A stretch of DNA of 64,000 nucleotides from Escherichia coli (GTDB lineage: Bacteria > Pseudomonadota > Gammaproteobacteria > Enterobacterales > Enterobacteriaceae). The number at the start of each line of letters is the position of its first letter. The stretch's first letter is position 1. The notes under the pieces are model-generated. The model ran no database searches. It was not told the origin of the DNA and worked only from the letters and a program-made list of their open reading frames with translations. Where the stretch lies: the NCBI RefSeq assembly GCF_013122565.1, contig NZ_CP053258.1; one strand, given 5' to 3'. The position numbers were made by a program, and so were the translations under genes. Positions 1 through 64,000 of the stretch are shown here, in pieces.

Positions 1-299
1 AGCAGGTTGATATTCTGGGTAAATTCCCGCTGCCAGTAGAAGTTATCCCGATGGCACGTAGTGCAGTGGCGCGCCAGCTGGTGAAACTGGGCGGTCGTCC
101 GGAATACCGTCAGGGCGTGGTGACCGATAATGGCAACGTGATCCTCGACGTCCACGGCATGGAAATCCTTGACCCGATAGCGATGGAAAACGCCATAAAT
201 GCGATTCCTGGCGTGGTGACTGTTGGCTTGTTTGCTAACCGTGGCGCGGACGTTGCGCTGATTGGTACACCTGACGGTGTCAAAACCATTGTGAAATGA
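1..299 (+). CDS. rpiA: ribose-5-phosphate isomerase A, 3' portion (5' end lies outside the window)
   Basis: ORF 51..299 ends ...[11 protein letters not shown], matching the RpiA C-terminus; frame is open to the window edge; position upstream of serA fits known synteny. Confidence 0.85.
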
Positions 300-554
300 T
301 CTGACGGGGGAACCTCCCCCGTTAAAAAAATTCTCTTCATTAAATTTGGTGACATGTGTCACGTTTTTACCTGGCTATTGTCGATTGCTCTAAATAAATC
401 CTCTAAACCAGCATATTCATCCAAGAAATACCTTTGCGTGATATTTCCTCAACATCGCGACGCAAACGTTCATATTGCCGCAATATTATTTTTTGATATG
501 TTGAAAGGCGGATGCAAATCCGCACACAACATTTCAAAAGACAGGATTGGGTAA

Positions 555-1787
555 ATGGCAAAGGTATCGCTGGAGAAAGACAAGATTAAGTTTCTGCTGG
601 TAGAAGGCGTGCACCAAAAGGCGCTGGAAAGCCTTCGTGCAGCGGGTTACACCAACATTGAATTTCACAAAGGCGCGCTGGATGATGAACAATTAAAAGA
701 ATCCATCCGCGATGCCCACTTCATCGGCCTGCGATCCCGTACCCATCTGACTGAAGACGTGATCAACGCCGCAGAAAAACTGGTCGCTATCGGCTGTTTC
801 TGTATCGGAACAAACCAGGTTGATCTGGATGCGGCGGCAAAGCGCGGGATCCCGGTATTTAACGCACCGTTCTCAAATACGCGCTCTGTTGCGGAGCTGG
901 TGATTGGCGAACTGCTGCTGCTATTGCGCGGCGTACCGGAAGCCAATGCTAAAGCGCACCGTGGCGTGTGGAACAAACTGGCGGCGGGTTCTTTTGAAGC
1001 GCGCGGCAAAAAGCTGGGTATCATCGGCTACGGTCATATTGGTACACAATTGGGCATTCTGGCTGAATCGCTGGGAATGTATGTTTACTTTTATGATATT
1101 GAAAACAAACTGCCGCTGGGCAACGCCACTCAGGTACAGCATCTTTCTGACCTGCTGAATATGAGTGATGTGGTGAGTCTGCATGTACCAGAGAATCCGT
1201 CCACCAAAAATATGATGGGCGCGAAAGAAATTTCACTAATGAAGCCCGGCTCGCTGCTGATTAATGCTTCGCGCGGTACTGTGGTGGATATTCCGGCGCT
1301 GTGTGATGCGCTGGCGAGCAAACATCTGGCGGGGGCGGCAATCGACGTATTCCCGACGGAACCGGCGACCAATAGCGATCCATTTACCTCTCCGCTGTGT
1401 GAATTCGACAACGTCCTTCTGACGCCACACATTGGCGGTTCGACTCAGGAAGCGCAGGAGAATATCGGCCTGGAAGTTGCGGGTAAATTGATCAAGTATT
1501 CTGACAATGGCTCAACGCTCTCTGCGGTGAACTTCCCGGAAGTCTCGCTGCCACTGCACGGTGGGCGTCGTCTGATGCACATCCACGAAAACCGTCCGGG
1601 CGTGCTAACTGCGCTGAACAAAATCTTCGCCGAGCAGGGCGTCAACATCGCCGCGCAATATCTACAAACTTCCGCCCAGATGGGTTATGTGGTTATTGAT
1701 ATTGAAGCCGACGAAGACGTTGCCGAAAAAGCGCTGCAGGCAATGAAAGCTATTCCAGGTACCATTCGCGCCCGTCTGCTGTACTAA
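555..1787 (+). CDS. serA: D-3-phosphoglycerate dehydrogenase
   Basis: 410 aa ORF with 2-hydroxyacid dehydrogenase NAD-binding fold (GIIGYGHIGTQ) and C-terminal ACT domain; N-terminus MAKVSLEKDKIKFLLVEG. Confidence 0.95.
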   Translation: MAKVSLEKDKIKFLLVEGVHQKALESLRAAGYTNIEFHKGALDDEQLKESIRDAHFIGLRSRTHLTEDVINAAEKLVAIGCFCIGTNQVDLDAAAKRGIPVFNAPFSNTRSVAELVIGELLLLLRGVPEANAKAHRGVWNKLAAGSFEARGKKLGIIGYGHIGTQLGILAESLGMYVYFYDIENKLPLGNATQVQHLSDLLNMSDVVSLHVPENPSTKNMMGAKEISLMKPGSLLINASRGTVVDIPALCDALASKHLAGAAIDVFPTEPATNSDPFTSPLCEFDNVLLTPHIGGSTQEAQENIGLEVAGKLIKYSDNGSTLSAVNFPEVSLPLHGGRRLMHIHENRPGVLTALNKIFAEQGVNIAAQYLQTSAQMGYVVIDIEADEDVAEKALQAMKAIPGTIRARLLY

Positions 1788-1808
1788 TTCCCCTTCTCTG
1801 AAAATCAA

Positions 1809-1838
1809 CGGGCAGGTCACTGGCTTGCCCGTTTTTTT
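1809..1838 (+). terminator. rho-independent terminator downstream of serA
   Basis: GC-rich stem-loop (cgggcagg...cttgcccg) followed by a 7-T run. Confidence 0.6.
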
Positions 1839-1971
1839 ATCCCTTCTCCACACTGTTGCCGCGTTGCGCATTCTACTTTGCGAGTCTGCTCCAGAAAATA
1901 AATCAAAGTCAGATCAATGCGTTGTGTTTATTTAATGGGGATTTACGATGGCAGGACAGCACAGGGCTGTA

Positions 1972-2114
1972 ACGGTAAAGCCCTCACCGAAGCGAGGGCT
2001 TGAAGGAGAAGGGTTATGATGCGACTTGTCATCATACTGATTGTACTGTTACTGATAAGTTTCGGAGCTTATTAACAGTCAGTCTCAGGGGAGGAGTCAT
2101 CCTCCCTTACCCTT
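1972..2114 (-). ncRNA. sibC: Sib antisense sRNA (antitoxin), copy 1; ends approximate
   Basis: minus-strand sigma70-like promoter (TTGACA-17 nt-TAATTT; plus-strand 2145..2150 and 2122..2127) firing across the ibs ORF; hairpins at 1960..2001; boundaries inferred, not measured. Confidence 0.5.
2016..2075 (+). CDS. ibsC: Ibs-family type I toxin, 19 aa hydrophobic peptide (MMRLVIILIVLLLISFGAY)
   Basis: short ORF with RBS gaaggagaagg 6 nt upstream; sequence one residue different from the K-12 IbsC I recall. Confidence 0.75.
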   Translation: MMRLVIILIVLLLISFGAY

Positions 2115-2364
2115 ACTCACTAAATTAGGTCAAAGAATCAACGATGTCAATCAGGGCGATGCGGGGTGCATCGCCCTGAACCGATCTTTTTGATAGCCAC
2201 ATCATCGCCCGCGTTTACTGCTGCAATAAATCCCTTTTCCCTGCAATGTATGTCTGCCTTACATGACGTTTTACGAGTGCACTCGAAGAAAAGATTTAAA
2301 GGCAGATCAATGCGTTGTGTTTATTTAATGGGGATTTACGATGGCAGGGCAGCATGGGGCTGTA

Positions 2365-2507
2365 ACGGTAAAGCCCTCACCGAAGCGAGTGCTTGAAGGA
2401 GAAGGGTTATGATGCGACTTGCCATCATACTGATTGTACTGTTACTCATAAGTTTCCCAGCTTATTAACAGTCAGTCTCAGGGGCGGAGTCATCCTCCCT
2501 TACCCTT
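2365..2507 (-). ncRNA. Sib antisense sRNA (antitoxin), copy 2; ends approximate
   Basis: same promoter and hairpin architecture as copy 1, shifted by 393 bp (plus-strand 2538..2543 and 2515..2520). Confidence 0.45.
2409..2468 (+). CDS. Ibs-family type I toxin, second copy (MMRLAIILIVLLLISFPAY)
   Basis: paralogous 19-codon ORF with the same RBS; two substitutions relative to copy 1 (V5A, G17P). Confidence 0.7.
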   Translation: MMRLAIILIVLLLISFPAY

Positions 2508-2568
2508 ACTCACTAAATTAGGTCAAAGAATCAACGATGTCAATCAGGGCGATGCAGGTGTGTCGCCC

Positions 2569-3117
2569 TCACCACTCCCAGACTTTCGACGGTGTAACCA
2601 CCGCAGGAAGAGGGATATCCCACTCTTCAACGGGGAGTTTTTCCACCAACTGACAATCATGCGCATAACCCACCGGTTGCATTTTATAGTGCTGCCAGTT
2701 TTGTAAGGTCCGATCATAAAAACCACCGCCCATTCCCAGGCGCTGGCCGTACTCATCAAAGGCGACCAGCGGTGTGATCAACACGTCTAATCGGGAAAGG
2801 GGTAGCACGTCACGCACATCCAATTTTGGCTCATGGATCTTCAACCTGTTCATCACCAGTTCGCTTTGCGGATGGTAATTCAGGAACAGCAAATTACCGG
2901 CACTAAAGGGATGCAAAACTGGAAGATATACGCGCTTACCGGCGCGCCAGAGTTGTTCTATGAGTGGCTGGGTGTCGAGTTCGCCATCAAAAGAGAGGAA
3001 TACAGCGACCGTATGTGCCATCACCACCGGGGGATAAGTCATCATCCGGGTAGCGGCTTGTTGACCCATTTCCTGCTGTTGTTCCGGCGTTAACGTACGA
3101 CGACGTTGCCGAATCAT
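2569..3117 (-). CDS. ygfA: 5-formyltetrahydrofolate cyclo-ligase family protein
   Basis: 182 aa from MIRQRRRTLTPEQQ...; the ORF-track 248 aa form is an upstream extension that runs through ssrS. Confidence 0.85.
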   Translation of the reverse strand: MIRQRRRTLTPEQQQEMGQQAATRMMTYPPVVMAHTVAVFLSFDGELDTQPLIEQLWRAGKRVYLPVLHPFSAGNLLFLNYHPQSELVMNRLKIHEPKLDVRDVLPLSRLDVLITPLVAFDEYGQRLGMGGGFYDRTLQNWQHYKMQPVGYAHDCQLVEKLPVEEWDIPLPAVVTPSKVWEW

Positions 3118-3189
3118 TTTGCGGATTTCTTGTCGGGATAATGTCAGTGGGAGTTCTGGTAGTTGCGTCATGGCTGGTGCCAGATAAGA

Positions 3190-3375
3190 AGGGAATCTCC
3201 GAGATGCCGCCGCAGGCTGTAACCCTTGAACCCTTGGTTCAAGGTGAATGTGTCGTCGCAGTTTTAAGGCTTCTCGGACGGACCGAGCATGCTCACCAAC
3301 CGCGGAGCGCCACATTCTTGTGGTATGAAATATCGGCTCAGGGGACTGGCCCGCTTGCGAACATCTCAGAGAAAT
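3190..3375 (-). ncRNA. ssrS: 6S RNA
   Basis: plus strand carries the reverse complement of the 6S RNA sequence (5' AUUUCUCUGAGAUGUUCGCAAGCGGGCCAGUCCCCUGAGCC ... GGAGAUUCCCU 3'); immediately upstream of ygfA as in the known ssrS-ygfA operon. Confidence 0.9.
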
Positions 3376-3416
3376 TTTGTCTTCACGGTTACTCTACCAC
3401 AGTAAACCGAAAAGTG

Positions 3417-3812
<396 letters not shown>

Positions 3813-3913
3813 CTATAGCTACCCTGATGAGAAGAGACAAGCCCTTTTCTGGTCCACCAGGGCCCAAAGTGGTAGCATATCATGAATATTCCTCCCTTTG
3901 ACGACGAATGCTT

Positions 3914-4492
3914 ATGTCTATACAGAACGAAATGCCTGGTTACAACGAAATGAACCAGTATCTGAACCAACAAGGGACGGGTCTGACCCCTGCCGAGATG
4001 CATGGTTTAATCAGTGGGATGATATGTGGCGGTAACGATGACAGCTCATGGCTGCCGCTACTTCACGACCTGACGAACGAAGGCATGGCTTTCGGTCATG
4101 AGCTGGCACAGGCACTGCGTAAAATGCACTCTGCCACCAGCGATGCCCTGCAGGATGACGGCTTCCTTTTTCAGCTTTATCTGCCTGATGGCGATGATGT
4201 CAGCGTTTTCGATCGGGCTGATGCACTGGCAGGTTGGGTCAATCACTTCCTGCTTGGTCTTGGCGTTACGCAACCGAAGCTGGACAAAGTGACCGGAGAA
4301 ACCGGTGAAGCCATCGACGATCTGCGTAACATCGCGCAGCTGGGCTACGACGAAGACGAAGATCAGGAAGAGCTTGAAATGTCGCTTGAAGAGATCATCG
4401 AATACGTTCGTGTTGCCGCGCTGTTATGCCACGACACCTTTACTCATCCGCAACCGACCGCGCCAGAAGTACAAAAACCGACTCTACACTAA
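3914..4492 (+). CDS. ygfB: UPF0149 family protein YgfB
   Basis: 192 aa from [13 protein letters not shown]...; the ORF track starts two codons earlier. Confidence 0.85.
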
Positions 4493-4517
4493 AAACAAAA
4501 AACGTAAGGAGAGTGTT

Positions 4518-5843
4518 ATGAGTGAGATATCCCGGCAAGAGTTTCAGCGTCGCCGTCAGGCCCTGGTGGAGCAAATGCAACCCGGCAGCGCTGCGCTGAT
4601 TTTTGCTGCACCAGAAGTAACACGTAGCGCCGACAGCGAATACCCCTATCGTCAGAACAGTGACTTCTGGTACTTCACCGGCTTTAACGAACCGGAAGCG
4701 GTGCTGGTGCTGATTAAAAGCGATGACACTCATAACCACAGCGTTCTGTTTAACCGCGTTCGCGACCTGACGGCGGAGATCTGGTTTGGCCGTCGCTTAG
4801 GCCAGGATGCCGCGCCAGAGAAACTGGGCGTTGACCGCGCACTGGCATTCAGCGAAATCAATCAGCAACTTTATCAACTACTTAACGGCCTGGATGTGGT
4901 TTACCATGCCCAGGGCGAATATGCATATGCTGATGAAATCGTGAACAGTGCGCTGGAAAAACTGCGTAAAGGTTCGCGGCAAAATCTCACCGCACCGGCA
5001 ACGATGATCGACTGGCGTCCCATTGTTCATGAAATGCGCCTGTTCAAATCACCAGAAGAGATTGCCGTACTCCGCCGCGCGGGTGAAATCACCGCCCTGG
5101 CGCATACCCGGGCGATGGAAAAATGTCGTCCGGGAATGTTCGAGTACCATCTGGAAGGCGAAATTCACCACGAATTTAACCGCCACGGCGCGCGCTATCC
5201 TTCCTATAACACCATTGTCGGCAGCGGTGAAAACGGCTGCATTCTGCATTACACCGAAAACGAGTGTGAACTGCGCGACGGCGATCTGGTGTTGATTGAC
5301 GCGGGTTGCGAATACAAAGGTTACGCTGGCGATATTACCCGCACCTTCCCGGTCAACGGCAAATTCACTCAGGCTCAGCGTGAAATCTACGACATTGTGC
5401 TGGAGTCTCTCGAAACCAGCCTGCGCCTGTATCGTCCGGGAACTTCCATTCAGGAAGTCACCGGTGAAGTGGTGCGCATCATGGTTAGCGGCCTGGTAAA
5501 ACTCGGCATCCTGAAAGGTGATGTTGATGAACTGATCGCTCAGAACGCCCATCGTCCTTTCTTTATGCATGGCCTTAGCCACTGGTTAGGACTGGATGTC
5601 CATGACGTGGGTGTTTATGGTCAGGATCGCTCGCGCATTCTGGAACCGGGGATGGTACTGACCGTAGAGCCTGGTCTGTATATCGCGCCGGATGCGGATG
5701 TGCCGGAACAATATCGCGGTATCGGCATTCGTATTGAAGACGACATTGTGATTACCGAAACCGGCAACGAAAATCTCACCGCCAGCGTGGTGAAAAAGCC
5801 GGAAGAAATTGAAGCGTTGATGGCTGCTGCGAGAAAGCAATGA
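4518..5843 (+). CDS. pepP: Xaa-Pro aminopeptidase (aminopeptidase P II)
   Basis: 441 aa from MSEISRQEFQRRRQ with RBS aaggagag; M24B metallopeptidase motifs (HGLSHWLGLDVHD); ORF-track 5' extension trimmed. Confidence 0.95.
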   Translation: MSEISRQEFQRRRQALVEQMQPGSAALIFAAPEVTRSADSEYPYRQNSDFWYFTGFNEPEAVLVLIKSDDTHNHSVLFNRVRDLTAEIWFGRRLGQDAAPEKLGVDRALAFSEINQQLYQLLNGLDVVYHAQGEYAYADEIVNSALEKLRKGSRQNLTAPATMIDWRPIVHEMRLFKSPEEIAVLRRAGEITALAHTRAMEKCRPGMFEYHLEGEIHHEFNRHGARYPSYNTIVGSGENGCILHYTENECELRDGDLVLIDAGCEYKGYAGDITRTFPVNGKFTQAQREIYDIVLESLETSLRLYRPGTSIQEVTGEVVRIMVSGLVKLGILKGDVDELIAQNAHRPFFMHGLSHWLGLDVHDVGVYGQDRSRILEPGMVLTVEPGLYIAPDADVPEQYRGIGIRIEDDIVITETGNENLTASVVKKPEEIEALMAAARKQ

Positions 5844-7018
5844 GCGTAATCATCGTCGGTGGCGGCATGGCGGGCGCGACGCTGGCGCTGGCTATTTCCC
5901 GGTTAAGTTACGGGGCGCTGCCGGTACATTTGATTGAAGCGACCGCGCCAGAGTCACATGCTCATCCGGGCTTTGATGGACGAGCGATTGCGCTGGCGGC
6001 GGGTACCTGTCAGCAACTGGCGCGCATCGGCGTCTGGCAATCTCTGGCTGATTGCGCAACCGCCATCACCACCGTGCATGTCAGCGATCGTGGTCATGCT
6101 GGATTCGTCACCCTCGCCGCAGAAGATTACCAACTGGCGGCGCTGGGGCAGGTTGTTGAGTTGCACAATGTCGGGCAACGGCTGTTTGCATTGCTGCGCA
6201 AAGCACCTGGCGTAACGCTGCATTGCCCTGATCGCGTGGCTAACGTTGCCCGTACTCAGAGTCACGTTGAAGTGATGCTGGAGAGTGGCGAGACGCTGAC
6301 GGGCTGCGTGCTGGTAGCCGCTGATGGCACCCATTCAGCGTTAGCCACTGTGTGCGGCGTTGACTGGCAGCAGGAGCCTTACGAACAACTGGCCGTGATT
6401 GCCAACGTTGCGACTTCCGTTGCGCACGAAGGCCGCGCTTTTGAACGCTTTACGCAACATGGCCCGCTGGCGATGTTGCCGATGTCTGACGGACGCTGTT
6501 CGCTGGTCTGGTGTCATCCACTGGAACGGCGCGAAGAGGTGCTGTCGTGGAGTGACGAGAAGTTTTGCCGTGAGCTCCAGTCTGCCTTTGGCTGGCGACT
6601 GGGGCAAATTACCCACGCCGGTAAACGCAGTGCTTACCCGCTGGCATTAACCCGCGCCGCCAGACCGATTACCCATCGCACTGTGCTGGTGGGCAATGCG
6701 GCGCAAACCCTGCACCCCATCGCCGGGCAAGGGTTCAACCTCGGTATGCGAGATGTGATGAGCCTTGCGGAAACCCTGACTCAGGCGCAGGAGCGCGGAG
6801 AAGACATGGGTGATTACGGCGTATTGTGTCGTTATCAGCAGCGTCGACAGAGCGATCGCGAAGCAACCATTGGCGTCACGGACAGCCTTGTACATCTTTT
6901 TGCCAACCGTTGGACGCCGCTGGTTGTCGGGCGCAACATCGGGCTGATGACGATGGAATTATTTACCCCGGCACGCGATGTGCTGGCGCAGCGCACTCTC
7001 GGTTGGGTGGCGCGTTGA
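5840..7018 (+). CDS. ubiH: 2-octaprenyl-6-methoxyphenol hydroxylase (FAD-dependent monooxygenase)
   Basis: 392 aa, N-terminal FAD fingerprint IVGGGMAGATLA; start overlaps the pepP stop (ATGA). Confidence 0.95.
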   Translation: MSVIIVGGGMAGATLALAISRLSYGALPVHLIEATAPESHAHPGFDGRAIALAAGTCQQLARIGVWQSLADCATAITTVHVSDRGHAGFVTLAAEDYQLAALGQVVELHNVGQRLFALLRKAPGVTLHCPDRVANVARTQSHVEVMLESGETLTGCVLVAADGTHSALATVCGVDWQQEPYEQLAVIANVATSVAHEGRAFERFTQHGPLAMLPMSDGRCSLVWCHPLERREEVLSWSDEKFCRELQSAFGWRLGQITHAGKRSAYPLALTRAARPITHRTVLVGNAAQTLHPIAGQGFNLGMRDVMSLAETLTQAQERGEDMGDYGVLCRYQQRRQSDREATIGVTDSLVHLFANRWTPLVVGRNIGLMTMELFTPARDVLAQRTLGWVAR

Positions 7019-7040
7019 AGGCGGTTTTAAGGAATAAACA

Positions 7041-8243
7041 ATGCAAAGTGTTGATGTAGCCATTGTTGGCGGCGGCATGGTGGGGCTGGCGGTTGCCTGC
7101 GGCTTACAGGGGAGCGGCTTACGCGTTGCCGTACTGGAGCAGCGCGTACCGGAACCTCTGGCGGTAGATGCACCACCACAACTGCGCGTTTCGGCTATCA
7201 ATGCCGCCAGCGAAAAATTACTCACCCGTCTTGGCGTCTGGCAGGACATTCTCTCTCGTAGGGCCAGTTGCTATCACGGTATGGAAGTGTGGGACAAAGA
7301 CAGTTTTGGTCACATTTCGTTTGACGATCAAAGCATGGGCTATAACCATCTTGGGCATATCATTGAAAACTCAGTGATTCACTACGCGCTGTGGAACAAA
7401 GCGCAGCAGTCGTCAGATATCACTCTGTTGGCCCCCGCAGAATTACAGCAGGTCGCCTGGGGAGAAAATGAAACCTTCCTGACGTTGAAAGATGGCAGTA
7501 TGTTAACGGCGCGTCTGGTGATTGGCGCGGACGGCGCTAATTCCTGGTTGCGCAACAAAGCCGATATTCCGCTGACTTTCTGGGATTATCAGCATCACGC
7601 GCTGGTGGCGACCATTCGCACGGAAGAACCGCATGATGCGGTGGCGCGGCAGGTTTTCCATGGCGAAGGCATTCTGGCCTTTTTACCGCTTAGCGATCCG
7701 CATCTTTGCTCGATTGTCTGGTCACTGTCGCCAGAGGAAGCGCAGCGGATGCAGCAGGCAGGGGAAGACGAATTTAATCGCGCGTTAAATATCGCTTTTG
7801 ATAATCGCCTGGGCTTATGCAAGGTTGAGAGCGAGCGTCAGGTGTTCCCGCTAACGGGGCGTTATGCGCGCCAGTTTGCCGCGCACCGTCTGGCGCTGGT
7901 GGGCGACGCCGCGCATACCATTCACCCGCTGGCGGGGCAGGGGGTAAATCTCGGCTTTATGGATGCTGCAGAGCTGATTGCTGAACTGAAACGGTTGCAT
8001 CGTCAGGGTAAAGACATCGGGCAGTACATTTACCTGCGTCGCTATGAACGTAGCCGCAAGCACAGCGCGGCGCTGATGCTGGCTGGTATGCAGGGATTCC
8101 GCGATCTGTTTTCCGGTACCAATCCGGCGAAAAAACTGCTGCGTGATATTGGTCTGAAACTGGCCGACACGCTTCCTGGCGTTAAATCACAACTTATCCG
8201 CCAGGCAATGGGATTAAACGATTTGCCTGAATGGCTGCGTTAA
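7041..8243 (+). CDS. ubiI: 2-octaprenylphenol hydroxylase (FAD-dependent monooxygenase, VisC)
   Basis: 400 aa paralog of UbiH, IVGGGMVGLAVA fingerprint. Confidence 0.95.
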   Translation: MQSVDVAIVGGGMVGLAVACGLQGSGLRVAVLEQRVPEPLAVDAPPQLRVSAINAASEKLLTRLGVWQDILSRRASCYHGMEVWDKDSFGHISFDDQSMGYNHLGHIIENSVIHYALWNKAQQSSDITLLAPAELQQVAWGENETFLTLKDGSMLTARLVIGADGANSWLRNKADIPLTFWDYQHHALVATIRTEEPHDAVARQVFHGEGILAFLPLSDPHLCSIVWSLSPEEAQRMQQAGEDEFNRALNIAFDNRLGLCKVESERQVFPLTGRYARQFAAHRLALVGDAAHTIHPLAGQGVNLGFMDAAELIAELKRLHRQGKDIGQYIYLRRYERSRKHSAALMLAGMQGFRDLFSGTNPAKKLLRDIGLKLADTLPGVKSQLIRQAMGLNDLPEWLR

Positions 8244-8286
8244 AAATTTCTCTTCTGCTGTTTATTTGATACCCATCACACTTTCA

Positions 8287-8314
8287 TCTCCCGGTTTTTT
8301 CGCCGGGAGATTTT
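8287..8314 (+). terminator. rho-independent terminator after ubiI
   Basis: stem tctcccgg/ccgggaga followed by TTTT. Confidence 0.55.
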
Positions 8315-8689
8315 CCTCATTTGAAATAAACTAATTTCACCTCCGTTTTCGCATTATATTTTCTAATGTCACGAATTTTTGATTTAGTGTTTTTTGACAT
8401 TTTTTCAGCTCTTAATATTGCCTTATTCAAATTAACTCTCTCATCACATCATCTTTATATAGAAATTGGTGTGTTTTTTGGTTTTTTATTCCGTTGCGAT
8501 TTTGGCGTTTTTTAACCATAAGCTAATGTGATGATCAATTTTACCTTATGGTTAACAGTCTGTTTCGGTGGTAAGTTCAGGCAAAAGAGAACGATTGCGT
8601 TGGGGACCGGGAGTGGCTCCGATGCTGGGTTTCGTGGTGATAATTTCACCATGAAAAGTTGTCAGCCCCGCTTATTCAATGAGGACAAG

Positions 8690-9784
8690 ATGGCACAACA
8701 GACTCCTTTGTACGAACAACACACGCTTTGCGGCGCTCGCATGGTGGATTTCCACGGCTGGATGATGCCGCTGCATTACGGTTCGCAAATCGACGAACAT
8801 CATGCGGTACGTACCGATGCCGGAATGTTTGATGTGTCACATATGACCATCGTCGATCTTCGCGGCAGCCGCACCCGGGAGTTTCTGCGTTATCTGCTGG
8901 CGAACGATGTGGCGAAGCTCACCAAAAGCGGCAAAGCCCTTTACTCGGGGATGTTGAATGCCTCTGGCGGTGTGATAGATGATCTCATCGTCTACTACTT
9001 TACTGAAGATTTCTTCCGCCTCGTTGTTAACTCCGCCACCCGCGAAAAAGACCTCTCCTGGATTACCCAACACGCTGAACCTTTCGGCATCGAAATTACC
9101 GTTCGCGATGACCTTTCCATGATTGCCGTGCAAGGGCCGAATGCACAGGCAAAAGCTGCCACACTGTTTAATGACGCCCAGCGTCAGGCGGTGGAAGGGA
9201 TGAAACCGTTCTTTGGCGTGCAGGCGGGGGATCTGTTTATTGCCACCACTGGTTATACCGGTGAAGCGGGCTATGAAATTGCGCTGCCCAATGAAAAAGC
9301 GGCCGATTTCTGGCGCGCGCTGGTGGAAGCGGGCGTTAAGCCATGCGGCCTGGGCGCGCGTGACACGCTGCGTCTGGAAGCTGGCATGAATTTGTATAGT
9401 CAGGAGATGGACGAAACCATCTCTCCTTTAGCCGCCAACATGGGCTGGACCATCGCCTGGGAACCGGCAGATCGTGACTTTATCGGTCGTGAAGCTCTGG
9501 AAGCGCAGCGTGAACATGGCACAGAAAAACTGGTTGGTCTGGTGATGACCGAAAAAGGCGTGCTGCGTAATGAACTGCCGGTACGTTTTACCGATGCGCA
9601 GGGCAACCAGCATGAAGGCATTATCACCAGCGGGACTTTCTCCCCGACGCTGGGTTACAGCATTGCGCTGGCGCGCGTGCCGGAAGGTATTGGTGAAACA
9701 GCGATTGTGCAAATTCGCAACCGTGAAATGCCGGTTAAAGTGACGAAACCTGTTTTTGTGCGTAACGGCAAAGCCGTCGCGTGA
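8690..9784 (+). CDS. gcvT: glycine cleavage system aminomethyltransferase (T protein)
   Basis: 364 aa from [13 protein letters not shown] with RBS gagga; ORF-track extension to 8528 is upstream read-through. Confidence 0.95.
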
Positions 9785-9807
9785 TTTACTTTTTTGGAGA
9801 TTGATTG

Positions 9808-10197
9808 ATGAGCAACGTACCAGCAGAACTGAAATACAGCAAAGAACACGAATGGCTGCGTAAAGAAGCCGACGGCACTTATACCGTTGGCATCACCGAA
9901 CACGCTCAGGAGTTGTTGGGCGATATGGTGTTTGTTGACCTGCCGGAAGTGGGCGCGACGGTTAGCGCGGGCGATGACTGCGCGGTTGCCGAATCGGTAA
10001 AAGCGGCGTCAGACATTTATGCGCCAGTAAGCGGTGAAATCGTGGCGGTAAACGACGTACTGAGCGATTCCCCGGAACTGGTGAACAGCGAACCGTATGC
10101 AGGCGGCTGGATTTTCAAAATCAAAGCCAGCGATGAAAGCGAACTGGAATCACTGCTGGATGCGACCGCATACGAAGCATTGTTAGAAGACGAGTAA
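9808..10197 (+). CDS. gcvH: glycine cleavage system H protein (lipoyl carrier)
   Basis: 129 aa [17 protein letters not shown]..., lipoyl-lysine motif region ESVKAASD. Confidence 0.95.
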
Positions 10198-10228
10198 CGG
10201 CTTTATTCCTCTTCTGCGGGAGAGGATC

Positions 10229-10255
10229 AGGGTGAGGAAATTTACGCCTCACCCT
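10229..10255 (+). other. stem-loop in the gcvH-gcvP intergenic region
   Basis: perfect 9 bp inverted repeat agggtgagg / cctcaccct with a 9 nt loop; no following T-run. Confidence 0.4.
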
Positions 10256-10314
10256 CACTCTCTTCGTAAGGAGAGAGGTTCACAATTCACTGCACGTTTC
10301 AGGAACCATCGCTC

Positions 10315-13188
10315 ATGACACAGACGTTAAGCCAGCTTGAAAATAGCGGCGCTTTTATTGAACGCCATATCGGACCGGACGCCGCGCAACAGCAAGAAAT
10401 GCTGAATGCCGTTGGCGCACAATCGTTAAACGCGCTGACCGGCCAGATTGTACCGAAAGATATTCAGCTTGCGACCCCGCCGCAGGTTGGCGCACCGGCG
10501 ACCGAATACGCCGCGCTGGCGGAACTCAAGGCTATTGCCAGTCGCAATAAACGCTTCACGTCTTACATCGGCATGGGTTACACCGCCGTGCAGCTACCGC
10601 CGGTTATCCTGCGTAACATGCTGGAAAATCCGGGCTGGTATACCGCGTATACTCCGTATCAACCTGAAGTCTCCCAGGGCCGCCTTGAGGCACTGCTCAA
10701 TTTCCAGCAGGTAACGCTGGATTTAACCGGGCTGGATATGGCCTCTGCTTCTCTTCTTGACGAAGCCACCGCTGCCGCCGAAGCAATGGCGATGGCGAAA
10801 CGCGTCAGCAAACTGAAAAATGCCAACCGCTTCTTCGTGGCTTCCGATGTGCATCCGCAAACGCTGGATGTGGTACGTACTCGTGCCGAAACCTTTGGTT
10901 TTGAAGTGATTGTCGATGATGCGCAAAAAGTGCTCGACCACCAGGACGTCTTCGGCGTGCTGTTACAGCAGGTCGGCACTACTGGTGAAATTCACGACTA
11001 CACCACGCTTATTAGCGAACTGAAATCACGCAAAATTGTGGTCAGTGTCGCCGCCGATATTATGGCGCTGGTGCTGTTAACTGCGCCGGGTAAACAGGGC
11101 GCGGATATTGTCTTTGGTTCGGCGCAACGTTTCGGCGTGCCGATGGGCTACGGAGGCCCACACGCGGCATTCTTTGCGGCGAAAGATGAATACAAACGCT
11201 CAATGCCGGGCCGTATTATCGGTGTATCGAAAGATGCAGCTGGCAATACCGCACTGCGCATGGCGATGCAGACTCGCGAGCAACATATTCGTCGTGAGAA
11301 AGCGAACTCCAACATTTGTACTTCCCAGGTGCTGCTGGCAAACATCGCCAGCCTGTATGCCGTTTATCACGGCCCGGTTGGCCTGAAACGTATCGCTAAC
11401 CGCATTCACCGTCTGACCGATATCCTGGCGGCGGGCCTGCAACAAAAAGGTCTGAAACTGCGCCATGCGCACTATTTCGACACTCTGTGTGTGGAAGTGG
11501 CCGACAAGGCGGGCGTACTGGCGCGTGCCGAAGCGGCTGAAATCAACCTGCGTAGCGATATCCTGAACGCGGTTGGGATCACCCTTGATGAAACCACCAC
11601 GCGCGAAAACGTGATGCAGCTTTTCAGCGTACTGCTGGGGGATAACCACGGCCTGGACATCGACACGCTGGACAAAGACGTGGCTCACGACAGCCGCTCT
11701 ATCCAGCCTGCGATGCTGCGCGACGACGAAATCCTCACCCATCCGGTGTTTAATCGCTACCACAGCGAAACCGAAATGATGCGCTATATGCACTCGCTGG
11801 AGCGTAAAGATCTGGCGCTGAATCAGGCGATGATCCCGCTGGGTTCCTGCACTATGAAACTGAACGCCGCCGCCGAGATGATCCCCATCACCTGGCCGGA
11901 ATTTGCTGAACTGCATCCGTTCTGCCCGCCGGAGCAGGCCGAAGGTTATCAGCAGATGATTGCGCAGCTGGCTGACTGGCTGGTGAAACTGACCGGTTAC
12001 GACGCCGTTTGTATGCAGCCGAACTCTGGCGCACAGGGCGAATACGCGGGCCTGCTGGCGATTCGTCATTATCATGAAAGCCGCAACGAAGGGCATCGCG
12101 ATATCTGCCTGATCCCGGCTTCTGCGCACGGCACTAACCCTGCTTCTGCACATATGGCAGGAATGCAGGTGGTGGTTGTGGCGTGTGATAAAAACGGAAA
12201 TATCGATCTGACTGATCTGCGCGCGAAAGCCGAACAGGCAGGTGATAATCTCTCCTGCATCATGGTGACCTATCCTTCCACCCACGGTGTGTATGAAGAA
12301 ACGATCCGTGAAGTGTGTGAAGTCGTGCATCAGTTCGGCGGTCAGGTTTACCTTGATGGCGCGAACATGAACGCCCAGGTTGGCATCACCTCGCCAGGCT
12401 TTATTGGCGCGGACGTTTCGCACCTCAACCTGCATAAAACTTTCTGCATTCCGCACGGCGGTGGTGGTCCGGGTATGGGACCGATCGGCGTGAAAGCGCA
12501 TCTGGCACCGTTTGTACCGGGTCATAGCGTGGTACAAATTGAAGGCATGTTAACCCGTCAGGGCGCGGTTTCTGCGGCACCGTTCGGTAGCGCCTCTATC
12601 CTGCCAATCAGCTGGATGTACATCCGCATGATGGGCGCAGAAGGGCTGAAAAAAGCAAGCCAGGTGGCAATTCTTAACGCCAACTATATTGCCAGTCGCC
12701 TGCAGGATGCCTTCCCGGTGCTGTATACCGGTCGTGACGGTCGCGTGGCGCACGAATGTATTCTCGATATTCGTCCGTTGAAAGAAGAAACCGGCATCAG
12801 CGAGCTGGATATTGCCAAGCGCCTGATCGACTACGGTTTCCACGCGCCGACGATGTCGTTCCCGGTGGCGGGTACGCTGATGGTTGAACCGACTGAATCT
12901 GAAAGCAAAGTGGAACTGGATCGCTTTATCGACGCGATGCTGGCTATCCGCGCAGAAATTGACCAGGTGAAAGCCGGTATCTGGCCGCTGGAAGACAACC
13001 CGCTGGTGAACGCGCCGCACATTCAGAGCGAACTGGTCGCCGAGTGGGCGCATCCGTACAGCCGTGAAGTTGCGGTATTCCCGGCAGGCGTGGCAGACAA
13101 ATACTGGCCGACAGTGAAACGTCTGGATGATGTTTACGGCGACCGTAACCTGTTCTGCTCCTGCGTACCGATAAGCGAATACCAGTAA
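10315..13188 (+). CDS. gcvP: glycine dehydrogenase (decarboxylating), P protein
   Basis: 957 aa, PLP-dependent glycine decarboxylase family, [21 protein letters not shown]. Confidence 0.95.
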
Positions 13189-13210
13189 TTCACTGATTCG
13201 ACTATCTTCT

Positions 13211-13234
13211 AAAGGCGCTTCGGCGCCTTTTTAG
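13211..13234 (+). terminator. rho-independent terminator after gcvP
   Basis: aaaggcgcttcggcgccttttt hairpin with T-run. Confidence 0.65.
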
Positions 13235-13299
13235 CTTGTTAATAAAGTGCGCTTTGTGTGTCGGATGAAGCGTAAATATAAAATCCTGGAGTTCAATAT

Positions 13300-13350
13300 A
13301 TGACAGGAGCGCCAGGCCTGATGAGCGGGGCGCATCAGGCACATCGGGTA
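13300..13350. repeat. REP-like palindromic element
   Basis: gccaggcctgatgagcggggcgcatcaggc imperfect palindrome between convergent gcvP and bglA. Confidence 0.45.
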
Positions 13351-13351
13351 A

Positions 13352-14812
<1,461 letters not shown>

Positions 14813-14829
14813 TTACAGGAAATAGTACC

Positions 14830-15141
14830 ATGCAGCCAAACGACATCACTTTTTTTCAACGTTTCCAGGATGACATTCTGGCTGGGCGTAAAACCATCAC
14901 CATCCGCGACGAGTCTGAATCGCACTTCAAAACGGGTGATGTGCTTCGTGTCGGGCGTTTTGAAGATGACGGTTATTTTTGCACGATTGAAGTCACCGCA
15001 ACCTCAACCGTAACGCTGGATACGCTGACGGAAAAACATGCAGAGCAGGAAAATATGACCCTGACTGAACTGAAAAAGGTCATTGCCGACATCTATCCCG
15101 GTCAGACACAGTTTTATGTGATTGAATTTAAATGTCTTTAA
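14830..15141 (+). CDS. yqfB: ASCH-domain protein YqfB
   Basis: 103 aa [28 protein letters not shown]..., divergent from bglA. Confidence 0.85.
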
Positions 15142-15301
15142 ATTGAACTCACGCCTGTTAGTTGAAATTTCGCATTTAATTTCATGATTTTTAGGGGATT
15201 AGTCTCAAATCAGAATTTATTTTAGCTAACAGGTGTTCACTGGAACTATTCTCAGTTACGCTGGAGAGGTATACATGTGCGTGTACGTTTCTCCGGAGTA
15301 A

Positions 15302-15964
<663 letters not shown>

Positions 15965-15975
15965 TGGGTATGCCT

Positions 15976-16013
15976 TTGTAGGCCTGATAAGACGCGCCAG
16001 CGTCGCATCAGGC
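15976..16013. repeat. REP element
   Basis: tgtaggcctgataagacgcgccagcgtcgcatcaggcg, canonical REP-type palindrome between convergent yqfA and ygfZ. Confidence 0.6.
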
Positions 16014-16040
16014 GATAAATGCGTGATGCGACACAGAGAT

Positions 16041-17021
16041 TTACTCTTCGAGCGAATACGGCAGCGGCTCGATATGCAATGTATTCGCATCGTCACGTAC
16101 GCGGAAGATGCTGTCCGGTTCCATATCGTTATTCATGACGACCTGTACCACGACCTGACCATCTTCCAGTTTTACCGCAGCCAGCACCGTACCAGTACGA
16201 CGCCAGTTCTCGCCCATTTTCAGCTCTAAGTCTTCACCAGCTTCCGGCAGTCGGCTGGCACTACCTGTCAGCAACCAGAGCGCGCGTTTGTTGGCACCAC
16301 GGAATTTTGCTCGCGCCACCATCTCTTGTCCGGTATAGCAGCCTTTCTTAAAGCTGATACCGCCCAGCGCCTGGAGATTGGTCGCCTGTGGAATAAACTG
16401 CCCGCTGTTGGCGGCATCAATCACCGGGAAACCCGCTTCAATGTTTAATGCCAGCCACTGTTGGCTATTGTTCAGTTCCGCTTCACCGCGCAGTTTGTCG
16501 GTCAGCATATTGGCAGTAGCTTCATCGGTTACGATCAGGAAACGTTCTGCCGGGTGTTCAAACCATAGCAAAGTGGTCGCGCCTTCTTTAACTACCTGTT
16601 TTTCTTTCGAAGGCAGTTCACTAAAGAGATTGGCCAGTGCGGCGCGCGCCTGAAAACCGGCAACACCAAGCAGCACACGCTCGTCGTCTGGCGCGATGGT
16701 CACTTTAGAGAATACCGCATATTTTTTCAGTTCAGTCAGCTGCGGTTCACGCACGCTGCGCCGTTCAATCCACGCAAAGCCATCGCCGTCGCGGAACAGA
16801 CGTAAATTGCTCCACATTTTACCTTTGGCGTCGCAATGGGCGGCCAGCAGGTGCTGATCTTCTGTCATCTGGCTGACGTCTGCTGTCACCTGACCCTGCA
16901 TATATTTTTCGCTGTCCGCGCCAGTAATGGTGGCAAGCGCCCAGTCATCAAGCGTCATCAGTGTCAGTGGCAAACGGGCAGAAGCCGTAGGCTGACGGGG
17001 AGGAAAAGGTGTAAAAGCCAT
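16041..17021 (-). CDS. ygfZ: folate-binding tRNA-modifying / Fe-S cluster repair protein YgfZ
   Basis: 326 aa, GcvT-like fold protein, [27 protein letters not shown]. Confidence 0.9.
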
Positions 17022-17251
17022 AATAGAGTCCTGAGTTGCTTAACGGCGTATTAATCACTAATGGTAAAAGAGCTATGAGGCAATGCAAGTGCTTTCACTA
17101 CGCGATCTGTGCCTTCTGCGAGGCGACTTCCAAAAAAATGAAGCCCTTGAATTGTTGTGAATTAATTTCGCGATCGCGATGGTGTTTACTGATATTCCCG
17201 TAAAAGAAGTCGAAAAACACGTTACAATAGCGGGGTACTGGATTTTCGTGA

Positions 17252-17918
<667 letters not shown>

Positions 17919-17957
17919 AGATGACGGCAAAGCATATGCGCTAAGCCGTCAGTGACA

Positions 17958-18479
17958 TCAGGCGTAATGCTCTGCCATTTCGTTGAGGATTTGCTCGCAC
18001 CAGCTCTGAATACGCTCGTCGCTAAGGTCATACTGGTTAGTTTCGTCCAGCGCCAGCCCCACGAACAGTTGCCCGTCAGCAATCACCGGTTTCGGGCTGG
18101 TAAATTCATATCCTTCCGTTGGCCAGTAGCCGACGAACTTCACGCCTTTGGTCGAGAGTTTGTCATGCAGCATACCGAGCGCATCGAGGAACCACTCGCC
18201 GTATCCCAGTTGATCGCCAAGCCCATACAGCGCAACAATTTTACCTTCAAGGTTCAGGTCGTCGAGCTGATCCCAGACGGCTTCCCAGTCTTCCTGGATT
18301 TCACCAAAATCCCAGGTCGGGATACCCAGAATGAGCACATCGTACTGCTCCATTAATTTCGGGGAGTCGTCCTTGAGGTTATGTAAGGTCACCAGTTCTG
18401 GGCCGATAATATCGCGGATTTTTTCTGCCGCCATTTCGGTGTAACAGGTGCTGGAACCGTAAAAAAGACCCATATTCAT
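17958..18479 (-). CDS. fldB: flavodoxin 2
   Basis: 173 aa long-chain flavodoxin, [21 protein letters not shown]. Confidence 0.9.
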
Positions 18480-18590
18480 AACGTAAGCTTCTCGATTCTG
18501 CTGTGGCTTTTGCAGCTAGTGTATCAGAATCGCTTTAGTCACGGCACAATAAGGCATAATGGATCAAATGAGTGACCATAAGGGGCGCAA

Positions 18591-19487
18591 GTGAAACAGG
18601 ATCTGGCATGCATCGAGCAGTTTCTTGATGCTCTGTGGCTGGAAAAAAATCTGGCTGAAAATACGTTGAACGCTTACCGTCGCGATCTGTCAATGATGGT
18701 GGAGTGGTTGCATCACCGCGGGTTGACGCTGGCGACGGCGCAAAGTGACGATTTGCAGGCATTACTGGCAGAACGGCTGGAGGGCGGGTATAAAGCCACC
18801 AGCTCAGCGCGTTTGCTGAGTGCAGTGCGCCGATTGTTCCAGTATCTTTATCGCGAAAAGTTTCGTGAAGACGATCCCAGTGCGCATCTCGCTTCACCGA
18901 AATTGCCCCAGCGTTTGCCAAAAGATTTAAGCGAAGCGCAGGTCGAACGTTTATTACAGGCACCATTAATTGATCAGCCACTGGAGCTACGCGATAAAGC
19001 CATGCTTGAAGTGTTGTATGCTACCGGGCTGCGTGTCTCTGAACTGGTCGGGCTGACAATGAGTGATATCAGCCTGCGTCAGGGCGTAGTGCGGGTCATT
19101 GGTAAAGGCAACAAAGAGCGCCTGGTGCCGTTAGGTGAAGAGGCGGTTTACTGGTTGGAGACCTATCTGGAACATGGGCGTCCGTGGCTGCTGAATGGTG
19201 TGTCAATTGACGTGTTGTTTCCCAGCCAGCGTGCGCAGCAGATGACGCGACAGACCTTCTGGCACCGCATTAAACATTATGCCGTGCTGGCGGGTATCGA
19301 CAGCGAAAAGCTGTCCCCGCATGTGTTGCGTCACGCTTTTGCCACTCATTTATTAAATCATGGTGCGGATTTACGCGTGGTGCAGATGCTACTGGGCCAC
19401 AGCGATCTCTCCACCACGCAAATTTATACGCATGTCGCTACCGAGCGTCTGCGGCAACTTCATCAACAGCATCACCCGCGGGCGTGA
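18591..19487 (+). CDS. xerD: site-specific tyrosine recombinase XerD
   Basis: 298 aa, phage-integrase family catalytic residues (RHAFATHLL, LGHSDLSTTQIYTHV). Confidence 0.95.
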   Translation: MKQDLACIEQFLDALWLEKNLAENTLNAYRRDLSMMVEWLHHRGLTLATAQSDDLQALLAERLEGGYKATSSARLLSAVRRLFQYLYREKFREDDPSAHLASPKLPQRLPKDLSEAQVERLLQAPLIDQPLELRDKAMLEVLYATGLRVSELVGLTMSDISLRQGVVRVIGKGNKERLVPLGEEAVYWLETYLEHGRPWLLNGVSIDVLFPSQRAQQMTRQTFWHRIKHYAVLAGIDSEKLSPHVLRHAFATHLLNHGADLRVVQMLLGHSDLSTTQIYTHVATERLRQLHQQHHPRA

Positions 19488-19511
19488 TGTCTGAAAAGAA
19501 CGGGAAGATTT

Positions 19512-20222
19512 ATGAAGAAAGGTTTTATGTTGTTTACTTTGTTAGCGGCGTTTTCAGGCTTTGCTCAGGCTGATGACGCGGCAATTCAACAAACGTTAGC
19601 CAAAATGGGCATCAAAAGCAGCGATATTCAGCCCGCGCCCGTAGCTGGCATGAAGACAGTTCTGACTAACAGCGGCGTGTTGTACATCACCGATGATGGT
19701 AAACATATCATTCAGGGGCCAATGTATGACGTTAGTGGCACGGCTCCGGTCAATGTCACCAATAAGATGCTGTTAAAGCAGTTGAATGCGCTTGAAAAAG
19801 AGATGATCGTTTATAAAGCGCCGCAGGAAAAACACGTCATCACCGTGTTTACTGATATTACCTGTGGTTACTGCCACAAACTGCATGAGCAAATGGCAGA
19901 CTACAACGCGCTGGGGATCACCGTACGTTATCTTGCTTTCCCGCGCCAGGGGCTGGATAGCGATGCTGAGAAAGAAATGAAAGCTATCTGGTGTGCGAAA
20001 GACAAAAACAAAGCGTTTGATGATGTGATGGCAGGTAAAAGCGTCGCACCAGCCAGTTGCGACGTGGATATTGCCGACCATTACGCACTTGGCGTCCAGC
20101 TTGGCGTTAGCGGTACTCCGGCAGTTGTGCTGAGCAATGGCACACTTGTTCCGGGTTACCAGCCGCCGAAAGACATGAAAGAATTCCTCGACGAACACCA
20201 AAAAATGACCAGCGGTAAATAA
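19512..20222 (+). CDS. dsbC: thiol:disulfide interchange protein DsbC
   Basis: 236 aa with signal peptide and CGYC active site. Confidence 0.95.
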   Translation: MKKGFMLFTLLAAFSGFAQADDAAIQQTLAKMGIKSSDIQPAPVAGMKTVLTNSGVLYITDDGKHIIQGPMYDVSGTAPVNVTNKMLLKQLNALEKEMIVYKAPQEKHVITVFTDITCGYCHKLHEQMADYNALGITVRYLAFPRQGLDSDAEKEMKAIWCAKDKNKAFDDVMAGKSVAPASCDVDIADHYALGVQLGVSGTPAVVLSNGTLVPGYQPPKDMKEFLDEHQKMTSGK

Positions 20223-20227
20223 TTCGC

Positions 20228-21961
20228 GTGAAACAACAGATACAACTTCGTCGCCGTGAAGTCGATGAAACGGCAGACTTGCCCGCTGAATTGCCTCCCT
20301 TGCTGCGCCGTTTATACGCCAGCCGAGGAGTACGCAGTGCGCAAGAACTGGAACGCAGTGTTAAAGGTATGTTGCCCTGGCAGCAACTGAGCGGCGTCGA
20401 AAAGGCCGTTGAGATCCTTTACAACGCTTTTCGCGAAGGAACGCGGATTATTGTGGTCGGTGATTTCGACGCCGACGGTGCCACCAGCACGGCTCTAAGC
20501 GTGCTGGCGATGCGCTCGCTTGGTTGCAGCAATATCGACTACCTGGTTCCAAACCGTTTCGAAGACGGTTACGGCTTAAGCCCGGAAGTGGTCGATCAGG
20601 CCCATGCCCGTGGCGCGCAGTTAATTGTCACGGTGGATAACGGTATTTCCTCCCATGCAGGGGTTGAACACGCTCGTTCGTTGGGCATTCCGGTTATTGT
20701 TACCGATCACCATTTGCCGGGCGACACATTACCCGCGGCGGAAGCGATCATTAACCCTAACTTGCGCGACTGCAATTTCCCGTCGAAATCACTGGCAGGC
20801 GTGGGGGTGGCGTTTTATCTGATGCTGGCGCTGCGCACCTTTTTGCGCGATCAGGGCTGGTTTGATGAGCGCGGCATCGCAATTCCTAATCTGGCAGAAC
20901 TGCTGGATCTGGTCGCGCTGGGGACAGTGGCGGACGTCGTGCCGCTGGACGCTAATAATCGCATTCTGACCTGGCAGGGGATGAGTCGCATCCGTGCCGG
21001 AAAGTGCCGTCCGGGAATCAAAGCGCTGCTGGAAGTGGCGAACCGCGATGCGCAAAAACTCGCCGCCAGCGATTTAGGTTTTGCGCTGGGGCCACGTCTC
21101 AATGCTGCCGGGAGACTGGACGATATGTCCGTCGGTGTGGCGCTGTTGCTGTGCGACAACATCGGCGAAGCGCGCGTGCTGGCAAATGAACTCGATGCCC
21201 TAAACCAGACGCGAAAAGAGATCGAACAAGGAATGCAGGTTGAAGCCCTGACCCTGTGCGAGAAACTGGAGCGCAGCCGTGACACGCTACCCGGCGGGCT
21301 GGCAATGTATCACCCCGAATGGCATCAGGGCGTTGTCGGTATTCTGGCTTCGCGCATCAAAGAGCGTTTTCACCGTCCGGTTATCGCGTTTGCGCCAGCA
21401 GGTGACGGTACGCTGAAAGGTTCCGGTCGCTCCATTCAGGGGCTACATATGCGTGATGCGCTGGAGCGATTAGACACACTCTACCCCGGCATGATGCTCA
21501 AGTTTGGCGGTCATGCGATGGCGGCGGGTTTGTCGCTGGAAGAGGATAAATTCGAACTCTTTCAACAACGGTTTGGCGAGCTGGTTACTGAGTGGCTGGA
21601 CCCTTCGCTATTGCAAGGCGAAGTGGTGTCAGACGGTCCGTTAAGCCCGGCCGAAATGACCATGGAAGTGGCGCAGCTGCTGCGCGATGCTGGCCCGTGG
21701 GGGCAGATGTTCCCGGAGCCGCTGTTTGACGGTCATTTCCGTCTGCTGCAACAGCGGCTGGTGGGCGAACGTCATTTGAAAGTCATGGTCGAACCGGTCG
21801 GCGGCGGTCCGCTGCTGGATGGTATTGCTTTTAATGTCGATACCGCCCTCTGGCCGGATAACGGCGTGCGCGAAGTGCAACTGGCTTACAAGCTCGATAT
21901 CAACGAGTTTCGCGGCAACCGCAGCCTGCAAATTATCATCGACAATATCTGGCCAATTTAG
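20228..21961 (+). CDS. recJ: single-stranded-DNA-specific exonuclease RecJ
   Basis: 577 aa DHH-family phosphoesterase; GTG start at 20228. Confidence 0.95.
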   Translation: MKQQIQLRRREVDETADLPAELPPLLRRLYASRGVRSAQELERSVKGMLPWQQLSGVEKAVEILYNAFREGTRIIVVGDFDADGATSTALSVLAMRSLGCSNIDYLVPNRFEDGYGLSPEVVDQAHARGAQLIVTVDNGISSHAGVEHARSLGIPVIVTDHHLPGDTLPAAEAIINPNLRDCNFPSKSLAGVGVAFYLMLALRTFLRDQGWFDERGIAIPNLAELLDLVALGTVADVVPLDANNRILTWQGMSRIRAGKCRPGIKALLEVANRDAQKLAASDLGFALGPRLNAAGRLDDMSVGVALLLCDNIGEARVLANELDALNQTRKEIEQGMQVEALTLCEKLERSRDTLPGGLAMYHPEWHQGVVGILASRIKERFHRPVIAFAPAGDGTLKGSGRSIQGLHMRDALERLDTLYPGMMLKFGGHAMAAGLSLEEDKFELFQQRFGELVTEWLDPSLLQGEVVSDGPLSPAEMTMEVAQLLRDAGPWGQMFPEPLFDGHFRLLQQRLVGERHLKVMVEPVGGGPLLDGIAFNVDTALWPDNGVREVQLAYKLDINEFRGNRSLQIIIDNIWPI

Positions 21962-22051
21962 CGTCATCTTCTCTATAAAAAAGAGCGTGGATTGGGTACA
22001 ATCCCGCTCTTATCACCGCATTTTGACTAGCTCAATAAAAGAAATCAGACC

Positions 22052-23150
22052 ATGTTTGAAATTAATCCGGTAAATAATCGCATTCAGGACCTCACGGAAC
22101 GCTCCGACGTTCTTAGGGGGTATCTTTGACTACGACGCCAAGAAAGAGCGTCTGGAAGAAGTAAACGCCGAGCTGGAACAGCCGGATGTCTGGAACGAAC
22201 CCGAACGCGCACAGGCGCTGGGTAAAGAGCGTTCCTCCCTCGAAGCCGTTGTCGACACCCTCGACCAAATGAAGCAGGGGCTGGAAGATGTTTCTGGTCT
22301 GCTGGAACTGGCTGTAGAAGCTGACGACGAAGAAACCTTTAACGAAGCCGTTGCTGAACTCGACGCCCTGGAAGAAAAACTGGCGCAGCTTGAGTTCCGC
22401 CGTATGTTCTCTGGCGAATATGACAGCGCCGACTGCTACCTCGATATTCAGGCGGGGTCTGGCGGTACGGAAGCACAGGACTGGGCGAGCATGCTTGAGC
22501 GTATGTATCTGCGCTGGGCAGAATCGCGTGGTTTCAAAACTGAAATCATCGAAGAGTCGGAAGGTGAAGTGGCGGGTATTAAATCCGTGACGATCAAAAT
22601 CTCCGGCGATTACGCTTACGGCTGGCTGCGTACAGAAACTGGCGTTCACCGCCTGGTGCGTAAGAGCCCGTTTGACTCCGGCGGTCGTCGCCATACGTCG
22701 TTCAGCTCCGCGTTTGTTTACCCGGAAGTCGATGACGATATCGATATCGAAATCAACCCGGCGGATCTGCGCATTGACGTTTATCGCGCGTCCGGCGCGG
22801 GCGGTCAGCACGTTAACCGTACCGAATCTGCGGTGCGTATTACCCACATCCCGACCGGGATCGTGACCCAGTGCCAGAACGACCGTTCCCAGCACAAGAA
22901 CAAAGACCAGGCCATGAAGCAGATGAAAGCGAAGCTTTATGAACTGGAGATGCAGAAGAAAAATGCCGAGAAACAGGCGATGGAAGATAACAAATCCGAC
23001 ATCGGCTGGGGCAGCCAGATTCGTTCTTATGTCCTTGATGACTCCCGCATTAAAGATCTGCGCACCGGGGTAGAAACCCGCAACACGCAGGCCGTGCTGG
23101 ACGGCAGCCTGGATCAATTTATCGAAGCAAGTTTGAAAGCAGGGTTATGA
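22052..23150 (+). CDS. prfB: peptide chain release factor 2; needs a programmed +1 frameshift (join 22052..22126 and 22128..23150)
   Basis: 25-codon leader [25 protein letters not shown] ends at CUU followed by in-frame UGA; downstream +1 frame encodes RF2 with SPF and GGQ motifs. Confidence 0.9.
22113..22130 (+). promoter_or_regulatory. prfB +1 frameshift site (internal SD-like AGGGGG, then UAU CUU UGA C)
   Basis: sequence ttagggggtatctttgac matches the classical RF2 autoregulatory frameshift cassette. Confidence 0.9.
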
Positions 23151-23159
23151 GGAACCAAC

Positions 23160-24677
23160 ATGTCTGAACAACACGCACAGGGCGCTGACGCGGTAGTCGA
23201 TCTTAACAATGAACTGAAAACGCGTCGTGAGAAGCTGGCGAACCTGCGCGAGCAGGGGATTGCCTTCCCGAACGATTTCCGTCGCGATCATACCTCTGAC
23301 CAATTGCACGCAGAATTCGACGGTAAAGAGAACGAAGAACTGGAAGCGTTGAACATCGAAGTCGCCGTTGCTGGCCGCATGATGACCCGCCGTATTATGG
23401 GTAAAGCGTCTTTCGTTACCCTGCAGGATGTGGGTGGCCGCATTCAGCTGTACGTTGCCCGTGACGATCTGCCGGAAGGCGTTTACAACGAGCAGTTCAA
23501 AAAATGGGACCTCGGCGACATCCTCGGCGCGAAAGGTAAACTGTTCAAAACCAAAACCGGCGAACTGTCTATCCACTGTACCGAGCTGCGTCTACTGACC
23601 AAAGCACTGCGTCCGCTGCCGGATAAATTCCACGGCTTGCAGGATCAGGAAGCGCGCTATCGTCAGCGTTATCTGGATCTCATCTCTAACGATGAATCCC
23701 GTAACACCTTTAAAGTGCGCTCGCAGATCCTCTCTGGTATTCGCCAGTTCATGGTGAACCGCGGCTTTATGGAAGTTGAAACGCCGATGATGCAGGTGAT
23801 CCCTGGCGGTGCCGCTGCGCGTCCGTTTATCACCCACCATAACGCGCTGGATCTCGACATGTACCTGCGTATCGCGCCGGAACTGTACCTCAAGCGTCTG
23901 GTGGTCGGTGGCTTCGAGCGTGTATTCGAAATCAACCGTAACTTCCGTAACGAAGGTATCTCCGTACGTCATAACCCAGAGTTCACCATGATGGAACTCT
24001 ATATGGCTTACGCAGATTACAAAGATCTGATTGAGCTGACCGAATCGCTGTTCCGTACTCTGGCACAGGATATTCTCGGTAAGACGGAAGTGACCTACGG
24101 CGACGTGACGCTGGACTTCGGTAAACCGTTCGAAAAACTAACCATGCGTGAAGCGATCAAGAAATATCGCCCGGAAACCGACATGGCGGATCTGGACAAC
24201 TTCGACTCTGCGAAAGCGATTGCTGAATCTATCGGTATCCACGTTGAGAAGAGCTGGGGTCTGGGCCGTATCGTTACCGAGATCTTCGAAGAAGTGGCAG
24301 AAGCACATCTGATTCAGCCGACCTTCATTACTGAATATCCGGCAGAAGTTTCTCCGTTGGCGCGTCGTAACGACGTTAACCCGGAAATCACAGACCGCTT
24401 TGAGTTCTTCATTGGTGGTCGTGAAATCGGTAACGGCTTTAGCGAGCTGAATGACGCGGAAGATCAGGCGCAGCGCTTCCTGGATCAGGTTGCCGCGAAA
24501 GATGCAGGTGACGACGAAGCGATGTTCTACGATGAAGATTACGTCACCGCACTGGAACATGGCTTACCGCCGACAGCAGGTCTGGGGATTGGCATCGACC
24601 GTATGGTAATGCTGTTCACCAACAGCCATACCATCCGCGACGTTATTCTGTTCCCGGCGATGCGTCCGGTGAAATAA
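23160..24677 (+). CDS. lysS: lysyl-tRNA synthetase (constitutive)
   Basis: 505 aa class II aaRS with N-terminal OB anticodon-binding domain; 9 nt after the prfB stop. Confidence 0.95.
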
Positions 24678-24695
24678 GCATTACGTTATGCTCAC

Positions 24696-24724
24696 AACCC
24701 CGGCAAATGTCGGGGTTTTTTATT
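24696..24724 (+). terminator. rho-independent terminator after lysS
   Basis: hairpin aaccccggcaaatgtcggggtt followed by a T-run; overlaps the idi stop codon. Confidence 0.65.
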
Positions 24725-25268
24725 TAAGCTGGGTAAATGCAGATAATCGTATTCTGGCTTCGCGATTTGTCGCCTGCATCACCATCCACGGACTGAACGC
24801 CCACGGCGTGGCATCAATACCGCGTAATACATCAGCTAAATCACACCATTGATAATCCATCACTTCATCATCGTTGATCTGTAACGCACTGGTGGTGCGT
24901 GCGGCAAATACCGGACACACTTCATTTTCCACAATGCCATTCGGATCGGTGGCGCGATAGCGAAAGTCAGGATAGATAGATTCAGGAGGCGTAATTTCCA
25001 CGCCAAGCTCATAACGGCAACGGCGGATCACCGCGTCTTCGTTGCTTTCTCCCAGTTGTGGGTGCCCACAAACCGAGTTAGTCCACACGCCAGGCCATGC
25101 TTTTTTGCTCAGTGCGCGGCGGGTAACTAATAATTGTCCTTTGGCATTAAACAGCCAACTGGAGAACGCGAGATGTAAGCGGGTGTCTGCCGTGTGTGCG
25201 GCATACTTTTCCAGCGTACCCGTGGGAACTCCCTGTGCATTCAATAAAATGACGTGTTCCGTTTGCAT
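24720..25268 (-). CDS. idi: isopentenyl-diphosphate delta-isomerase (type 1, Nudix-like)
   Basis: 182 aa [25 protein letters not shown]... Confidence 0.9.
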
Positions 25269-25517
25269 AATTTCTCACATGTAATTCTGATCACTCATCA
25301 TTATAGATAATTGAAGAGTGAAATGATTAACCAAGTGAGCGTTTATCGACAACCGCCCGTTTTGAGCGGATGTCGACAGGTAAAAACCATTTAAAAAAGT
25401 AGCATCATATATTTGAAGCGACTTTCAATGGCCATTGCAACACAGTCAGAAATGACAGGAATAGAGAGAGTAAAAAGCAACAGCAGACTGAATATAGCGC
25501 GCATTAAAAAATTCATA

Positions 25518-26966
25518 TTATTCTCCATGCTCATTTTTCTTCAGCTTGCGCATCAGAAGCCACATACGTACTGTCCTGACTTTTAAATCTTTATCAGAGA
25601 CGGATTCCTTCACCAGGTCAGCATGATGCTGGTAGCCATTAAAGAAGACATTCAGCACAACGGCGCTAAGGGTTGCGAGCATAATGCCGCTATGCAGCAG
25701 CGGTTGCAGTACGGCCGGTAACTTAGAAAAGAAATCGTGAGAGAGCGTTGGAGTCATGCCAACGCCGAGACTGATCGCCACAATATAGAGGTTGTAACGG
25801 TTGGTGGTGTAGTTACAGCGCGACAGAATTCGAATCCCTGTCGCCAGTACCATGCCGAACATCACCAGCCCAGCGCCGCCCAGCACAAATTGCGGAATGG
25901 AGGCTACCAGCACCGCCATTTTTGGCACCATGCCAAACAGGATTAATATAATTCCCGAAGAAATACACACCCAGCGGCTATGAACGCGCGTCACGCTAAC
26001 CAGGCCAACGTTTTGAGAAAATGACGTATGGGGGAAGCTGTTAAACGTTCCGCCTATCATTGTCCCTACGCCATCGACACGCAGCCCGCGAATAATATCG
26101 TGTGAAGAGAGTTTACGACCAACTATTTCACCCAGTGCCAGGAACATCCCCATCGACTCGATAAACACGATGATTAACACGGCAGTCATGGTCAGAATGG
26201 AAACGGGATCAAAAATCGGCATACCAAACGACATCGGCGTAACAATCGCAAACCATGAAGCATCATGTAGCCCGGATAAATTGACTTCATTCATCATCCA
26301 CGAAAGTAAAAAGCCAAATACAATCCCCAGTAATACGGCGACGTTGGACATAAATCCTTTCGCATAGCGAGTAATGAGCAAGATAAAAATTAAGACGGCA
26401 AAGGAGATACCTAAATAAACGGGATTACCATATTGCGGATTCCCTTTACCTCCGGCGGCCCAGTCAATACCCACCTGAATGATGCTAAGCCCGATAGAAG
26501 TAATAACCACACCGGTAACCAGTGGCGGAAATAAAGGCATCAAGCGACCGATAAGTGGCGCTAATAATGTGGTGATAAAACCCGCGGCGATAGTGGCACC
26601 AAATATCCCCAGCAGGCCGATATCCGGGTTCATCCCAATGGCTATCATTGGTGTTACAGCAGCAAAGGTCACCGACATAATCACCGGCAGGCGGATCCCC
26701 ATAAAGCGGCCGATACCGATACATTGCAATAATGTGACGATCCCGCAGCAAAAGAGATCCGAGCTAATGAGCATCGCAATAGCATCTTTTGAGAGGCCCA
26801 GTCGGTCACCAATCATAAGAGGAACAGCGACTGCACCTGCGTACATGACAAGGACGTGTTGCAGACCGAGTATGATCAGCTTTCCTGGTGATAATATGCG
26901 GTCAACCTCATCAGTTGGGCGGTCTTGCCCAGAAGATGAGGGAAGTTGGGAATCTATGGCGCTCAT
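25518..26966 (-). CDS. uacT: uric acid permease (NCS2/NAT family)
   Basis: 482 aa from MSAIDSQLPSSSGQ; polytopic NAT-family transporter; ORF-track 43-codon extension trimmed. Confidence 0.9.
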   Translation of the reverse strand: MSAIDSQLPSSSGQDRPTDEVDRILSPGKLIILGLQHVLVMYAGAVAVPLMIGDRLGLSKDAIAMLISSDLFCCGIVTLLQCIGIGRFMGIRLPVIMSVTFAAVTPMIAIGMNPDIGLLGIFGATIAAGFITTLLAPLIGRLMPLFPPLVTGVVITSIGLSIIQVGIDWAAGGKGNPQYGNPVYLGISFAVLIFILLITRYAKGFMSNVAVLLGIVFGFLLSWMMNEVNLSGLHDASWFAIVTPMSFGMPIFDPVSILTMTAVLIIVFIESMGMFLALGEIVGRKLSSHDIIRGLRVDGVGTMIGGTFNSFPHTSFSQNVGLVSVTRVHSRWVCISSGIILILFGMVPKMAVLVASIPQFVLGGAGLVMFGMVLATGIRILSRCNYTTNRYNLYIVAISLGVGMTPTLSHDFFSKLPAVLQPLLHSGIMLATLSAVVLNVFFNGYQHHADLVKESVSDKDLKVRTVRMWLLMRKLKKNEHGE

Positions 26967-27401
26967 CAGTGTTTCTCCTTTCGCCCGCCAGAGTAAAAAG
27001 CAACCGTTTACGTTAATGAAACTGTCTAAACACATGCTCGTGGAGTGCCAGTTTTTGCGAGGAAGGGGAGTTAGAGACAGGAATTGCGGAGGCAATCACA
27101 TAATCGTGCTTAAACCACGAAAATGACAAGAGAACCTGACAATGGAATTATCTGTAATTTTCTCATATTGATATTTCATTAATCATTCTGGCATGTCGCA
27201 CTCTCGCATTTAATCGTTTTTATCTGGATAGCGCTCTTTTGATCGGCAATGTTGAAATAATGAAAGCGGCATAGATTGAGGGGCAATAATTTGAACTCAG
27301 TCGCAAAATTATAATTAAAACGGTCATGCTACCTAATATATGCCCGTTTATTGCATCGCGAAATTTGAGAAGACATAACTCATTAAATGAAAGGGATGCA
27401 A

Positions 27402-29321
27402 ATGAATAAGTTTATCGCTGCTGAAGCTGCGGAATGTATAGGCTGTCATGCTTGTGAAATTGCCTGTGCGGTGGCACACAATCAAGAAAACTGGCCGCTG
27501 AGTCACAGTGACTTTCGACCACGTATCCACGTTGTAGGGAAAGGCCAGGCTGCGAATCCGGTGGCCTGCCATCACTGCAACAATGCCCCTTGCGTTACGG
27601 CTTGTCCGGTTAATGCTCTGACTTTCCAGTCCGATAGCGTACAACTGGACGAGCAAAAATGTATTGGTTGTAAAAGATGCGCAATCGCTTGCCCCTTTGG
27701 CGTCGTTGAGATGGTCGATACGATTGCGCAGAAATGCGACCTTTGTAACCAGCGCAGTTCCGGCACGCAAGCCTGTATTGAAGTTTGCCCAACACAGGCG
27801 TTACGACTGATGGACGATAAAGGGTTACAGCAGATAAAGGTGGCCCGCCAGCGCAAAACGGCAGCAGGAAAAGCGTCATCAGACGCTCAGCCATCTCGCA
27901 GTGCAGCGTTGCTCCCCGTTAACTCGCGTAAAGGCGCAGATAAAATTTCAGCAAGTGAACGGAAAAACCACTTTGGCGAAATCTATTGCGGGCTGGATCC
28001 ACAACAAGCGACTTATGAGAGTGACCGCTGTGTTTATTGTGCCGAAAAAGCTAACTGCAACTGGCATTGCCCGCTGCATAACGCTATTCCGGATTACATC
28101 CGTCTGGTACAGGAGGGAAAGATTATTGAAGCGGCAGAACTTTGCCACCAGACCAGTTCCTTACCAGAAATCTGCGGCAGGGTATGTCCACAGGACCGTC
28201 TTTGTGAAGGTGCATGTACTTTGAAAGATCACTCTGGCGCAGTCTCTATCGGTAATCTGGAACGCTACATCACCGATACCGCGCTGGCGATGGGCTGGCG
28301 TCCCGATGTCAGCAAAGTTGTTCCCCGTATCGAGAAAGTGGCGGTGATTGGCGCTGGGCCTGCAGGGTTAGGGTGTGCTGATATTCTGGCGCGCGCAGGA
28401 GTTCAGGTCGATGTCTTTGATCGCCATCCAGAAATTGGCGGTATGCTGACTTTTGGCATTCCTCCTTTCAAACTCGATAAAACGGTATTAAGCCAGCGGC
28501 GAGAGATATTCACCGCAATGGGAATCGACTTTCATCTTAACTGTGAAATTGGCCGCGATATTACCTTTAGCGATTTAACTTCTGAATATGATGCAGTTTT
28601 CATCGGCGTGGGGACTTACGGGATGATGCGAGCAGATCTGCCACATGAAGATGCGCCCGGTGTCATTCAGGCTCTACCGTTCCTGACTGCCCATACCCGC
28701 CAGCTCATGGGATTGCCGGAGTCTAAAGAGTATCCGCTGACGGACGTGGAAGGTAAGCGAGTCGTGGTATTGGGCGGTGGCGATACGACAATGGATTGTT
28801 TGCGGACTTCCATTCGCCTCAATGCTGCCAGCGTGACCTGCGCGTATCGTCGTGATGAAGTCAGTATGCCGGGCTCGCGCAAAGAGGTGGTCAATGCGCG
28901 CGAGGAAGGTGTCGAGTTTCAATTCAATGTTCAGCCGCAATATATCGCTTGTGACGAAGATGGGCGTTTAACTGCGGTGGGCCTGATTCGTACCGCCATG
29001 GGTGAGCCGGGGCCGGATGGTCGCCGTCGTCCTCGTCCGGTAGCGGGTTCAGAGTTTGAATTGCCCGCCGATGTTCTCATTATGGCCTTTGGTTTCCAGG
29101 CGCATGCCATGCCGTGGTTGCAGGGCAGCGGAATTAAACTCGATAAATGGGGCCTGATTCAAACCGGCGACGTTGGGTATTTACCTACCCAGACGCATCT
29201 GAAAAAAGTCTTTGCTGGTGGTGATGCAGTTCATGGCGCGGATCTGGTTGTCACTGCAATGGCCGCAGGAAGGCAGGCGGCGCGCGATATGTTAACTCTG
29301 TTTGATACGAAGGCATCGTGA
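27402..29321 (+). CDS. ygfT: Fe-S flavoprotein: N-terminal 2x[4Fe-4S] ferredoxin domain fused to a GltD-like NAD(P)H/FAD oxidoreductase
   Basis: four CxxCxxCxxxCP clusters, then dinucleotide-binding motifs [14 protein letters not shown] and [13 protein letters not shown]; RBS aaggga 5 nt before the ATG at 27402. Confidence 0.9.
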
Positions 29322-29809
29322 TGAAATCGTTAATTATCGTTAATCCGGCTGACTGTATTGGCTGCCGTACTTGTGAAGTAGCCTGTGTGGTCGCTCACCC
29401 TTCAGAACAGGAGTTGAATGCCGATGTCTTTTTACCCCGGCTGAAGGTACAGCGATTGGACAGCATCAGTGCGCCGGTGATGTGCCATCAGTGTGAAAAC
29501 GCCCCTTGTGTTGGCGCTTGCCCCGTGGGGGCGCTGACGATGGGCGAGCAGGTGGTGCAGACCAATTCTGCCCGTTGTATTGGCTGTCAGAGTTGCGTCA
29601 GTGCGTGCCCGTTTGGAATGATCACCATTCAGTCGTTGCCGGGGGATACCCGGCAACAAATCGTGAAATGCGATCTCTGTGAACAGCGGGAAGAGGGGCC
29701 AGCCTGCGTTGAATCTTGCCCAACACAGGCGCTGCAGTTGCTTACTGAAAGAGAACTCAGGCGAGTCCGCCAGCAGCGTATTGTTGCCAGCGGTGAGAAT
29801 CCTCTGTGA
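29321..29809 (+). CDS. ygfS: 4Fe-4S ferredoxin-like electron-transfer protein
   Basis: 162 aa with four Cys clusters ([43 protein letters not shown]...CVESCP); start overlaps the ygfT stop. Confidence 0.85.
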
Positions 29810-29844
29810 AAGAAATCTCCGCGCTGAAAGGCGCGGAGAATCTA

Positions 29845-31212
29845 TTAGATTGCCCAACCACCCGCGTAAAATGCGACCAGTGCGGCAGTAATGATCACCG
29901 TACCAATATTCAGCTTTTGCCATTCGCGTGCAAAGACGCGGCCTACGACCAGTGTCACAAAGCCCAGCATAATACCGGTAACGATATTACAAGTCAGAAC
30001 GATGAACACGGCACACACCAGGCCAGCCATAGCGTCAATAAAATCATTGAAATCCAGCTTCGAGACGTTACTTAACATCAGCAAACCCACGTACATCAGA
30101 GCGGGTGCAGTGGCGTAACCAGGGATCAAAAATGACAGCGGTGATAAGAACAGAATCAGCAGGAATAACGCCCCCACTACGGTTGCGGTTAACCCTGTTT
30201 TACCCCCGGCGGCGGTTCCTGCCGCTGATTCGATATAAACCGCTGCGGGCGCTGCGCCCACCAGACCGGAGAATATTGAACTTACTGAGTCACTGGTCAG
30301 GGCTTTGCCGCCGTTGATGATCTGGTTGTCTTTATCCAACAAATTCGCCTGACCGGCGACAGCACGGATGGTGCCAGTAGCGTCGAACACTGCGGTCATC
30401 ACCAATGCCAGTACACTCGGAAGTACAGTTGGCTGGAGTGCGCCCATAATATCGAGGCTGAAAATCAGAGACTTACCATCTTCGCCAGTCAGGCTTGGCA
30501 TCGCCACCAGACCGTGGTATTTCACCGCTGGGTCAAAGATTAAGCCGATGATCGAAATTGCAATAATCACCAACAAGATCCCGCCGGGTACGCGACACTT
30601 CTCCAGACCGAAGATGACCGCCAGCCCCAGCAAGCTCATCATCACCGGGAAGGAGGTAAACGCACCGAGCGCCACTGGCAAGCCTTCAATCGGGTTTTTG
30701 ATAACCATACCCACACCGTTAGCAGCAATCAGCAGCAGAAACAGCCCGATACCGATACCTGTACCGTGAGCGATACCCATCGGCAAATTACGTAAGATCC
30801 AGGTACGCACACCGGTTACGGAAATGGCGGTGAAGATGACGCCCATCAGAAAGACCGCGCCCAGTGCGACAGGAACGCTAATTTGTTGCCCGAGTACCAG
30901 ACTGAATGCGGTAAACGCCGTCAGGGAAATCGCGCAACCAATCGCCATTGGCAAATTGGCCCATAACCCCATCAGCAACGAGCCGAAGCCCGCGACCAGA
31001 CAGGTGGCAACAAACACAGCTGCGGGAGGAAAACCTGCTTTGCCCAGCATTCCCGGAACAACGATAACGGAATAAACCATGGCCAGAAAGGTCGTTAAGC
31101 CAGCCAGTACTTCCTGACGAACGGTACTGCCACGAGCGGTAATTTTAAAATAATTATCCAGCGCGCCCTGTGGCTTTGGTGCGTCCGGTGTTTGTAGGAT
31201 GTCTCCAGACAT
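29845..31212 (-). CDS. ghxQ: guanine/hypoxanthine permease (NCS2 AzgA-like)
   Basis: 455 aa polytopic transporter [34 protein letters not shown]. Confidence 0.9.
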
Positions 31213-31247
31213 AATGATGTCCTCACGAGGATGTTAAAGTTTTATTA

Positions 31248-32564
31248 TTAGTTGCGTTCGTACACCAGACGACCATCAACGTAGGTGCGGTAGATCGAAC
31301 GGTCATCGCCCAACGTCATCATCACGAACAATTTGTCGACTAAAGAAACAGAGTTGTCATAGCGCAGCTGCTGTAGCGGAGTGGCGGTGGGTTCCATCAC
31401 CACGAAATCAGCCTCTTTGCCAGGTAAAAAGTTGCCAATCAAATCGTCAAGGCCCAGAGATTTCGCTCCGCCGAGCGTGGCCAGGTAAAACGCTTCATAT
31501 GCCGAGAGGCGATAGCCTTGTAATTGCAATACTTTGTAGGCTTCGTTCAGCGTTTGCAGCATGTTGAAAGTGGTTCCGGCACCAATATCCGTTCCCATGC
31601 CCACTTTGACTTTCTTCTGCCATGCTTTTTTCAGGTTGAATAAGCCGCTGCCGAGGTAAAGGTTGGAGGTCGGACAGAAAGCAATGCTGGATTTGGTTTC
31701 GCTGAGACGATCCCACTCTTTTTCTTCGAGATGGACGCAGTGAGCAAAGACACAGTTTTTACCGGTCAGGCCGTACTGATGGTAAACATCCAGATAACCA
31801 TCATGGTCAGGATAAAGCGATTTCACCCAGGCAATTTCATCTTTGTTTTCACAGAGATGGGTATGTACCCACGTATCCGGATATTCCTCTTTCAGGCGTT
31901 GCGCCATCGCCATCTGTTCAGGAGAAGAAGTAGGGGCGAAGCGTGGTGTAATCGCATATAGCAGACGACCATTTTTGTGCCAGCGTTCAATCAGTTCTTT
32001 GCTTTGGTGATAGCTGCTTTCGGCAGTGTCGAGCAGATAATCCGGTGCGTTACGGTCCATCATCACCTTACCGGCAATCATACGCATATTGATATGACTG
32101 GCGGCTTCAAACAGCGCATCAACGGATTGCGGATGAACAGTGCCAAACACCAGCGCCGTGGTGGTTCCGTTACGTAAAAGCTGCTTGATGAAGAACGCCG
32201 ACATTTCGCGGGCGTACTCTAAATCCTCATAACGCCGTTCAGTAGGGAAGGTGTGTTTATTCAACCACTCCAGCAATTGTTCACCATAGGCCCCCACCAT
32301 TTCACTTTGCGGATAATGGATATGTGTATCGACAAAGCCCGGTACTATCAGTTTGCCGCGATAGTCGCGCACGCGAATGGTGTCAGGAATTTGATGCTTT
32401 CCGTTTTCCCATTCGCCAAACCATTCCACTTTTCCCTGTTTAATGAGTAATAAACCATCCTCAATAAACCGCAGCGCAGAGGCAATCTCTTCCGGGTTAT
32501 CGACCGTACGGGTGACATCAATAAAACTGCCTCGTACCGCTTTTAACGTGTGTTCTCCTGACAT
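31248..32564 (-). CDS. guaD: guanine deaminase
   Basis: amidohydrolase with metal-binding HxH (DTHIHYPQ); start MSGEHTLK preceded by RBS aaggag; ORF-track extension trimmed. Confidence 0.9.
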   Translation of the reverse strand: MSGEHTLKAVRGSFIDVTRTVDNPEEIASALRFIEDGLLLIKQGKVEWFGEWENGKHQIPDTIRVRDYRGKLIVPGFVDTHIHYPQSEMVGAYGEQLLEWLNKHTFPTERRYEDLEYAREMSAFFIKQLLRNGTTTALVFGTVHPQSVDALFEAASHINMRMIAGKVMMDRNAPDYLLDTAESSYHQSKELIERWHKNGRLLYAITPRFAPTSSPEQMAMAQRLKEEYPDTWVHTHLCENKDEIAWVKSLYPDHDGYLDVYHQYGLTGKNCVFAHCVHLEEKEWDRLSETKSSIAFCPTSNLYLGSGLFNLKKAWQKKVKVGMGTDIGAGTTFNMLQTLNEAYKVLQLQGYRLSAYEAFYLATLGGAKSLGLDDLIGNFLPGKEADFVVMEPTATPLQQLRYDNSVSLVDKLFVMMTLGDDRSIYRTYVDGRLVYERN

Positions 32565-32581
32565 TATTGACTCCTTTACTG

Positions 32582-33982
32582 TTAATCCATCTCTTCCGCT
32601 GAGGTAATACCAGGCAGAACGTTTTCCTGTCGGTAGCCACCAGGGAGGATAATATTTAATAAAATCGCAGTTAACCCGCCAGCACAAATAGGGTTTTCAA
32701 CTAATACATAAATAGAGGCTGGCAATATTTTAAAAATTTCGGGATCGTAGGAGACGCCAAGCCCTAAACCTAAAGAAGTGGCGACAATAAGTGTTTCACG
32801 CCGCTTTAATCCGTTGGTGATGATGATGCGAATCCCAGCGATGGCAATCATGGAAAACATCAACGTCATTGCGCCTCCCAGAACTGCCGAGGGAATGGTC
32901 GTGAAGAAGCCGCCAATCATCGGAAATAAGCCGAGGATAACCAGCATTACCGCGATGGTTCGCCCGACATAACGTGAAGCGACGCCAGTCATCTGAATAA
33001 CCCCATTATTTTGCGCAAACGTGGTTAATGGTAATGAACCGACAGCGGAGGCGATAACAGAAACCAGACCATCTGCCAGCACGCCGCCTTTCAGTCGGGA
33101 CTGATACTCTTCCCCCTGAATGGGGCGGCGGGAAACCATTGCCGTGGCGGTGATATCGCCGACTGCTTCCAGCACGCTAAGCAGATAAATCGTGCCAACC
33201 ACCAGGAACTGATGGAAGCTAAAACTAAAGCCGTATTTGAACGGATGCGGGATGGTGATTAACGGCAAATTGCGCATACTGCTGAAATCCACCATGCCCA
33301 GGCATAACGATGCGATATAGCCGACACATAGCCCAATGGCGATCCCTCCCATGCGTAGCAACGGACTGCGACAGCAGTTAAAGCCGATCACCACAATTAA
33401 AACCAATAAACCAACGCCGAGATGTTCGTAATTGCCGAACGTACCACTGCTTTTGGCTGCAAATCCTCCACCAAAATCGATAATGCCGACTTTAATCAGG
33501 CTTAAGCCGATCATCAGTACCACAATACCGCTGACGGTAGGCGTAATAACCCGACGTAAATAGGGCAAGATAAATGAAGATCCGACAACCAGAAATGCGC
33601 CAACGAAGGAGACGCCGAGAAGCGACGACATGATTAACTCTTCGTGAAAACCGTCGCTTTTCATGCTGCTGCCCAGCGCAATCATGACCGTAACAAATGA
33701 AAAATTGACTGACTGAATTGAGAGTAGGCCAGAACCGACGATGCCGTAGCGGTTTACTTGTAACCAGGTACCAATACCAGAGGCGATCATCGCCATAGAA
33801 ACAAGATAGGCGGTTGTTTCAGCGGAAAGCTGTAAGGCCGCACCCACGATTAACGCGGGGGTTACCATCGGAACGAAAATTGCCAACAGATGGGTAATGG
33901 CACCAACGAGAGACTGATGAAAGGGAGGGCGATCCTCCAGTTCAAATATAAGGTCAGAACCTGCATGGTTTATATCAGACAT
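32582..33982 (-). CDS. xanQ: xanthine permease (NCS2/NAT family)
   Basis: 466 aa from MSDINHAGSDLIFELEDRPPFHQ; NAT signature region. Confidence 0.9.
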   Translation of the reverse strand: MSDINHAGSDLIFELEDRPPFHQSLVGAITHLLAIFVPMVTPALIVGAALQLSAETTAYLVSMAMIASGIGTWLQVNRYGIVGSGLLSIQSVNFSFVTVMIALGSSMKSDGFHEELIMSSLLGVSFVGAFLVVGSSFILPYLRRVITPTVSGIVVLMIGLSLIKVGIIDFGGGFAAKSSGTFGNYEHLGVGLLVLIVVIGFNCCRSPLLRMGGIAIGLCVGYIASLCLGMVDFSSMRNLPLITIPHPFKYGFSFSFHQFLVVGTIYLLSVLEAVGDITATAMVSRRPIQGEEYQSRLKGGVLADGLVSVIASAVGSLPLTTFAQNNGVIQMTGVASRYVGRTIAVMLVILGLFPMIGGFFTTIPSAVLGGAMTLMFSMIAIAGIRIIITNGLKRRETLIVATSLGLGLGVSYDPEIFKILPASIYVLVENPICAGGLTAILLNIILPGGYRQENVLPGITSAEEMD

Positions 33983-34146
33983 CCCTTCACTCCTTTTAAA
34001 GTAAATTTGATCATCTGAATTAGTAAAATAAATTCCCACGAATTTGGGGCGCAGGACGCCTTGAGAACGGCTTATCTCATTTTCGCAGTCACTATTTAGT
34101 CATCGTTCAAACAGAGAAACAGGCCGCCGAAGCGGCCATTTATTAT

Positions 34147-37017
34147 TTATATTTTTTCCAGCGCAGTGAGTATTTTCTCCGGTGTGAAATGCCATTCGCG
34201 TAACCAGATGCCGCAGGCATCGTGAATTGCGGTAGCAATCGCCGGAGCTGCGCCATTTACACCGATTTCCGAGATCGATTTCGCCCCGAACGGGCCGACT
34301 TTATCGTCGCTCGGCACCAGCACAGCGCGGAAATCACGCGGAATGTCACCAATTTTCGGTGCGCCGTAACTGCGTAAATCACGCGTTAACGGGTGACCTT
34401 CGGCGTCATAAATGATCTCTTCGCTCATACTGTGGCCGATAGCACGCAGGGTGGCACCGTAGATTTGTCCCAACGCTAACTCTGGATTGACCGGTGTACC
34501 GCAGTCCAGCAAGGCGTAGAATTTATCCAGGCTGATTTCACCCGTACGCGTGTTGACGGCAACTTCAGCGAAGTTTGCGCCATACGGGAAAGCGAAATCA
34601 GGCGTGATATAACTGCCAGTTCCCACCAGTGAACCAAAGCCGGTGCCGGTTTCGCCTTTATGGGCAATATCCCCGAAACTAACTTCGCCTTTCTTGCCGC
34701 GCACGACGCCCGGCGTTGCTAGTTGAACATCTGCCACTGGCTCACCCAACATTTGCGCGCCGTGGAACAGAATTTTCTCCCGCAGATTTTCCGCTGCTAA
34801 ACGCGCCGCGTTACCCGAGAAGCAAGTACCGGACGAGGCATATGCGCCTTTATCAAACAACGCATGATCGGTATCACCGGAGATAACATGCACGTCCTGT
34901 GGTGGGCAGTGCAGCACTTCTGCTGCCAGTTTCGTCACCACAGTATCCAGACCAGTACCAATATCCGCACCGCCAGAATGAACAATAAAGGTGCCGTCCG
35001 ATTCCAGTTTGATCATGCAGTTAGCCTGATCGATATCCGGGATACCCGATTTCTGCATGATAATGGCGACGCCGCGACCGATGTGCCAGTCACCATTTTG
35101 CGGTTTCGGTGACGACCATTGGATCATCTCGCGACCCTGACGCAGGATCTCTTCCAGTGCGCAGCTGGCGGCGGAAGGAACGGAGGTTGGCGCTTTACCT
35201 TCACCGATTGCACCGAGAATTTTCAGCTCTTGCCCTTCGTGTACCCGGTTACGTTCGATAATTTCCAGTTGGTCGATCTGTAACTGTTCAGCCAGTTCCG
35301 CTAATGCCATGGTGATAGCGAAGTTACCTTTCGGTGCGCCATAACCCTGATAAGCACCATTTGGGCAAATGTTGCTGTAGTAGGTGGTGACCTGGAAATC
35401 GACGTTATCGCACGGATATAACGGCAGCGACAGCGCCGGTCCGTTACATGGTACGGTGAGTGAGTGGTTGCCGTAAGGGCCAGTGTTGGCGCGGAAATCC
35501 ATCTTCACTGCCGTCAGGCGACCATCTTTTTTCGCTCCCAGTTTGACGGTGACTTTCGCGACGTGACGAGAGGTGTTAGCAATAAACTCTTCTTCACGGG
35601 TGTAGCGGAACAGTACCGGACGCCCGGTCACGCAGGTTGCCCAGGCGCACACTTCTTCCAGCAGGATGTCCTGTTTGGAACCAAAACCGCCGCCAACTCG
35701 CTCTTTAATGACATGAACTTTATGCTGTTTCATGCCCACGAGGCGCGCGACCTGGCGGCGTAAGTGCCATGGTACCTGGGTGGAGGCGTGGATAACCAGA
35801 CGATCGCCGTCCATACGAGTAAAGCAGATATGTGTTTCAGTCGGGCACTGCTGCGCCTGCGTTGAGTTATAGGTTCGCTCAATGATCACATCGGCATCGG
35901 CAAAGCCTTTGTCCATATCGCCAATATGACCATGAATACTGGCGGCGATATTTTTGCGTGGACGAGAACCGATCGGGAAGTTGATGATCATATGCTCGCC
36001 GCGCTGGGCTGCATGGCTGTTATCGTCTTCCAGAGTATCTGGCGCACCAGCAACATACACCACCGGTTCATCGTGCACGACAGGCGCATCTTCCGCCATT
36101 GCTTCGTCGATCGACATTACCGGCTTAAGCACTTCATATTCAACGTCGATGAGCTTCAGTGCTTCGAGCGCAATTTCTTCACTTTCAGCGACCACCGCAG
36201 CAACGCGATCGCCGACGTGACGCATTTTCTTGCCGAACATACGGCGGTCAAGCGGTGACGGTTCCGGTGCGCTCTGCCCCCCCGGGGTATAGTAGATATC
36301 CGGGCAATTCAGGTGAGTAATAACGTGAACGACGCCCGGTAAGGCTTCAGCTTTGCTGACATCCAGATGAGTAATCAGTGCGTGAGCGTGTGGGCTACGT
36401 AACATTTTAATGACGCAGGCGTCAGCCGTTACGCGGTCTTCAACATAGCAGGGTTTCGCCTGCACCATTTTCGCGGCATCAGTTTTAGGATAATGCTTGC
36501 CAATGACGTCAAGGTCGTCACGGAAAGTCGGAGCGATATCAATGGTGGCCTGCGGATTATTTTTACGTGCAACCGCCAGTTCAATGACCTGATAGTATTG
36601 TTGCCAGCCTGCATCGCGGCTGAACAAACCAGAAAGCGCGTCGTCGATCTCTTCGCGGGTAGGTGCGGCGATACGATCGAGAAGATCGGTGATAATCAGA
36701 GCTGCAGCTGGATCGTTATAACCAGACTGCACCACGCCAACATCAACCATTGCCTGTTGAACCAGACTTAACTCGTTCCATTTGCCCAGAGATTCTGCGG
36801 TACGAATATCTGCCTTCTCTAACTGTGCGGCAATAAGCAAGGACGCGTTAACGATATTACCTTTAAAGATAATTGCGTCAGAACCGGCAAACCCAAAGCC
36901 ATCATCACTGTTGCGTACAGAGTGCATTCCCATGTTAAACAACAGATTCTGCACGTTTTCGCCTGGATTAACGGTTAGCTCCTGAGGCGCGCCATTTAAA
37001 GTAAAGTGGATGATCAT
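34147..37017 (-). CDS. xdhD: molybdopterin-dependent hydroxylase, fused [2Fe-2S] and Mo-binding subunit (xanthine-dehydrogenase family)
   Basis: 956 aa with N-terminal 2Fe-2S ferredoxin-like region followed by aldehyde oxidase / xanthine dehydrogenase Mo-binding domains. Confidence 0.9.
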   Translation of the reverse strand: MIIHFTLNGAPQELTVNPGENVQNLLFNMGMHSVRNSDDGFGFAGSDAIIFKGNIVNASLLIAAQLEKADIRTAESLGKWNELSLVQQAMVDVGVVQSGYNDPAAALIITDLLDRIAAPTREEIDDALSGLFSRDAGWQQYYQVIELAVARKNNPQATIDIAPTFRDDLDVIGKHYPKTDAAKMVQAKPCYVEDRVTADACVIKMLRSPHAHALITHLDVSKAEALPGVVHVITHLNCPDIYYTPGGQSAPEPSPLDRRMFGKKMRHVGDRVAAVVAESEEIALEALKLIDVEYEVLKPVMSIDEAMAEDAPVVHDEPVVYVAGAPDTLEDDNSHAAQRGEHMIINFPIGSRPRKNIAASIHGHIGDMDKGFADADVIIERTYNSTQAQQCPTETHICFTRMDGDRLVIHASTQVPWHLRRQVARLVGMKQHKVHVIKERVGGGFGSKQDILLEEVCAWATCVTGRPVLFRYTREEEFIANTSRHVAKVTVKLGAKKDGRLTAVKMDFRANTGPYGNHSLTVPCNGPALSLPLYPCDNVDFQVTTYYSNICPNGAYQGYGAPKGNFAITMALAELAEQLQIDQLEIIERNRVHEGQELKILGAIGEGKAPTSVPSAASCALEEILRQGREMIQWSSPKPQNGDWHIGRGVAIIMQKSGIPDIDQANCMIKLESDGTFIVHSGGADIGTGLDTVVTKLAAEVLHCPPQDVHVISGDTDHALFDKGAYASSGTCFSGNAARLAAENLREKILFHGAQMLGEPVADVQLATPGVVRGKKGEVSFGDIAHKGETGTGFGSLVGTGSYITPDFAFPYGANFAEVAVNTRTGEISLDKFYALLDCGTPVNPELALGQIYGATLRAIGHSMSEEIIYDAEGHPLTRDLRSYGAPKIGDIPRDFRAVLVPSDDKVGPFGAKSISEIGVNGAAPAIATAIHDACGIWLREWHFTPEKILTALEKI

Positions 37018-37793
37018 ACGGCTTCCTCCCCAGCCTGTTGGCAGTCGGCATACAGGTCGGCTACCAGAACTCCCGTGATATAGCGTTTATAGGCCACGCT
37101 GCCCCGCAAATCTTCCTGCGGGAAAATGGCGTTGGCGACAGCCTGTTCAAGTGCATTGCCTTCCAGATTTTGTTTTTCGACATCGTGCAGACGCAGTGCT
37201 TTACTGGCGACGCCATCCAGCGCAATTCGCATACCGTCGTGGTCTGTCATTGCAACGGCAGCCGTCACGACGGTTAAACCTGCCTGAGAACGGCTAATTT
37301 TGCGGGTCGCACAGGTACGATACGGATCTTTAATGATAATTTCAGTTAGCAGGCGATCGCATGGGCAGGCCAGGTAGTCCTCGATTGACAGCGTTTCGCC
37401 GTTGCCAAAAACCAGTTCAGCATCCAGTGCCAGCAGGACGGGAAGCAGCACCGACTCTTCCTGCCGGGCAGCGATTTCACCACCAATGGTCGACTGATTA
37501 CGAACATGGCGTGAGTAAACAAAACCGAGAGCTTCACGCAGTGCTGCAGGAATAAATCGCGCATCACGCAGTGGCTGCAAGCGAGACATTGCACCAATCC
37601 GCAGTGCACCGTTATCCCAGTCAACCCAGTCCAGTTCCAGATCCTGTAAGGAAATGGCAATCTTTTTATCGGTACGGGTTGGTGTAGCGTTGAGTTTGCT
37701 GCCCCCGGCGAACCAGACGGCTTCATCCTGGTAGCGGCGCTTCAGTTCCAGCGCCTGTTCGACAGAGTCGGGCCTGAAAAATTGTTCAATCAT
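37014..37793 (-). CDS. ygfM: FAD-binding subunit of a molybdo-hydroxylase (CoxM/XdhB-like)
   Basis: 259 aa; stop overlaps the xdhD start. Confidence 0.85.
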   Translation of the reverse strand: MIEQFFRPDSVEQALELKRRYQDEAVWFAGGSKLNATPTRTDKKIAISLQDLELDWVDWDNGALRIGAMSRLQPLRDARFIPAALREALGFVYSRHVRNQSTIGGEIAARQEESVLLPVLLALDAELVFGNGETLSIEDYLACPCDRLLTEIIIKDPYRTCATRKISRSQAGLTVVTAAVAMTDHDGMRIALDGVASKALRLHDVEKQNLEGNALEQAVANAIFPQEDLRGSVAYKRYITGVLVADLYADCQQAGEEAV

Positions 37794-37843
37794 CTTCTTT
37801 CCTTATTTAACCCTCTTCCCTGCGGGAAGAGGGCATCTGTCAT

Positions 37844-39172
37844 TTATGCCAGCGCATCCATCCGACGCCACATACTGGCAGCGGCTTTTCTGGCTTGTGC
37901 ATAAATGGAATCGCAATCGAAGTTAAACTGACGGTCTTCATAGACCATCACACCATTGACCATCACGCTGTGAACGCTGCCTGAGCCCATACCGAAAGCG
38001 ATATGCCCGGCGATATTGTCTGCCAGCAGCGGCGTCGGCGAGTTGTAATCGCAAATGGTTAAATCAGCTTTGTAACCGGCTTCCAGAAGCCCAAATTTCG
38101 CGCCAAAGTTGCGACTCATCAGTTCGTTACCGTTAGTCAGGGCTTTGGCAAAACTGTCAGGCCACAGCGGACCACCCGCATCGCGATGTTTAAAGAAGGC
38201 AAATTTCATCTCTTCAAACATGTCCGAACCAATGCCGTCCGTTCCCAACGCCAGATTGCGGATGTCGCTAAGGTGATGGTTGTAGCCGACATGGTTGTTC
38301 ATGTTTGAACGGGCGTTATGCACCAGGAACGCATCGCGCTGATTGAGTAGGGCGATGTCATCTTTCGACAAGTACAGCCCATGAGCGACCAGCGTTTTGC
38401 TGTCGATGAGATCGAATTGCGCCAGTCGTGCCAGCAGGTCTTTGCCGTACCTGTGGTGACTGTAGGAAACGTCGTAAAGGTCTTCCGCAGCGTGAATATG
38501 CAAACCACGGCCTGTGGCTTTCACGGCTTCACGCAGCATCTCCAGACCGGCATCTGGCACGGTAAACGGTGCGTGAGCGCCGATATGTGCTTCCACCAGA
38601 TACGGCTCGGTTGCTGCTTTCTTCGCCTCATCAATCTGACGGGCGAAGCGGATGTTTTCTTCTACACCTTCCTGCAACTCTTTGATGCCGTTGTTACGGT
38701 CAGTAGTTTCAAAACAGGTCATCGCGCGCAGGCCAACTTTTAAAAATGCGTCGCGCAATGTGGAGAGCGACCCGCCGATATACGCCGGAGAGGCATGGTG
38801 ATCGATAACCGATGTACATCCGCTCTTAATCGCTTCCAGGGAGCAAATCAGCCCGCTGTAATAGAGCGACTCTTCATCAAGGGCGCGATCGAGCCGCCAC
38901 CAGAGATTTTTCAGCGTTGAGATGAAATCCGGGCAGGGGGCGATGTTTGCCATAATTCCGCGGGAAAGCCCCGAGTAAAAATGGTTGTGCGAGCAGACAA
39001 TTCCCGGCATCACAATCCGACCATGCATCTCTTTGTAGCTGGCATCGGGGTAGCGTTGCGTCAGGGCATCTCCGATAGCGACAATCACATCATTTTCGAT
39101 AGCGATATCAACGCCTTCCTGCACTTTCGCCGGGTGTAACTGCACTGCGGTGACATTCTTCAGAATCAACAT
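37844..39172 (-). CDS. ssnA: amidohydrolase-superfamily protein (chlorohydrolase / deaminase-like)
   Basis: 442 aa with metal-binding HxH near the N-terminus (SHNHFYSG). Confidence 0.85.
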   Translation of the reverse strand: MLILKNVTAVQLHPAKVQEGVDIAIENDVIVAIGDALTQRYPDASYKEMHGRIVMPGIVCSHNHFYSGLSRGIMANIAPCPDFISTLKNLWWRLDRALDEESLYYSGLICSLEAIKSGCTSVIDHHASPAYIGGSLSTLRDAFLKVGLRAMTCFETTDRNNGIKELQEGVEENIRFARQIDEAKKAATEPYLVEAHIGAHAPFTVPDAGLEMLREAVKATGRGLHIHAAEDLYDVSYSHHRYGKDLLARLAQFDLIDSKTLVAHGLYLSKDDIALLNQRDAFLVHNARSNMNNHVGYNHHLSDIRNLALGTDGIGSDMFEEMKFAFFKHRDAGGPLWPDSFAKALTNGNELMSRNFGAKFGLLEAGYKADLTICDYNSPTPLLADNIAGHIAFGMGSGSVHSVMVNGVMVYEDRQFNFDCDSIYAQARKAAASMWRRMDALA

Positions 39173-39174
39173 GA

Positions 39175-42100
39175 TTACACCTCCACGCGGCCCAGCAGAT
39201 AATGATGATGCTGGTGGACATGGCTAATAATGCGGCACATATCGTTCAGCTCATGTGGTACGTTGTTGAACTGACCTTCGCTGTCGATGTTTAACACCCA
39301 GCTTTGGTTATTCAGACGCACTCGTACCCGGCAATCTTCCACAAGGAAGCCTGGGTTGCTGCTGTTATCAAAGTCTTGCGCCAGGCTGAAGACGGTGATT
39401 TTGTCTTTGTATGGTTTACCGTTCCACGGACAGAACTGAGCGCAGTTGCCGCATTCGTTACAGTAAGCGTCGAGGTGCAGCGTCTGGAATCTATTCTGGA
39501 AGCCTGGGACCGCAATGGAGACGTTGGCGCGGTTCGGGCAGACATCCACACACTTGCTGCAAACGTAGTTACATTCGAGGCAGCGAGCGGCTTCCTGGGC
39601 GACAAACGCGTCACGATCGTCACTGTTCACCAGCGTGATAGAGATATCGCCTTTACGTTGATAGATTTCCGCCGGATTGACGTTGTTCCAGTATTTATCG
39701 TTCTGGTGGGAACGGATATTTTCCCGACTAAGGATGGCATCGGTCGCCCGACGCGCGGTTCCGACAGCAGCGACAATGGAGGATGGTCCGCGCTGTACGT
39801 CGCCGATCATAAAGACGTCAGTCAGACGAGTTTCGCCATTATGGTCGACGTCTGGCCAGCCGTTTTTGTCCAGCGGCACGCCCATCGCATTCAGGGCTTC
39901 AGTATCCTGCTGTTCACCAATGGCGGTGATCAGGCTGTCTACATGCAGTGTTACTGTTTCGTTGGTTTCAACCGGACGACGACGACCTTTCTCATCCGGT
40001 TCGCCAAGCGACATAACGCGCAAGGTTAAGGTGCCATCAGCATCGAAACGTTCCGGATTGTTCAGGAAACGGAACTCCACGCCGTCGTGCAACGCTTCTT
40101 CATACTCTTCGCGCCATGCGGGCATCTCTTGCAGTGAACGACGGTAAACGATCGTTGCTTTTTCTACGCCTGGAACGCGTAACGCCGCACGAGCGCAGTC
40201 CATTGCGGTGTTACCCGCCCCGACAACGACCACATGTTTGCCCAGCTTGAGCGCTGTACCCTTGTTGTATTCACGCAGGAAGGGGAGTGATTTCCAGACA
40301 TTTTGGTTGTCGCCCGCCAGTTTCACACCGCTATTTTTATCAGTGCCGGTGGCAATCAGAACATAGTGGAAGCCCTGATTTTTTAACTGTTCAACGGTCA
40401 AATCGGGTGAGCAGCCATACTCAAATTTCACGCCGTGAGCGGCAACAAAATCGATATCGTGCTGAATTAACTCTGCAGGAATACGGAACTGAGGGATGAT
40501 ATTTTTCACCACGCCGCCCGCATTGGCTTCGCGTTCAAACAGCGTAACCGGATGGCCCGCTCTGGCAAGGAAGTAACCTGCAGCCAGACCCGCCGGACCT
40601 GCACCAATCACGGCAACCGGATGGCGTGAACCAGAACCGGCTGGTTTGTGCCAACGTTGCTTATATTCATCCCAACCTTTTTCCAGCGCGACTTTTTTCA
40701 GTTCGCGGATATTCAGTGCACTGTCGTAATCCAGGCGGGTACAGTTGTATTGGCACTGGTGATCGCAAATATGACCGGTAATGGCGGGCAGGGCGTTGCG
40801 TTGGTAGATAAGTTCCAGCGCGTCGGCATAGCGGTGTTCGCCAAGCAGACGGATGTATTCCGGAATATCTTGCTTGATAGCGCAGGCAGTAACACAGGGG
40901 GCAACGTAGCAGTCGGTCAGCGGCAGGTCTTCTGCCACTTCAATACGCTCTTCTGGCTTCCAGTGTTTCTGGGTGTATTCCATGGTTAGCGCGTCTGCTG
41001 CCAGTCTGTTCAGTCGTTCGACGTCAACATGGTCAAGTCCCCAGGCGTCGGAGCCTTCCAGCTCGCGCATGCAGGCACTTAAGCGCAGATAGCCACCAGG
41101 TTTCAGCAGATCGGTTGCCATAGTAATAGGGCGAATACCAGTATCAAAAATATCGCGGATAGTCAGCTGACTGGCACCACCGGAATAAGAAATGGGCAGT
41201 TTGCCGTCAAAGGCGCGAGAGAGAACTGCTGCAACATTGATGGAGAGCGGGAACAGCGCACGGCCTGACATATACATCTCTTCACCGGGCAGTGCGCCTT
41301 TATTGTTGATGGTGCCGAGAGTGTTAGTCAGTTTTACGCCAAAGCCGAGTGATTTTTCTTTTGCCAGTGCCATCAGGCGTTCCAGCATTTCCAGCGCTTG
41401 CGTCAGCTTGAGGTCGTGATCAAATGACTCTTCTTTTAAGCCTATGTAACCGAAACCGCAGACATCGAGGATCTCACGAACACGCGCGTACCCCAGTAAG
41501 GTCGGGTTAAGTTTCACAAAGGTGTTGAGCCCTTTTTCTTCCAGCATGTAGCGGCAAATGGCTTCGATTTCATGCGGAGGACAGCCGTGCATGGTGGAGA
41601 GGGTGACGCCATGCACCATACTGGTGGGGATGCGAGCGGGTAAGGCTTGCAAGCTTTCGCGTTTTTCCTGCAATCCGTGGCGAGCTAAAAATGCGTCATC
41701 CTGGAGTAATTTATTCAGCGTATCGCGATATTGAGCGAATTTCGGATGGTCAGATGCGTCCATCATATTGTCGATGAACTGTTGCATCGGCGGTTGCTTA
41801 ATACCTTCGAGGTTGTAACCGACGCTCATATTAAAGATGAACGATTTACCGGAATCAGAAGGCTGGAACATCGCTTCGAGAAGGTGCAGGGCAAACCAGG
41901 CTTTGAGGTATTCATCCCAGGCTTTAAGCAGGGTAAATTCGGTAGACCATTCGGTGTTAAAACACTCGTCTTCGGCATCGATACAGGGCTTTTCCAGCTC
42001 CAGGCGGTCAAGAATTTGGACGGTTTTTAGTTCGATGAAGCGTCCGCCAGTCAGCCAGGAAGTGACAATATTTTGCGCGAGCTGCGTGTGCGGGCCAGCG

Positions 42101-42273
42101 GCAGGGCCGACGGGAGTGGCACAGGTTTCACCGAAGACGCTAACAGTTTTACCTTTTACGGGTGAGTAAAACTGTTGCTCGGGAATACCAAAGATTGAGC
42201 GTTGTTGTTGGTATTCATCAAATATGCGCGTCAAAAGTTCCTCAAACGGAATGGGACGCATAATATCCCCCAT
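39175..42273 (-). CDS. ygfK: large Fe-S flavoprotein oxidoreductase (GltD-like domain plus ferredoxin-like C-terminus)
   Basis: 1032 aa; dinucleotide-binding [21 protein letters not shown] and VVVVGAGNTAMDC; C-terminal Cys clusters. Confidence 0.9.
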   Translation of the reverse strand: MGDIMRPIPFEELLTRIFDEYQQQRSIFGIPEQQFYSPVKGKTVSVFGETCATPVGPAAGPHTQLAQNIVTSWLTGGRFIELKTVQILDRLELEKPCIDAEDECFNTEWSTEFTLLKAWDEYLKAWFALHLLEAMFQPSDSGKSFIFNMSVGYNLEGIKQPPMQQFIDNMMDASDHPKFAQYRDTLNKLLQDDAFLARHGLQEKRESLQALPARIPTSMVHGVTLSTMHGCPPHEIEAICRYMLEEKGLNTFVKLNPTLLGYARVREILDVCGFGYIGLKEESFDHDLKLTQALEMLERLMALAKEKSLGFGVKLTNTLGTINNKGALPGEEMYMSGRALFPLSINVAAVLSRAFDGKLPISYSGGASQLTIRDIFDTGIRPITMATDLLKPGGYLRLSACMRELEGSDAWGLDHVDVERLNRLAADALTMEYTQKHWKPEERIEVAEDLPLTDCYVAPCVTACAIKQDIPEYIRLLGEHRYADALELIYQRNALPAITGHICDHQCQYNCTRLDYDSALNIRELKKVALEKGWDEYKQRWHKPAGSGSRHPVAVIGAGPAGLAAGYFLARAGHPVTLFEREANAGGVVKNIIPQFRIPAELIQHDIDFVAAHGVKFEYGCSPDLTVEQLKNQGFHYVLIATGTDKNSGVKLAGDNQNVWKSLPFLREYNKGTALKLGKHVVVVGAGNTAMDCARAALRVPGVEKATIVYRRSLQEMPAWREEYEEALHDGVEFRFLNNPERFDADGTLTLRVMSLGEPDEKGRRRPVETNETVTLHVDSLITAIGEQQDTEALNAMGVPLDKNGWPDVDHNGETRLTDVFMIGDVQRGPSSIVAAVGTARRATDAILSRENIRSHQNDKYWNNVNPAEIYQRKGDISITLVNSDDRDAFVAQEAARCLECNYVCSKCVDVCPNRANVSIAVPGFQNRFQTLHLDAYCNECGNCAQFCPWNGKPYKDKITVFSLAQDFDNSSNPGFLVEDCRVRVRLNNQSWVLNIDSEGQFNNVPHELNDMCRIISHVHQHHHYLLGRVEV

Positions 42274-42594
42274 AACCCTCTCCTTAGCTTATACAGATAT
42301 CATTGAGTGACCGGTGTTGAGAAATCCGGTGGTTTAGGGGGATAGAGCAACAATCGCACCACTCTTGCCAGGTTTGGCGGGAAATATAAAAAAATGTGAG
42401 GCGGCTCGAAACTTAAGGGCTTTTTGTGAATGAACTCACAGGTGCCAAATGAGAATTAAAATCACTCCTGAAAATTATTATTGCCAGCCCATTTATCACT
42501 TTTTCTCTTTTCTCAAAATTAGTGATTCCTTATCATTATGATAAAGAGTGCTGGAGGGGTTAAATATTTGAACGCAATCGTTTAACTACGTTTT

Positions 42595-43173
42595 CTAAAT
42601 TTCAGTATACCTTTTCTTCGCTGTAATAAAGTCGTCCGGAGTATCAATATCTAAAATTATTTCTGCATTTTCTATTTCGACGGAATAATGATCTCCCATA
42701 AGGAATGCCTGACGCATATTGGTGACATTGGGTCGCTGGAATGCCTGCATCAAGCATGGTTTTGACACTAAAATCGGATGGCCGGGGATGCCATTATGAA
42801 GTGGCAGTATTGCGCCATCATTTCGTAACGACCAGATTTTTCTAAAAATATCAATGGTGAGGGTTGGCATGTCACCGTGGGTGAGAAAACAATGTTCTGT
42901 TTGCACTGCGGGTACTGCGGCCTTGACTGATGTTAGTAAACCCTGGGCATAATCTGGGTTGTGAATAATAGTGATATTACTCTGGTTCGCATAACGTTCG
43001 TGCAGTTCATTACCACGATAGCCGGTGACTAAAATAATTCGGCTACAAAACTGCAACGCATTTTTGATACTTGTATCAAGAATTGTTCCCTGTTGCCAGG
43101 GTAACATCATTTTCCATTGCCCCATTCTTGATGATAATCCGGCAGCGGTAATTATACAGTCGATGGCTGACAT
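42595..43173 (-). CDS. mocA: molybdenum cofactor cytidylyltransferase (MobA-like)
   Basis: 192 aa MSAIDCIITAAGLSSRMGQWKMMLPW, nucleotidyltransferase motif. Confidence 0.85.
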   Translation of the reverse strand: MSAIDCIITAAGLSSRMGQWKMMLPWQQGTILDTSIKNALQFCSRIILVTGYRGNELHERYANQSNITIIHNPDYAQGLLTSVKAAVPAVQTEHCFLTHGDMPTLTIDIFRKIWSLRNDGAILPLHNGIPGHPILVSKPCLMQAFQRPNVTNMRQAFLMGDHYSVEIENAEIILDIDTPDDFITAKKRYTEI

Positions 43174-43275
43174 AGTGGTTCCATTATTTATAGGGGCTAA
43201 TAACGCCTGATAATTGCGTTACTTCCTGATGGATTAAGTTGGGGGTAATTTATCCCAGAGAGGTCATAAAGACTC

Positions 43276-44046
43276 GTGAAAAGTATAGTTGACCCATCGG
43301 CATTATTCATTGATTTAGGTGCACAGAAACGTCCCACTGTGATTTCTGTTGTTGGTGCTGGGGGGAAAACCAGCTTGCTTTTTTGGCTGGCAGAACGGCT
43401 CCAGACTAGCGGCAGGCGTGTGTTAATCACGACGACGACACATATGTTTATGCCAACGTCACACTGGCCCGTGGTTTTCTGTCGTGATCCCGCCATGCTT
43501 CCTCATGCGTCTCTTACATCCCCCATTTCATTTTGTTTTCACAGCTGGAAAGCGAACCAGGGAAAAGTGCAGGGATTTACGCCAGAAGCGATTGATGCAC
43601 TGGTGCAACGACCAGAGTGTGACGTAATTCTCATTGAAGCAGATGGCTCGCGTGGAATGCCGTTAAAAGCCCCTGATGAGCACGAACCTTGCATACCCAA
43701 AAGCAGTTGCTGCGTGATTGCTGTGATGGGAGGACATATTTTGGGCGCGAAAGTGAGCACAGAAAATGTCCATCGCTGGTCGCAGTTTGCTGATATTACC
43801 GGGTTAACACCTGATGCAACCTTGCAACTGAGCGATCTCGTTGCGCTGGTTCGCCACCCTCAGGGGGCGTTTAAAAACGTACCGCAAGGTTGTCGGCGAG
43901 TCTGGTTCATTAACCGTTTTTCTCAATGTGAGAATGCGATTGCGCAAAGCGAGCTCCTTCAACCGCTGCAACAACACGACGTAGAGGCAATCTGGCTGGG
44001 CGATATACAAGAACATCCTGCAATCGCGCGCAGATTTGTGAATTAG
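43276..44046 (+). CDS. yqeC: YqeC-family accessory protein of selenium-dependent molybdenum hydroxylases (P-loop)
   Basis: 256 aa with Walker A-like VVGAGGKTS; paired with yqeB. Confidence 0.85.
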   Translation: MKSIVDPSALFIDLGAQKRPTVISVVGAGGKTSLLFWLAERLQTSGRRVLITTTTHMFMPTSHWPVVFCRDPAMLPHASLTSPISFCFHSWKANQGKVQGFTPEAIDALVQRPECDVILIEADGSRGMPLKAPDEHEPCIPKSSCCVIAVMGGHILGAKVSTENVHRWSQFADITGLTPDATLQLSDLVALVRHPQGAFKNVPQGCRRVWFINRFSQCENAIAQSELLQPLQQHDVEAIWLGDIQEHPAIARRFVN

Positions 44047-44093
44047 CGGCCCGGGTATTCCGGGTTACTGAAAGGATATCCATTGAGGTTGGT

Positions 44094-45719
44094 ATGAATA
44101 TTTTCACAGAGGCTGCAAAACTCGAAGAGCAAAATTGTCCGTTTGCGATGGCGCAAATTGTTGATAGCCGAGGCTCGACTCCCCGCCATTCTGCACAAAT
44201 GTTAGTGCGCGCCGATGGCTCTATCGTCGGTACAATTGGTGGCGGAATGGTTGAGCGGAAGGTGATTGAAGAGTCGCTTCAGGCATTGCAGGAGCGTAAG
44301 CCGCGATTATTCCATGGACGTATGGCTCGTAACGGTGCGGATGCTGTCGGGTCAGATTGTGGAGGTGCAATGTCAGTATTTATCAGCGTCCATGGTATGC
44401 GTCCACGTCTGGTGTTGATTGGCGCGGGGCATGTCAACCGGGCGATAGCCCAGAGTGCGGCGCTATTAGGATTTGATATTGCCGTTGCCGATATTTATCG
44501 CGAAAGCCTCAATCCTGAACTATTCCCTCCATCAACCACGCTTCTCCATGCTGAGTCGTTTGGTGCGGCAGTGGAAGCACTGGATATTCGCCCTGATAAT
44601 TTTGTCCTGATTGCCACGAATAATCAGGATCGTGAAGCCCTCGACAAACTCATTGAACAGCCCATTGCATGGTTGGGGTTGCTGGCAAGTCGTCGCAAGG
44701 TTCAGCTTTTCCTGCGTCAATTGCGTGAGAAAGGCGTGGCTGAAGAACATATTGCCCGTTTACATGCGCCCGTTGGTTACAACATAGGTGCGGAAACGCC
44801 GCAGGAGATCGCCATCAGCGTGCTGGCAGAAATATTACAGGTGAAAAATAACGCGCCGGGTGGGCTGATGATGAAACCTTCTCATCCTTCCGGACACCAG
44901 CTGGTGGTGATTCGCGGTGCGGGAGATATCGCCAGTGGTGTGGCGCTACGTCTGTATCATGCGGGTTTTAAAGTGATCATGCTGGAAGTGGAAAAACCGA
45001 CAGTGATTCGTTGTACCGTGGCGTTTGCCCAGGCCGTGTTCGATGGCGAAACGACGGTCGAAGGCGTCACTGCCCGCCTGGCAACCAGCTCTGCGGAAGC
45101 GATGAAACTTACCGAACGCGGATTCATCCCTGTGATGGTAGATCCCGCCTGTTCATTGCTTGATGAACTGAAACCGCTTTGCGTGGTGGACGCTATTCTG
45201 GCGAAACAGAATTTGGGAACGCGGGCAGATATGGCACCAGTAACAATCGCGCTTGGGCCGGGCTTTACTGCAGGGAAGGATTGTCATGCGGTAATTGAAA
45301 CAAATCGCGGGCACTGGCTCGGTCAGGTGATTTACTCTGGTTGTGCGCAGGAGAATACCGGTGTTCCTGGCAATATTATGGGGCATACCACCCGACGGGT
45401 GATCCGTGCTCCTGCTGCAGGCATTATGCGATCCAACGTGAAATTAGGCGATCTGGTGAAAGAGGGCGATGTGATTGCCTGGATTGGTGAGCATGAAATT
45501 AAAGCACCGTTGACGGGAATGGTGCGTGGCTTGTTGAACGACGGCCTGGCAGTGGTTGGTGGTTTTAAAATTGGTGATATTGATCCTCGTGGTGAAACCG
45601 CTGATTTCACCAGCGTTTCTGATAAAGCCCGGGCGATTGGCGGCGGCGTACTTGAGGCGTTAATGATGTTGATGCATCAGGGCGTTAAAGCGACGAAAGA
45701 AGTGCTGGAAGTGGCTTAA
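44094..45719 (+). CDS. yqeB: YqeB-family accessory protein of selenium-dependent molybdenum hydroxylases (XdhC/CoxI-like)
   Basis: 541 aa; XdhC-like Rossmann region. Confidence 0.85.
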   Translation: MNIFTEAAKLEEQNCPFAMAQIVDSRGSTPRHSAQMLVRADGSIVGTIGGGMVERKVIEESLQALQERKPRLFHGRMARNGADAVGSDCGGAMSVFISVHGMRPRLVLIGAGHVNRAIAQSAALLGFDIAVADIYRESLNPELFPPSTTLLHAESFGAAVEALDIRPDNFVLIATNNQDREALDKLIEQPIAWLGLLASRRKVQLFLRQLREKGVAEEHIARLHAPVGYNIGAETPQEIAISVLAEILQVKNNAPGGLMMKPSHPSGHQLVVIRGAGDIASGVALRLYHAGFKVIMLEVEKPTVIRCTVAFAQAVFDGETTVEGVTARLATSSAEAMKLTERGFIPVMVDPACSLLDELKPLCVVDAILAKQNLGTRADMAPVTIALGPGFTAGKDCHAVIETNRGHWLGQVIYSGCAQENTGVPGNIMGHTTRRVIRAPAAGIMRSNVKLGDLVKEGDVIAWIGEHEIKAPLTGMVRGLLNDGLAVVGGFKIGDIDPRGETADFTSVSDKARAIGGGVLEALMMLMHQGVKATKEVLEVA

Positions 45720-45770
45720 ATGAAAATGGCCGGATGGTATTACCCACCCGGCCTGAGACTGATGACAAAC

Positions 45771-45877
45771 GCCGAATTGCCTGATGGACTACGCTTATCA
45801 GGCCTACAAGTGCATTGCAATCTATTGAATTTACGATGTTTTGTAGGCCGGATAAGGCGCTCGCGCCGCATCCGGCA
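45771..45877. repeat. REP / BIME cluster
   Basis: two inverted REP palindromes (gcctgatggactacgcttatcaggcctac and gtaggccggataaggcgctcgcgccgcatccggca) between convergent yqeB and yqeA. Confidence 0.6.
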
Positions 45878-45938
45878 TCAACAAAGCGCGTTTTGTTAAC
45901 AATCTTTAACCGGATGGCGTATCCATCCGGCCTTTAAA

Positions 45939-46871
45939 TTACTGACAAATCACCGTTCCGGTTTTGCCTTCAATCCCTTCTTTCGCTTTGCTCAACACGG
46001 TAATCAGTGCTTCACGACCTGCGCGAGAGCGAGCAAACGAGGCGGCAGCTTCCACTTTAGGCAGCATAGAACCTTTCGCAAAATGACCTTCTTCGATAAA
46101 GCGTTCAGCATCACTTAATGACAGGCGATCGAGCCACTGTTCATTCTCTTTACCGAAGTTAATGGCCACTTTTTCTACCGCAGTCAGAATGATCAGCATA
46201 TCGGCATCAATCATTTCTGCTAAACGGGCGCTGGCCCAGTCTTTATCGATAACCGCACTGGCACCACGCAGGTGGTTACCTTCACGAATAACAGGGATAC
46301 CACCACCGCCAACGGTAATCACTACCTGGCCTGCTTCTACCAGCGCTTTTACCGTCTCTTTTTCAATAATATCAACCGGTTTTGGTGAAGCAACAACACG
46401 ACGATAGCCGCGACCAGCATCTTCTTTCAGGGTGTAGCCCTGTTTTGTCAGTTGCTCTGCTTCTTGCTCGGTAAAGAACGAACCGATCGGCTTGGTCGGG
46501 TTGAGGAATGCCGGGTCGTTAGCGTCGACTTCGACCTGAGTAACCAGCGTTGCTACAGGTTTATTAATGCCCCGAGAAAGCAGTTCTTCTCTTAAAGCGT
46601 TTTGTAGATCGTAACCAATATAACCCTGGCTTAATGCAACACAGACAGACATCGGCAGCATTGGCGAGTGTGCTTCAGTTTTTGCGGCAGCTTCAAAGGC
46701 CTGGTTAATCATGCCCACCTGTGGCCCGTTACCGTGAGTGACGATGACCTCATGTCCCTGGGCAATTAAATCAACAATTGCCTGAGAAGTAATTTTTACC
46801 GCTTTCATTTGCCCGGCCAGGTCATCGCCCAGCGCATTCCCGCCCAGGGCGAGAACAATTTTCTTACTCAT
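45939..46871 (-). CDS. yqeA: carbamate kinase-like protein
   Basis: 310 aa amino-acid-kinase family, MSKKIVLALGGNALG. Confidence 0.9.
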   Translation of the reverse strand: MSKKIVLALGGNALGDDLAGQMKAVKITSQAIVDLIAQGHEVIVTHGNGPQVGMINQAFEAAAKTEAHSPMLPMSVCVALSQGYIGYDLQNALREELLSRGINKPVATLVTQVEVDANDPAFLNPTKPIGSFFTEQEAEQLTKQGYTLKEDAGRGYRRVVASPKPVDIIEKETVKALVEAGQVVITVGGGGIPVIREGNHLRGASAVIDKDWASARLAEMIDADMLIILTAVEKVAINFGKENEQWLDRLSLSDAERFIEEGHFAKGSMLPKVEAAASFARSRAGREALITVLSKAKEGIEGKTGTVICQ

Positions 46872-46918
46872 TTTTCCTCACTCATCATTCTTGATTGTGT
46901 ATAGATCCCTGGCAGTGG

Positions 46919-48304
46919 TTAGAGCACGGGAGGGACAAACGGTTTGCGTCGCAGGAAACGACCTCGCCCGGCTTTGCCTGTAAAGGTGCCGTCACAGAAA
47001 ATCGTTTCACCACGGGATAAGGTTCTGACAATCGCGCCCTGACAGGTAAAACCCTCCCATGGCGAGTAGTCGGCGTTGTCGTGGAGATGGCGATGCTGAA
47101 TTTGTTGGCTCTGACGTGGGTCGATAATCACCACGTCGCCATCGGAACCGGGCGCTAATAATCCTTTTTGCGGCCACAGGCCAAACAGCCTGGCGGGCAT
47201 TGCGCTGGTTAATTCAACAAAGCGTTCCGGTGTTATACGTCCCGTCATCACGCCACTGGAAAACAGTAACTGCATGCGGTTTTCCACACCGGGTAAGCCA
47301 TTTGGGCAGCGACTGAAATCGCCTTTAGAAATTTGCAGGCGTTGAGCCATTGAGAACGTGCAGTGATCGGTCGCCACCACGTCAATCGCACCATCGCTGA
47401 TGCCACACCACAGTTTGTCCTGCTCGCGTACGTTACGCAGCGGTGGGCTAAGAATGAACTTCATGCCATCTTCTGTATCGTAACTGCGTTCGTCCAACAG
47501 GAGATATTGTGGGCAGGTTTCAACCCAGACTGGCTGGTGATTCGCACGGGCAAGACGCAGATAATCCAGACCTAAGCCGTTAGACAGGTGCACGATATAG
47601 AGCGGGGCGTTACCGGCAATTTGTGCCAGGTTAATCATGCGGGCGATGGCTTCCGCTTCGCATTCCAGAGGGCGACTCAAGGCGTGATAGCGCGGCGCGG
47701 TTAACCCTGCGGCGATAAACTCCGCCCGCTTGCTGGCGATAGCCGCATCATTTTCCGGGTGCACGGTGGTCAGCGCGCCGGATTCATGCAGACGGCGTAA
47801 TGCCTGCAAAACCTCGTCATCGTTGAGTTTGTATTGATAGGTTAAATAGAGTTTAAAACTGCTCAGTCCTTCCTCGACCATCATCGGGATTTCGTCGAGG
47901 ATGGCGTGATTAATGTGCTGGATCACACCGTGAAAGCTGTAATCGATGACCGCTTTATGGGCGGCATAACCACGATAAACCTCCAGTTGATGGCGTAACC
48001 GACAGCCGTTTGGGCCAAATCCCATATGGTCAATAATGGTTGTTGTACCGCCACACGCAGCTGCGCGGGTACCGGTAAAAAAATCATCACAACTGCGCGC
48101 GATGCCGACATCAATATTGAAATGCGTATGGACATCCACGCCGCCAGGGAAAACGTAACAGCCAGTGGCATCAATTTCTTCATACGGGAGCTGCGGCGAA
48201 ATATTGTTGCCCAACTGGCGAACAATCCCGCTTTCAATCAGCAAATCCTGTTTGGCTTGTCCATCTGCGTTAACGACAGTGCCGTTTTTGATCAATACGC
48301 GCAT
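46919..48304 (-). CDS. hyuA: D-phenylhydantoinase / dihydropyrimidinase-family cyclic amidohydrolase
   Basis: 461 aa from MRVLIKNGTVVNADGQ with HxH metal site (DVHTHF). Confidence 0.9.
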   Translation of the reverse strand: MRVLIKNGTVVNADGQAKQDLLIESGIVRQLGNNISPQLPYEEIDATGCYVFPGGVDVHTHFNIDVGIARSCDDFFTGTRAAACGGTTTIIDHMGFGPNGCRLRHQLEVYRGYAAHKAVIDYSFHGVIQHINHAILDEIPMMVEEGLSSFKLYLTYQYKLNDDEVLQALRRLHESGALTTVHPENDAAIASKRAEFIAAGLTAPRYHALSRPLECEAEAIARMINLAQIAGNAPLYIVHLSNGLGLDYLRLARANHQPVWVETCPQYLLLDERSYDTEDGMKFILSPPLRNVREQDKLWCGISDGAIDVVATDHCTFSMAQRLQISKGDFSRCPNGLPGVENRMQLLFSSGVMTGRITPERFVELTSAMPARLFGLWPQKGLLAPGSDGDVVIIDPRQSQQIQHRHLHDNADYSPWEGFTCQGAIVRTLSRGETIFCDGTFTGKAGRGRFLRRKPFVPPVL

Positions 48305-48356
48305 AGCAAACTCCAAAAACCCTCCGGCGAACCGGAGGGGAATAAGTGAAGAGTAA

Positions 48357-49568
48357 TTATTCGGTTGCCAGCCAGCTTAACGGGATTGCAGCGTACATCG
48401 CGGCACAGGTCACCAGGTGAGATTTCCAGGTTTTTTCGTTAGGTGCATGCGCTTCAGGTTCTTTACCCGGGCCAAAGCCGATCACCGGAATGCCGTGACG
48501 GCCCATGATAGATACGCCGTTAGTTGAGAAGGTCCACTTATCAACAACCGGCGCTTTGCCAAACAGCCCTTCGTAGGCATTCACCAGTGCTTTAACGGTG
48601 AAGTGATCTTCTTCCACTTTCCAGGTCGGGAAGTAGCATTCGGTTGGGTAAACCAGGCCAGTCCAGGACGGACGGTCGTAGTTGTACATAGAAACAACCG
48701 CGTTAGCTTTCTGTACTGCAGGCAGGGCGCGGATTTCGTCCAGCGCGCCTTCCCAGGTTTCGCCCCAGGTCAGACGGCGGTCAATAGAGACGGCGCAGCT
48801 ATCTGCTACAGCGCAACGGCTTGGGGATGTGAAGAAGATTTCAGAAACGGTGAGGGTGCCTTTGCCGAGGAATTCGTCATAACCCAGACGTTGGGAGAGT
48901 TCTTGTAATTCGCCAAGAATCGGACCCATTTTGAAAATGGCGTTGTCACCGCGTTCTGGCGCAGAACCGTGGCAGCTAACACCCTGAACATCAATACGAA
49001 TTTCCATACGACCGCGCTGACCACGGTATACCTGGCAGTCGGTTGGTTCGGTACTGACCACAAATTCCGGGCGAATGCCGGATTGTTCAATAATGTACTG
49101 CCAGCACAGACCGTCGCAGTCTTCTTCCTGCACAGTACCGGTAACCAGCAGGGTATATTCATCTTCCAGACCGAGGTCTTTAATGATTTTACCGGCATAA
49201 ACCATAGATGCCATGCCGCCTTCCTGGTCGGAAGTACCGCGACCACCGATCAGCTCATCAGTTTCCATGCCTTCGTACGGATCGAAGTCCCAGTTTTTGA
49301 TGTTGCCAATGCCGACGGTATCGATATGAGCGTCCATTGCCACCAGACGCGGGCCGTGGCCGATATAACCGAGAACGTTACCCATCGGGTCGATTTCAAC
49401 TTTATCGAAGCCGACTTTTTCCATCTCTTCTTTAATACGATGTACTACGCGTTTCTCGTCGCAGCTTTCACTGGGAATAGCAACCATGTCGCGCAGGAAG
49501 CGAGTCATATCCGCCTGGTAATCTTTTGCTTTTTCAAGAATCAGTTTGAATGGAATATTCTTAGCCAT
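48357..49568 (-). CDS. ygeY: M20-family peptidase / amidohydrolase
   Basis: 403 aa from [18 protein letters not shown]; ORF-track extension trimmed. Confidence 0.9.
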
Positions 49569-49624
49569 TATTTTTCTCCAGATTTTTACTCCCCGTTTTG
49601 CAGGGAGCAGTTCCAATAGGGTGA

Positions 49625-50821
49625 TTAAGGTGCTACAGCGTGTTTGCCTTCCCAGACAACTTCGCGGTAGTGCTTCACGTCGGTGTCGCCTTCAGTGCTG
49701 ATAACCAGCACTACGGCATCTTTGTTCAGCGCCAGTTTTTGCATCAGGCTTTGACGTTGCGGGTGATAATGAACCGCCGCGAGAACGCCCAAACCGACAG
49801 CGCCGGATTCACCGGAGATGATGCGCGGGTCGTTGCCGTACGGATTACCCAGCACGCGCATACCTAATGCGGCAACGCTGTCCTGGCAGGAGATGAATTG
49901 GGTGGCGCAGTTACGTAGGATTTCCCAGCCCAGCGGGTTAGGTTCGCCACAGGCCAGGCCCGCCATGATGGTGGCCATATCACCGCCAACGTTGACGATG
50001 TCGCCTTTGACGCCGGAGCGATAAATACAGTCAGCTTTGTCAGGTTCAACAATAATGCTGTGCAGATTTTGCGGGCTGTAGACGTCGACCAGATAACCCA
50101 GCACACCACCGGCCATTGCACCGACACCGGCTTGCAGCAGAACGTGTGTCGGGGTTACGCCCATTTCACGCATTTGCTCGACGGCTTCATCTGCCAGTGT
50201 TGCGTAGCCTTGCATGATCCAGGTTGGGATTTTAGTGTAACCTTCCCATGCCGTGTCCTGTACCACTTCCCAGCCGTGCTGCTGCGCGTGTTGCATGGTC
50301 AGGCGAACGGTATCGTCATAGTTCATATCCGTGACGATGCACTCGGCACCGAGGTTCAGAATGGCGTCAACGCGTTCCTGAGCAGAACCTTTCGGCATGT
50401 AAATCACCGCATTCTGTCCGAGTTGCTGTGCTGCCCACGCCACACCGCGCCCGTGGTTGCCGTCGGTGGTGGTCGCGAAAGTCATTTTTTCGCCGATGGC
50501 ATTTTTCAGGTGCTCAAATGACAGCGTTTCGATATCAAGATGATATTTTTCACACAATAATTGAGCGATGGCGTACGCACCGCCGAGCATTTTGAAGGCG
50601 TTCAGACCGAATCGTTTTGATTCGTCTTTGACGAGAATTTTCTTCACACCAAAAAGGTTTGCGAGATCGTCCAGCGCACAAAGCGGTGTTGGGCGATAAC
50701 CAGCTATTTTCTGGTGGAACTGGCGCGCCAGTTTGGCCTGGCTTTGCGAAAAGAGCGGTGATGTTTCGCCGTTGAAAAATTTGTTATCGGCGATATCAAT
50801 CTTCAATGAGAAAACGGACAT
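49625..50821 (-). CDS. ygeX: 2,3-diaminopropionate ammonia-lyase (PLP-dependent)
   Basis: 398 aa, tryptophan-synthase-beta-like PLP fold; the alternative name for this gene is dpaL. Confidence 0.9.
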
Positions 50822-50878
50822 ATCCTATCCTTTTGGCCTCTGGAAATAGAGGGCCGACCAGCTGATCGGCCCGAGGGG

Positions 50879-52069
50879 TTATTTCACGCGTTCTTGCGCT
50901 TCTTTCAGCAGTTGCTCGAGCAGTGCACCTGGTTTGGCGTATTTACGGGACAGGATCATCGCGGCGATGATATAAGGCTTCCAGCTGGCTTCTTTGTAGG
51001 TAGCGATACGGTATTTTTCGAATACGCCTTCAGTCACTTCACCTTCTTTGCAGGATACGCCGCTGATATCAGCTGGCAGGCAGTGCATGTACAGGGCTTC
51101 GCCATCACGGGTCAGTTCCATCATCTCTTCAGTACAATGCCAGTCTTTGTGTTGCGCGTTCTGTGCCAGACACTGTTTTTCCAGTGCTTTTAAGCCTTCG
51201 TGGTCGTTTGCACGCAGCAATTCAGTACGCTCTTCCATCACTTTGTAAGGTGCCCATGACTTCGGATAAACGATGTCTGCGTCTTTGAAGGCTTCTTCCA
51301 TGCTGGTGACCTGACGGAAGCTACCACCGGAGGCTTTAGCATTGTTTTTCGCCACTTCAACCACATCCGGGATCAGGTCGTAGCCTTCCGGATGGGCCAG
51401 GGTGACATCCATACCGAAGCGAGTCATCAGACCGATGATGCCTTGTGGTACAGAGAGCGGTTTGCCATAGCTTGGGGAGTAGGCCCAGGTCATGGCGATT
51501 TTTTTACCTTTCAGGTTTTCCAGTGAACCAAAGTGTTCACGTAACCATGCCAGGTCAGCCATTGACTGAGTCGGGTGGTCAATATCACATTGCAGGTTCA
51601 CTAAAGCCGGACGTTGCGGCAGAACACCCTGCTTGTAACCGTCATCAAGTGCAGCGCCAACTTCACGCATATAGGCGTTGCCTGCGCCCAGATACATATC
51701 GTCGCGAATACCAATAGCGTCGGCGCAGAAGGAGATCATATTGGCGGTTTCACGCACGGTTTCGCCGTGAGCGATTTGTGATTTGCCTTCGTCGAGATCT
51801 TGCTGTGCAAGGCCGAGCAGGTTAAGCGCGGAAGCATAAGAGAAGCGGGTACGAGTGGAGTTGTCGCGGAATACGGAAATACCTAATCCACTGTTAAAGA
51901 CTTTGGTTGAGATGTTTTCAGCACGCAGTGCTTTTAATGCTGCGGCAACGTCCAGTACTTGTTTCAGTTCATCTGGCGTCTGTTCCCACGTTAACAAAAA
52001 ATCTTTCTCGTGAAGGTGAGAGGTCAGCGAATTGATATCCTTAATCAGCTCATTAACAGTTTTCATCAT
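50879..52069 (-). CDS. ygeW: carbamoyltransferase-family protein (OTC/ATC fold, substrate unresolved)
   Basis: 396 aa with STRTR carbamoyl-phosphate-binding motif and HCLP motif. Confidence 0.9.
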   Translation of the reverse strand: MMKTVNELIKDINSLTSHLHEKDFLLTWEQTPDELKQVLDVAAALKALRAENISTKVFNSGLGISVFRDNSTRTRFSYASALNLLGLAQQDLDEGKSQIAHGETVRETANMISFCADAIGIRDDMYLGAGNAYMREVGAALDDGYKQGVLPQRPALVNLQCDIDHPTQSMADLAWLREHFGSLENLKGKKIAMTWAYSPSYGKPLSVPQGIIGLMTRFGMDVTLAHPEGYDLIPDVVEVAKNNAKASGGSFRQVTSMEEAFKDADIVYPKSWAPYKVMEERTELLRANDHEGLKALEKQCLAQNAQHKDWHCTEEMMELTRDGEALYMHCLPADISGVSCKEGEVTEGVFEKYRIATYKEASWKPYIIAAMILSRKYAKPGALLEQLLKEAQERVK

Positions 52070-52544
52070 AAAGTCCCGGTAGTGGAATGACAGGCAAAGT
52101 GGTTTATTTCACTGTGACTTGCCAAAGTGATTGGTGTTTTCACAGCTATACTTGGGACTAACAATAAGTGTGCCAGAATTATCCACGGGGCTGCAAAAGA
52201 CTAATTTGACGGATAATGTGTGGGGTTGATCACAAATTGATGCCAGCTTCCGGTTGTTTGTAAAATACGAAAACGTTTGGCTTTTTTTATCGCGTTATTT
52301 ATTTGCTGCTAAGTATCAGAAATAAGATAAAGGGGCAGGCTATCCCTCGTCAGTTTGATAAACTCACCGCCGTAATTCTCATATTGATATAGAAATGTGA
52401 TATCTCTTCCATAATTTCATTAGAAAGTGATAAAAATCTTATGTTTTTATCAAAGCCAATTTCGCCTGAGTTAATATCATCATGATCTGTGAACCATCAA
52501 CGTCTTCAATGATCGACTTTTAAGTAAGTCTGGAAGGTAAAGCT

Positions 52545-54323
52545 ATGGAGCTTGCTACTACGCAGTCAGTATTGATGCAAATTCAACCGACAATTCAGCG
52601 TTTTGCCAGAATGCTTGCCAGCGTTTTGCAGCTTGAGGTTGAGATCGTTGATGAAAACTTGTGTCGCGTCGCCGGAACTGGCGCGTATGGGAAGTTTCTT
52701 GGTCGCCAGTTGAGCGGCAACTCACGCCTGCTCCGCCACGTCCTGGAAACGAAAACTGAAAAAGTTGTGACACAGTCTCGCTTCGATCCCCTTTGTGAAG
52801 GTTGCGATAGTAAAGAAAATTGCCGCGAAAAAGCATTTCTGGGTACGCCTGTCATTTTACAGGATCGTTGTGTTGGGGTGATAAGTTTGATTGCCGTTAC
52901 CCACGAGCAACAAGAGCATATTAGTGATAATTTACGCGAATTTTCTGATTACGTTCGCCATATATCCACCATTTTTGTTTCGAAACTTCTGGAGGATCAG
53001 GGACCAGGAGATAACATCAGTAAAATATTCGCGACCATGATCGATAATATGGATCAGGGCGTATTAGTTATTGATGACGATAATCGGATTCAGTTTGTTA
53101 ATCAGACAGCCTTAAAAACACTCGGTGTTGTGCAAAATAATATTATTGGGAAACCTATCCGTTTCAGACCATTAACATTTGAGAGTAATTTTACCCATGG
53201 ACATATGCAGCATATTGTTTCGTGGGACGATAAAAGTGAGTTAATCATTGGTCAATTGCATAACATTCAGGGCCGACAATTATTTTTAATGGCGTTTCAC
53301 CAATCGCATACCAGTTTTTCTGTAGCAAATGCACCTGATGAACCGCATATTGAACAATTGGTTGGCGAGTGCCGTGTTATGCGGCAATTAAAACGACTCA
53401 TTAGCCGTATTGCACCCAGCCCATCCAGCGTTATGGTGGTTGGTGAAAGCGGCACGGGTAAAGAAGTCGTCGCCCGTGCAATCCATAAGTTGAGCGGAAG
53501 ACGGAATAAACCCTTTATTGCTATCAACTGTGCCGCGATTCCGGAGCAGCTTCTGGAGAGCGAACTGTTCGGTTATGTTAAAGGCGCATTTACTGGCGCT
53601 TCTGCCAACGGTAAAACAGGGTTGATTCAGGCGGCGAATACGGGCACGCTGTTTCTCGATGAAATAGGTGATATGCCATTAATGTTGCAGGCTAAATTAC
53701 TGCGCGCTATTGAGGCACGTGAAATTCTGCCGATTGGTGCCAGTAGCCCAATACAAGTCGACATTCGCATCATTTCTGCAACTAACCAGAATTTGGCCCA
53801 GTTCATTGCAGAAGGTAAATTCCGCGAAGATCTCTTCTACCGACTTAATGTTATCCCGATAACTCTGCCACCGCTGCGTGAACGTCAGGAAGATATTGAA
53901 CTACTGGTGCATTATTTTTTACATCTGCATACCCGTCGTCTGGGATCGGTTTATCCGGGCATTGCTCCCGATGTCGTCGAAATATTGCGTAAGCATCGTT
54001 GGCCCGGAAACCTGCGCGAGTTAAGCAATTTGATGGAATATCTGGTTAACGTGGTTCCTTCAGGTGAAGTTATCGACAGCACGCTATTGCCGCCAAATCT
54101 GCTGAATAATGGCACAACGGAGCAAAGTGATGTAACAGAGGTCAACGAGGCGCACCTGGCACTCGATGATGCGGGCGGCACGGCGCTGGAGGAGATGGAA
54201 AAGCAAATGATCCGCGAGGCGCTTTCACGTCATAACAGCAAGAAGCAAGTTGCTGATGAACTGGGCATCGGCATTGCTACGCTCTATCGCAAGATTAAGA
54301 AATATGAGTTGTTAAACACATAA
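52545..54323 (+). CDS. ygeV: sigma54-dependent transcriptional activator (bacterial enhancer-binding protein)
   Basis: 592 aa; AAA+ core with Walker A GESGTGKE and the sigma54-contact GAFTGA motif; C-terminal HTH; N-terminal sensory region. Confidence 0.9.
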   Translation: MELATTQSVLMQIQPTIQRFARMLASVLQLEVEIVDENLCRVAGTGAYGKFLGRQLSGNSRLLRHVLETKTEKVVTQSRFDPLCEGCDSKENCREKAFLGTPVILQDRCVGVISLIAVTHEQQEHISDNLREFSDYVRHISTIFVSKLLEDQGPGDNISKIFATMIDNMDQGVLVIDDDNRIQFVNQTALKTLGVVQNNIIGKPIRFRPLTFESNFTHGHMQHIVSWDDKSELIIGQLHNIQGRQLFLMAFHQSHTSFSVANAPDEPHIEQLVGECRVMRQLKRLISRIAPSPSSVMVVGESGTGKEVVARAIHKLSGRRNKPFIAINCAAIPEQLLESELFGYVKGAFTGASANGKTGLIQAANTGTLFLDEIGDMPLMLQAKLLRAIEAREILPIGASSPIQVDIRIISATNQNLAQFIAEGKFREDLFYRLNVIPITLPPLRERQEDIELLVHYFLHLHTRRLGSVYPGIAPDVVEILRKHRWPGNLRELSNLMEYLVNVVPSGEVIDSTLLPPNLLNNGTTEQSDVTEVNEAHLALDDAGGTALEEMEKQMIREALSRHNSKKQVADELGIGIATLYRKIKKYELLNT

Positions 54324-54362
54324 CCTCAGTGAATCCGGCCTGAATTCAGGCCGGATATCCTT

Positions 54363-54842
54363 TTACTTCGTTTTCTCGCAATCCAGAACCGTATTTACAA
54401 TCATCTGATACCCCGTGCAGCGACAAAGATTTCCCGCCAGTCCGCGACGAATTTCCGTAATGGTTAATGGCTTCTCGCGTGGTTTCGCCAGCATTGCCGT
54501 GGTAGCCATAATCAGGCCAGGCGTACAAAACCCGCACTGCACTGCGCCGGATTTCGCATAAGCCTGCTGAACATGAGAAAGTTTTCCGCCTTTCGCTTCA
54601 CCTTCCAGCGTGCGGATCTCTTTTCCTTCAGCCCAGGCGGCAAGGTATAAGCAACTGTCTATTGCTGTGCCGTCGACCAGCACCGTACAGGCACCACATT
54701 CACCCACGCAGCACCCTTGTTTGACACTTAGCAGTCCTTGTTCGCGGAGTAATTCCGAGAGTGGCGTGCCTGGTGCGGCGTGAAGCTGAAAAGGCATCCC
54801 GTTAATGGTGCATTCGATGGTAATTGTTTCGCTGTGATTCAT
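54363..54842 (-). CDS. xdhC: xanthine dehydrogenase [2Fe-2S] subunit
   Basis: 159 aa with plant-type and second 2Fe-2S Cys motifs ([22 protein letters not shown]). Confidence 0.9.
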
Positions 54843-55717
54843 TGCAATTTTCCCCCCGCCGCGGCGACGGCTTCGCTAATCACTTTTTTGGTCATCGTCT
54901 GGATGAGATGCAGACGAAACTCTTTACTGGCCCGCCATGAAGAACGCGGGGCGACATCTTGCAGGACAGATTCGCTGATAGCTTCCAGCGTTTGCAGTTT
55001 TAATGGCGCATTTTGTGCAGTCTGTTCGGCATGTTGGCAGCGAATCGGCGTTGGCGCGGCAACACCAAATGCCAGACGTAATTCGCTGAAATTGCCGTTA
55101 TCCAGTCGGCAATGTGCGGCGCAGCCAATCGTTGAAATATCCATTGCGTCGCGCATGGCATATTTAAAATGCGCGCTGCCCGCGTGTTCTTTCGGCTGGG
55201 GCGGAAAATGAAAGGCGACAAGGATTTCGTCATGCTCAAGAGACACTTTGCCCGGCCCAGTGTGAAAGCCATTAATCGGGACGAAACGAACACCGCGTGG
55301 GGAGTGGATCTCCAGCTTTGCGTCATAAATTAGCGTTGGCGTGGCAGAATCTGCGCTGGTGGCACCGTTGCAAATATTTCCACCGTAGGTAGCGACGTTA
55401 CGGATCTGCGGTCCGGCAATGGATGAGGCCGCAGCACATAACGCCGGGAGATGACGTTGAGTTACAGGATCTTCAATGAGCTGGGTAAATGTCGTTGCAG
55501 AGCCGATACGTAGCGAGCCATCTTCCGCCAGCGTAATTCCCCGCAATTCCGCCAGATTATGAATATCAACAATATGGCGATAACGGTCATTGTGATGGTG
55601 GAGCTGAATCAGTACGTCAGTGCCACCGGCGAGCAGTTTGGCCTGCGGGTTGTCAGCCAGCAGGTTGATGGCATCGGCAAGGGTTGCTGCGCGATGGTAA
55701 GAAGCAAAATCAAACAT
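54839..55717 (-). CDS. xdhB: xanthine dehydrogenase FAD-binding subunit
   Basis: 292 aa CO-dehydrogenase flavoprotein fold; overlaps the xdhC start. Confidence 0.9.
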
Positions 55718-55727
55718 GATGTTATCC

Positions 55728-57986
55728 TCAAATCAATCCTGCCAGATGGAACTCTTCATATAACCGTTTTGGCGTCAGCGGCAGTGTATTGATTGCAACA
55801 CCGGTAGCCATCTTCACCGCGTTACGAATAGCTGCGGCAACAGGAATTATTGGTGGCTCACCCAGTGACTTATGTCCGTATGCGGATTGCGGCTCATTGA
55901 TTTCGACGAACGCGCTTTCCAGTTGTGGCAGATCCGGCATGGTCGGCATTTTGTAATCCAGCAGATTGGGGTTACGGACCACGCCGCTTTTCGCATCGAT
56001 GATCATCTCTTCAAATAGTGCCCAGCCAATGCCCATTCCCATTCCGCCGTGTACCTGACCTTCTGCTAGCAGCGGATTAAGAATATGCCCCGAATCATGA
56101 ACGTTGAGGATGCGGTTGATGGTGACTTTACACAGCGCAATATCGACCGTCAGGTCAACAAAGGTACAGCCAAACGCCGGTGGGTTAGTGGTGGTTTTGA
56201 TGGAGCTTTCAGCAGAGAGCTGCCCGCCGCGTTCAGAGTGGTAGAAAGCGTCCATCGCCAAAACTTTTAACGACATTAACGGCTCTTCCGGTCGTTCAAT
56301 TAGCACGATATGGCCTTTTATCAGGGTCAGATTCATCGCTGACTGATGTAGCATGACTGCGGCGTGAGCGATGATTTTCTCTTTTAATAACAGTGCTGCA
56401 CTGCGCAGCGCAGGCGCGGCAACATAGCTCTGGCGTGAGGCAAATGCGCCAGGATCGAACGGCGTAACGTCGGTATCTTGTGTTGAAATAACGCGAATGT
56501 CGCTGACCGGAACCCCCACGGTTTCTGCCACCATTTGCGAGAAGACGGTGTCGGCACCCTGGCCGATTTCCGTCGCGCCGCTTTGCACGTTGATGGTTCC
56601 ATCCTGATTCATCAACAGGCGCGCGCCTGCTATTTCTACGCCGACAGGCCAGGTGTTAGAGGTGTAGCTAAAACAGGCGACGCCAACGCCGCGGCGTAAA
56701 TTGCCTTGCTGGTTCTGGCACTCTGCACGGCGTTTTTCCCATTCAAAGATTTTCCGGCCTTTTTCAAGACACTCCGGCAACCCTGCGCTGTAAATACGTT
56801 TGCCTGTGAGCGGATTAGCATCTCCTTCGCGGGCGGCGTTGCGTAAACGAATTTCAACAGGATCAATACCTAACGCTGTCGCGGCGTCATCAAGCATAGA
56901 CTCAACGGCAAATACGACTTGTGGCGCGCCATAACCACGCATCGCACCAGCCGAGGGGAGGTTGGTATAGCAGGTCTTTGAACTGTAAGCGTAGGCACAA
57001 CGAGGATAAAGGTAAGCGACTTTATTCCCCCCCGCAGAAGCGATGGAGTGCCCGTGAGATGCGTAAGCGCCGGTGTTAGACAGAACATCCAGACTATAAC
57101 CTTTCAATGTTCCGTCGCGGTTCACGCCCATTTGCCCGTCAATAGTAAAAGCGTGGCGGGTACGGGTTGCGAGGAAACACTCTTCACGGCTAAGGGACAC
57201 TTTCACCGGAATGCCGCCAAGCTTGCTGGTCAGGAATGCCGCCATTGGCTCTTCCAGTACATCCTGTTTATTACCAAAACCGCCACCGACAAACGGTTTG
57301 ATGACTCGTACGCATGACCAGGGAATATTCAGCGCCTGACCAACCACACGGCGAACAATGTGCGGGATCTGGGTGCTGGAAACGATGGTAATTCGCGAGT
57401 CATCCTCCATCCATGCCAGCGATGTCACGCTTTCCATGTGACAATGTTGAATGACCGGCGTCTGATAGTGCCCCTGTACCTGGTAGTCGGCGGCATCGAT
57501 TGTTTGTTGGACATTGCCCGTCGACATCGTGCTTTGTTTTAGTAAATTGCCGCCGTTATGGATTGGTGCAGCGTCATCAGCCAGCGCCGCTTCTGGGGTG
57601 GTGATAACGGGTAATTCTTGCCACTCAATGCTGACCAATTGCGCCGCTTTTTCTGCCGTGAGTTCATCACGGGCCACGACGATGGCAACGGCGTCACCAT
57701 GGTGACGAACATGGCGAGTTAGCAGTGCGCGATCGGCGGTATCGCGCTTGTTTTCGTCAAGTGTCCAGGCATGCCCAGCTGTAGCGAATGGGATATCAGG
57801 CACATCTTCCCAGGTAAAAATCGCCAGTACGCCCGGTAAACTTCTGGCTTGTTCATCATTAATACTTACGGCATAACCATGTGCGATAGGGCTACGTACA
57901 TATTTCGCGTAACACATGCCCGCCATAACATAATCGTCAGTATATCGTGCCCGCCCGGTGACCTTAGCAATGGCATCTACGCGCAT
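55728..57986 (-). CDS. xdhA: xanthine dehydrogenase molybdenum-binding subunit
   Basis: 752 aa from MRVDAIAKVTGRARYTDDY; ORF-track 13-codon extension trimmed. Confidence 0.9.
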   Translation of the reverse strand: MRVDAIAKVTGRARYTDDYVMAGMCYAKYVRSPIAHGYAVSINDEQARSLPGVLAIFTWEDVPDIPFATAGHAWTLDENKRDTADRALLTRHVRHHGDAVAIVVARDELTAEKAAQLVSIEWQELPVITTPEAALADDAAPIHNGGNLLKQSTMSTGNVQQTIDAADYQVQGHYQTPVIQHCHMESVTSLAWMEDDSRITIVSSTQIPHIVRRVVGQALNIPWSCVRVIKPFVGGGFGNKQDVLEEPMAAFLTSKLGGIPVKVSLSREECFLATRTRHAFTIDGQMGVNRDGTLKGYSLDVLSNTGAYASHGHSIASAGGNKVAYLYPRCAYAYSSKTCYTNLPSAGAMRGYGAPQVVFAVESMLDDAATALGIDPVEIRLRNAAREGDANPLTGKRIYSAGLPECLEKGRKIFEWEKRRAECQNQQGNLRRGVGVACFSYTSNTWPVGVEIAGARLLMNQDGTINVQSGATEIGQGADTVFSQMVAETVGVPVSDIRVISTQDTDVTPFDPGAFASRQSYVAAPALRSAALLLKEKIIAHAAVMLHQSAMNLTLIKGHIVLIERPEEPLMSLKVLAMDAFYHSERGGQLSAESSIKTTTNPPAFGCTFVDLTVDIALCKVTINRILNVHDSGHILNPLLAEGQVHGGMGMGIGWALFEEMIIDAKSGVVRNPNLLDYKMPTMPDLPQLESAFVEINEPQSAYGHKSLGEPPIIPVAAAIRNAVKMATGVAINTLPLTPKRLYEEFHLAGLI

Positions 57987-58080
57987 GCATGATTCACCTG
58001 TAGCGGTTGCTTCCCGCGCTTCCATAGAAATCCCCTCGATTTGAACATTTGGTTCTTATGGCAAAGATTTAGTCTAAGCA

Positions 58081-58097
58081 GGCAAGATTTACGCCAG
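58081..58097 (-). promoter_or_regulatory. candidate sigma54 -24/-12 promoter upstream of xdhABC
   Basis: minus-strand sequence cTGGCgtaaatcTTGCc with GG-N10-GC spacing, about 95 nt upstream of the xdhA ATG; sigma54 activator gene ygeV is adjacent. Confidence 0.35.
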
Positions 58098-58441
58098 AAA
58101 CGACGATAAGCGTTAAGGGAGGAAGGAAGTGTGATGATGTTAAAAAAAACACAGATATGATACGAAACAGGACCCTGAATAGGGGCAGTGATACGTATCA
58201 ATATGAGTGGCGATAAAATCAATGTGATAAATTGGGATTATTACGCATCAGGATGGGAAATAGGGTAAATGAGTCAGGAAATTCGATACCTCTACAGTGA
58301 ATATTTTGCTGATGATACTTCCCTTTGCCAAATGAAATTAATCTCTTTCTCTATTACTGCGTTTTTCCAGAAGCAAGAGATTGGGTATCAAGAGGCTGGC
58401 TGCTATGATATGGCGTCTTGTTTTTTAAGCGAGGAAAGATT

Positions 58442-59194
58442 TTGAGTGCGGGACGCCTGAATAAAAAATCTCTGGGTATCGTGATGTTGTTATCGGTTGG
58501 ACTGCTTTTGGCGGGCTGTTCGGGTAGCAAATCATCCGATACAGGAACGTATTCCGGCTCCGTTTACACCGTGAAACGGGGGGATACTCTATATCGTATT
58601 TCGCGCACCACGGGAACCAGCGTAAAAGAGCTGGCGCGACTGAACGGCATTTCCCCCCCTTACACCATTGAAGTTGGTCAGAAACTAAAACTGGGTGGGG
58701 CGAAAAGTAGCAGTACACGTAAATCAACCGCCAAATCAACGACCAAAACCGCATCTGTTACACCGTCATCAGCGGTACCGAAATCTTCCTGGCCGCCAGT
58801 AGGGCAACGTTGTTGGTTATGGCCAACGACAGGGAAAGTTATCATGCCGTATTCGACAGCTGATGGCGGCAATAAAGGGATTGATATCTCAGCACCACGG
58901 GGTACACCTATTTACGCCGCGGGTGCAGGAAAGGTGGTGTATGTAGGCAATCAGCTGCGTGGCTACGGTAATCTCATCATGATTAAACACAGTGAAGATT
59001 ATATTACGGCTTACGCACATAATGACACGATGCTGGTTAATAATGGGCAAAGCGTGAAGGCTGGGCAAAAAATCGCCACTATGGGGAGCACTGATGCGGC
59101 ATCTGTTCGCCTGCATTTCCAGATTCGTTACCGTGCAACGGCAATTGATCCGCTACGTTACTTGCCGCCTCAGGGCAGCAAGCCAAAATGCTGA
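58442..59194 (+). CDS. ygeR: LysM-domain / M23-peptidase-family lipoprotein
   Basis: lipobox LLLAGC, LysM (YTVKRGDTLYRISR) and M23 LytM-like C-terminus; start uncertain (TTG at 58442 with RBS gagga, TTG at 58418, or ATG at 58484). Confidence 0.8.
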   Translation: MSAGRLNKKSLGIVMLLSVGLLLAGCSGSKSSDTGTYSGSVYTVKRGDTLYRISRTTGTSVKELARLNGISPPYTIEVGQKLKLGGAKSSSTRKSTAKSTTKTASVTPSSAVPKSSWPPVGQRCWLWPTTGKVIMPYSTADGGNKGIDISAPRGTPIYAAGAGKVVYVGNQLRGYGNLIMIKHSEDYITAYAHNDTMLVNNGQSVKAGQKIATMGSTDAASVRLHFQIRYRATAIDPLRYLPPQGSKPKC

Positions 59195-59272
59195 TGGCGA
59201 ATTAATCAGCAGTCAGCAGCGCGGCACTTGCTAAGGAGAGCGTAAGGTTTATAATGCCTTACGCATCTCGAA

Positions 59273-59346
59273 GCGGGCGTAGTTCAATGGTAGAACGAGA
59301 GCTTCCCAAGCTCTATACGAGGGTTCGATTCCCTTCGCCCGCTCCA
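59273..59346 (+). tRNA. glyU: tRNA-Gly (anticodon CCC)
   Basis: 74 nt cloverleaf GCGGGCGUAGUUCAAUGGUAGAACGAGAGCUUCCCAAGCUCUAUACGAGGGUUCGAUUCCCUUCGCCCGCUCCA; encoded CCA. Confidence 0.95.
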
Positions 59347-59579
59347 ATTTATCTTCACCTCATCAACCTGCCATTTTTGTTGTATCTGATTTTCTATATT
59401 ATCTTAATTCAATCGGTTCAGACTTTTCGCAATCGCCGTAATACTTCCCCATTTTTTTGTAAATAAAAAGCGATTACGCAATGCAATCCTTTTGTAACAA
59501 TCCAGGTAAAATACCTTATTTTCAAGTTGTTAAATAAGTGGTTATCTACGCTTTTAACAAACGATTGATGGAATATTTT

Positions 59580-61190
59580 ATGAAAGGGAAATCTGCATTA
59601 ACTCTTCTGCTCGCTGGTATATTTTCATGCGGCACCTGCCAGGCGACAGGGGCAGAAGTGACGAGTGAATCTGTATTTAACATTCTTAATTCCACGGGGG
59701 CAGCAACAGATAAAAGTTATTTATCGTTAAATCCAGATAAGTATCCTAATTATCGTCTTCTGATTCACTCAGCCAAATTAAAAAATGAAATAAAGAGCCA
59801 CTATTCCAAAGACGAAATTCAAGGATTGTTAACATTAACAGAAAATACACGAAAGTTAACGTTGACGGAGAAACCCTGGGGAACATTTATTCTTGCTTCT
59901 ACTTTCGAAGATGACAAAACAGCGGCAGAAACCCACTATGATGCTGTCTGGCTGAGGGATAGTTTATGGGGCTATATGGCCTTAGTATCAGATCAGGGAA
60001 ATAGTGTAGCCGCAAAAAAGGTTCTGCTCACCCTGTGGGATTATATGTCTACGCCCGACCAGATTAAGCGGATGCAGGACGTCATTAGCAACCCAAAACG
60101 ACTGGATGGAATTCCTGGGCAAATGAATGCTGTGCATATCCGATTTGACAGCAACTCCCCCGTGATGGCGGATGTGCAGGAAGAAGGCAAGCCGCAGCTG
60201 TGGAACCATAAACAAAATGATGCGTTAGGTCTTTATCTTGATCTCCTTATACAAGCAATCGACACTGGTACTATTAACGCTGAAGATTGGCAAAAAGGTG
60301 ACCGATTAAAATCGGTTGCGCTGCTGATTGCTTATCTGGATAAAGCCAATTTCTATGTTATGGAAGATTCCGGAGCGTGGGAAGAAGATGCCAGATTAAA
60401 CACATCTTCCGTTGCACTGGTGACCTCTGGACTGGAACGTTTGTCGAACTTACTCTCGAAGAAAGACTCTGTTTTTGTCTCTGATTTACTACGTGAAGCT
60501 AAAGCCAATGAACTGGATGAACCTCTTTCAACAACGAGGTTGAACCACCTCATAGATAAAGGTTATGAAAGAATAACGTTACAGCTTGATTTAGGGGGAG
60601 AATCCCCAGGTTATCTGGAAAAAGATAAACATTACAGAGAAGCCGATGCGGCTTTACTTAATGTTATTTATCCTGCAAATCTTTCAAAGATAAACACCAG
60701 AAGAAAAGAGCAAGTTCTAAAAATAGTTAAAAAACTAGCAGGTCCGTATGGTATAAAAAGATACGAGAAGGATAATTATCAGTCGGCAAATTTTTGGTTC
60801 AATGATATTAAAACCGATACCGATCAAAATTCGCATGCAAAAAGAGAAAAGAGCTTCATTCCATCAACAGAAGCAGAATGGTTTTTTGACTCATGGTATG
60901 CAAAATCAGCAGCAATTGTTTATAAAGAATCAAGAAAAGAAGAGTATTTGAATGACTCAGTGCAATTTATGAATAGATCATTGGCCCAAATAACAGGCGA
61001 GAATATGATTGGTGCAAATGGCAGGAGTGTACCTGAAATGGCACTTCCCGAAAGCTATAACTATATCCACAAGTCGGGAACTTTGCATGAAGCGCCAAGC
61101 CCTATCATTCCGCTAAATTGGTCGAAAGCATCAATGACTCTCATGTTGAAAGAGATGTCCAACCTTATCAATGATGAGGGAAATAAATAG
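59580..61190 (+). CDS. secreted glycoside hydrolase family 15-like protein (glucoamylase / glucodextranase fold)
   Basis: signal peptide MKGKSALTLLLAGIFSCGTCQA; GH15-type motifs WLRDS and EDSGAWEED; start uncertain (GTG 59538, ATG 59568 or ATG 59580). Confidence 0.7.
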   Translation: MKGKSALTLLLAGIFSCGTCQATGAEVTSESVFNILNSTGAATDKSYLSLNPDKYPNYRLLIHSAKLKNEIKSHYSKDEIQGLLTLTENTRKLTLTEKPWGTFILASTFEDDKTAAETHYDAVWLRDSLWGYMALVSDQGNSVAAKKVLLTLWDYMSTPDQIKRMQDVISNPKRLDGIPGQMNAVHIRFDSNSPVMADVQEEGKPQLWNHKQNDALGLYLDLLIQAIDTGTINAEDWQKGDRLKSVALLIAYLDKANFYVMEDSGAWEEDARLNTSSVALVTSGLERLSNLLSKKDSVFVSDLLREAKANELDEPLSTTRLNHLIDKGYERITLQLDLGGESPGYLEKDKHYREADAALLNVIYPANLSKINTRRKEQVLKIVKKLAGPYGIKRYEKDNYQSANFWFNDIKTDTDQNSHAKREKSFIPSTEAEWFFDSWYAKSAAIVYKESRKEEYLNDSVQFMNRSLAQITGENMIGANGRSVPEMALPESYNYIHKSGTLHEAPSPIIPLNWSKASMTLMLKEMSNLINDEGNK

Positions 61191-61256
61191 TTTTCATAAT
61201 GAGGCGGTCCTGGATTAAAAGGACCGCTCAAAGAGAAATCGAAAGGGGAGGTAAAA

Positions 61257-61436
61257 GTGATCAATAAATTACTGTTAGCTTACCTGATAGGTCTGGTTGT
61301 GACATCGACTTTAATATTTATCTTCTCGGAAGAAAAAGTAACATATCGGTTGTTTGCTGCAATAATTACAGGTTTAACCTGGCCGCTTAGTCTCATTCCT
61401 TCCATTATAAGTCTCATGATTCGTAAATCCGACTAA
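61257..61436 (+). CDS. hypothetical small membrane protein (59 aa, two predicted TM helices)
   Basis: GTG start with strong RBS aaggggagg 5 nt upstream; two hydrophobic stretches (LLLAYLIGLVVTSTLIFIF, LFAAIITGLTWPLSLIPSIISLMI); absent from the ORF track because of the non-ATG start. Confidence 0.4.
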   Translation: MINKLLLAYLIGLVVTSTLIFIFSEEKVTYRLFAAIITGLTWPLSLIPSIISLMIRKSD

Positions 61437-61781
61437 CAAGAAAATTATATGATCGATTAAGAAAAATAGAATCGAACAGGAGAATAAAATATATGCGGGG
61501 AGTAACAAAACACTCGCAGTGCGTTAATGAAGAACTAACAAATATGATTTGTATTGAAAATAGTTACCAAACAAGTGTTATAAGAAATACGAGGTGTGTT
61601 TAAGTAAAGCATATCAACAGTTACAAATCTGTATATGGACAGGATGACGTACAAGTGTAAGTGGCTGATAGCTATTCGCTCATAACAAAATCATTATTTT
61701 ATAAATAGGAATCATCACTTTTTAATCATGTTTTTATAGCAATTTTATGGAGAATGAGAATATGGAATAAGGAGATGAAAC

Positions 61782-62531
61782 ATGATTGAAGAAGGGCTGT
61801 TACTTCCAATGAATGTTTTGCTTCAAGGACAGAAGTTAACCCTACTGGACCCTGAAATGTGGTTCTTACGGGGAAATGAAAACAAGGATGTAACCCTTGT
61901 TATTACGATCGGTAATAACCATCAAAAATTAATGGTAGTGGAAGATATATTACTGCTCATTGACCGAAGCCAAATTGAGGTAACGGCAGGGAAAGTAATT
62001 TATCATCCACTTCGCATTGATATCCTGAGTAAATTATTAGCTTTTATAGATGAATCAACGGGGAGTGTGGAAAGGGAGCACCATGAGTTGTTTGCTGATG
62101 CCTTGCCCTTTGCATCAGAAGTTGTGCTATTCAGTAAAGTTGCTAGTGAAGCCTGGTTTTTAGCCACTTATCTGAGCAGCGATAATATTAATGAAGTTCT
62201 GTTTCAGCATCTAAGAAAAACAGAATGCTATAAACTGGTTCGCTATTTATTATCGCAATCGCTTATACAGACTTCACTCTATGATCTTGGAGAGCTTTAC
62301 GGCGTATCGTATTCACATTTTCGCCGTTTATGTAGTTATGCATTGGGTGGTAAAGTTAAAACGGAATTATGTGGCTGGAGAGTTGCCAGAGCCGTGTTGG
62401 AAATCATTGAAGGAAACAGTGATATGACAACTATTGCGCATAAATATGGCTACTCTTCCTCATCACACTTTTCAGCCGAAGTAAAAAGCCGGTTAGGAAA
62501 AACACCGAGAGAACTATGTAAAAAGCTATGA
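61782..62531 (+). CDS. eivF: AraC-family transcriptional activator, InvF-like (ETT2 type III secretion regulator)
   Basis: 249 aa; C-terminal AraC HTH (GVSYSHFRRLCSYALGGKVKTEL...YGYSSSSHFS) closely parallels Salmonella InvF; RBS aaggag. Confidence 0.8.
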   Translation: MIEEGLLLPMNVLLQGQKLTLLDPEMWFLRGNENKDVTLVITIGNNHQKLMVVEDILLLIDRSQIEVTAGKVIYHPLRIDILSKLLAFIDESTGSVEREHHELFADALPFASEVVLFSKVASEAWFLATYLSSDNINEVLFQHLRKTECYKLVRYLLSQSLIQTSLYDLGELYGVSYSHFRRLCSYALGGKVKTELCGWRVARAVLEIIEGNSDMTTIAHKYGYSSSSHFSAEVKSRLGKTPRELCKKL

Positions 62532-64000
62532 AAATAAAAATACGCATTACTATTATATTAATTTCAGTCTTATGCATTTTTAATGGATTATCGACTCCTG
62601 GTGCATATGCCGCAGCAGCGAATGGATACGTAGCAAATAAAGAAAATCTACGTAGTTTTTTTGAAACGGTTTCATCATATGCGGGTAAGCCTACAATAGT
62701 TAGTAAGCTTGCCATGAAGAAACAGATCAGCGGAAATTTTGATTTAACAGAACCCTATGCCTTGATTGAACGCCTGTCGGCACAGATGGGGCTTATTTGG
62801 TATGATGATGGCAAAGCTATTTATATCTATGACTCATCAGAGATGCGTAATGCATTGATTAATCTGAGAAAGGTATCGACGAATGAGTTTAATAATTTCT
62901 TAAAAAAATCGGGTCTGTATAACTCTCGTTATGAAATTAAAGGGGGCGGCAATGGTACTTTCTATGTATCGGGGCCACCGGTTTATGTTGACCTGGTCGT
63001 TAATGCTGCGAAATTAATGGAGCAAAACAGCGATGGCATTGAGATCGGTCGAAATAAAGTAGGAATAATTCATCTGGTCAACACATTCGTTAATGACCGG
63101 ACTTATGAGTTACGTGGCGAAAAGATAGTTATTCCTGGCATGGCAAAAGTACTATCGACGTTGTTAAATAATAACATTAAGCAAAGCACAGGGGTGAACG
63201 TACTTTCTGAAATTTCAAGTCGTCAACAACTAAAAAACGTATCACGTATGCCTCCTTTTCCTGGGGCTGAAGAAGATGATGACCTACAAGTAGAGAAAAT
63301 AATATCGACAGCAGGAGCGCCAGAGACTGACGATATACAAATTATTGCATATCCTGATACCAACAGTTTACTTGTTAAAGGAACAGTATCTCAGGTTGAT
63401 TTTATCGAGAAGTTAGTAGCTACGCTTGATATTCCAAAGCGACACATTGAATTATCTTTATGGATAATAGATATTGATAAGACTGATCTAGAACAGCTAG
63501 GTGCTGACTGGTCGGGCACGATAAAAATTGGATCCAGCTTAAGTGCATCATTTAATAATTCAGGTTCAATTAGTACCCTTGATGGGACACAGTTTATTGC
63601 AACAATACAGGCACTTGCACAAAAAAGAAGAGCCGCCGTTGTTGCTCGTCCCGTCGTTTTAACACAGGAGAATATTCCTGCTATATTTGATAATAACCGC
63701 ACTTTCTATACTAAATTAGTCGGCGAGCGTACTGCGGAATTGGATGAAGTAACCTATGGTACGATGATTAGCGTGCTACCACGATTTGCTGCGCGAAATC
63801 AAATTGAATTACTCTTGAATATTGAAGATGGAAATGAAATCAATTCCGACAAGACCAATGTTGATGATCTGCCTCAGGTTGGTAGAACACTTATAAGTAC
63901 TATTGCACGCGTGCCCCAAGGGAAAAGTCTTTTGATTGGGGGATATACACGCGATACGAATACCTATGAAAGTCGCAAGATCCCAATATTAGGCAGCATT
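62528..64000 (+). CDS. eivG: type III secretion system secretin, InvG/YscC family; 3' end beyond the window
   Basis: open frame from the ATG at 62528 to the window end, hand-translated; signal peptide, then near-colinear similarity to InvG (FYVSGPPVYVD, IIAYPDTNSLLVKGT, RPVVLTQENIPAIFDNNRTFYTKL, GRTLISTIARVPQGKSLLIGGYTRD). Confidence 0.85.
   Translation, partial: MKIKIRITIILISVLCIFNGLSTPGAYAAAANGYVANKENLRSFFETVSSYAGKPTIVSKLAMKKQISGNFDLTEPYALIERLSAQMGLIWYDDGKAIYIYDSSEMRNALINLRKVSTNEFNNFLKKSGLYNSRYEIKGGGNGTFYVSGPPVYVDLVVNAAKLMEQNSDGIEIGRNKVGIIHLVNTFVNDRTYELRGEKIVIPGMAKVLSTLLNNNIKQSTGVNVLSEISSRQQLKNVSRMPPFPGAEEDDDLQVEKIISTAGAPETDDIQIIAYPDTNSLLVKGTVSQVDFIEKLVATLDIPKRHIELSLWIIDIDKTDLEQLGADWSGTIKIGSSLSASFNNSGSISTLDGTQFIATIQALAQKRRAAVVARPVVLTQENIPAIFDNNRTFYTKLVGERTAELDEVTYGTMISVLPRFAARNQIELLLNIEDGNEINSDKTNVDDLPQVGRTLISTIARVPQGKSLLIGGYTRDTNTYESRKIPILGSI

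What the first reader, a model, noticed from the sequence alone, without database searches (positions are those of the whole stretch)
1910..2570. Tandemly duplicated sib/ibs type I toxin-antitoxin module in the serA-ygfA spacer
Two near-identical units at a 393 bp period each contain a 19-codon hydrophobic Ibs toxin ORF with its own RBS and, on the opposite strand, a strong sigma70-type promoter positioned to make a fully overlapping antisense RNA. The two toxin copies differ at two residues (V5A and G17P), and the unit shows a few other point differences, so the copies are diverging rather than freshly duplicated. My recollection is that K-12 has a single copy (sibC/ibsC) at this locus, which would make copy number here a strain-variable feature.
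Basis: partly seen in the sequence, partly recalled or inferred. Interest (0 to 1): 0.55.

Follow-up and report, generated by a model that had tools for sequence, protein, structure and literature searches.

The report
Tandem ibs/sib toxin-antitoxin pair, known polymorphism
The serA-fau spacer holds two adjacent copies of the well-known E. coli Ibs toxin / Sib antisense-RNA module where K-12 has one, but a third of sequenced E. coli strains share this already-annotated arrangement, so it is ordinary.

Summary
Window 1788-2568 is the serA-fau (ygfA) spacer. It contains two units 393 bp apart. Each unit has a 19-codon Ibs ORF with a Shine-Dalgarno site on the + strand. Each also has a full-length Rfam SIB_RNA match on the - strand (133.8 and 132.8 bits; gathering score 56). 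The toxins are MMRLVIILIVLLLISFGAY and MMRLAIILIVLLLISFPAY, so V5A and G17P are confirmed.

K-12 MG1655 has one copy (sibC/ibsC) in a 388-nt spacer, exactly 393 nt shorter.

It is not new. Of 5,426 complete RefSeq E. coli genomes, 1,868 (34%) carry the two-copy junction and about 3,555 carry one copy. Two lack most of the spacer; the one examined, O157:H7 TR01, has no Sib/ibs module. PGAP annotates both toxin genes in the two-copy genomes sampled, and both toxin sequences match annotated copies. Published work already describes ibs/sib as tandemly duplicated and variable in number.

One new inference: the two Sib RNAs differ at six positions, three in recognition domain TRD1 and none in TRD2. 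By published SibC rules, cross-repression is therefore predicted. Sib2 also carries two stem-breaking substitutions absent from the other haplotypes compared.

The parts
1877..2269 (.). Unit 1 of the 393-nt tandem repeat (serA-proximal), including the 104-nt unit-specific segment X (2166-2269)
   Evidence: Direct repeat family D1, period 393; pairwise alignment. X is absent from one-copy genomes, which match only query positions 1-48 of the junction probe.
2270..2573 (.). Unit 2 of the tandem repeat (fau-proximal); homology ends at about the fau stop codon (2569-2571)
   Evidence: The fau CDS end is placed by comparison with annotated genomes.
1922..1949 (+). Inferred ibs-1 promoter: -35 TTGTGT (1922-1927), 16-nt spacer, -10 TACGAT (1944-1949)
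   Evidence: Read from the sequence. It sits 6 nt upstream of the position matching the 5' end of the ibsC transcript in Han et al. 2010, taken from their T7 primer sequence. The hexamer assignment is my inference.
1956..2114 (+). ibs-1 mRNA, by homology to the 159-nt K-12 ibsC mRNA
   Evidence: Primers ERI-T7-ibsC and ibsC+159 of PMC2943612, mapped onto the window through the K-12 alignment.
2003..2008 (+). Shine-Dalgarno AAGGAG of ibs-1, 7 nt before the ATG
   Evidence: Sequence.
2016..2075 (+). ibs-1 toxin ORF, 19 codons plus stop: MMRLVIILIVLLLISFGAY
   Evidence: Translation. Identical to the copy-1 protein annotated as ibsC (WP_071524576.1) in AH04, O26:H11, PT62 and O157:H7.
1974..2114 (-). 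Sib-1 antitoxin RNA, 141 nt; intrinsic terminator hairpin at Sib +114..+137 (window 2001-1978)
   Evidence: Rfam RF00113, 133.8 bits. Ends set by colinearity with annotated K-12 sibC b4446. Fold -55.3 kcal/mol, z -6.75, same structure as K-12 SibC.
2122..2150 (-). Sib-1 promoter: -35 TTGACA (2150-2145), 17-nt spacer, -10 TAATTT (2127-2122)
   Evidence: Sequence. Identical to K-12 in the alignment. The sibC promoter region in K-12 is bound by sigma-S RNA polymerase (PMC4447067).
2151..2179 (.). Perfect 12-bp hairpin just upstream of the Sib-1 promoter; the unit-2 counterpart (2544-2571) is imperfect and abuts the fau stop codon
   Evidence: Sequence; alignment of the two units. Function not tested.
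2315..2342 (+). Inferred ibs-2 promoter, identical in sequence to that of unit 1
   Evidence: Alignment. Four other two-copy strains carry five substitutions here.
2349..2507 (+). ibs-2 mRNA (by homology)
   Evidence: Unit-1 coordinates plus 393.
2409..2468 (+). ibs-2 toxin ORF: MMRLAIILIVLLLISFPAY, with SD AAGGAG at 2396-2401
   Evidence: Translation. Identical to the O26:H11 copy-2 protein (WP_001387035.1, 'Ibs family toxin') and to the single copy of Escherichia sp. MOD1-EC7003.
2367..2507 (-). Sib-2 antitoxin RNA, 141 nt; differs from Sib-1 at +23, +50, +51, +61, +86 and +118
   Evidence: Rfam RF00113, 132.8 bits; difference list. Fold -44.7 kcal/mol, z -2.28, because +23 and +118 each break a stem pair.
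2515..2543 (-). Sib-2 promoter: TTGACA, 17-nt spacer, TAATTT
   Evidence: Sequence. AH04 and PT62 have TAGTTT at the -10 (position 2518).

Best explanation
This is a tandem pair of ibs/sib type I toxin-antitoxin modules at the chromosomal serA-fau locus of an E. coli-like genome. It is the two-copy allele of a common copy-number polymorphism whose one-copy allele is K-12 sibC/ibsC.

Each unit transcribes a roughly 159-nt ibs mRNA for a 19-residue hydrophobic membrane toxin. From the opposite strand, each unit also transcribes a 141-nt Sib RNA. Sib pairs with the ribosome-binding site, start codon and whole ORF of the ibs mRNA. That pairing blocks translation and probably triggers RNase III cleavage.

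Shown here: the sequences, their family membership, the intact expression signals, and the population frequency.

Inferred from published SibC work (Han et al. 2010): pairing starts at two independent recognition domains, TRD1 (+46..+68, inside the ORF) and TRD2 (+99..+115, over the initiation region). The two Sib copies here differ at three positions in TRD1 and at none in +87..+117. Each Sib is therefore predicted to repress both ibs mRNAs through TRD2, so the two modules would be partly redundant rather than insulated.
For: Family and anatomy:
- Two RF00113 hits at more than twice the gathering score.
- ORFs, SD sites and promoters colinear with annotated K-12 sibC/ibsC.
- Sib-1 folds exactly as K-12 SibC.

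Known polymorphism:
- 1,868 of 5,426 complete genomes carry the two-copy junction.
- 1,871 genomes show two places for the spacer query.
- All 14 two-copy rows in the spread sample have both toxins annotated.
- The same G17 + P17 pair occurs in AH04, PT62, O26:H11, O157:H7 and SCPM-O-B-8794.

Literature:
- K-12 MG1655 has five copies (PMC4147584).

Cross-talk inference:
- Either TRD alone represses ibsC, and only changing both abolishes repression. A SibC with its TRD1 swapped (three substitutions at +49..51) still repressed ibsC (PMC2943612).
- Every pair among the five K-12 Sib RNAs differs by at least 3 positions in TRD2 and at least 4 in TRD1. Sib-1 and Sib-2 differ by 3 in TRD1 and 0 across +90..+115.
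Against: No expression or toxicity data exist for this strain.

The cross-repression step is extrapolated from K-12 SibC mutants, not from these alleles.

Sib-2 carries two stem-breaking substitutions: +23 in the P2 hairpin and +118 in the terminator stem. They cost 10.6 kcal/mol in predicted stability and could reduce its abundance.

The generic sigma-70 scan did not flag either the sib or the ibs promoters.
Confidence: 0.93

Rival explanations
1. The two modules are functionally insulated. Each Sib represses only its own ibs mRNA, as reported for the K-12 paralogues. The TRD1 differences at +50, +51 and +61, which include toxin codon 17, would be the specificity determinants.
For: Half of the six Sib-1/Sib-2 differences fall within the 23-nt TRD1. 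Han et al. propose that duplicated Ibs/Sib systems evolved discrimination through the TRDs. In other two-copy strains the copies also differ by one base in TRD2: +109 in AH04 and PT62, +113 in O26 and O157.
Against: In this window TRD2 and its flanks (+87..+117, 31 nt) are identical between the copies. Han et al. showed that an intact TRD2 suffices for repression when TRD1 is mismatched. Three of six differences in TRD1 is only weakly more than chance (about 1 expected; my binomial estimate is P about 0.06).
Confidence: 0.25
2. The fau-proximal module is decaying in this lineage. Sib-2 is poorly terminated or unstable, and ibs-2 is kept silent only by Sib-1 acting in trans, or is itself weakly expressed.
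For: Sib-2 +23 (U to G) and +118 (C to A) each break a Watson-Crick pair and lower the predicted fold from -55.3 to -44.7 kcal/mol. Neither change occurs in unit 2 of AH04, PT62, O26:H11 or O157:H7, or in the U2-like single copy of ST648. No complete genome matches unit 2 better than 98.5%.
Against: The Rfam score is essentially undiminished (132.8 against 133.8 bits). The ORF, SD and both promoters are intact. Two substitutions is a small sample, and the predicted terminator still forms with an internal mismatch.
Confidence: 0.15
3. The duplication is an assembly or sequencing artefact, or a very recent strain-specific duplication.
For: None found. Tandem repeats can in principle be mis-assembled.
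Against: The same arrangement, with the same 104-nt inter-unit segment, is in 1,868 closed genomes. The units differ at 8% of positions. The G17/P17 split is shared across distant lineages.
Confidence: 0.01

Closest known systems
ibsC/sibC (b4665/b4446) of E. coli K-12 MG1655, serA-fau spacer
   Same: Same locus and orientation, same 141-nt antisense RNA and same 19-codon ORF. Sib-1 is 96.5% and Sib-2 94.3% identical to SibC. The promoters, SD and TRD2 are identical.
   Different: K-12 has one unit and lacks the 104-nt segment X. Its toxin has S17, whereas these have G17 and P17. Its TRD1 reads GCU at +49..51, against UCC in Sib-1 and UGG in Sib-2.
Two-copy serA-fau alleles already in RefSeq (e.g. 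AH04, PT62, O26:H11 FWSEC0001, O157:H7 Z1833)
   Same: Same architecture, period (393, or 392 in O26:H11) and toxin pair. PGAP annotates both as 'ibsC' or 'Ibs family toxin'.
   Different: The window haplotype is at most 98.0% identical over the spacer. Its unit 2 keeps the unit-1/K-12-type ibs promoter sequence, and it carries Sib-2 +23 and +118.
Tandem sibA-sibB (yegL-mdtA) and sibD-sibE (yqiK-hldE) pairs of K-12
   Same: Two ibs/sib units in tandem in one intergenic region, with periods of 335 and 376 nt.
   Different: Those pairs are more diverged: 75% and 89.7% Sib identity, with at least 3 differences in TRD2. [quoted passage not shown] The pair here is 95.7% identical with an identical TRD2.
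ldr/rdl (LDR) and zor/orz tandem type I toxin-antitoxin repeats of E. coli
   Same: Chromosomal type I modules that occur as tandem repeats and vary in number between strains (PMC2887945 and PMC4147584).
   Different: Unrelated toxin and RNA sequences. Rdl and Orz pair with the 5' region of the toxin mRNA rather than covering the whole ORF.

Membership tests
Sib antitoxin RNA (Rfam RF00113 SIB_RNA) | Sequence and structure match to the family covariance model above the curated gathering score | tested here: met
   133.8 and 132.8 bits against a gathering score of 56; full model 1-147 matched on the minus strand.
Sib antitoxin RNA (Rfam RF00113 SIB_RNA) | Own promoter and intrinsic terminator giving an RNA of about 140 nt | tested here: met
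   TTGACA-17-TAATTT upstream of the K-12-equivalent 5' end. The terminator hairpin forms in both copies, weakened by one mismatch in Sib-2. This is sequence-level evidence only; no transcript data.
Ibs type I toxin | ORF of 18-19 codons for a hydrophobic peptide, with SD, encoded wholly within and antisense to the Sib gene | tested here: met
   ORFs 2016-2075 and 2409-2468 lie inside Sib 1974-2114 and 2367-2507. They share 18/19 and 17/19 residues with K-12 IbsC. PGAP names identical proteins ibsC / Ibs family toxin.
Ibs type I toxin | Match to a curated protein-family model | not testable with these tools
ibs/sib type I toxin-antitoxin system | Toxicity of the peptide on overexpression and rescue by the cognate Sib RNA | not testable with these tools
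   Shown experimentally for K-12 ibsC/SibC (PMC2943612). Inferred here from near-identity.
ibs/sib type I toxin-antitoxin system | Target-recognition domains TRD1 (+46..68) and TRD2 (+99..115) complementary to the cognate ibs mRNA | tested here: met
   Cis-encoded, so complementarity is perfect by construction. TRD2 is identical to K-12 SibC in both copies, and TRD1 differs from SibC at 3 positions in each copy.
sibC/ibsC locus (orthology with K-12) | Position between serA and fau (ygfA), upstream of ssrS | tested here: met
   serA 555-1787 (+), fau from 2569 (-), 6S RNA 3192-3375 (-).

The most novel reading that the evidence does not exclude
In this lineage the tandem pair may be caught in transition from two autonomous modules to a shared-antitoxin state. 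Sib-2 has acquired two stem-breaking substitutions not seen in the other haplotypes compared, and its TRD2 is identical to that of Sib-1. ibs-2 could therefore now depend on the neighbouring Sib-1 in trans. That would be a natural example of antitoxin sharing and incipient orphaning within a tandem type I toxin-antitoxin array.
Probability: 0.12. Interest if true: 0.35.

Novelty: already known. Interest (0 to 1): 0.1.

Why it matters
It matters little beyond correct annotation. Two points are practical.

PGAP annotates both Ibs toxins in the two-copy genomes examined but no sib RNA gene. The antitoxin halves of a very common locus are therefore invisible in those annotations.

The natural allele series at one locus could serve as a test bed for the published TRD1/TRD2 specificity rules. 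It comprises one-copy S17, one-copy P17, and two-copy G17+P17 haplotypes with 0 or 1 TRD2 differences between the copies. Nothing here would surprise a specialist.

Tried and rejected
1. Origin of the 104-nt inter-unit segment X (2166-2269). Local alignment against the fau 3' end, the serA-side flank, the K-12 sibA/B and sibD/E spacers, and 20 kb of the window scored no better than shuffles (z -0.4 to 1.0). The origin stays unknown, and the idea that X is a decayed copy of the fau 3' end is not supported.

2. Polarity of the event (duplication or deletion). One scan of GTDB species representatives with a 31-nt ibsC-type probe returned only two loci: an E. coli with two copies and Escherichia sp. 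MOD1-EC7003 with one. That is too few to polarise. K-12's single copy is not a simple U1/U2 recombinant, because its codon 17 (AGC) matches neither unit.

3. A first idea that the unit-2 ibs promoter had been gene-converted to unit 1 in the window. I withdrew it because K-12, ST648 and all unit-1 copies share the window's sequence. The 5-substitution cluster in unit 2 of AH04, which one search also shows in PT62, O26 and O157, looks like the derived state.

4. 'Longest exact run overlapping a TRD' as a cross-talk metric. It was too lenient: SibD/SibE scored 36 nt although they differ in the single-stranded J1/7 part. I replaced it with difference counts inside the TRD windows.

5. The primary Sib/Ibs paper (Fozo 2008, PMC2597788) and the MMBR review are not held. 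The supplement of PMC2887945 is not held either. My recollection that Fozo 2008 tabulates repeat numbers per strain therefore stays unverified.

7. The source strain was not identified. The best identity to any complete E. coli genome is 98.0% over the spacer and 99.0% over a 6-kb control segment.

Full report
**What is there**

Window 555-1787 (+) is serA. fau (ygfA) ends at 2569 on the minus strand and is followed by 6S RNA at 3192-3375 (-) and zapA. K-12 has the same gene order in reverse orientation.

The 781-nt serA-fau spacer (1788-2568) contains a direct repeat. Units 1877-2165 and 2270-2558 are 92% identical with a 393-nt period. Identity is nearly complete from about 1908/2301 to about 2180/2573. 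Chance cannot account for this.

Each unit also gives a full-length match to Rfam SIB_RNA (RF00113) on the minus strand, at 133.8 and 132.8 bits against a gathering score of 56. No other Sib copy occurs in the 64-kb window.

**Anatomy**

I transferred coordinates from the annotated K-12 sibC/ibsC and from the primer sequences of Han et al. 2010 (PMC2943612).

| Feature | Unit 1 | Unit 2 |
|---|---|---|
| ibs mRNA (+) | 1956-2114 | 2349-2507 |
| SD AAGGAG (+) | 2003-2008 | 2396-2401 |
| ibs ORF (+) | 2016-2075 | 2409-2468 |
| Sib RNA, 141 nt (-) | 2114->1974 | 2507->2367 |
| Sib promoter (-) | 2150-2122 | 2543-2515 |

- The Sib promoter is TTGACA, a 17-nt spacer, then TAATTT.
- The Sib -35 and spacing are perfect, but the -10 matches 3 of 6 positions. 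A generic scan did not flag it.
- In K-12 this promoter region is also bound by sigma-S polymerase (PMC4447067).
- An inferred ibs promoter (TTGTGT, 16-nt spacer, TACGAT) lies inside each unit. Each unit therefore carries all four expression signals.

**Comparison with K-12 and the population**

K-12 MG1655 has one unit in a 388-nt spacer, exactly 393 nt shorter. Its toxin is IbsC with S17.

Among 5,426 complete RefSeq E. coli genomes:

- A probe across the inter-unit junction is covered at 80% or more in 1,868 genomes, which is 34%.
- The full-spacer query gives two places in 1,871 genomes.
- Nearly all others have one copy.
- Two genomes are covered below 80%. The one examined, O157:H7 TR01, has a 207-nt spacer with no Sib.
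- In all 14 two-copy genomes of the spread sample, PGAP annotates both toxins.
- The window's two peptides are identical to annotated ones: copy 1 to the protein in AH04, O26, PT62 and O157, and copy 2 to the O26:H11 copy-2 protein.

The literature already describes ibs-sib as duplicated within intergenic regions. It reports seven Ibs genes in O157:H7 Sakai (PMC2887945) against five copies in MG1655 (PMC4147584). The arrangement is therefore a known, common polymorphism.

**Age of the copies**

The serA-proximal copy encodes G17 and the fau-proximal copy P17 in the window, AH04, PT62, O26:H11, O157:H7 and SCPM-O-B-8794. The paralogues therefore predate the split of these lineages.

One-copy genomes carry different alleles:

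- K-12 has S17.
- ST648 has P17, in a unit only 4 differences from the window's unit 2.
- The single copy of Escherichia sp. MOD1-EC7003 encodes exactly the window's copy-2 toxin.

I could not settle whether one or two copies is ancestral.

**Mechanism**

Established knowledge (PMC2943612 and PMC4147584): Sib pairs with the ibs mRNA over the SD, start codon and ORF. This blocks translation and probably leads to RNase III cleavage. Pairing starts at TRD1 (+46..+68) or TRD2 (+99..+115). Either domain suffices, and only changing both abolishes repression.

Measured here: Sib-1 and Sib-2 differ at +23, +50, +51, +61, +86 and +118. Three of these lie in TRD1 and none in +87..+117. Every pair among the five K-12 Sib RNAs differs by at least 3 positions in TRD2 and at least 4 in TRD1.

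Inference: the two antitoxins here should cross-repress through TRD2, so the modules would be partly redundant.

**A lineage-specific detail**

Sib-2 +23 (U to G, P2 stem) and +118 (C to A, terminator stem) each break a base pair. They lower the predicted fold energy from -55.3 to -44.7 kcal/mol. Both are absent from unit 2 of four other two-copy strains and from ST648. No complete genome matches unit 2 better than 98.5%. This may be drift or early decay of the second antitoxin. I give the decay reading low probability.

**Verdict**

Novelty is 'already known' and interest is low.

Noticed in passing
L002, L003, L007, L008 (RefSeq two-copy genomes) versus L001 (K-12): PGAP annotates both Ibs toxin CDSs in these two-copy genomes but no sib ncRNA gene. 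The curated K-12 record has sibC. The antitoxin genes are therefore missing from these RefSeq annotations.
   Followed up: partly
L004 (E. coli O157:H7 TR01) 1789-1995: This O157:H7 strain has a 207-nt serA-fau spacer with no Sib hit and no ibs gene. Other O157:H7 strains (Z1833 and many) have two copies. This looks like a recent whole-module deletion, and it suggests the locus is dispensable.
   Followed up: partly
window 2166-2269: The 104-nt segment between the two units has no detectable similarity to the fau 3' end, the flanks or other K-12 sib spacers. The junction probe containing it is unusually variable between E. coli strains, at 87-100% identity. Its origin is unknown.
   Followed up: yes
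window 2320-2334 (unit-2 ibs promoter region): Unit 2 of AH04, PT62, O26:H11 and O157:H7 carries a cluster of five substitutions here. The window's unit 2 keeps the sequence shared by unit 1, K-12 and ST648. The ibs-2 promoter may therefore differ in strength between two-copy haplotypes.
   Followed up: partly
window 2151-2179 and 2544-2571: A perfect 12-bp inverted repeat lies just upstream of the Sib-1 -35. Its unit-2 and K-12 counterpart is imperfect and abuts the fau stop codon. It may be a fau or bidirectional terminator that was copied with the unit. No T-run directly follows it.
   Followed up: no
L010 (Escherichia sp. MOD1-EC7003): This unclassified Escherichia has a single copy next to fau that encodes exactly the window's copy-2 toxin (A5, P17). 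That hints the fau-proximal P17 copy is the older one.
   Followed up: partly
window 1788-2700 and 20000-26000: No complete RefSeq E. coli genome is closer than 98.0% over the spacer or 99.0% over a 6-kb control segment (recJ-prfB-lysS-idi region). The window therefore comes from a lineage not represented among 5,426 closed E. coli genomes, possibly Shigella or a rare phylogroup.
   Followed up: partly
window 2569-3315 (-) versus 3192-3375 (-): The longest mechanical ORF for fau (248 aa, ATG at 3315) runs into the 6S RNA gene. PGAP calls a 200-aa fau (to 3171) and K-12 a 182-aa one, so the fau start is annotated inconsistently between records.
   Followed up: no
window 59273-59343 (+): A single tRNA gene, the only other Rfam gathering-level hit in the window.
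   Followed up: no

Follow-up and report, generated by a model that had tools for sequence, protein, structure and literature searches.

Descriptions of the ssrS-ygfA unit date back to the 1980s, and to our knowledge every E. coli genome is annotated with it. The product of ssrS, 6S RNA, resembles an open promoter and is bound by the sigma70 holoenzyme of RNA polymerase, which becomes free again when it transcribes a short product RNA (pRNA) from the 6S RNA (PMC3299989, PMC10578484, PMC12152304; for the role of the pRNA in RNA polymerase release, PMC3299989 and PMC10578484). Transcription from a proximal sigma70-dependent promoter gives a 194-nt short precursor and transcription from a distal sigma70/sigmaS promoter a 404-nt long precursor (PMC10406553), and two promoters with two 6S precursors are also described in PMC12152304. 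At the other end of the RNA, PMC3299989, citing Chae et al. 2011, places the 3' end at Rho-dependent termination within ygfA. Co-transcription of the two genes has been stated both in PMC2848244, which describes a conserved bicistronic arrangement, and in PMC4064990, which describes a conserved linkage; the functional reason for the linkage of 6S RNA and ygfA is unknown according to PMC2848244.

The locus analyzed here lies on the minus strand of a 64,000-nt stretch of E. coli DNA (the window), and is almost certainly this known dual-function transcription unit, consisting of ssrS and ygfA (current name fau). The unit being already known, the sole addition made by our analysis is comparative support for a 200-aa over a 182-aa start of fau.

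The initial annotation had placed 6S RNA on the reverse strand at 3190–3375 and proposed a covariance model as the check, and its placement proved correct to within 2–3 nt. The Rfam model RF00013 matched positions 3375–3192 (minus strand) with 139.8 bits (E = 2.2e-28), three times the gathering score of 46.4 bits, and the match covered model positions 1–187 of 187 and was not truncated, which indicates a full-length 6S RNA. By this match the mature RNA is 184 nt long (3192–3375), compared with 183 nt in the K-12 annotation of ssrS, equivalent to 3193–3375, and it is identical to K-12 ssrS (b2911) at 183/183 positions. Folded alone, the RNA has a minimum free energy of −80.5 kcal/mol (z = −5.6), and 0/200 shuffles fold as well. 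The identification as 6S RNA is far beyond chance, considering this fold z-score and the near-identity of the zapA–fau block to K-12. The locus is also useful as a control, as it is an instance of an ncRNA recognized from raw sequence to within 2–3 nt.

To collect related loci, each species was represented by a single genome and searched with a pattern that combines two conserved blocks of 6S RNA. This yielded 120 loci that span Enterobacterales, Orbaceae, Moraxellaceae, Spongiibacteraceae and others, a sample biased towards E. coli-like 6S RNAs because the pattern fixes the two blocks. An alignment (A1) was made of the window sequence and 95 non-identical 6S sequences from the related loci (96 in total). 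Compensatory double changes occurred in 26/40 predicted pairs, and standard pairs were found in 95.6% of cells, compared with 31–47% when the partners were slid by 1–3 columns. Changes on both sides of a pair were seen in 436 cells, versus 114 ± 18 in shuffles, and the observed covariation was reached by 0/500 shuffles on any measure. Covariation is seen in the closing stem and in the terminal stem-loops, and could not arise in the two blocks that the search pattern holds constant. Overall, 6S RNA forms an extended, mostly double-stranded hairpin with a large central bubble, in which the closing stem, the bubble and the terminal stem are backed by covariation. The pRNA template (6S nt 25–44, GGCCAGUCCCCUGAGCCGAU; reverse complement AUCGGCUCAGGGGACUGGCC) was located in the sequence at 3332–3351 (minus strand), where it is intact, identical to K-12 and part of the 5' strand of the central bubble. 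Synthesis of the pRNA presumably starts opposite U44, which corresponds to position 3332.

RNAalifold, applied to the MAFFT alignment, preferred a local hairpin in the 3' half of 6S RNA, CCUUGAACC(N6)GGUUCAAGG (A1 columns 144–167, window positions ~3244–3224, minus strand). This hairpin is fully conserved and has no covariation, since it is fixed by the pattern, and it competes with the internal stem of the Rfam model formed by GGUUCAAGGG and CCCCUGAGCC. As both hairpin blocks are pattern-fixed, covariation cannot choose between the CCUUGAACC/GGUUCAAGG and GGUUCAAGGG/CCCCUGAGCC pairings, a known ambiguity. The local hairpin may be the conserved hairpin that, going by the title of PMC3504675, orchestrates 6S release. 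For the RNA as a whole, binding to the sigma70 holoenzyme and accumulation in stationary phase would carry over from the 100% identical K-12 RNA (PMC3299989, PMC1874619); loss of holoenzyme binding is very unlikely, given that the molecule studied in K-12 has exactly this sequence.

The second gene of the unit was confirmed where it had been noted, directly downstream of 6S RNA on the same strand; the last nucleotide of its stop codon is at 2569. We place fau at 2569–3171 (minus strand), with a preferred start at ATG 3171 (MTQLPEL...) and a product of 200 aa, so that 20 nt separate the 3' end of 6S RNA from the start codon. Fau matches the Pfam family PF01812 with 160.8 bits (cut-off 27) over profile positions 1–186 of 186, and its 200-aa form matches two NCBIfam models, the equivalog NF007661 with 447 bits (cut-off 343; positions 2–198 of 198) and TIGR02727 with 178.6 bits (cut-off 84.9; positions 1–182 of 182). 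These family matches identify the protein as a 5-formyltetrahydrofolate cyclo-ligase (5-FCL), which is predicted to convert 5-formyl-THF to 5,10-methenyl-THF in an ATP-dependent manner. The 5-FCL gene directly follows ssrS on the same strand, and no intrinsic terminator separates the two, as in the gammaproteobacterial ssrS-ygfA transcription unit.

This co-linearity, which the initial annotation had also described, agrees with the annotated E. coli genomes and with 96 other gammaproteobacterial loci. Of the 120 related loci, 96 have a fau homolog on the same strand no more than 400 nt downstream of 6S RNA, and at least 700 nt of downstream sequence was available for 104. Most of the related loci also have zapA upstream on the same strand. 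In the window this conserved neighbor occupies 3417–3746 (minus strand; PF05164, 74.5 bits) and is annotated in K-12 and in strain PT62; the order zapA–ssrS–fau is likewise annotated in both. Of 5426 complete E. coli genomes, 5424 contain 80% or more of the 2.2-kb region. The named Acinetobacter loci (L034, L040, L045, L053, L059, L070, L081, L084, L118 and L120) had neither a detectable fau downstream nor a zapA upstream, with only ~400 nt of downstream sequence available for L081. Several metagenome-assembled genomes (MAGs) of Moraxellaceae keep fau downstream of 6S RNA, and given the Acinetobacter loci that do not, the ssrS–fau linkage appears to have been lost in Acinetobacter.

For the transcription start, a promoter scan identified a proximal P1-like site at 3391–3420 (minus strand; ATGACA-18 nt-TAGAGT with an upstream TG, 9/12 matches). 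The −35 hexamer of this site shares sequence with the zapA stop codon, and the site predicts a start near 3384, which leaves a 9-nt leader. A candidate distal P2-like promoter inside zapA was read from the sequence at 3607–3635 (minus strand; TTGCAA-17 nt-TAGAGT); with 8/12 matches it falls below the 9/12 cut-off of the consensus scan and is not listed by it. From this candidate, transcription would begin near 3599/3600, at about −224 relative to the 5' end of 6S RNA. Transcription of ssrS reportedly starts at −9 and −224, positions that are attributed to Kim & Lee 2004. The P2-like candidate would correspond to the published distal promoter, and together the two predicted sites fit the published scheme of a proximal and a distal promoter. 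The same scan found no promoter-like site on the minus strand from 3391 to 2058.

For the 3' end, a scan of the interval between ssrS and fau found no intrinsic terminator. Directly 3' of 6S RNA lies a C-rich, G-poor tract (3117–3194, minus strand; 28 C and 10 G in 78 nt), a candidate Rho-utilization region that spans the 6S–fau spacer and the first 18 codons of fau. Its C/G ratio of 2.8 is the highest of all 78-nt segments on the minus strand between 3800 and 2400 (median 0.95), and this maximum fits partial termination by Rho early in ygfA. A stem-loop after fau (GGGCGA...TCGCCC, ~2566–2545, minus strand) was considered as an intrinsic terminator and rejected: it has a z-score of −0.91, 34/200 shuffles were as good, and there is no T-run. 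The terminator scan of the sequence after fau did not report this stem-loop, and the lone terminator-like hit on the minus strand within fau (2742–2727) is in the middle of the coding sequence and at chance level (3 found, 1.9 expected). The stem-loop is followed at 2543 by TTGACA, a promoter-proximal element of the first Sib RNA.

Two other ways of reading these genes were weighed against a shared transcript from which 6S RNA and the fau mRNA derive. If ssrS and fau were merely adjacent, fau would be transcribed from a promoter of its own in or after ssrS, as might be argued from a bla insertion in ssrS that had no polar effect on ygfA (PMC2848244). We consider this highly improbable: the distance from the 6S 3' end to the conserved fau start is only 20 nt, the scan found on the minus strand neither a promoter-like site from 3391 to 2058 nor an intrinsic terminator between the genes, the tight same-strand arrangement recurs in 96 scanned loci from several gammaproteobacterial families, and co-transcription is stated in PMC2848244 and PMC4064990. 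The other reading concerns the ORF list, which gives a 248-aa ORF at 2569–3315 (minus strand) with an ATG at 3315 inside ssrS. Were it real, the N-terminus of Fau would be extended by translation of the 3' two-thirds of the 6S gene, and the same DNA would encode both an RNA and a protein. Between ATG 3315 and the fau stop codon the frame is indeed uninterrupted in the window and in two related loci, L009 (E. albertii) and L092 (a divergent E. coli). These are the only 2/97 loci in which it is open through the whole of 6S RNA, and the only ones among the 97 with the window's ATG at −123. For the 97 loci retained by a same-strand and distance filter, the fau frame was followed upstream, and an in-frame stop was met in 95, of which 56 are inside 6S RNA and 39 between 6S RNA and fau; in Citrobacter, Enterobacter and Kosakonia the stops are 47–72 nt upstream of the 6S 3' end. 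With stops in 95/97 loci, the extension is an accident of the Escherichia 6S sequence and not a conserved coding feature. The 48 codons in question (3172–3315, minus strand; 124 nt within ssrS) have no NCBIfam family match in residues 1–48, and the PF01812 domain begins only at residue 61 of the 248-aa ORF. Furthermore, base-pair changes in the overlapped segment are compensatory, as is typical of a structured RNA, the mature 6S RNA is cut out of the transcript, the ATG is within a stable helix, and RefSeq lengths of fau are 200 aa (PT62) or 182 aa (K-12), never 248 aa. A 248-aa protein was rejected on the grounds of the extension without a family and the stops; the cross-genus comparison effectively refutes it, and the initial annotation, which had called this ORF an artifact, was right to do so. 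Over-extension of fau through an RNA gene by a naive ORF listing is a matter of annotation hygiene.

Within the shared transcript, the start of fau is the part of the annotation on which references differ. PGAP annotates fau of strain PT62 as 603 nt (200 aa), whereas K-12 MG1655 RefSeq annotates b2912 as 549 nt (182 aa, MIRQRRR), equivalent to 2569–3117 (minus strand), a start 18 codons downstream of the PGAP start at 3171. We considered ATG 3171 the probable true start. A start at ATG 3117, with the 54 nt from 3171 to 3118 as an untranslated leader, is unlikely, notwithstanding that it is the one annotated in K-12 and that the 182-aa form passes both NCBIfam cut-offs (426 bits for NF007661 and 170.3 bits for TIGR02727). 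These scores are 21 and 8 bits below those of the 200-aa form, as the shorter protein is without profile positions 1–16 of NF007661 and 1–7 of TIGR02727, and position 1 of the Pfam profile aligns 6 residues upstream of Met 3117. That Met is not conserved outside Escherichia: Citrobacter, Enterobacter, Kosakonia, Phytobacter and others have L, D, Q, T, H or I at the aligned position. The segment before it, in contrast, is conserved as protein. After 6S RNA, the frame opens with an ATG 18–28 nt past the RNA in Citrobacter, Enterobacter, Kosakonia, Phytobacter, Pseudocitrobacter, Pluralibacter and others, and it encodes MT(Q/L/S)...SRQxIR, homologous to residues 1–18 of the 200-aa Fau, and an "MT.." start is kept across Enterobacteriaceae. 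No Shine-Dalgarno sequence was recognizable in the 20 nt upstream of either ATG, a point that lends 3117 some weight, so the choice between the two was made on conservation and profile coverage alone.

The preferred start at 3171 also places initiation of fau within the rut-like tract. A more tentative reading, to which we give rather less than even credence, is that initiating ribosomes cover the Rho loading site and in this way set the balance between termination and read-through. The start codon in this reading is backed by conservation and by the PGAP annotation, and the competition between translation and Rho is what we infer from the overlap. If the whole reading were true, the K-12 reference annotation of fau would be 18 codons too short, initiation of fau would decide between Rho termination, which gives a 6S precursor, and read-through, which gives fau mRNA, and formation of the 6S 3' end would be coupled to expression of folate salvage.

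Taking co-transcription, Rho termination, RNase processing, polymerase binding and pRNA release from the literature or by inference from the sequence, we propose that the unit would work as follows. Transcription would start at the proximal promoter, ~9 nt upstream of ssrS, and at the distal promoter, ~220 nt upstream of ssrS and inside zapA. RNases would then remove the 5' leaders to leave the 183/184-nt 6S RNA, which, as a long irregular hairpin with a bubble at its center, is predicted to mimic an open promoter and to sequester the sigma70-RNA polymerase holoenzyme in stationary phase. During outgrowth, the polymerase would copy 6S nt 44 to 25 into a short pRNA, upon which 6S RNA would rearrange and the enzyme would be freed. 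As there is no intrinsic terminator after 6S RNA, most transcripts would end in a Rho-dependent manner in the C-rich, G-poor region over the first fau codons and would be shortened to the 3' end of mature 6S RNA. Read-through transcripts would carry fau and give rise to 5-formyltetrahydrofolate cyclo-ligase, with translation most likely starting from ATG 3171 (200 aa); the 248-aa ORF is not a gene product.

Several neighboring features of the window were recorded alongside this analysis. Between fau and serA, a sib/ibs type I toxin-antitoxin module is tandemly duplicated (1877–2558). The two Sib RNAs are at 2000–2150 and 2393–2543 (minus strand; Rfam SIB_RNA, 133.8 and 132.8 bits), and on the opposite (plus) strand are two Ibs ORFs of 19 aa each, MMRLVIILIVLLLISFGAY at 2016–2075 and MMRLAIILIVLLLISFPAY at 2409–2468. 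The repeat is 289 nt long, and its two copies share 92% identity and are spaced 393 nt apart. The inter-copy junction was at least 80% covered in 1868/5426 complete E. coli genomes, and the duplicated state appears to be common to roughly a third of them. On the plus strand, the listed 512-aa ORF of pepP (4305–5843, from a GTG) overlaps the 3' end of ygfB (3908–4492), an over-extension of the same kind as that of fau. In K-12, pepP is 1326 nt long (~441 aa), and the true start is likely the Met of MSEISRQEF..., residue 72 of the listed ORF. A tRNA gene is located at 59273–59343 (plus strand; RF00005, 71.6 bits).

Among known systems, 6S-1 and 6S-2 of B. subtilis and the actinobacterial Ms1 act by the same principle, a structured RNA binding RNA polymerase (PMC3299989, PMC10578484, PMC9130861). 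The two Bacillus RNAs bind the housekeeping holoenzyme, whereas Ms1 binds the core polymerase and not the holoenzyme; the sequences, genomic contexts and processing enzymes of all three differ from those of this locus (in Bacillus, RNase J1), and none of them is present here. Against its own families, the locus shows no notable difference: the RNA matches RF00013 at full length and at three times the gathering score, having the sequence of the founding member, and the protein matches the PF01812/NF007661/TIGR02727 profiles end to end and well above their cut-offs. The closest counterpart is K-12 ssrS (b2911)–fau (b2912), which has the same gene order and strands and is flanked by zapA and by sibC/ibsC–serA. 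Over the block from zapA through fau (3900–2544), the two sequences differ by 8 mismatches in 1357 nt with no indels, and 5 of the 8 substitutions are within fau, stop codon included. Downstream, there are two tandem sib/ibs modules here compared with one in K-12, and for fau itself we prefer the 200-aa start where K-12 is annotated with the 182-aa start.

Follow-up and report, generated by a model that had tools for sequence, protein, structure and literature searches.

Within the gcvTHP operon of Escherichia coli, the gap between gcvH and gcvP holds three tandem hairpins that resemble a degenerate inverted pair of the BoxC/PIT/TMECO repeat family, and the strongest RNA 3' end listed for the operon lies at the foot of the central hairpin. 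We favor, with moderate confidence, a reading in which this central hairpin (H2) acts in the manner of a REP element: it would define and protect the 3' end of the gcvTH RNA and block 3'-to-5' decay, with gcvTH RNA accumulating over gcvP. This would give an explanation to an unannotated structure within a textbook operon. All window positions refer to the whole stretch of E. coli DNA that was analyzed, 64,000 nucleotides in length (the window).

Three tandem hairpins lie between gcvH and gcvP

The preliminary description of this DNA reported a perfect 9-bp hairpin with a 9-nt loop in the 117-nt gap between gcvH and gcvP, and the sequence reads as stated (Table 1). No other hairpin of the gap had been reported. 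The hairpin is indeed there, but it has a neighbor on either side: it is H2 of a set H1 to H3, which together occupy positions 10207-10277. H1 begins 10 nt past the gcvH stop codon; H2 is the strongest of the three and H3 the weakest. Jointly they form an imperfect palindrome around the H2 loop with arms of 29 nt, and H3 repeats H1 in direct orientation.

Table 1. Positions of the gcvTHP genes, hairpins, repeat halves and RNA 3' end in the window. Energies are given in kcal/mol.
Feature	Position	Strand	Description	Basis
gcvT	ends 9784	+	first gene of gcvTHP in the window	
gcvH CDS	9808..10197	+	129 aa	ORF list and translation; collinear with the K-12 annotation
gcvH stop codon	10195-10197	+	5' border of the 117-nt gcvH-gcvP gap	
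H1	10207..10226	+	TCCTCTTC-TGCG-GGAGAGGA; 8 bp with one G-U; -11.8	
Left BoxC/TMECO-like half	10208..10237	+	CCTCTTCT gcgg GAGAGG atc AGGGTGAGG	TMECO profile
H2	10229..10255	+	AGGGTGAGG (10229-10237), loop AAATTTACG of 9 nt, CCTCACCCT (10247-10255); perfect 9 bp; -15.2	
Right BoxC/TMECO-like half, inverted	10247..10278	-	CCTCTCTCC ttac GAAGAGAG tg AGGGTGAGG	TMECO profile
H3	10258..10277	+	CTCTCTTC-GTAA-GGAGAGAG; 8 bp with one G-U; -10.6	
Equivalent of the 3049097(-) RNA 3' end	10259	+		K-12-to-window mapping via alignments A1 and A2
gcvP leader	10285..10314	+	ATTCACTGCACGTTTCAGGAACCATCGCTC with Shine-Dalgarno-like AGGAA	80-species spacer comparison, alignment A2
gcvP CDS	10315..13188	+	957 aa; downstream gene; ATG at 10315	

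The spacer folds with a free energy of -44.4 kcal/mol (z = -4.36), and none of 200 shuffled sequences was equally stable. In the mRNA context the outermost pair of each stem has a pair probability of 0.82-0.87 and every other pair exceeds 0.9. Taken by itself, a stem of nine perfect pairs stands out only mildly: nine-mer matches of this kind number 14 in the window, spread over 9 loci, where Markov simulations gave 3.0 +/- 2.3, and the chance of finding one inside a 117-nt gap is about 0.5%. No T-run follows H2. The next bases are CACTCTCTTCG, and of the two components of an intrinsic terminator, a GC stem and a U-tract, H2 has the stem; the consensus terminator scan did not flag it. The absence of a U-tract noted in the preliminary description is thereby confirmed. 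Scans for promoters and terminators in the gcvH-gcvP spacer returned no match.

The hairpins resemble a degenerate BoxC inverted pair

BoxC, PIT and TMECO are names of one repeat family (Bachellier et al.; Hoyne & Maher; Holder et al. 2015). The TMECO/BoxC consensus is CCCTCNCCC-N3-6-GGGNGAGGG-N3-GGGNGAGGG, and under the strict definition no more than one base pair of the stem may be mismatched; MG1655 carries 23 TMECO copies, with five sites formed by inverted pairs (Holder et al. 2015, PMC4666352). Across the literature the number of BoxC copies is given as 23-32. We built a profile HMM (nhmmer) from the 23 published K-12 copies and searched the 64-kb window with it. Its top match, at 10216-10237, scores 12.3 bits with an E-value of 0.012, and the mirror match at 10278-10248, weak when taken alone (E 6.9), is exactly adjacent and inverted. 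Of 150 simulated 64-kb windows none reached 12.3 bits (maximum 8.1), and an adjacent pair of matches on opposite strands did not occur in any of them.

The element shares with BoxC the order of its blocks (a pyrimidine block, a short loop, a purine block, 3 nt and a GGGTGAGG block) as well as its intergenic location. It also has the layout of an inverted pair that gives three hairpins, with outer Y/R hairpins around a central GGGTGAGG/CCTCACCC stem, as at the five K-12 sites. H1 is the counterpart of the C-block/G-block hairpin of the left half, and the arms of H2 are the outer G-blocks of both inverted halves. The three-hairpin layout agrees in particular with that of the K-12 BoxC pair downstream of gcvP. 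On the other hand, the blocks of the gcvH-gcvP copy are enriched in A/T (CCTCTTCT, CTCTCTTC), and its 3-nt linkers are ATC and CA, compared with TTA and CCG. The G-block pattern GGGNGAGGGNNNGGGNGAGGG matches in the left half with 2 mismatches, the C-block TCCTCTTCT is off consensus at about 3 positions by direct reading, and altogether the copy deviates from the strict consensus at roughly 5 of the 25 specified positions. The 23 K-12 copies listed in print do not include it. Because the strict consensus fails and the copy is missing from that list, we file it as degenerate. A blastn search of 5,426 E. coli genomes placed the spacer at one place per genome (median 1), so that dispersed copies of the exact spacer sequence were rejected and family membership is argued by the profile instead. 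On these sequence grounds the gcvH-gcvP element is best described as a degenerate BoxC inverted pair, a non-canonical member of the family.

The suggestion that the hairpin might be REP-like holds in part. The element belongs to a family of palindromic repeats, as REP does, and REP/BIME as well as ERIC repeats occupy the same spot in other genera (see below), but the E. coli spacer contains no REP consensus (a GCCGGATG...CATCCGGC-type palindromic unit) and the element has no sequence similarity to REP.

A second BoxC-like hairpin, the second-best match to the TMECO profile in the window (E 1.2), is found on the minus strand at 37811-37833. It reads CCCTCTTCCC-GCA-GGGAAGAGGG followed by TTA, with a perfect 10-bp stem, and sits in a 50-nt gap of an apparent operon between the minus-strand ORFs 37844-39172 (442 aa) and 37014-37793 (259 aa). 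The sizes of these ORFs would fit ssnA and ygfM.

A dominant RNA 3' end lies just past the central stem

Published Term-seq data from MG1655 place a dominant RNA 3' end at 3049097(-) (Adams et al. 2021, Supplementary file 1). It is entered there as TCTTCTGCGGGAGAGGATCAGGGTGAGGAAAATTTATGCCTCACCCTCAC[T]CTCTTCGTAA; in such entries the 3' end occupies position 51, a convention that we verified on the CCA end of glyU tRNA. The RNA thus terminates in ...CCUCACCCU-CACU-3', 4 nt past H2 and within the 5' arm of H3. Across the file, whose three tabs cover different growth conditions, the end appears three times, and two of the three entries carry scores of 412,219 and 171,112, whereas the gcvP terminator end at 3046123 scores 36,065 (Adams et al. 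2021). With about 11 times the score of the gcvP terminator it is the strongest 3' end listed for the gcv operon, and its score is comparable to that of the 6S RNA listing. It had been classed only as 'orphan', solely because it lies more than 50 nt beyond gcvH, and can now be tied to a specific hairpin. In E. coli, stable stem-loops that lack a U-tract have been shown to set 3' ends produced by exonuclease trimming (Dar & Sorek 2018, PMC6061677). H2, free of a U-tract and followed by a published 3' end, has the features of this class. It differs from the Rho-dependent ends described by Dar & Sorek in that no Rho-dependent termination was detected downstream of H2: Adams et al. list no Rho termination region near 3049097(-), and the nearest 3' end inside gcvP has a Rho score of 1.31 and is called 'No'. 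The position of the RNA end and the missing U-tract agree with the preliminary description, which had preferred an mRNA stability or processing element over a terminator. In the portion covered of one published RNase III data set there is no gcvH-gcvP entry, which carries no weight either way.

Such an end might also be produced by transcription itself. In this case H2 would be a non-canonical internal terminator or attenuator at which RNA polymerase is partially released, possibly aided by NusA/NusG, and would be the counterpart of the canonical intrinsic terminator found after gcvH in more distant relatives. We judge this unlikely, though it is the competing explanation to which we give most weight. 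Intrinsic terminators usually release the RNA 7-9 nt past the stem, whereas the end observed here is only 4 nt away, and the tail CACUCUCUUCG offers no U-tract. PIT elements, moreover, showed neither promoter nor terminator activity and left RNA polymerase unaffected in earlier reporter assays, as far as that work is cited in PMC4666352. What speaks for termination is the precision and strength of the E. coli 3' end, with no Rho region reported nearby, and the canonical GC stem with a T-run that stands at the equivalent position in Photorhabdus, Yersinia, Pectobacterium, Dickeya, Serratia, Providencia and Shewanella. In Dickeya dadantii termination at the canonical terminator after gcvH amounts to 71 +/- 22%, which the authors state to agree with long-read studies in E. 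coli (PMC9239193). The SMRT-Cappable-seq paper that they cite for E. coli does not mention gcv in the accessible part of its text. Taken together, we hold that stalling of exonucleases, not termination, would be the source of the 3' end.

A stable RNA with a function of its own would likewise leave an abundant 3' end. The high Term-seq score, which is in the range of 6S RNA, and the structured 3' end would suit a 3' UTR-derived sRNA with its own regulatory role, consisting of the roughly 60-nt gcvH tail that ends at H2. However, a RIL-seq-based predictor assigns gcvP.gcvH.IGT a probability of 0.003-0.004 (12-20 chimeras), a permissive Rfam scan of the spacer gave only chance-level matches (miRNA, whalefall-1) far below gathering scores, and the sequence is not conserved outside Escherichia. 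Of all the explanations weighed here we find this the least credible. An Hfq-dependent sRNA in particular was rejected on the predictor probability of about 0.003.

RNA 3' ends are found next to canonical BoxC elements as well. At the BoxC sites 847200, 3781065, 3959467 and 4231270, Term-seq ends fall 3-4 nt past a CCCTCTCCC/GGGAGAGGG-type stem, the one at 3781065 being the lldD primary end, and at site 632098 the end lies 10 nt past the stem. RNA 3' ends just past the stem look like a general property of the BoxC family, which the gcvH-gcvP copy shares with the difference that its end follows the central stem and not an outer one. Our literature search found no paper noting that BoxC hairpins coincide with Term-seq 3' ends, and nothing beyond Holder et al. 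that links BoxC to RNA 3' ends.

Different repeats occupy the same site in other species

We compared the gcvH-gcvP gap across 80 species, with loci of about 280 kb in total. The length of the spacer varies from 8 to 445 nt. The gcvP leader is the sole part of it that is conserved across Enterobacteriaceae, and no conservation of the H1-H2 sequence was found outside Escherichia in this comparison. The gap contains REP/BIME in Citrobacter, Lelliottia, some Enterobacter, Trabulsiella and Pluralibacter, and ERIC in C. koseri, C. youngae CCUG, Kluyvera, Providencia and Serratia marcescens; a Providencia MAG carries three tandem ERIC copies in a gap of 445 nt. In Enterobacter cloacae, E. asburiae, Pseudocitrobacter, Buttiauxella, Siccibacter and others it contains a three-hairpin element with the pattern CCCTCTCCC-loop-GGGAGAGGG, GGGGTGAGGG-loop-CCCTCACCC, CCCTCTCCC-loop-GGGAGAGGG, which is the BoxC/PIT/TMECO repeat. 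Canonical BoxC matches with E-values of 1e-6 to 1e-10 occur in the orthologous spacers of seven other species, among them Enterobacter cloacae, E. asburiae, Pseudocitrobacter, Buttiauxella and Pluralibacter, and form inverted pairs in Enterobacter and Pseudocitrobacter. In six of the loci (L010, L013, L018, L023, L027 and L050) the match starts 7-10 nt past the gcvH stop and in a seventh (L029) about 20 nt past it; with this exception the gap repeats all begin within about 10 nt of the stop. The only other TMECO matches in the roughly 280 kb of loci belong to the known K-12 pair after gcvP.

In 75 of the 79 species with data, gcvH is followed by a hairpin at least as stable as -15 kcal/mol. 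Outside Enterobacteriaceae it mostly consists of a GC stem and a T-run directly after the stop, as in the seven genera named above. Erwinia and Rosenbergiella, with spacers of 23 and 8 nt, have hardly any gap and no hairpin. What fills the single functional slot for a stable post-gcvH hairpin would differ between lineages, from a canonical terminator to BoxC, REP or ERIC, which makes this a nice example of a regulatory hairpin superseded by repeats. Across genera (alignment A3), 81.3% of the cells were paired compared with 80.5% in shuffled alignments, and 120 of 500 shuffles were as high, in a test whose low-complexity pyrimidine/purine arms leave the register ambiguous. Since this covariation is not significant, selection on RNA pairing is suggested rather than demonstrated.

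The gcvP leader ATTCACTGCACGTTTCAGGAACCATCGCTC is nearly invariant in loci L003-L035, while all sequence 5' of it is swapped. It could itself form a small hairpin (UUCACUG...CAGGAA) that takes in the AGGAA motif.

The element is fixed in E. coli with intact stems

Within the species, all but one of 5426 complete E. coli genomes (5425) carry the element. Eight haplotypes differ at 5 columns, none of them outside the H2 and H3 loops; the H2 loop varies at 4 columns and the H3 loop is either GTAA or GCAA, whereas the stems and flanks are invariant. With 8 haplotypes sampled, this could reflect mutation-prone loops rather than constrained stems. In an Escherichia lineage outside E. coli proper (L005) the structure is kept and the central stem extends to 16 bp.

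Larger differences were seen in one strain and downstream of the operon. In E. coli VTB96775v (L002, 1426-1595) the spacer measures 170 nt compared with 117 nt in the window. A 52-nt insertion, an inverted duplication of the H2 3' arm and H3, creates a long perfect palindrome of -96 kcal/mol, and the H3 loop is inverted (CCTTACGA vs TCGTAAGG). From its sequence the insertion looks like the outcome of template switching at a quasi-palindrome. K-12 carries a canonical BoxC inverted pair (TMECO 10 and 11) together with ygfF between the gcvP terminator and bglA (L083, 2560-2860). Relative to K-12, a 1,020-bp segment is replaced in the window region 13189-13351 by 117 bp (13235-13351) that hold a REP-like palindrome, ggcctgatgagcggggcgcatcaggc. 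With the K-12 pair after gcvP missing in the window, the canonical pair is strain-variable and the degenerate one inside the operon is fixed.

These patterns bear on whether the element does anything at all. It might be a neutral remnant, with no role in gcv expression, of a repeat that spread selfishly or passively, in a spacer that tolerates insertions, with a 3' end that is an inconsequential decay intermediate. A spacer that ranges from 8 to 445 nt, harbors REP/BIME, ERIC or BoxC according to genus and in some genera lacks the hairpin altogether would suit such a history. So would the non-significant covariation and the finding that BoxC elements show no functional or positional bias (Holder et al., PMC4666352). 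Neutrality is nevertheless hard to square with an element that is fixed, that has kept all three stems intact despite drift from the family consensus, with polymorphism in the loops only, and whose K-12 relatives 3 kb downstream are missing from the window. A Term-seq peak about 11-fold above that of the gcvP terminator and the recurrence of a stable post-gcvH hairpin through unrelated sequences also argue against it. The stable 3' end could still be a harmless decay intermediate; we regard neutrality of the element as improbable, and slightly more so than termination at H2.

The element might instead act mainly at the level of DNA, where a quasi-palindrome or a possible triplex would favor rearrangement, consistent with the proposed instability of BoxC/TMECO. 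TMECO sites have been linked with rearrangement and genomic instability (Holder et al., PMC4666352), the inverted duplication and loop inversion in VTB96775v are rearrangements at this very spot, and the K-12 BoxC pair after gcvP is missing in the window along with neighboring ygfF. When the left half is arranged by hand as a purine-motif triplex, about 7 of 8 triads are possible, with a T-G mismatch in the duplex. Yet 5 of the 25 positions that the triplex consensus specifies differ in this copy, and only 3 of the 5425 genomes fall below 95% identity at the spacer, which is therefore a very stable locus; in this fixation the gcvH-gcvP copy differs from canonical copies, which are described as unstable. 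A role in DNA rearrangement would also leave the RNA 3' end unexplained. We consider it highly unlikely.

H2 may protect the gcvTH transcript from decay

Protection of gcvTH RNA by H2, the reading that we prefer, would work as follows. Once gcvTHP mRNA is made, the BoxC-like pair would fold into three tandem hairpins. PNPase and RNase II would enter in the 3'-to-5' direction, most likely from a downstream cleavage or termination point, and are assumed to pass the weaker H3 and to stall at the foot of H2, which as the most stable hairpin would mark the steady-state 3' end of the gcvT-gcvH transcript. As a consequence of this stalling the gcvTH segment would outlive the gcvP segment, and the hairpin would probably leave more gcvT-gcvH than gcvP message. 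The ratio of P to T and H proteins might change through the element; for this we draw on the analogy with the 71 +/- 22% termination in Dickeya.

REP/BIME elements within operons, such as that between malE and malF, are mRNA stabilizers. Like them, the gcvH-gcvP element is a stable stem-loop that sits between genes of an operon and lacks a U-tract, with a precise 3' end directly downstream and an upstream message that is expected to be shielded from PNPase and RNase II; true REPs even occupy the equivalent gap in Citrobacter, Lelliottia and some Enterobacter. Its action would be that of these stabilizers or of the protective stem-loops, equally free of a U-tract, that are found at Rho-dependent 3' ends. 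With the internal terminators of Dickeya and other Enterobacterales it shares the position directly after the gcvH stop and the proposed outcome, more gcvTH than gcvP transcript. Those terminators, however, are made of a GC stem and a T-run, while the E. coli element lacks the T-run and is repeat-derived.

We know of no function assigned to BoxC/PIT elements since the 1990s. The RNA ends described here may give them a concrete role at the RNA level, as REP-like 3'-end anchors, where earlier reporter work saw no activity. More tentatively, BoxC/PIT elements in general might be 3'-end-defining stem-loops that block exonucleases. The gcvH-gcvP copy would then have been domesticated in Escherichia in place of an ancestral internal terminator, keeping its hairpins amid sequence drift and tuning the gcvTH:gcvP ratio; this broader scenario is possible but doubtful. 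Current understanding is not overturned by any of this: the element is a diverged addition to a known repeat family that would act in a known way.

Two further 3' ends are listed at the start of the operon. One lies in the gcvT 5' leader with a score of 80,101, and the other lies 65 nt inside gcvT with scores of 105,625 and 81,687 and a Rho score of 0.67, called 'No' (Adams et al. 2021). They correspond to window positions ~8634 and ~8755, or 3050723 and 3050602 on the minus strand of K-12, and suggest premature 3' ends at the beginning of gcvTHP.

Follow-up and report, generated by a model that had tools for sequence, protein, structure and literature searches.

The reading frame of prfB, the gene for RF2 (peptide chain release factor 2), is interrupted after 25 codons in the stretch of Escherichia coli DNA analyzed here (64,000 nucleotides, hereafter the window), and the locus raises the question of whether this interruption is a programmed recoding site, damage to the gene or to its sequence, or the boundary between two separate cistrons. 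We consider it almost certain that this is the chromosomal E. coli prfB gene and that RF2 is made from it via a +1 programmed ribosomal frameshift of the classical autoregulatory kind. This answer draws on the anatomy of the sequence, the switch of frame within the homology, the identity of the product to an annotated RF2, and the conservation of the site both in E. coli and in other species, all of which were observed directly in this work; no finding spoke directly against it. The prfB recoding site of the window is an already known, textbook arrangement that is intact, as was to be expected; its importance is limited to annotation and it raises no new biological questions.

Reading frames and the RF2 product

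In the zero frame, translation from the ATG at 22052 on the plus strand gives a 25-aa ORF (22052..22129) that is closed by an in-frame TGA at 22127-22129, and the coding part of this ORF (22052..22126, codons 1-25) aligns with residues 1-25 of RF2. According to the original prediction, the frame producing full-length RF2 resumes at +1, and this was borne out by translation and alignment: the +1 frame, entered with GAC at 22128, encodes 340 aa and has no internal stop before the TGA at 23148-23150, and this plus-strand segment (22128..23150, codons 26-365 and the stop) carries the SPF and GGQ motifs as well as Ala246. When the two segments were translated as a join (22052..22126, 22128..23150), which had been proposed as a check, the product was a protein of 365 aa that aligned with RF2 without gaps and without any compensating indel. 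We take this join to be the complete prfB gene on the basis of its translation, its matches to NCBIfam and Pfam models, its alignment to PDB entries, and its identity to a RefSeq protein, as described below.

A continuous in-frame ORF, which had been named as the observation that would speak against a frameshift, was absent; the zero frame (22052-23149) contains many more stops beyond the one at codon 26. Continuous prfB sequences do occur in the records of other strains, and frameshift-independent prfB genes are found in approximately 36% of bacterial species (PMC12421855), but nothing in the window points to such an allele, in which autoregulation would be absent. With the zero-frame stop at codon 26, the many stops after it, and T22127 in place, direct reading of the sequence rejects a frameshift-independent allele, and the probability that we assign to it is negligible.

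The mechanical ORF list reports RF2 as an N-terminally truncated ORF of 293 aa (22269..23150, plus strand), exactly as had been stated. The nearest stop on the 5' side in the +1 frame is at 22071-22073, and the ATG at 22269, which corresponds to Met73 of RF2, is the first start-like codon thereafter, which is why the ORF finder truncates prfB at this position. Both the 25-aa and the 293-aa ORFs appear in the list, and they could be taken as two independent cistrons, a small ORF followed by a shorter RF2 that is separately initiated at ATG 22269. However, the RF2 homology in the +1 frame starts at 22128, from the codon that overlaps the stop, so that it reaches residue 26 at a point 47 codons 5' of ATG 22269, where no usable start codon is available, and there are no start-like codons between 22074 and 22269. 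Furthermore, the 25-aa ORF also shows homology to RF2 (residues 1-25), a single stretch of homology crosses the junction between the frames, and initiation at ATG 22269 would leave out residues 1-72 and with them the start of the PCRF domain match. Because the homology spans the junction and a start codon is absent, the existence of two cistrons was rejected as exceedingly improbable, and the 293-aa ORF is considered an artefact that does not represent a separate gene. Gene callers that are unaware of recoding give a 25-aa ORF and a truncated 293-aa ORF in place of the correct product, the 365-aa join.

The identity of the joined protein was assessed with several family models. It scored 525.9 bits on the NCBIfam model TIGR00020 (prfB, cutoff 370) in one stretch that covers residues 12-362 and crosses the frame junction, and only 304-306 bits on the models for RF1, under their cutoffs of 400 and 423. 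The Pfam domains PCRF (PF03462) and RF-1 (PF00472) were matched at residues 31-219 and 228-337, respectively, and the SPF tripeptide for stop-codon recognition and the catalytic GGQ motif are found at residues 205-207 and 250-252. The protein also aligned without gaps, residues 1-365 against residues 1-365, with the E. coli RF2 structures 1GQE and 1ML5, differing from each by one substitution, and it is thereby collinear over its full length with experimentally characterized E. coli RF2. In the case of 1ML5, which has the K-12-type sequence, the sole difference is Ala246 in the window instead of Thr246. Ala246 is the canonical form outside K-12 and marks a non-K-12 lineage with a fully active RF2. 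RefSeq WP_001701073.1 (of NZ_CP061764), an Ala246 protein of the "RF2-B" type, has the identical sequence, and no functionally relevant differences from this non-K-12 RF2 were detected.

The frameshift cassette and its conservation

The break in the frame falls on a set of adjacent sequence elements on the plus strand. Read directly from the window and indexed by script, the sequence at 22115-22130 is AGGGGG-TAT-CTT-TGA-C, and every part of the cassette that had been claimed, an internal Shine-Dalgarno (SD)-like AGGGGG, a slippery CUU, an in-frame UGA and a following C, was located where it had been placed. The purine-rich SD-like element (22115..22120) ends 3 nt 5' of the slippery codon, and the spacer TAT (22121..22123), which is the Tyr24 codon, provides the spacing described in the literature. 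The Leu25 codon CTT directly precedes the stop and, together with the T of the stop, makes up the slippery CTTT (22124..22127), on which, in the mechanism given in the literature, the tRNA-Leu in the P site shifts its pairing from CUU to UUU. The premature TGA (22127..22129) lies early in the gene, at codon 26, and is an RF2-specific stop through which the level of RF2 would be sensed; the C at 22130 places it in the context UGAC, which the literature describes as weak for termination. These features agree with a published survey of 12,753 species genomes, 64% of which have a premature stop in prfB, and in which the consensus is AGGGGG (reported for 8,164 genomes), with CTTT three nucleotides past it, the stop TGA (never TAG), and then C (PMC12421855).

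The 16-mer AGGGGGTATCTTTGAC occurs once in the 64-kb window, and none of 100 shuffled sequences had a match to it even when 2 mismatches were permitted. The degenerate pattern AGGGGGNNNCTTTGAC with at most 1 mismatch is likewise found in the window at this site alone, and matches to it were present in 8 of 100 shuffles. The strongest argument against a chance occurrence is the position of the motif, which is exactly where the RF2 homology changes frame.

The arrangement is shared by nearly all E. coli. Of 5426 complete E. coli genomes, 5425 contain a single match to a 1401-nt query around prfB, with a top identity of 99.7%, and the 109 nt around the site were at least 99% identical in 5422 of the genomes. 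With a 34-nt query (22105-22138), the 22-nt core was found to be exact in 5419 of the 5426, since the 28-nt exact word that was required in megablast obliges positions 22111-22132 to be exact in each match. The common variant within the 34-nt query falls outside the cassette, as for instance in strain A33, in which the Tyr27 codon TAC is changed to TAT. One of the 5426 genomes had no match to prfB at all, and in another the only copy was on a record labelled as a plasmid; both are probably oddities of assembly or labelling.

Strain 730V1 (NZ_CP061764) was the best match. Its homologous CDS is annotated as prfB, as a join of two pieces with the note "programmed frameshift", and lies in the order recJ-prfB-lysS, followed by idi on the opposite strand. 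The two prfB genes align base for base with only two differences, at 22274 and 22997, both of which are synonymous, because the translated joins are identical. The prfB gene of E. coli K-12, the original example of a gene with a programmed +1 frameshift, also has the cassette AGGGGG TAT CTT TGA C, its position at codon 26, the 365-aa product, and the order recJ-prfB-lysS in common with the window, and K-12 J53 is 100% identical to it over the 109 nt around the site.

This conservation bears on the possibility that prfB is a pseudogene here, its frame broken by an inactivating mutation, or that it was read incorrectly, the break having arisen in the TTT run during sequencing or assembly. A short homopolymer read with one base too many is a typical class of error, and sequence records do disagree at this site, since those of two O157:H7 strains, SS52 and SS17, deviate by exactly this T. 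However, the form with the extra T predominates, as the exact core in 5419 of the 5426 genomes indicates, the break coincides with a complete cassette of SD-like element, CUU, UGA and C, and the same arrangement recurs across phyla and is treated in published surveys as normal for prfB (PMC12421855). Since the extra T and the complete cassette are conserved almost universally, we rejected a pseudogene or a sequencing error and regard either as extremely unlikely.

The records of SS52 and SS17 came to light with a synthetic query from which the T had been deleted, which was used to look for in-frame prfB alleles. Both are RefSeq records of O157:H7 "supershedder" strains, and both match the T-deleted query at 100%, reading CTTGAC where the T of the slippery run is missing; all remaining matched genomes have the T-containing form. 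The T-less prfB is located at 3792963-3794060 of NZ_CP010304.1 in SS52 (1173-2270 of our extracted locus L125) and at approximately 3830515-3830609 of NZ_CP008805.1 in SS17. In SS52 the gene is annotated as a continuous CDS of 1098 nt, whose protein is WP_001701073.1, the same as in the window. The T-less prfB in these two records may represent a frameshift-independent allele that exists in nature, or else an artefact of assembly or finishing. Frameshift-independent prfB genes, such as those of the Actinomycetota and Mycoplasmatota and of the SS17 and SS52 records, encode the same protein family as the gene described here; however, they have a continuous ORF, which in SS17 and SS52 goes along with the absence of the T from the slippery run, and the window does not belong to this type.

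When TAGGGGGNNNCTTTGAC was scanned over a genome collection of 100,044 species, at least 120 loci were obtained, and for each of them the +1 frame was translated from GAC and compared with the RF2 of the window. In at least 97 loci (97 of the 120 listed), RF2 homology in the +1 frame started at query residue 1, which corresponds to RF2 residue 26; the identity among these 97 listed loci was 23-98%, the lowest values coming from loci that are cut off at the locus end. Gammaproteobacteria, Bacillota and Gemmatimonadota, among others, are represented in the matches listed. Three more of the 120 listed loci end early but have RF2-like upstream ORFs that end in RGSL or RGYL. The other 20 of the 120 listed loci were discarded as chance matches; RF2 is absent downstream of them, their spacers vary, and most are GC-rich (for example, a locus of Rhodococcus, L010). 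Because the RF2 homology in these 97 loci starts at residue 26, the cassette appears to be bound to one exact position in one gene family.

The prfB sites of other bacteria have the SD-like element, the 3-nt spacing, CTTT, TGA and C as in the window. Among the matches listed, the spacer of nearly all RF2-confirmed loci is TAT, TAC, TCT or TCC. This codon differs between groups: Gammaproteobacteria have a Tyr codon (TAT or TAC) and Bacillota a Ser codon (TCT or TCC), and the upstream ORF accordingly ends in RGYL or RGSL. In Psychrobacillus sp. NEAU-3TGS (L050, NZ_JAPNOZ010000012.1), TAGGGGGTCTCTTTGAC is present together with an RF2-like upstream ORF, and the +1 frame is open for 30 codons only, which is possibly due to a disruption of prfB or to an assembly error.

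Proposed regulation and local RNA context

The mechanism that would operate at this site has been worked out in published studies of E. coli (PMC12421855, introduction). Translation would initiate at ATG 22052 and proceed through 25 codons, after which CUU (Leu25) would occupy the P site and UGA the A site, so that termination by RF2 would compete with slippage of the tRNA-Leu on CUU. When RF2 is plentiful, it would recognize the weak UGA, with its C in the next position, and the 25-aa peptide would be released. When RF2 is scarce, the ribosome would pause at UGA, the AGGGGG located 3 nt 5' would pair with 16S rRNA at its anti-SD tail, and the peptidyl-tRNA-Leu would slip from CUU to UUU; GAC (Asp26) would then be read in the +1 frame, leading to the full-length RF2 of 365 aa. 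The net effect would be a negative feedback by which RF2 limits its own synthesis. From published E. coli experiments on the identical sequence, we infer that the slippage, the contribution of the SD-like element, and the feedback apply to the window as well, and with an intact cassette the strain is likely to keep normal RF2 autoregulation. The 64-kb window contains no 16S rRNA gene, and the 16S rRNA of E. coli is expected to offer an accessible anti-SD (CCUCC) to the SD-like element.

The extent of frameshifting may depend on the RF2 variant. It has been reported that the Thr246 RF2 of K-12 is an unusual and less active variant, that the Ala246 form terminates at UGA more efficiently, and that ribosome profiling in vivo gave frameshifting of approximately 28% with K-12 RF2 (Thr246) and approximately 21% with RF2-B (Ala246) (PMC5373646). 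By inference from Ala246, the set-point of frameshifting in the strain analyzed here should resemble that of E. coli B RF2.

Local mRNA structure could be a further influence. In the predicted fold, CCUC at 22090-22093 pairs with GGGG of the SD-like element (22116-22119) and closes a hairpin at 22096-22113, and such a structure might modulate the access of the anti-SD and, together with the more active Ala246 RF2, tune the set-point of frameshifting. We consider this very improbable. The fold of 22090-22190 is not significantly better than those of shuffled sequences (z -1.73), and the sequence of the predicted hairpin region is common to essentially all E. coli and is thus not specific to the window. 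A structured RNA stimulator was rejected on account of this z value and the absence of an Rfam match. The Rfam search at a permissive E-value over 21000-24000 returned no match, a result that is uninformative for the cassette itself, which is a linear, unstructured motif without a curated family. At the gathering thresholds, the whole window gave matches only to 6S RNA, two Sib RNAs, and one tRNA.

The upstream neighbor of prfB is recJ (20228..21961, plus strand), as identified from the ORF list and from the homologous RefSeq locus. The 90-nt spacer between recJ and prfB folds with an MFE of -22.1 kcal/mol (z -3.44), and it includes a predicted stem-loop at 21981..22011 that is terminator-like on the minus strand; the stem-loop has an A-run on its 5' side, and no minus-strand gene runs into it. 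A simple scan detected no sigma-70-like promoter site in this spacer. Downstream, lysS (23160..24677, plus strand) starts 9 nt past the prfB stop with no terminator in between, and in the scan for promoters and terminators the only terminator-like hairpin on the plus strand is at 24696-24717, after lysS. Judging from the sequence, the short distance to lysS and the position of this hairpin are consistent with co-transcription of prfB and lysS but do not prove it.

Other features of the window

Three pieces of the window were compared with the 5426 complete E. coli genomes, and none of them was 100% identical to any genome; the best identities were 99.7% for 21900-23300, 99.1% for 12900-13700, and 98.8% for 59347-64000. 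The lack of a 100% match for the tested pieces suggests that the source is an E. coli-like lineage that has no exact representative in the 5426-genome collection.

Two tandem copies of the Sib antitoxin RNA (RF00113) are located on the minus strand at 2000-2150 and 2393-2543, with scores of 133.8 and 132.8 bits, near 6S RNA (3192-3375). Because 730V1 has a single unit, as indicated by overlapping blast segments, the window has a tandem duplication of the sib/ibs type I toxin-antitoxin unit. At the junction between gcvP and bglA (approximately 13234-13332), ygfF is missing, and approximately 100 bp takes the place of approximately 1 kb of 730V1, in which ygfF is a frameshifted pseudogene. The junction without ygfF was found at a query coverage of at least 80% in 2370 of 5425 genomes, and therefore it is a common presence/absence polymorphism.

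The match to 730V1 ends past the tRNA-Gly(CCC) gene glyU (59273-59346), where 730V1 has an integrase and IS1. In the window, the sequence past the tRNA (within 59273-64000) matches the beginning of the ETT2 type III secretion island in its O157:H7-type form, with genes for a GH15-family protein (550-aa ORF, 59538-61190), sctC, eivF, and a GhoT/OrtT toxin; this stretch was covered to at least 80% in only 982 genomes. A short break in collinearity with 730V1 is also present at 45769-45910, between yqeB and arcC, where the blast segments overlap by approximately 40 nt in 730V1 and approximately 140 nt of the window are unmatched, which is possibly due to a small repeat or a REP-type indel.

Follow-up and report, generated by a model that had tools for sequence, protein, structure and literature searches.

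In Escherichia coli, uacT and ygfT-ygfS form a divergent, co-regulated unit in which the YgfT-YgfS pair, in the reading that we favour with moderate confidence, carries formate electrons from the formate dehydrogenase FdhF, most likely to NAD(P)+. The finding as such is already published and the locus itself adds nothing new to it. As later papers summarise it, an earlier study (Iwadate & Kato 2019, J Bacteriol 201:e00573-18) showed that the anaerobic breakdown of urate with formate and FDH-H involves aegA, ygfT and ygeV, and transfer of formate dehydrogenase electrons by these proteins to NADP+ or urate was proposed. The operon 'uacF-ygfS' beside uacT has also been described in the literature. 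Finally, the reductive urate pathway of E. coli (XdhD-YgfM, YgfK and others) was characterised biochemically in 2025, which removes the novelty implied when the initial annotation spoke of unusual purine chemistry. What we add beyond the literature is the synteny of fdhF with ygfT-ygfS in five other genera.

Gut Enterobacteria that break down urate without oxygen influence the urate levels of the host, and probiotics for gout are being given this capacity by engineering. Enzymes have by now been assigned to the steps that lead from urate to pyruvate, and the entry of reducing power and the formate dependence are known at the genetic level; the locus described here appears to encode the missing link through which reducing power enters the urate pathway.

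Layout of the locus and architecture of its proteins

The stretch of DNA that was analysed (64,000 nucleotides, hereafter the window) is E. coli chromosome, as 5415 of 5426 complete genomes match it, the best of them with 99.6% identity. Gene coordinates are those of the RefSeq annotation of the nearest genome, transferred to the window with an offset of +4999. They agree exactly with the outer boundaries first given for the unit and with its divergent layout across an AT-rich spacer:

25518..26966, minus strand: uacT (ygfU), urate/H+ symporter, 482 aa, ATG start; RefSeq 'urate/proton symporter UacT'
26967-27401: uacT-ygfT spacer, 435 bp, 39% GC compared with 50.4% for the whole window
27402..29321, plus strand: ygfT (uacF), 639 aa
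29321..29809, plus strand: ygfS, 162 aa, four-cluster HycB-like ferredoxin
29816..29839, no strand assigned: GC-rich hairpin in the gap between ygfS and ghxQ, which converge on it; it resembles a minus-strand terminator, from a consensus scan only

The stop codon of ygfT and the ATG of ygfS overlap by one base (GTGATGA), so these two genes form one operon. The scan for sigma-70 promoters and terminators gave matches no more frequent than the shuffled expectation, and an Rfam scan of 24500-30500 found no match close to any gathering score. Selenium-cofactor genes are also present at the locus.

Judged by its sequence, UacT is an NCS2/NAT nucleobase permease, the same as the characterised E. coli YgfU, whose urate transport was reported by Papakostas & Frillingos (2012). 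It matches the Pfam family Xan_ur_permease (PF00860) with E=1.8e-123 over residues 72-452 of the long open reading frame, and its locus shares 99.6% identity with E. coli genomes that bear the 'urate/proton symporter UacT' annotation. The long frame (525 aa, TTG start) does not begin where the annotated gene does, which starts at an ATG and encodes 482 aa.

The N-terminal part of YgfT had been described as a di-cluster ferredoxin, a count that has to be doubled. Residues 1-~140 resemble HycB and HydN and contain 16 Cys in four [4Fe-4S] motifs (C12/15/18/22, C56/59/64/68, C87/90/93/97 and C112/115/125/129), and residues 1-104 match the FHL subunit HycB (7z0s_B) with E=1e-30; this is thus a four-cluster HycB-like domain, of which YgfS is a paralog. 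For YgfS the four-cluster assignment was right from the start: it has 16 Cys in four motifs (C12/15/18/22, C55/58/63/67, C86/89/92/96 and C117/120/129/133), matches HycB (7z0s_B) with E=8e-32 and shares 46% identity with residues 1-157 of YgfT.

Past a linker rich in Ala, Ser and Lys (residues ~143-190), YgfT does contain the glutamate-synthase-beta-like module noted originally, matching the glutamate synthase small subunit GltD over residues 176-631 (E=2.7e-108). In this module two [4Fe-4S] Cys motifs, the FAD motif and the NADPH motif are all intact. Alignment with GltD of A. brasilense showed conservation of the Fe-S motifs, the FAD GxGxxG, the NADPH GxGxxx and the YRR..MPGS stretch, the last of which is typical of NADPH-dependent GltD; the pyridine-nucleotide motif is NADPH-type in appearance. 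From these motifs we predict six clusters and FAD in YgfT and four clusters in YgfS.

YgfT is the same gene product as YgfT (UacF) of E. coli K-12, with no difference at the gene level. It is 99% identical, at 100% coverage, to the cluster representative P0001 (639 aa), and its orthologs in other Enterobacterales (63-93% identity) have the identical RefSeq name, 'formate-dependent uric acid utilization protein'. It has the architecture of the YgfT/AegA family, a HycB/HydN-like poly-[4Fe-4S] domain fused to GltD-like Fer4_20 and Pyr_redox_2 domains. Its paralog AegA is likewise needed for formate-dependent urate degradation, according to later papers that describe the work of Iwadate & Kato (2019). 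A representative search of 1.84 billion proteins returned one other full-length YgfT-like cluster only (P0121, AegA-like), the remaining matches being GltD-like modules with unrelated N-terminal parts, so the architecture is a narrow one.

The same two-[4Fe-4S]/FAD/NAD(P)H module is found in the small subunit of glutamate synthase (6s6s_G, 2vdc_G), in NfnB (4ylf_B, E=7e-86; 5jca_L, E=3e-85) and in the N-terminal half of DPD (1gt8), and YgfK, encoded in the same cluster, shares Fer4_20 and Pyr_redox_2 with YgfT. Unlike these proteins, YgfT comes without GltB, NfnA or a DPD/YgfK-type DHODH-like FMN domain and has the HycB-like domain instead. Some database names make YgfT a glutamate synthase, which it is not, because the GltB/DHODH-like catalytic partner is absent from the protein and the neighbourhoods examined are free of gltB-like genes. 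An NfnAB-type bifurcating transhydrogenase was also rejected: despite the NfnB homology, no gene for an NfnA-like ([2Fe-2S] + FAD) partner was present in the 15 neighbourhoods.

Conservation of the locus and its linkage to fdhF

The synteny set comprised the neighbourhoods of 15 Enterobacterales genomes and included nine exact-sequence ortholog look-ups; these were used in place of a contig scan with YgfT, whose 12 loci included several that were partial or GltD-only. A divergent NCS2 permease adjoins ygfT in 11 of the 15 genomes, an arrangement that therefore cannot be put down to chance. In all 15, ygfT (with or without ygfS) lies inside or beside the reductive-pathway cluster, represented by ssnA and ygfK, by xdh, or by ygeV and ygeWXY; the members of Erwiniaceae and Buttiauxella have ygfT-ygfS divergent from the xdh genes. 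The ygfS gene is absent in Citrobacter sp. R56, Atlantibacter and Arsenophonus and is thus not essential to the module.

The fdhF gene adjoins the ygfT-ygfS locus in five of the 15 genomes, each of a genus other than Escherichia. A Sec140 fdhF lies directly 3' of the permease gene in K. aerogenes, S. enterica diarizonae and Cedecea (86-93% protein identity to E. coli FdhF), and a Cys140 fdhF directly follows ygfS in Erwinia oleae (14-bp gap) and Pantoea (4-8 bp overlap). This linkage suggests that FDH-H may form a complex with YgfT-YgfS. The E. coli fdhF is unlinked to uacT-ygfT-ygfS, and no fdhF remnant was found in the uacT-idi gap or elsewhere in the window.

Promoters and regulatory sites of the spacer

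Candidate regulator sites, whose mapping in the spacer the initial annotation had suggested, are a central palindrome, the putative YgeV site, and two CRP-like sites, flanked by sigma-54 elements:

27035..27050, minus strand: predicted sigma-54 (-24/-12) element of uacT, TGGCACTCCACGAGCA, 68 nt 5' of the uacT ATG
27085..27100, no strand assigned: putative CRP-like site, TGCGGAGGCAATCACA, 2 mismatches to TGTGA-N6-TCACA
27160..27174, no strand assigned: central palindrome, TTCTCATATTGATAT, consensus TTCTCA-N3-TGAGAA
27290..27305, no strand assigned: putative CRP-like site, TTTGAACTCAGTCGCA, centre 44 bp upstream of the -24 element of the ygfT promoter
27339..27355, plus strand: sigma-54 site of ygfT, TATGCCCGTTTATTGCA, published ChIP-seq site OS32

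Published sigma-54 ChIP sites are found at xdhA, ygeW, ygfK and ygfT, the last of these being OS32, which was assigned to ygfT, 36 nt upstream, with a motif score of 4.5. Its -24 element is non-canonical, with TG replacing GG, and in this it differs from the sigma-54 units ygeV-ygeW, ygfK and xdhA; its -12 element is the canonical TTGCA, invariant in 15 of 15 genera. No peak at uacT was reported in the published ChIP-seq data, so the uacT promoter is predicted from conservation. The uacT element reads TGGCAC-N5-GAGCA, and all 15 spacers, from different genera, have TGGCAY-N5-nnGCW in the same orientation with GG and GC invariant. As the plain sigma-54 consensus shows no overall enrichment in the window (22 matches vs 27 expected), the case for the uacT element is one of orientation and cross-genus conservation.

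The palindromic 15-mer recurs identically in the ygeW-ygeV spacer (52376-52390), and related copies precede ygfK (42530-42544) and yqeB (43920-43934, a perfect copy); no copy with up to 3 mismatches was found upstream of xdhA. With at most 2 mismatches, the palindrome is also present in the spacer upstream of ygfT in 9 other genera. We regard it as a candidate upstream activator site at which YgeV, a sigma-54 activator, would serve both divergent promoters. The CRP-like site at 27085..27100, whose centre lies 44 bp upstream of the -24 GG of uacT, is conserved and has the perfect consensus in Cedecea, and that at 27290..27305 is kept across genera, its right half being TCACA in several of them. 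The combination of palindrome and CRP-like sites is common to ygeW, ygfK and the uacT-ygfT spacer. The CRP-like sites may act in CRP control of uacT and ygfT, and the sigma-54 promoters of the two genes, the one at uacT being predicted, probably share the central candidate YgeV site.

Published expression data include strong induction of ygfT by uric acid, its reduced expression in a ygeV mutant, a YgeV iModulon that lists both ygfT and uacT, and glucose repression of the urate cluster, within which there is a Crp site. The urate phenotype and the co-regulation with uacT, on which the original proposal had been made to depend, are therefore both on record, through the published phenotype, the urate induction and the shared iModulon. 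The predicted promoter architecture, with its candidate YgeV box, offers specific targets on which YgeV and CRP may act.

Source and destination of the electrons

The mechanism that we propose would begin with the import of urate by UacT. One of the two HycB-like four-cluster modules, that of YgfS or that at the YgfT N-terminus, would serve FdhF as its docking site. In the FHL structure (7z0s/7z0t) HycB itself, which also has four clusters, is the subunit that FdhF contacts directly; FdhF is loosely bound there and other partners have been suspected. HycB has the same four Cys motifs as YgfS and the YgfT N-terminus (E about 1e-30), and all three fall into one paralog group with HydN, YsaA and AegA. 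From the docking site the [4Fe-4S] clusters would relay the electrons into the GltD-like domain of YgfT, with its own two clusters and its FAD, and NAD(P)+ would most likely receive them at that point. The resulting NAD(P)H could be used by XdhD-YgfM, in the conversion of urate to 2,8-dioxopurine, and by YgfK, in ring reduction. The sigma-54 promoters, the putative YgeV site and the CRP-like sites would provide urate induction and glucose repression.

The electron-input module for urate reduction envisaged in the initial annotation holds in so far as the redox role and the co-regulation with the permease are published; NAD(P)H as the input is not supported. By published genetics and the fdhF synteny, the electrons probably come from formate by way of FdhF, and NAD(P)+ is more likely an acceptor. 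Since XdhD-YgfM and YgfK have their own FAD/NAD(P)H entry sites and are active with NADH in vitro, conversion of formate electrons into NAD(P)H would suffice to account for the formate dependence. Several observations count against this explanation. In two-hybrid assays AegA, which forms one paralog group with HycB, HydN and YsaA, interacted with those three proteins but not with FdhF; fdhF is unlinked in E. coli; ygfS is missing in three lineages; and uacT has no reported sigma-54 ChIP peak. In addition, the published pathway assays ran with NADH, whereas YgfT has the NADPH-type motif.

It is possible, though we are doubtful, that FdhF electrons take the YgfS/YgfT Fe-S chain straight to the Fe-S centres of XdhD, of YgfK or of both, with no free NAD(P)H, the flavin site of YgfT then being an alternative or balancing point of electron entry and exit. 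YgfS and the YgfT N-terminal domain would offer two possible docking surfaces, as in the FHL and HDCR wires, and the divergence of ygfT-ygfS from xdh genes in Erwiniaceae and Buttiauxella is consistent with such wiring. By textbook potentials (formate about -430 mV, urate reduction about -360 mV, NADH -320 mV), formate is also a better reductant than NADH for urate reduction. Transfer 'directly to uric acid' was, by a later account, left possible by Iwadate & Kato (2019). However, both recipient enzymes have their own nucleotide entry and accept NADH in vitro, and ygfS is dispensable in three lineages. We consider it rather unlikely that, next to FHL-1 and FHL-2, FDH-H has a third partner system in YgfT-YgfS, a distinct soluble complex with direct wiring into XdhD and/or YgfK or with an NfnB-like flavin that couples formate and NAD(P)H by confurcation or bifurcation. 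If true, this third FDH-H complex would do more than make NAD(P)H: it would drive the low-potential reduction of urate to 2,8-dioxopurine, and its Erwiniaceae version would own a dedicated Cys-type FdhF.

GltD-like modules of glutamate synthase and DPD run from NAD(P)H to Fe-S, YgfT is clearly homologous to the bifurcating subunit NfnB, and C. difficile enzymes of the same pathway have been proposed to use ferredoxin. All this would suit a flow from NAD(P)H through YgfT into the Fe-S chain and YgfS, acting as a low-potential donor for the reduction of urate or an intermediate, perhaps with NfnB-like bifurcation or confurcation. We nevertheless judge this unlikely: it leaves the formate/FDH-H dependence and the fdhF linkage in five genera unexplained, none of the neighbourhoods examined has an NfnA-like partner, and NADH is used directly by the pathway enzymes of E. 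coli. It is highly improbable that ygfT-ygfS lies beside uacT by coincidence and acts in some other process, for instance selenium metabolism or anaerobic redox metabolism in general. The selenium-cofactor genes at the locus would fit such a role, as would the paralog AegA, whose E. coli gene lies away from purine genes and long had no phenotype, but pathway-cluster synteny is kept in 15/15 genomes, regulatory motifs are shared with ygeW, ygfK and yqeB, and the published urate induction, YgeV dependence and mutant phenotype contradict it.

The favoured route, from formate through FdhF and YgfT-YgfS to NAD(P)+, would depart from FHL at its far end. In FHL electrons proceed to HycF, HycG and the [NiFe] hydrogenase, whereas the YgfT chain ends in the GltD-like FAD/NAD(P) module, and no hydrogenase genes occur near ygfT-ygfS. 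In the solved structures 8oh5_C and 9bov_A a single chain joins a GltD-like module with a molybdopterin domain of FDH type, and YgfT matches residues ~103-493 and Erwinia FdhF residues ~685-997 of these chains; in contrast to them, YgfT and FdhF are encoded by two genes, which lie apart in E. coli and are adjacent in the five other genera.

Genes and products of the divergent unit

The window is E. coli chromosomal DNA; its segment 25000–30200 matches 5415 of the 5426 complete E. coli genomes (top match 99.6%). Gene calls were projected from the RefSeq annotation of the best-matching genome (locus coordinate + 4999) and then translated:

25518–26966, minus strand: uacT, 482 aa, ATG start
27402–29321, plus strand: ygfT, 639 aa
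29321–29809, plus strand: ygfS, 162 aa

The start of ygfS shares one base with the stop of ygfT, and the 435-bp spacer between uacT and ygfT has a GC content of 39% versus 50.4% for the whole window. The RefSeq mapping, the translations and the GC count bear out the coordinates, gene names, spacer length and AT-richness given in the initial annotation. On the 3′ side of the unit lie ghxQ, guaD, xanQ, xdhD, ygfM, ssnA, ygfK, mocA, yqeC and yqeB, and the run continues with arcC, hyuA, ygeY, dpaL (ygeX), ygeW, ygeV and xdhCBA; the genes from ghxQ to xdhCBA form a complete anaerobic purine and urate cluster.

In domain searches UacT was recognized as a Xan_ur_permease protein (E = 1.8e-123). Residues 176–631 of YgfT align end to end with the small subunit of NADPH-dependent glutamate synthase (6s6s_G, E = 2.7e-108), and this GltD-like region also matches NfnB and DPD. 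The alignment to GltD retains the FAD motif, the NADPH motif, the downstream YRR..MPGS and both Fe-S cysteine motifs. The N-terminal domain had been described as a di-cluster ferredoxin; its ∼ 140 residues in fact contain 16 cysteines in four motifs and match HycB (7z0s_B, E = 1e-30), the four-cluster subunit on which FdhF (formate dehydrogenase H, FDH-H) docks in the formate hydrogenlyase structure (7z0s). YgfS has the same four cysteine motifs, matches HycB with E = 8e-32 and is 46% identical to residues 1–157 of YgfT. In total, six [4Fe-4S] clusters and one FAD site are predicted for YgfT, and four clusters for YgfS. YgfS, YgfT, AegA, HydN, YsaA, HycB and HyfA have already been grouped as paralogs (Pinske, 2018).

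Linkage to fdhF and the probable source of electrons

The RefSeq product name of YgfT is 'formate-dependent uric acid utilization protein'. [quoted passage not shown] YgfT, whose gene adjoins uacT, has since been named UacF, and XdhD-YgfM was reported to convert urate to 2,8-dioxopurine with NADH, YgfK to reduce the ring, and SsnA, HyuA, YgeW, YgeY and YgeX to complete the breakdown to pyruvate and ammonia (Li et al., 2025). The purine chemistry that the initial annotation called unusual is therefore real, but this reductive pathway has already been described. The core interpretation of the unit, too, is right in outline but already known, having been published in 2019 and extended in 2022–2025. 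What probably does not stand in the earlier view of YgfT-YgfS as an electron-input module for urate reduction is NAD(P)H as the donor: the electrons probably come from formate through FDH-H.

To compare neighbourhoods, we surveyed by systematic tblastn the genes around full-length YgfT orthologs (58–93% identity) in 14 other Enterobacterales genomes, or 15 with the window; loci of these genomes are designated by L numbers and have their own coordinates. An NCS2 permease is the divergent partner of ygfT in 11 of the 15, namely the window, two more Escherichia species, two Citrobacter, Trabulsiella, Atlantibacter, Klebsiella aerogenes, Salmonella diarizonae, Cedecea and Arsenophonus, whereas Mixta, Erwinia, Pantoea and Buttiauxella have a fused xdh gene in place of the permease. 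ygfS follows ygfT in 12 genomes and is cleanly absent from Citrobacter sp. R56 (L004 11911–11975), Atlantibacter subterranea (L022 11944–12000) and Arsenophonus apicola (L018 11950–12518).

Of the comparative results, the one that says most about mechanism is that the FDH-H gene is physically attached to the locus in five genera. In three of these (K. aerogenes, S. diarizonae and Cedecea), fdhF is the next gene downstream of the permease gene; it has 715 codons, the 140th being an in-frame UGA, and its products share 86–93% identity with E. coli FdhF. The fdhF of Erwinia oleae and Pantoea sp. has 716 codons and comes directly after ygfS (the two overlap in Pantoea only, the gap in Erwinia being 14 bp); its product has Cys at position 140, is about 61% identical to E. 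coli FdhF and scores 1045 bits against PDB entry 1aa6. Neither fdhF nor a remnant of it was found within the E. coli window, including the idi-uacT gap.

Taken with the HycB-type domains, this linkage speaks for a route from FdhF through the YgfS/YgfT clusters to FAD. FdhF would dock on YgfS or on the N-terminal domain of YgfT; from there the chain of clusters would carry electrons to the FAD in the GltD-like module, with which YgfT would reduce NAD(P)+. This last step is the simplest completion of the route because XdhD-YgfM and YgfK both work with NADH in vitro (Li et al., 2025); a less likely alternative is that Fe-S centres pass the electrons directly to XdhD or YgfK, which would dispense with the nucleotide. 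An NfnB-like bifurcating role of YgfT is a further, still less likely alternative; none of the 15 neighbourhoods contains a gene for an NfnA-like partner. If NAD(P)+ is the acceptor, the unit would be a formate:NAD(P)+ oxidoreductase and the source of the four electrons needed by the pathway. Pairing of GltD-like and FDH modules recurs in the solved structures 8oh5_C and 9bov_A, in which a GltD-like module is fused to an FDH-like domain.

Several features of individual neighbourhoods deserve mention. The three genomes that lack ygfS retain the paralogous domain inside YgfT. In A. apicola, the permease-ygfT pair stands alone, with no other pathway gene within 10 kb, and its spacer retains two perfect palindromes. 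In genera other than Escherichia, Citrobacter, Trabulsiella and Atlantibacter, the cluster has a fused Mo-pterin and FAD xanthine-dehydrogenase-like gene (∼ 990–1073 aa) accompanied by a separate [2Fe-2S] subunit (L014 1881–5596, L021 1320–5006, L015/L016/L019 ∼ 5900–9650), which replace the split XdhD (Fe-S and Mo) and YgfM (FAD) of E. coli; the product of the fused gene shares only ∼ 29% identity with E. coli XdhA. Buttiauxella sp. A111 (L012 10001–12399) has at the ygfT position of its urate cluster a homolog that is only 58% identical to YgfT, followed by a ygfS-like gene. Similar Buttiauxella proteins are labelled 'AegA' in RefSeq, so the AegA/YgfT split in databases does not track genomic context.

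Reported and predicted regulatory sites in the spacer and across the cluster

The literature is positive on both the urate phenotype and co-regulation with uacT: besides the mutant phenotype cited from the 2019 study, urate strongly induces ygfT and ygfK (Liu et al.), ygfT has been placed in a YgeV iModulon, with lowered expression cited for a ygeV mutant (PRECISE-1K study), and the list of that iModulon used in a later study includes both ygfT and uacT. The spacer contains the following sites:

27035–27050, minus strand: predicted sigma-54 element of uacT, TGGCACTCCACGAGCA, 68 nt upstream of uacT
27085–27100: CRP-like site (sequence match), centred 44 bp upstream of the uacT −24 position
27160–27174: palindrome, TTCTCATATTGATAT, consensus TTCTCA-N3-TGAGAA
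27290–27305: CRP-like site (sequence match), centred 44 bp upstream of the ygfT −24 position
27339–27355, plus strand: sigma-54 site of ygfT, TATGCCCGTTTATTGCA, located here by sequence

The last of these is listed in a published sigma-54 ChIP-seq study, where it is assigned to ygfT, 36 nt upstream; its −24 element is non-canonical, yet every one of the 15 spacers compared has the −12 TTGCA unchanged. The same study reported no peak at the uacT element. All 15 spacers have the pattern TGGCAY-N5-nnGCW facing the divergent gene, including those in which another permease or xdh stands in place of uacT; from the information content of the pattern we estimate that well under 1% of spacers this long would match by chance. 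Both CRP-like sites are conserved across genera and reach perfect consensus in some. In the predicted layout, of which the ygfT sigma-54 site is the ChIP-supported component, the divergent unit is symmetrical: an activator site midway in the spacer is flanked on each side first by a CRP site and then by a sigma-54 promoter, one for uacT and the other for ygfT-ygfS. Such a layout agrees with published accounts of induction by urate, dependence on YgeV and repression by glucose.

At two mismatches or fewer, the palindrome has five matches in the 64 kb, three of them in the intergenic stretches, ∼ 1.2 kb in all, where sigma-54 promoters of the cluster lie; at up to three mismatches, none was found upstream of xdhA. 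In other genera it occurs, often mismatch-free, in the ygfT-upstream spacer, the ygeW-ygeV spacers and the yqeC/yqeB junction. We interpret it as a candidate binding site of YgeV (IsrR), a sigma-54 activator; our literature search returned no published YgeV site. Sites elsewhere in the window are:

42425–42440: perfect CRP consensus, ygfK side
42510–42544: palindromes, ygfK side, including a related copy at 42530–42544 close to the CRP site
43920–43934: perfect palindrome in the 3′ end of yqeC, ∼ 160 nt upstream of yqeB
52160–52175, minus strand: sigma-54 site, ygeW side
52219–52234: CRP-like site, ygeW side
52376–52390: palindrome in the ygeW-ygeV spacer, the same 15-mer as in the uacT-ygfT spacer, plus two weaker copies

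The ygeW-ygeV spacer (52069–52546) and the region upstream of ygfK (42274–42594) resemble the uacT-ygfT spacer in architecture. The copy at yqeC/yqeB agrees fully with the consensus in E. coli, K. aerogenes, S. diarizonae and Cedecea (L014 18475–18489, L020 15352–15366, L021 17521–17535), and its conserved position just upstream of yqeB, a selenium/molybdenum cofactor gene, suggests an internal YgeV-dependent promoter. Together, the fdhF linkage and this motif map make it concretely testable what YgfT-YgfS does biochemically, what part ygfS plays and whether the predicted sites act in regulation.

Flanking features

The idi-uacT gap (25269–25517, 249 bp) is AT-rich and has two tiny annotated ORFs, yqfG (41 aa) and yqfH (23 aa). 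Next after actS comes a tRNA-Gly(CCC) gene at 59273–59346. The nearest RefSeq genome has recombinase, AIPR and DUF6538 genes beyond this tRNA gene, a run that looks like an island integrated there. The window also includes prfB (∼ 22052–23150), which is known for its programmed +1 frameshift; this is why it appears in the ORF list as split ORFs at 21819–22073 and 22269–23150.
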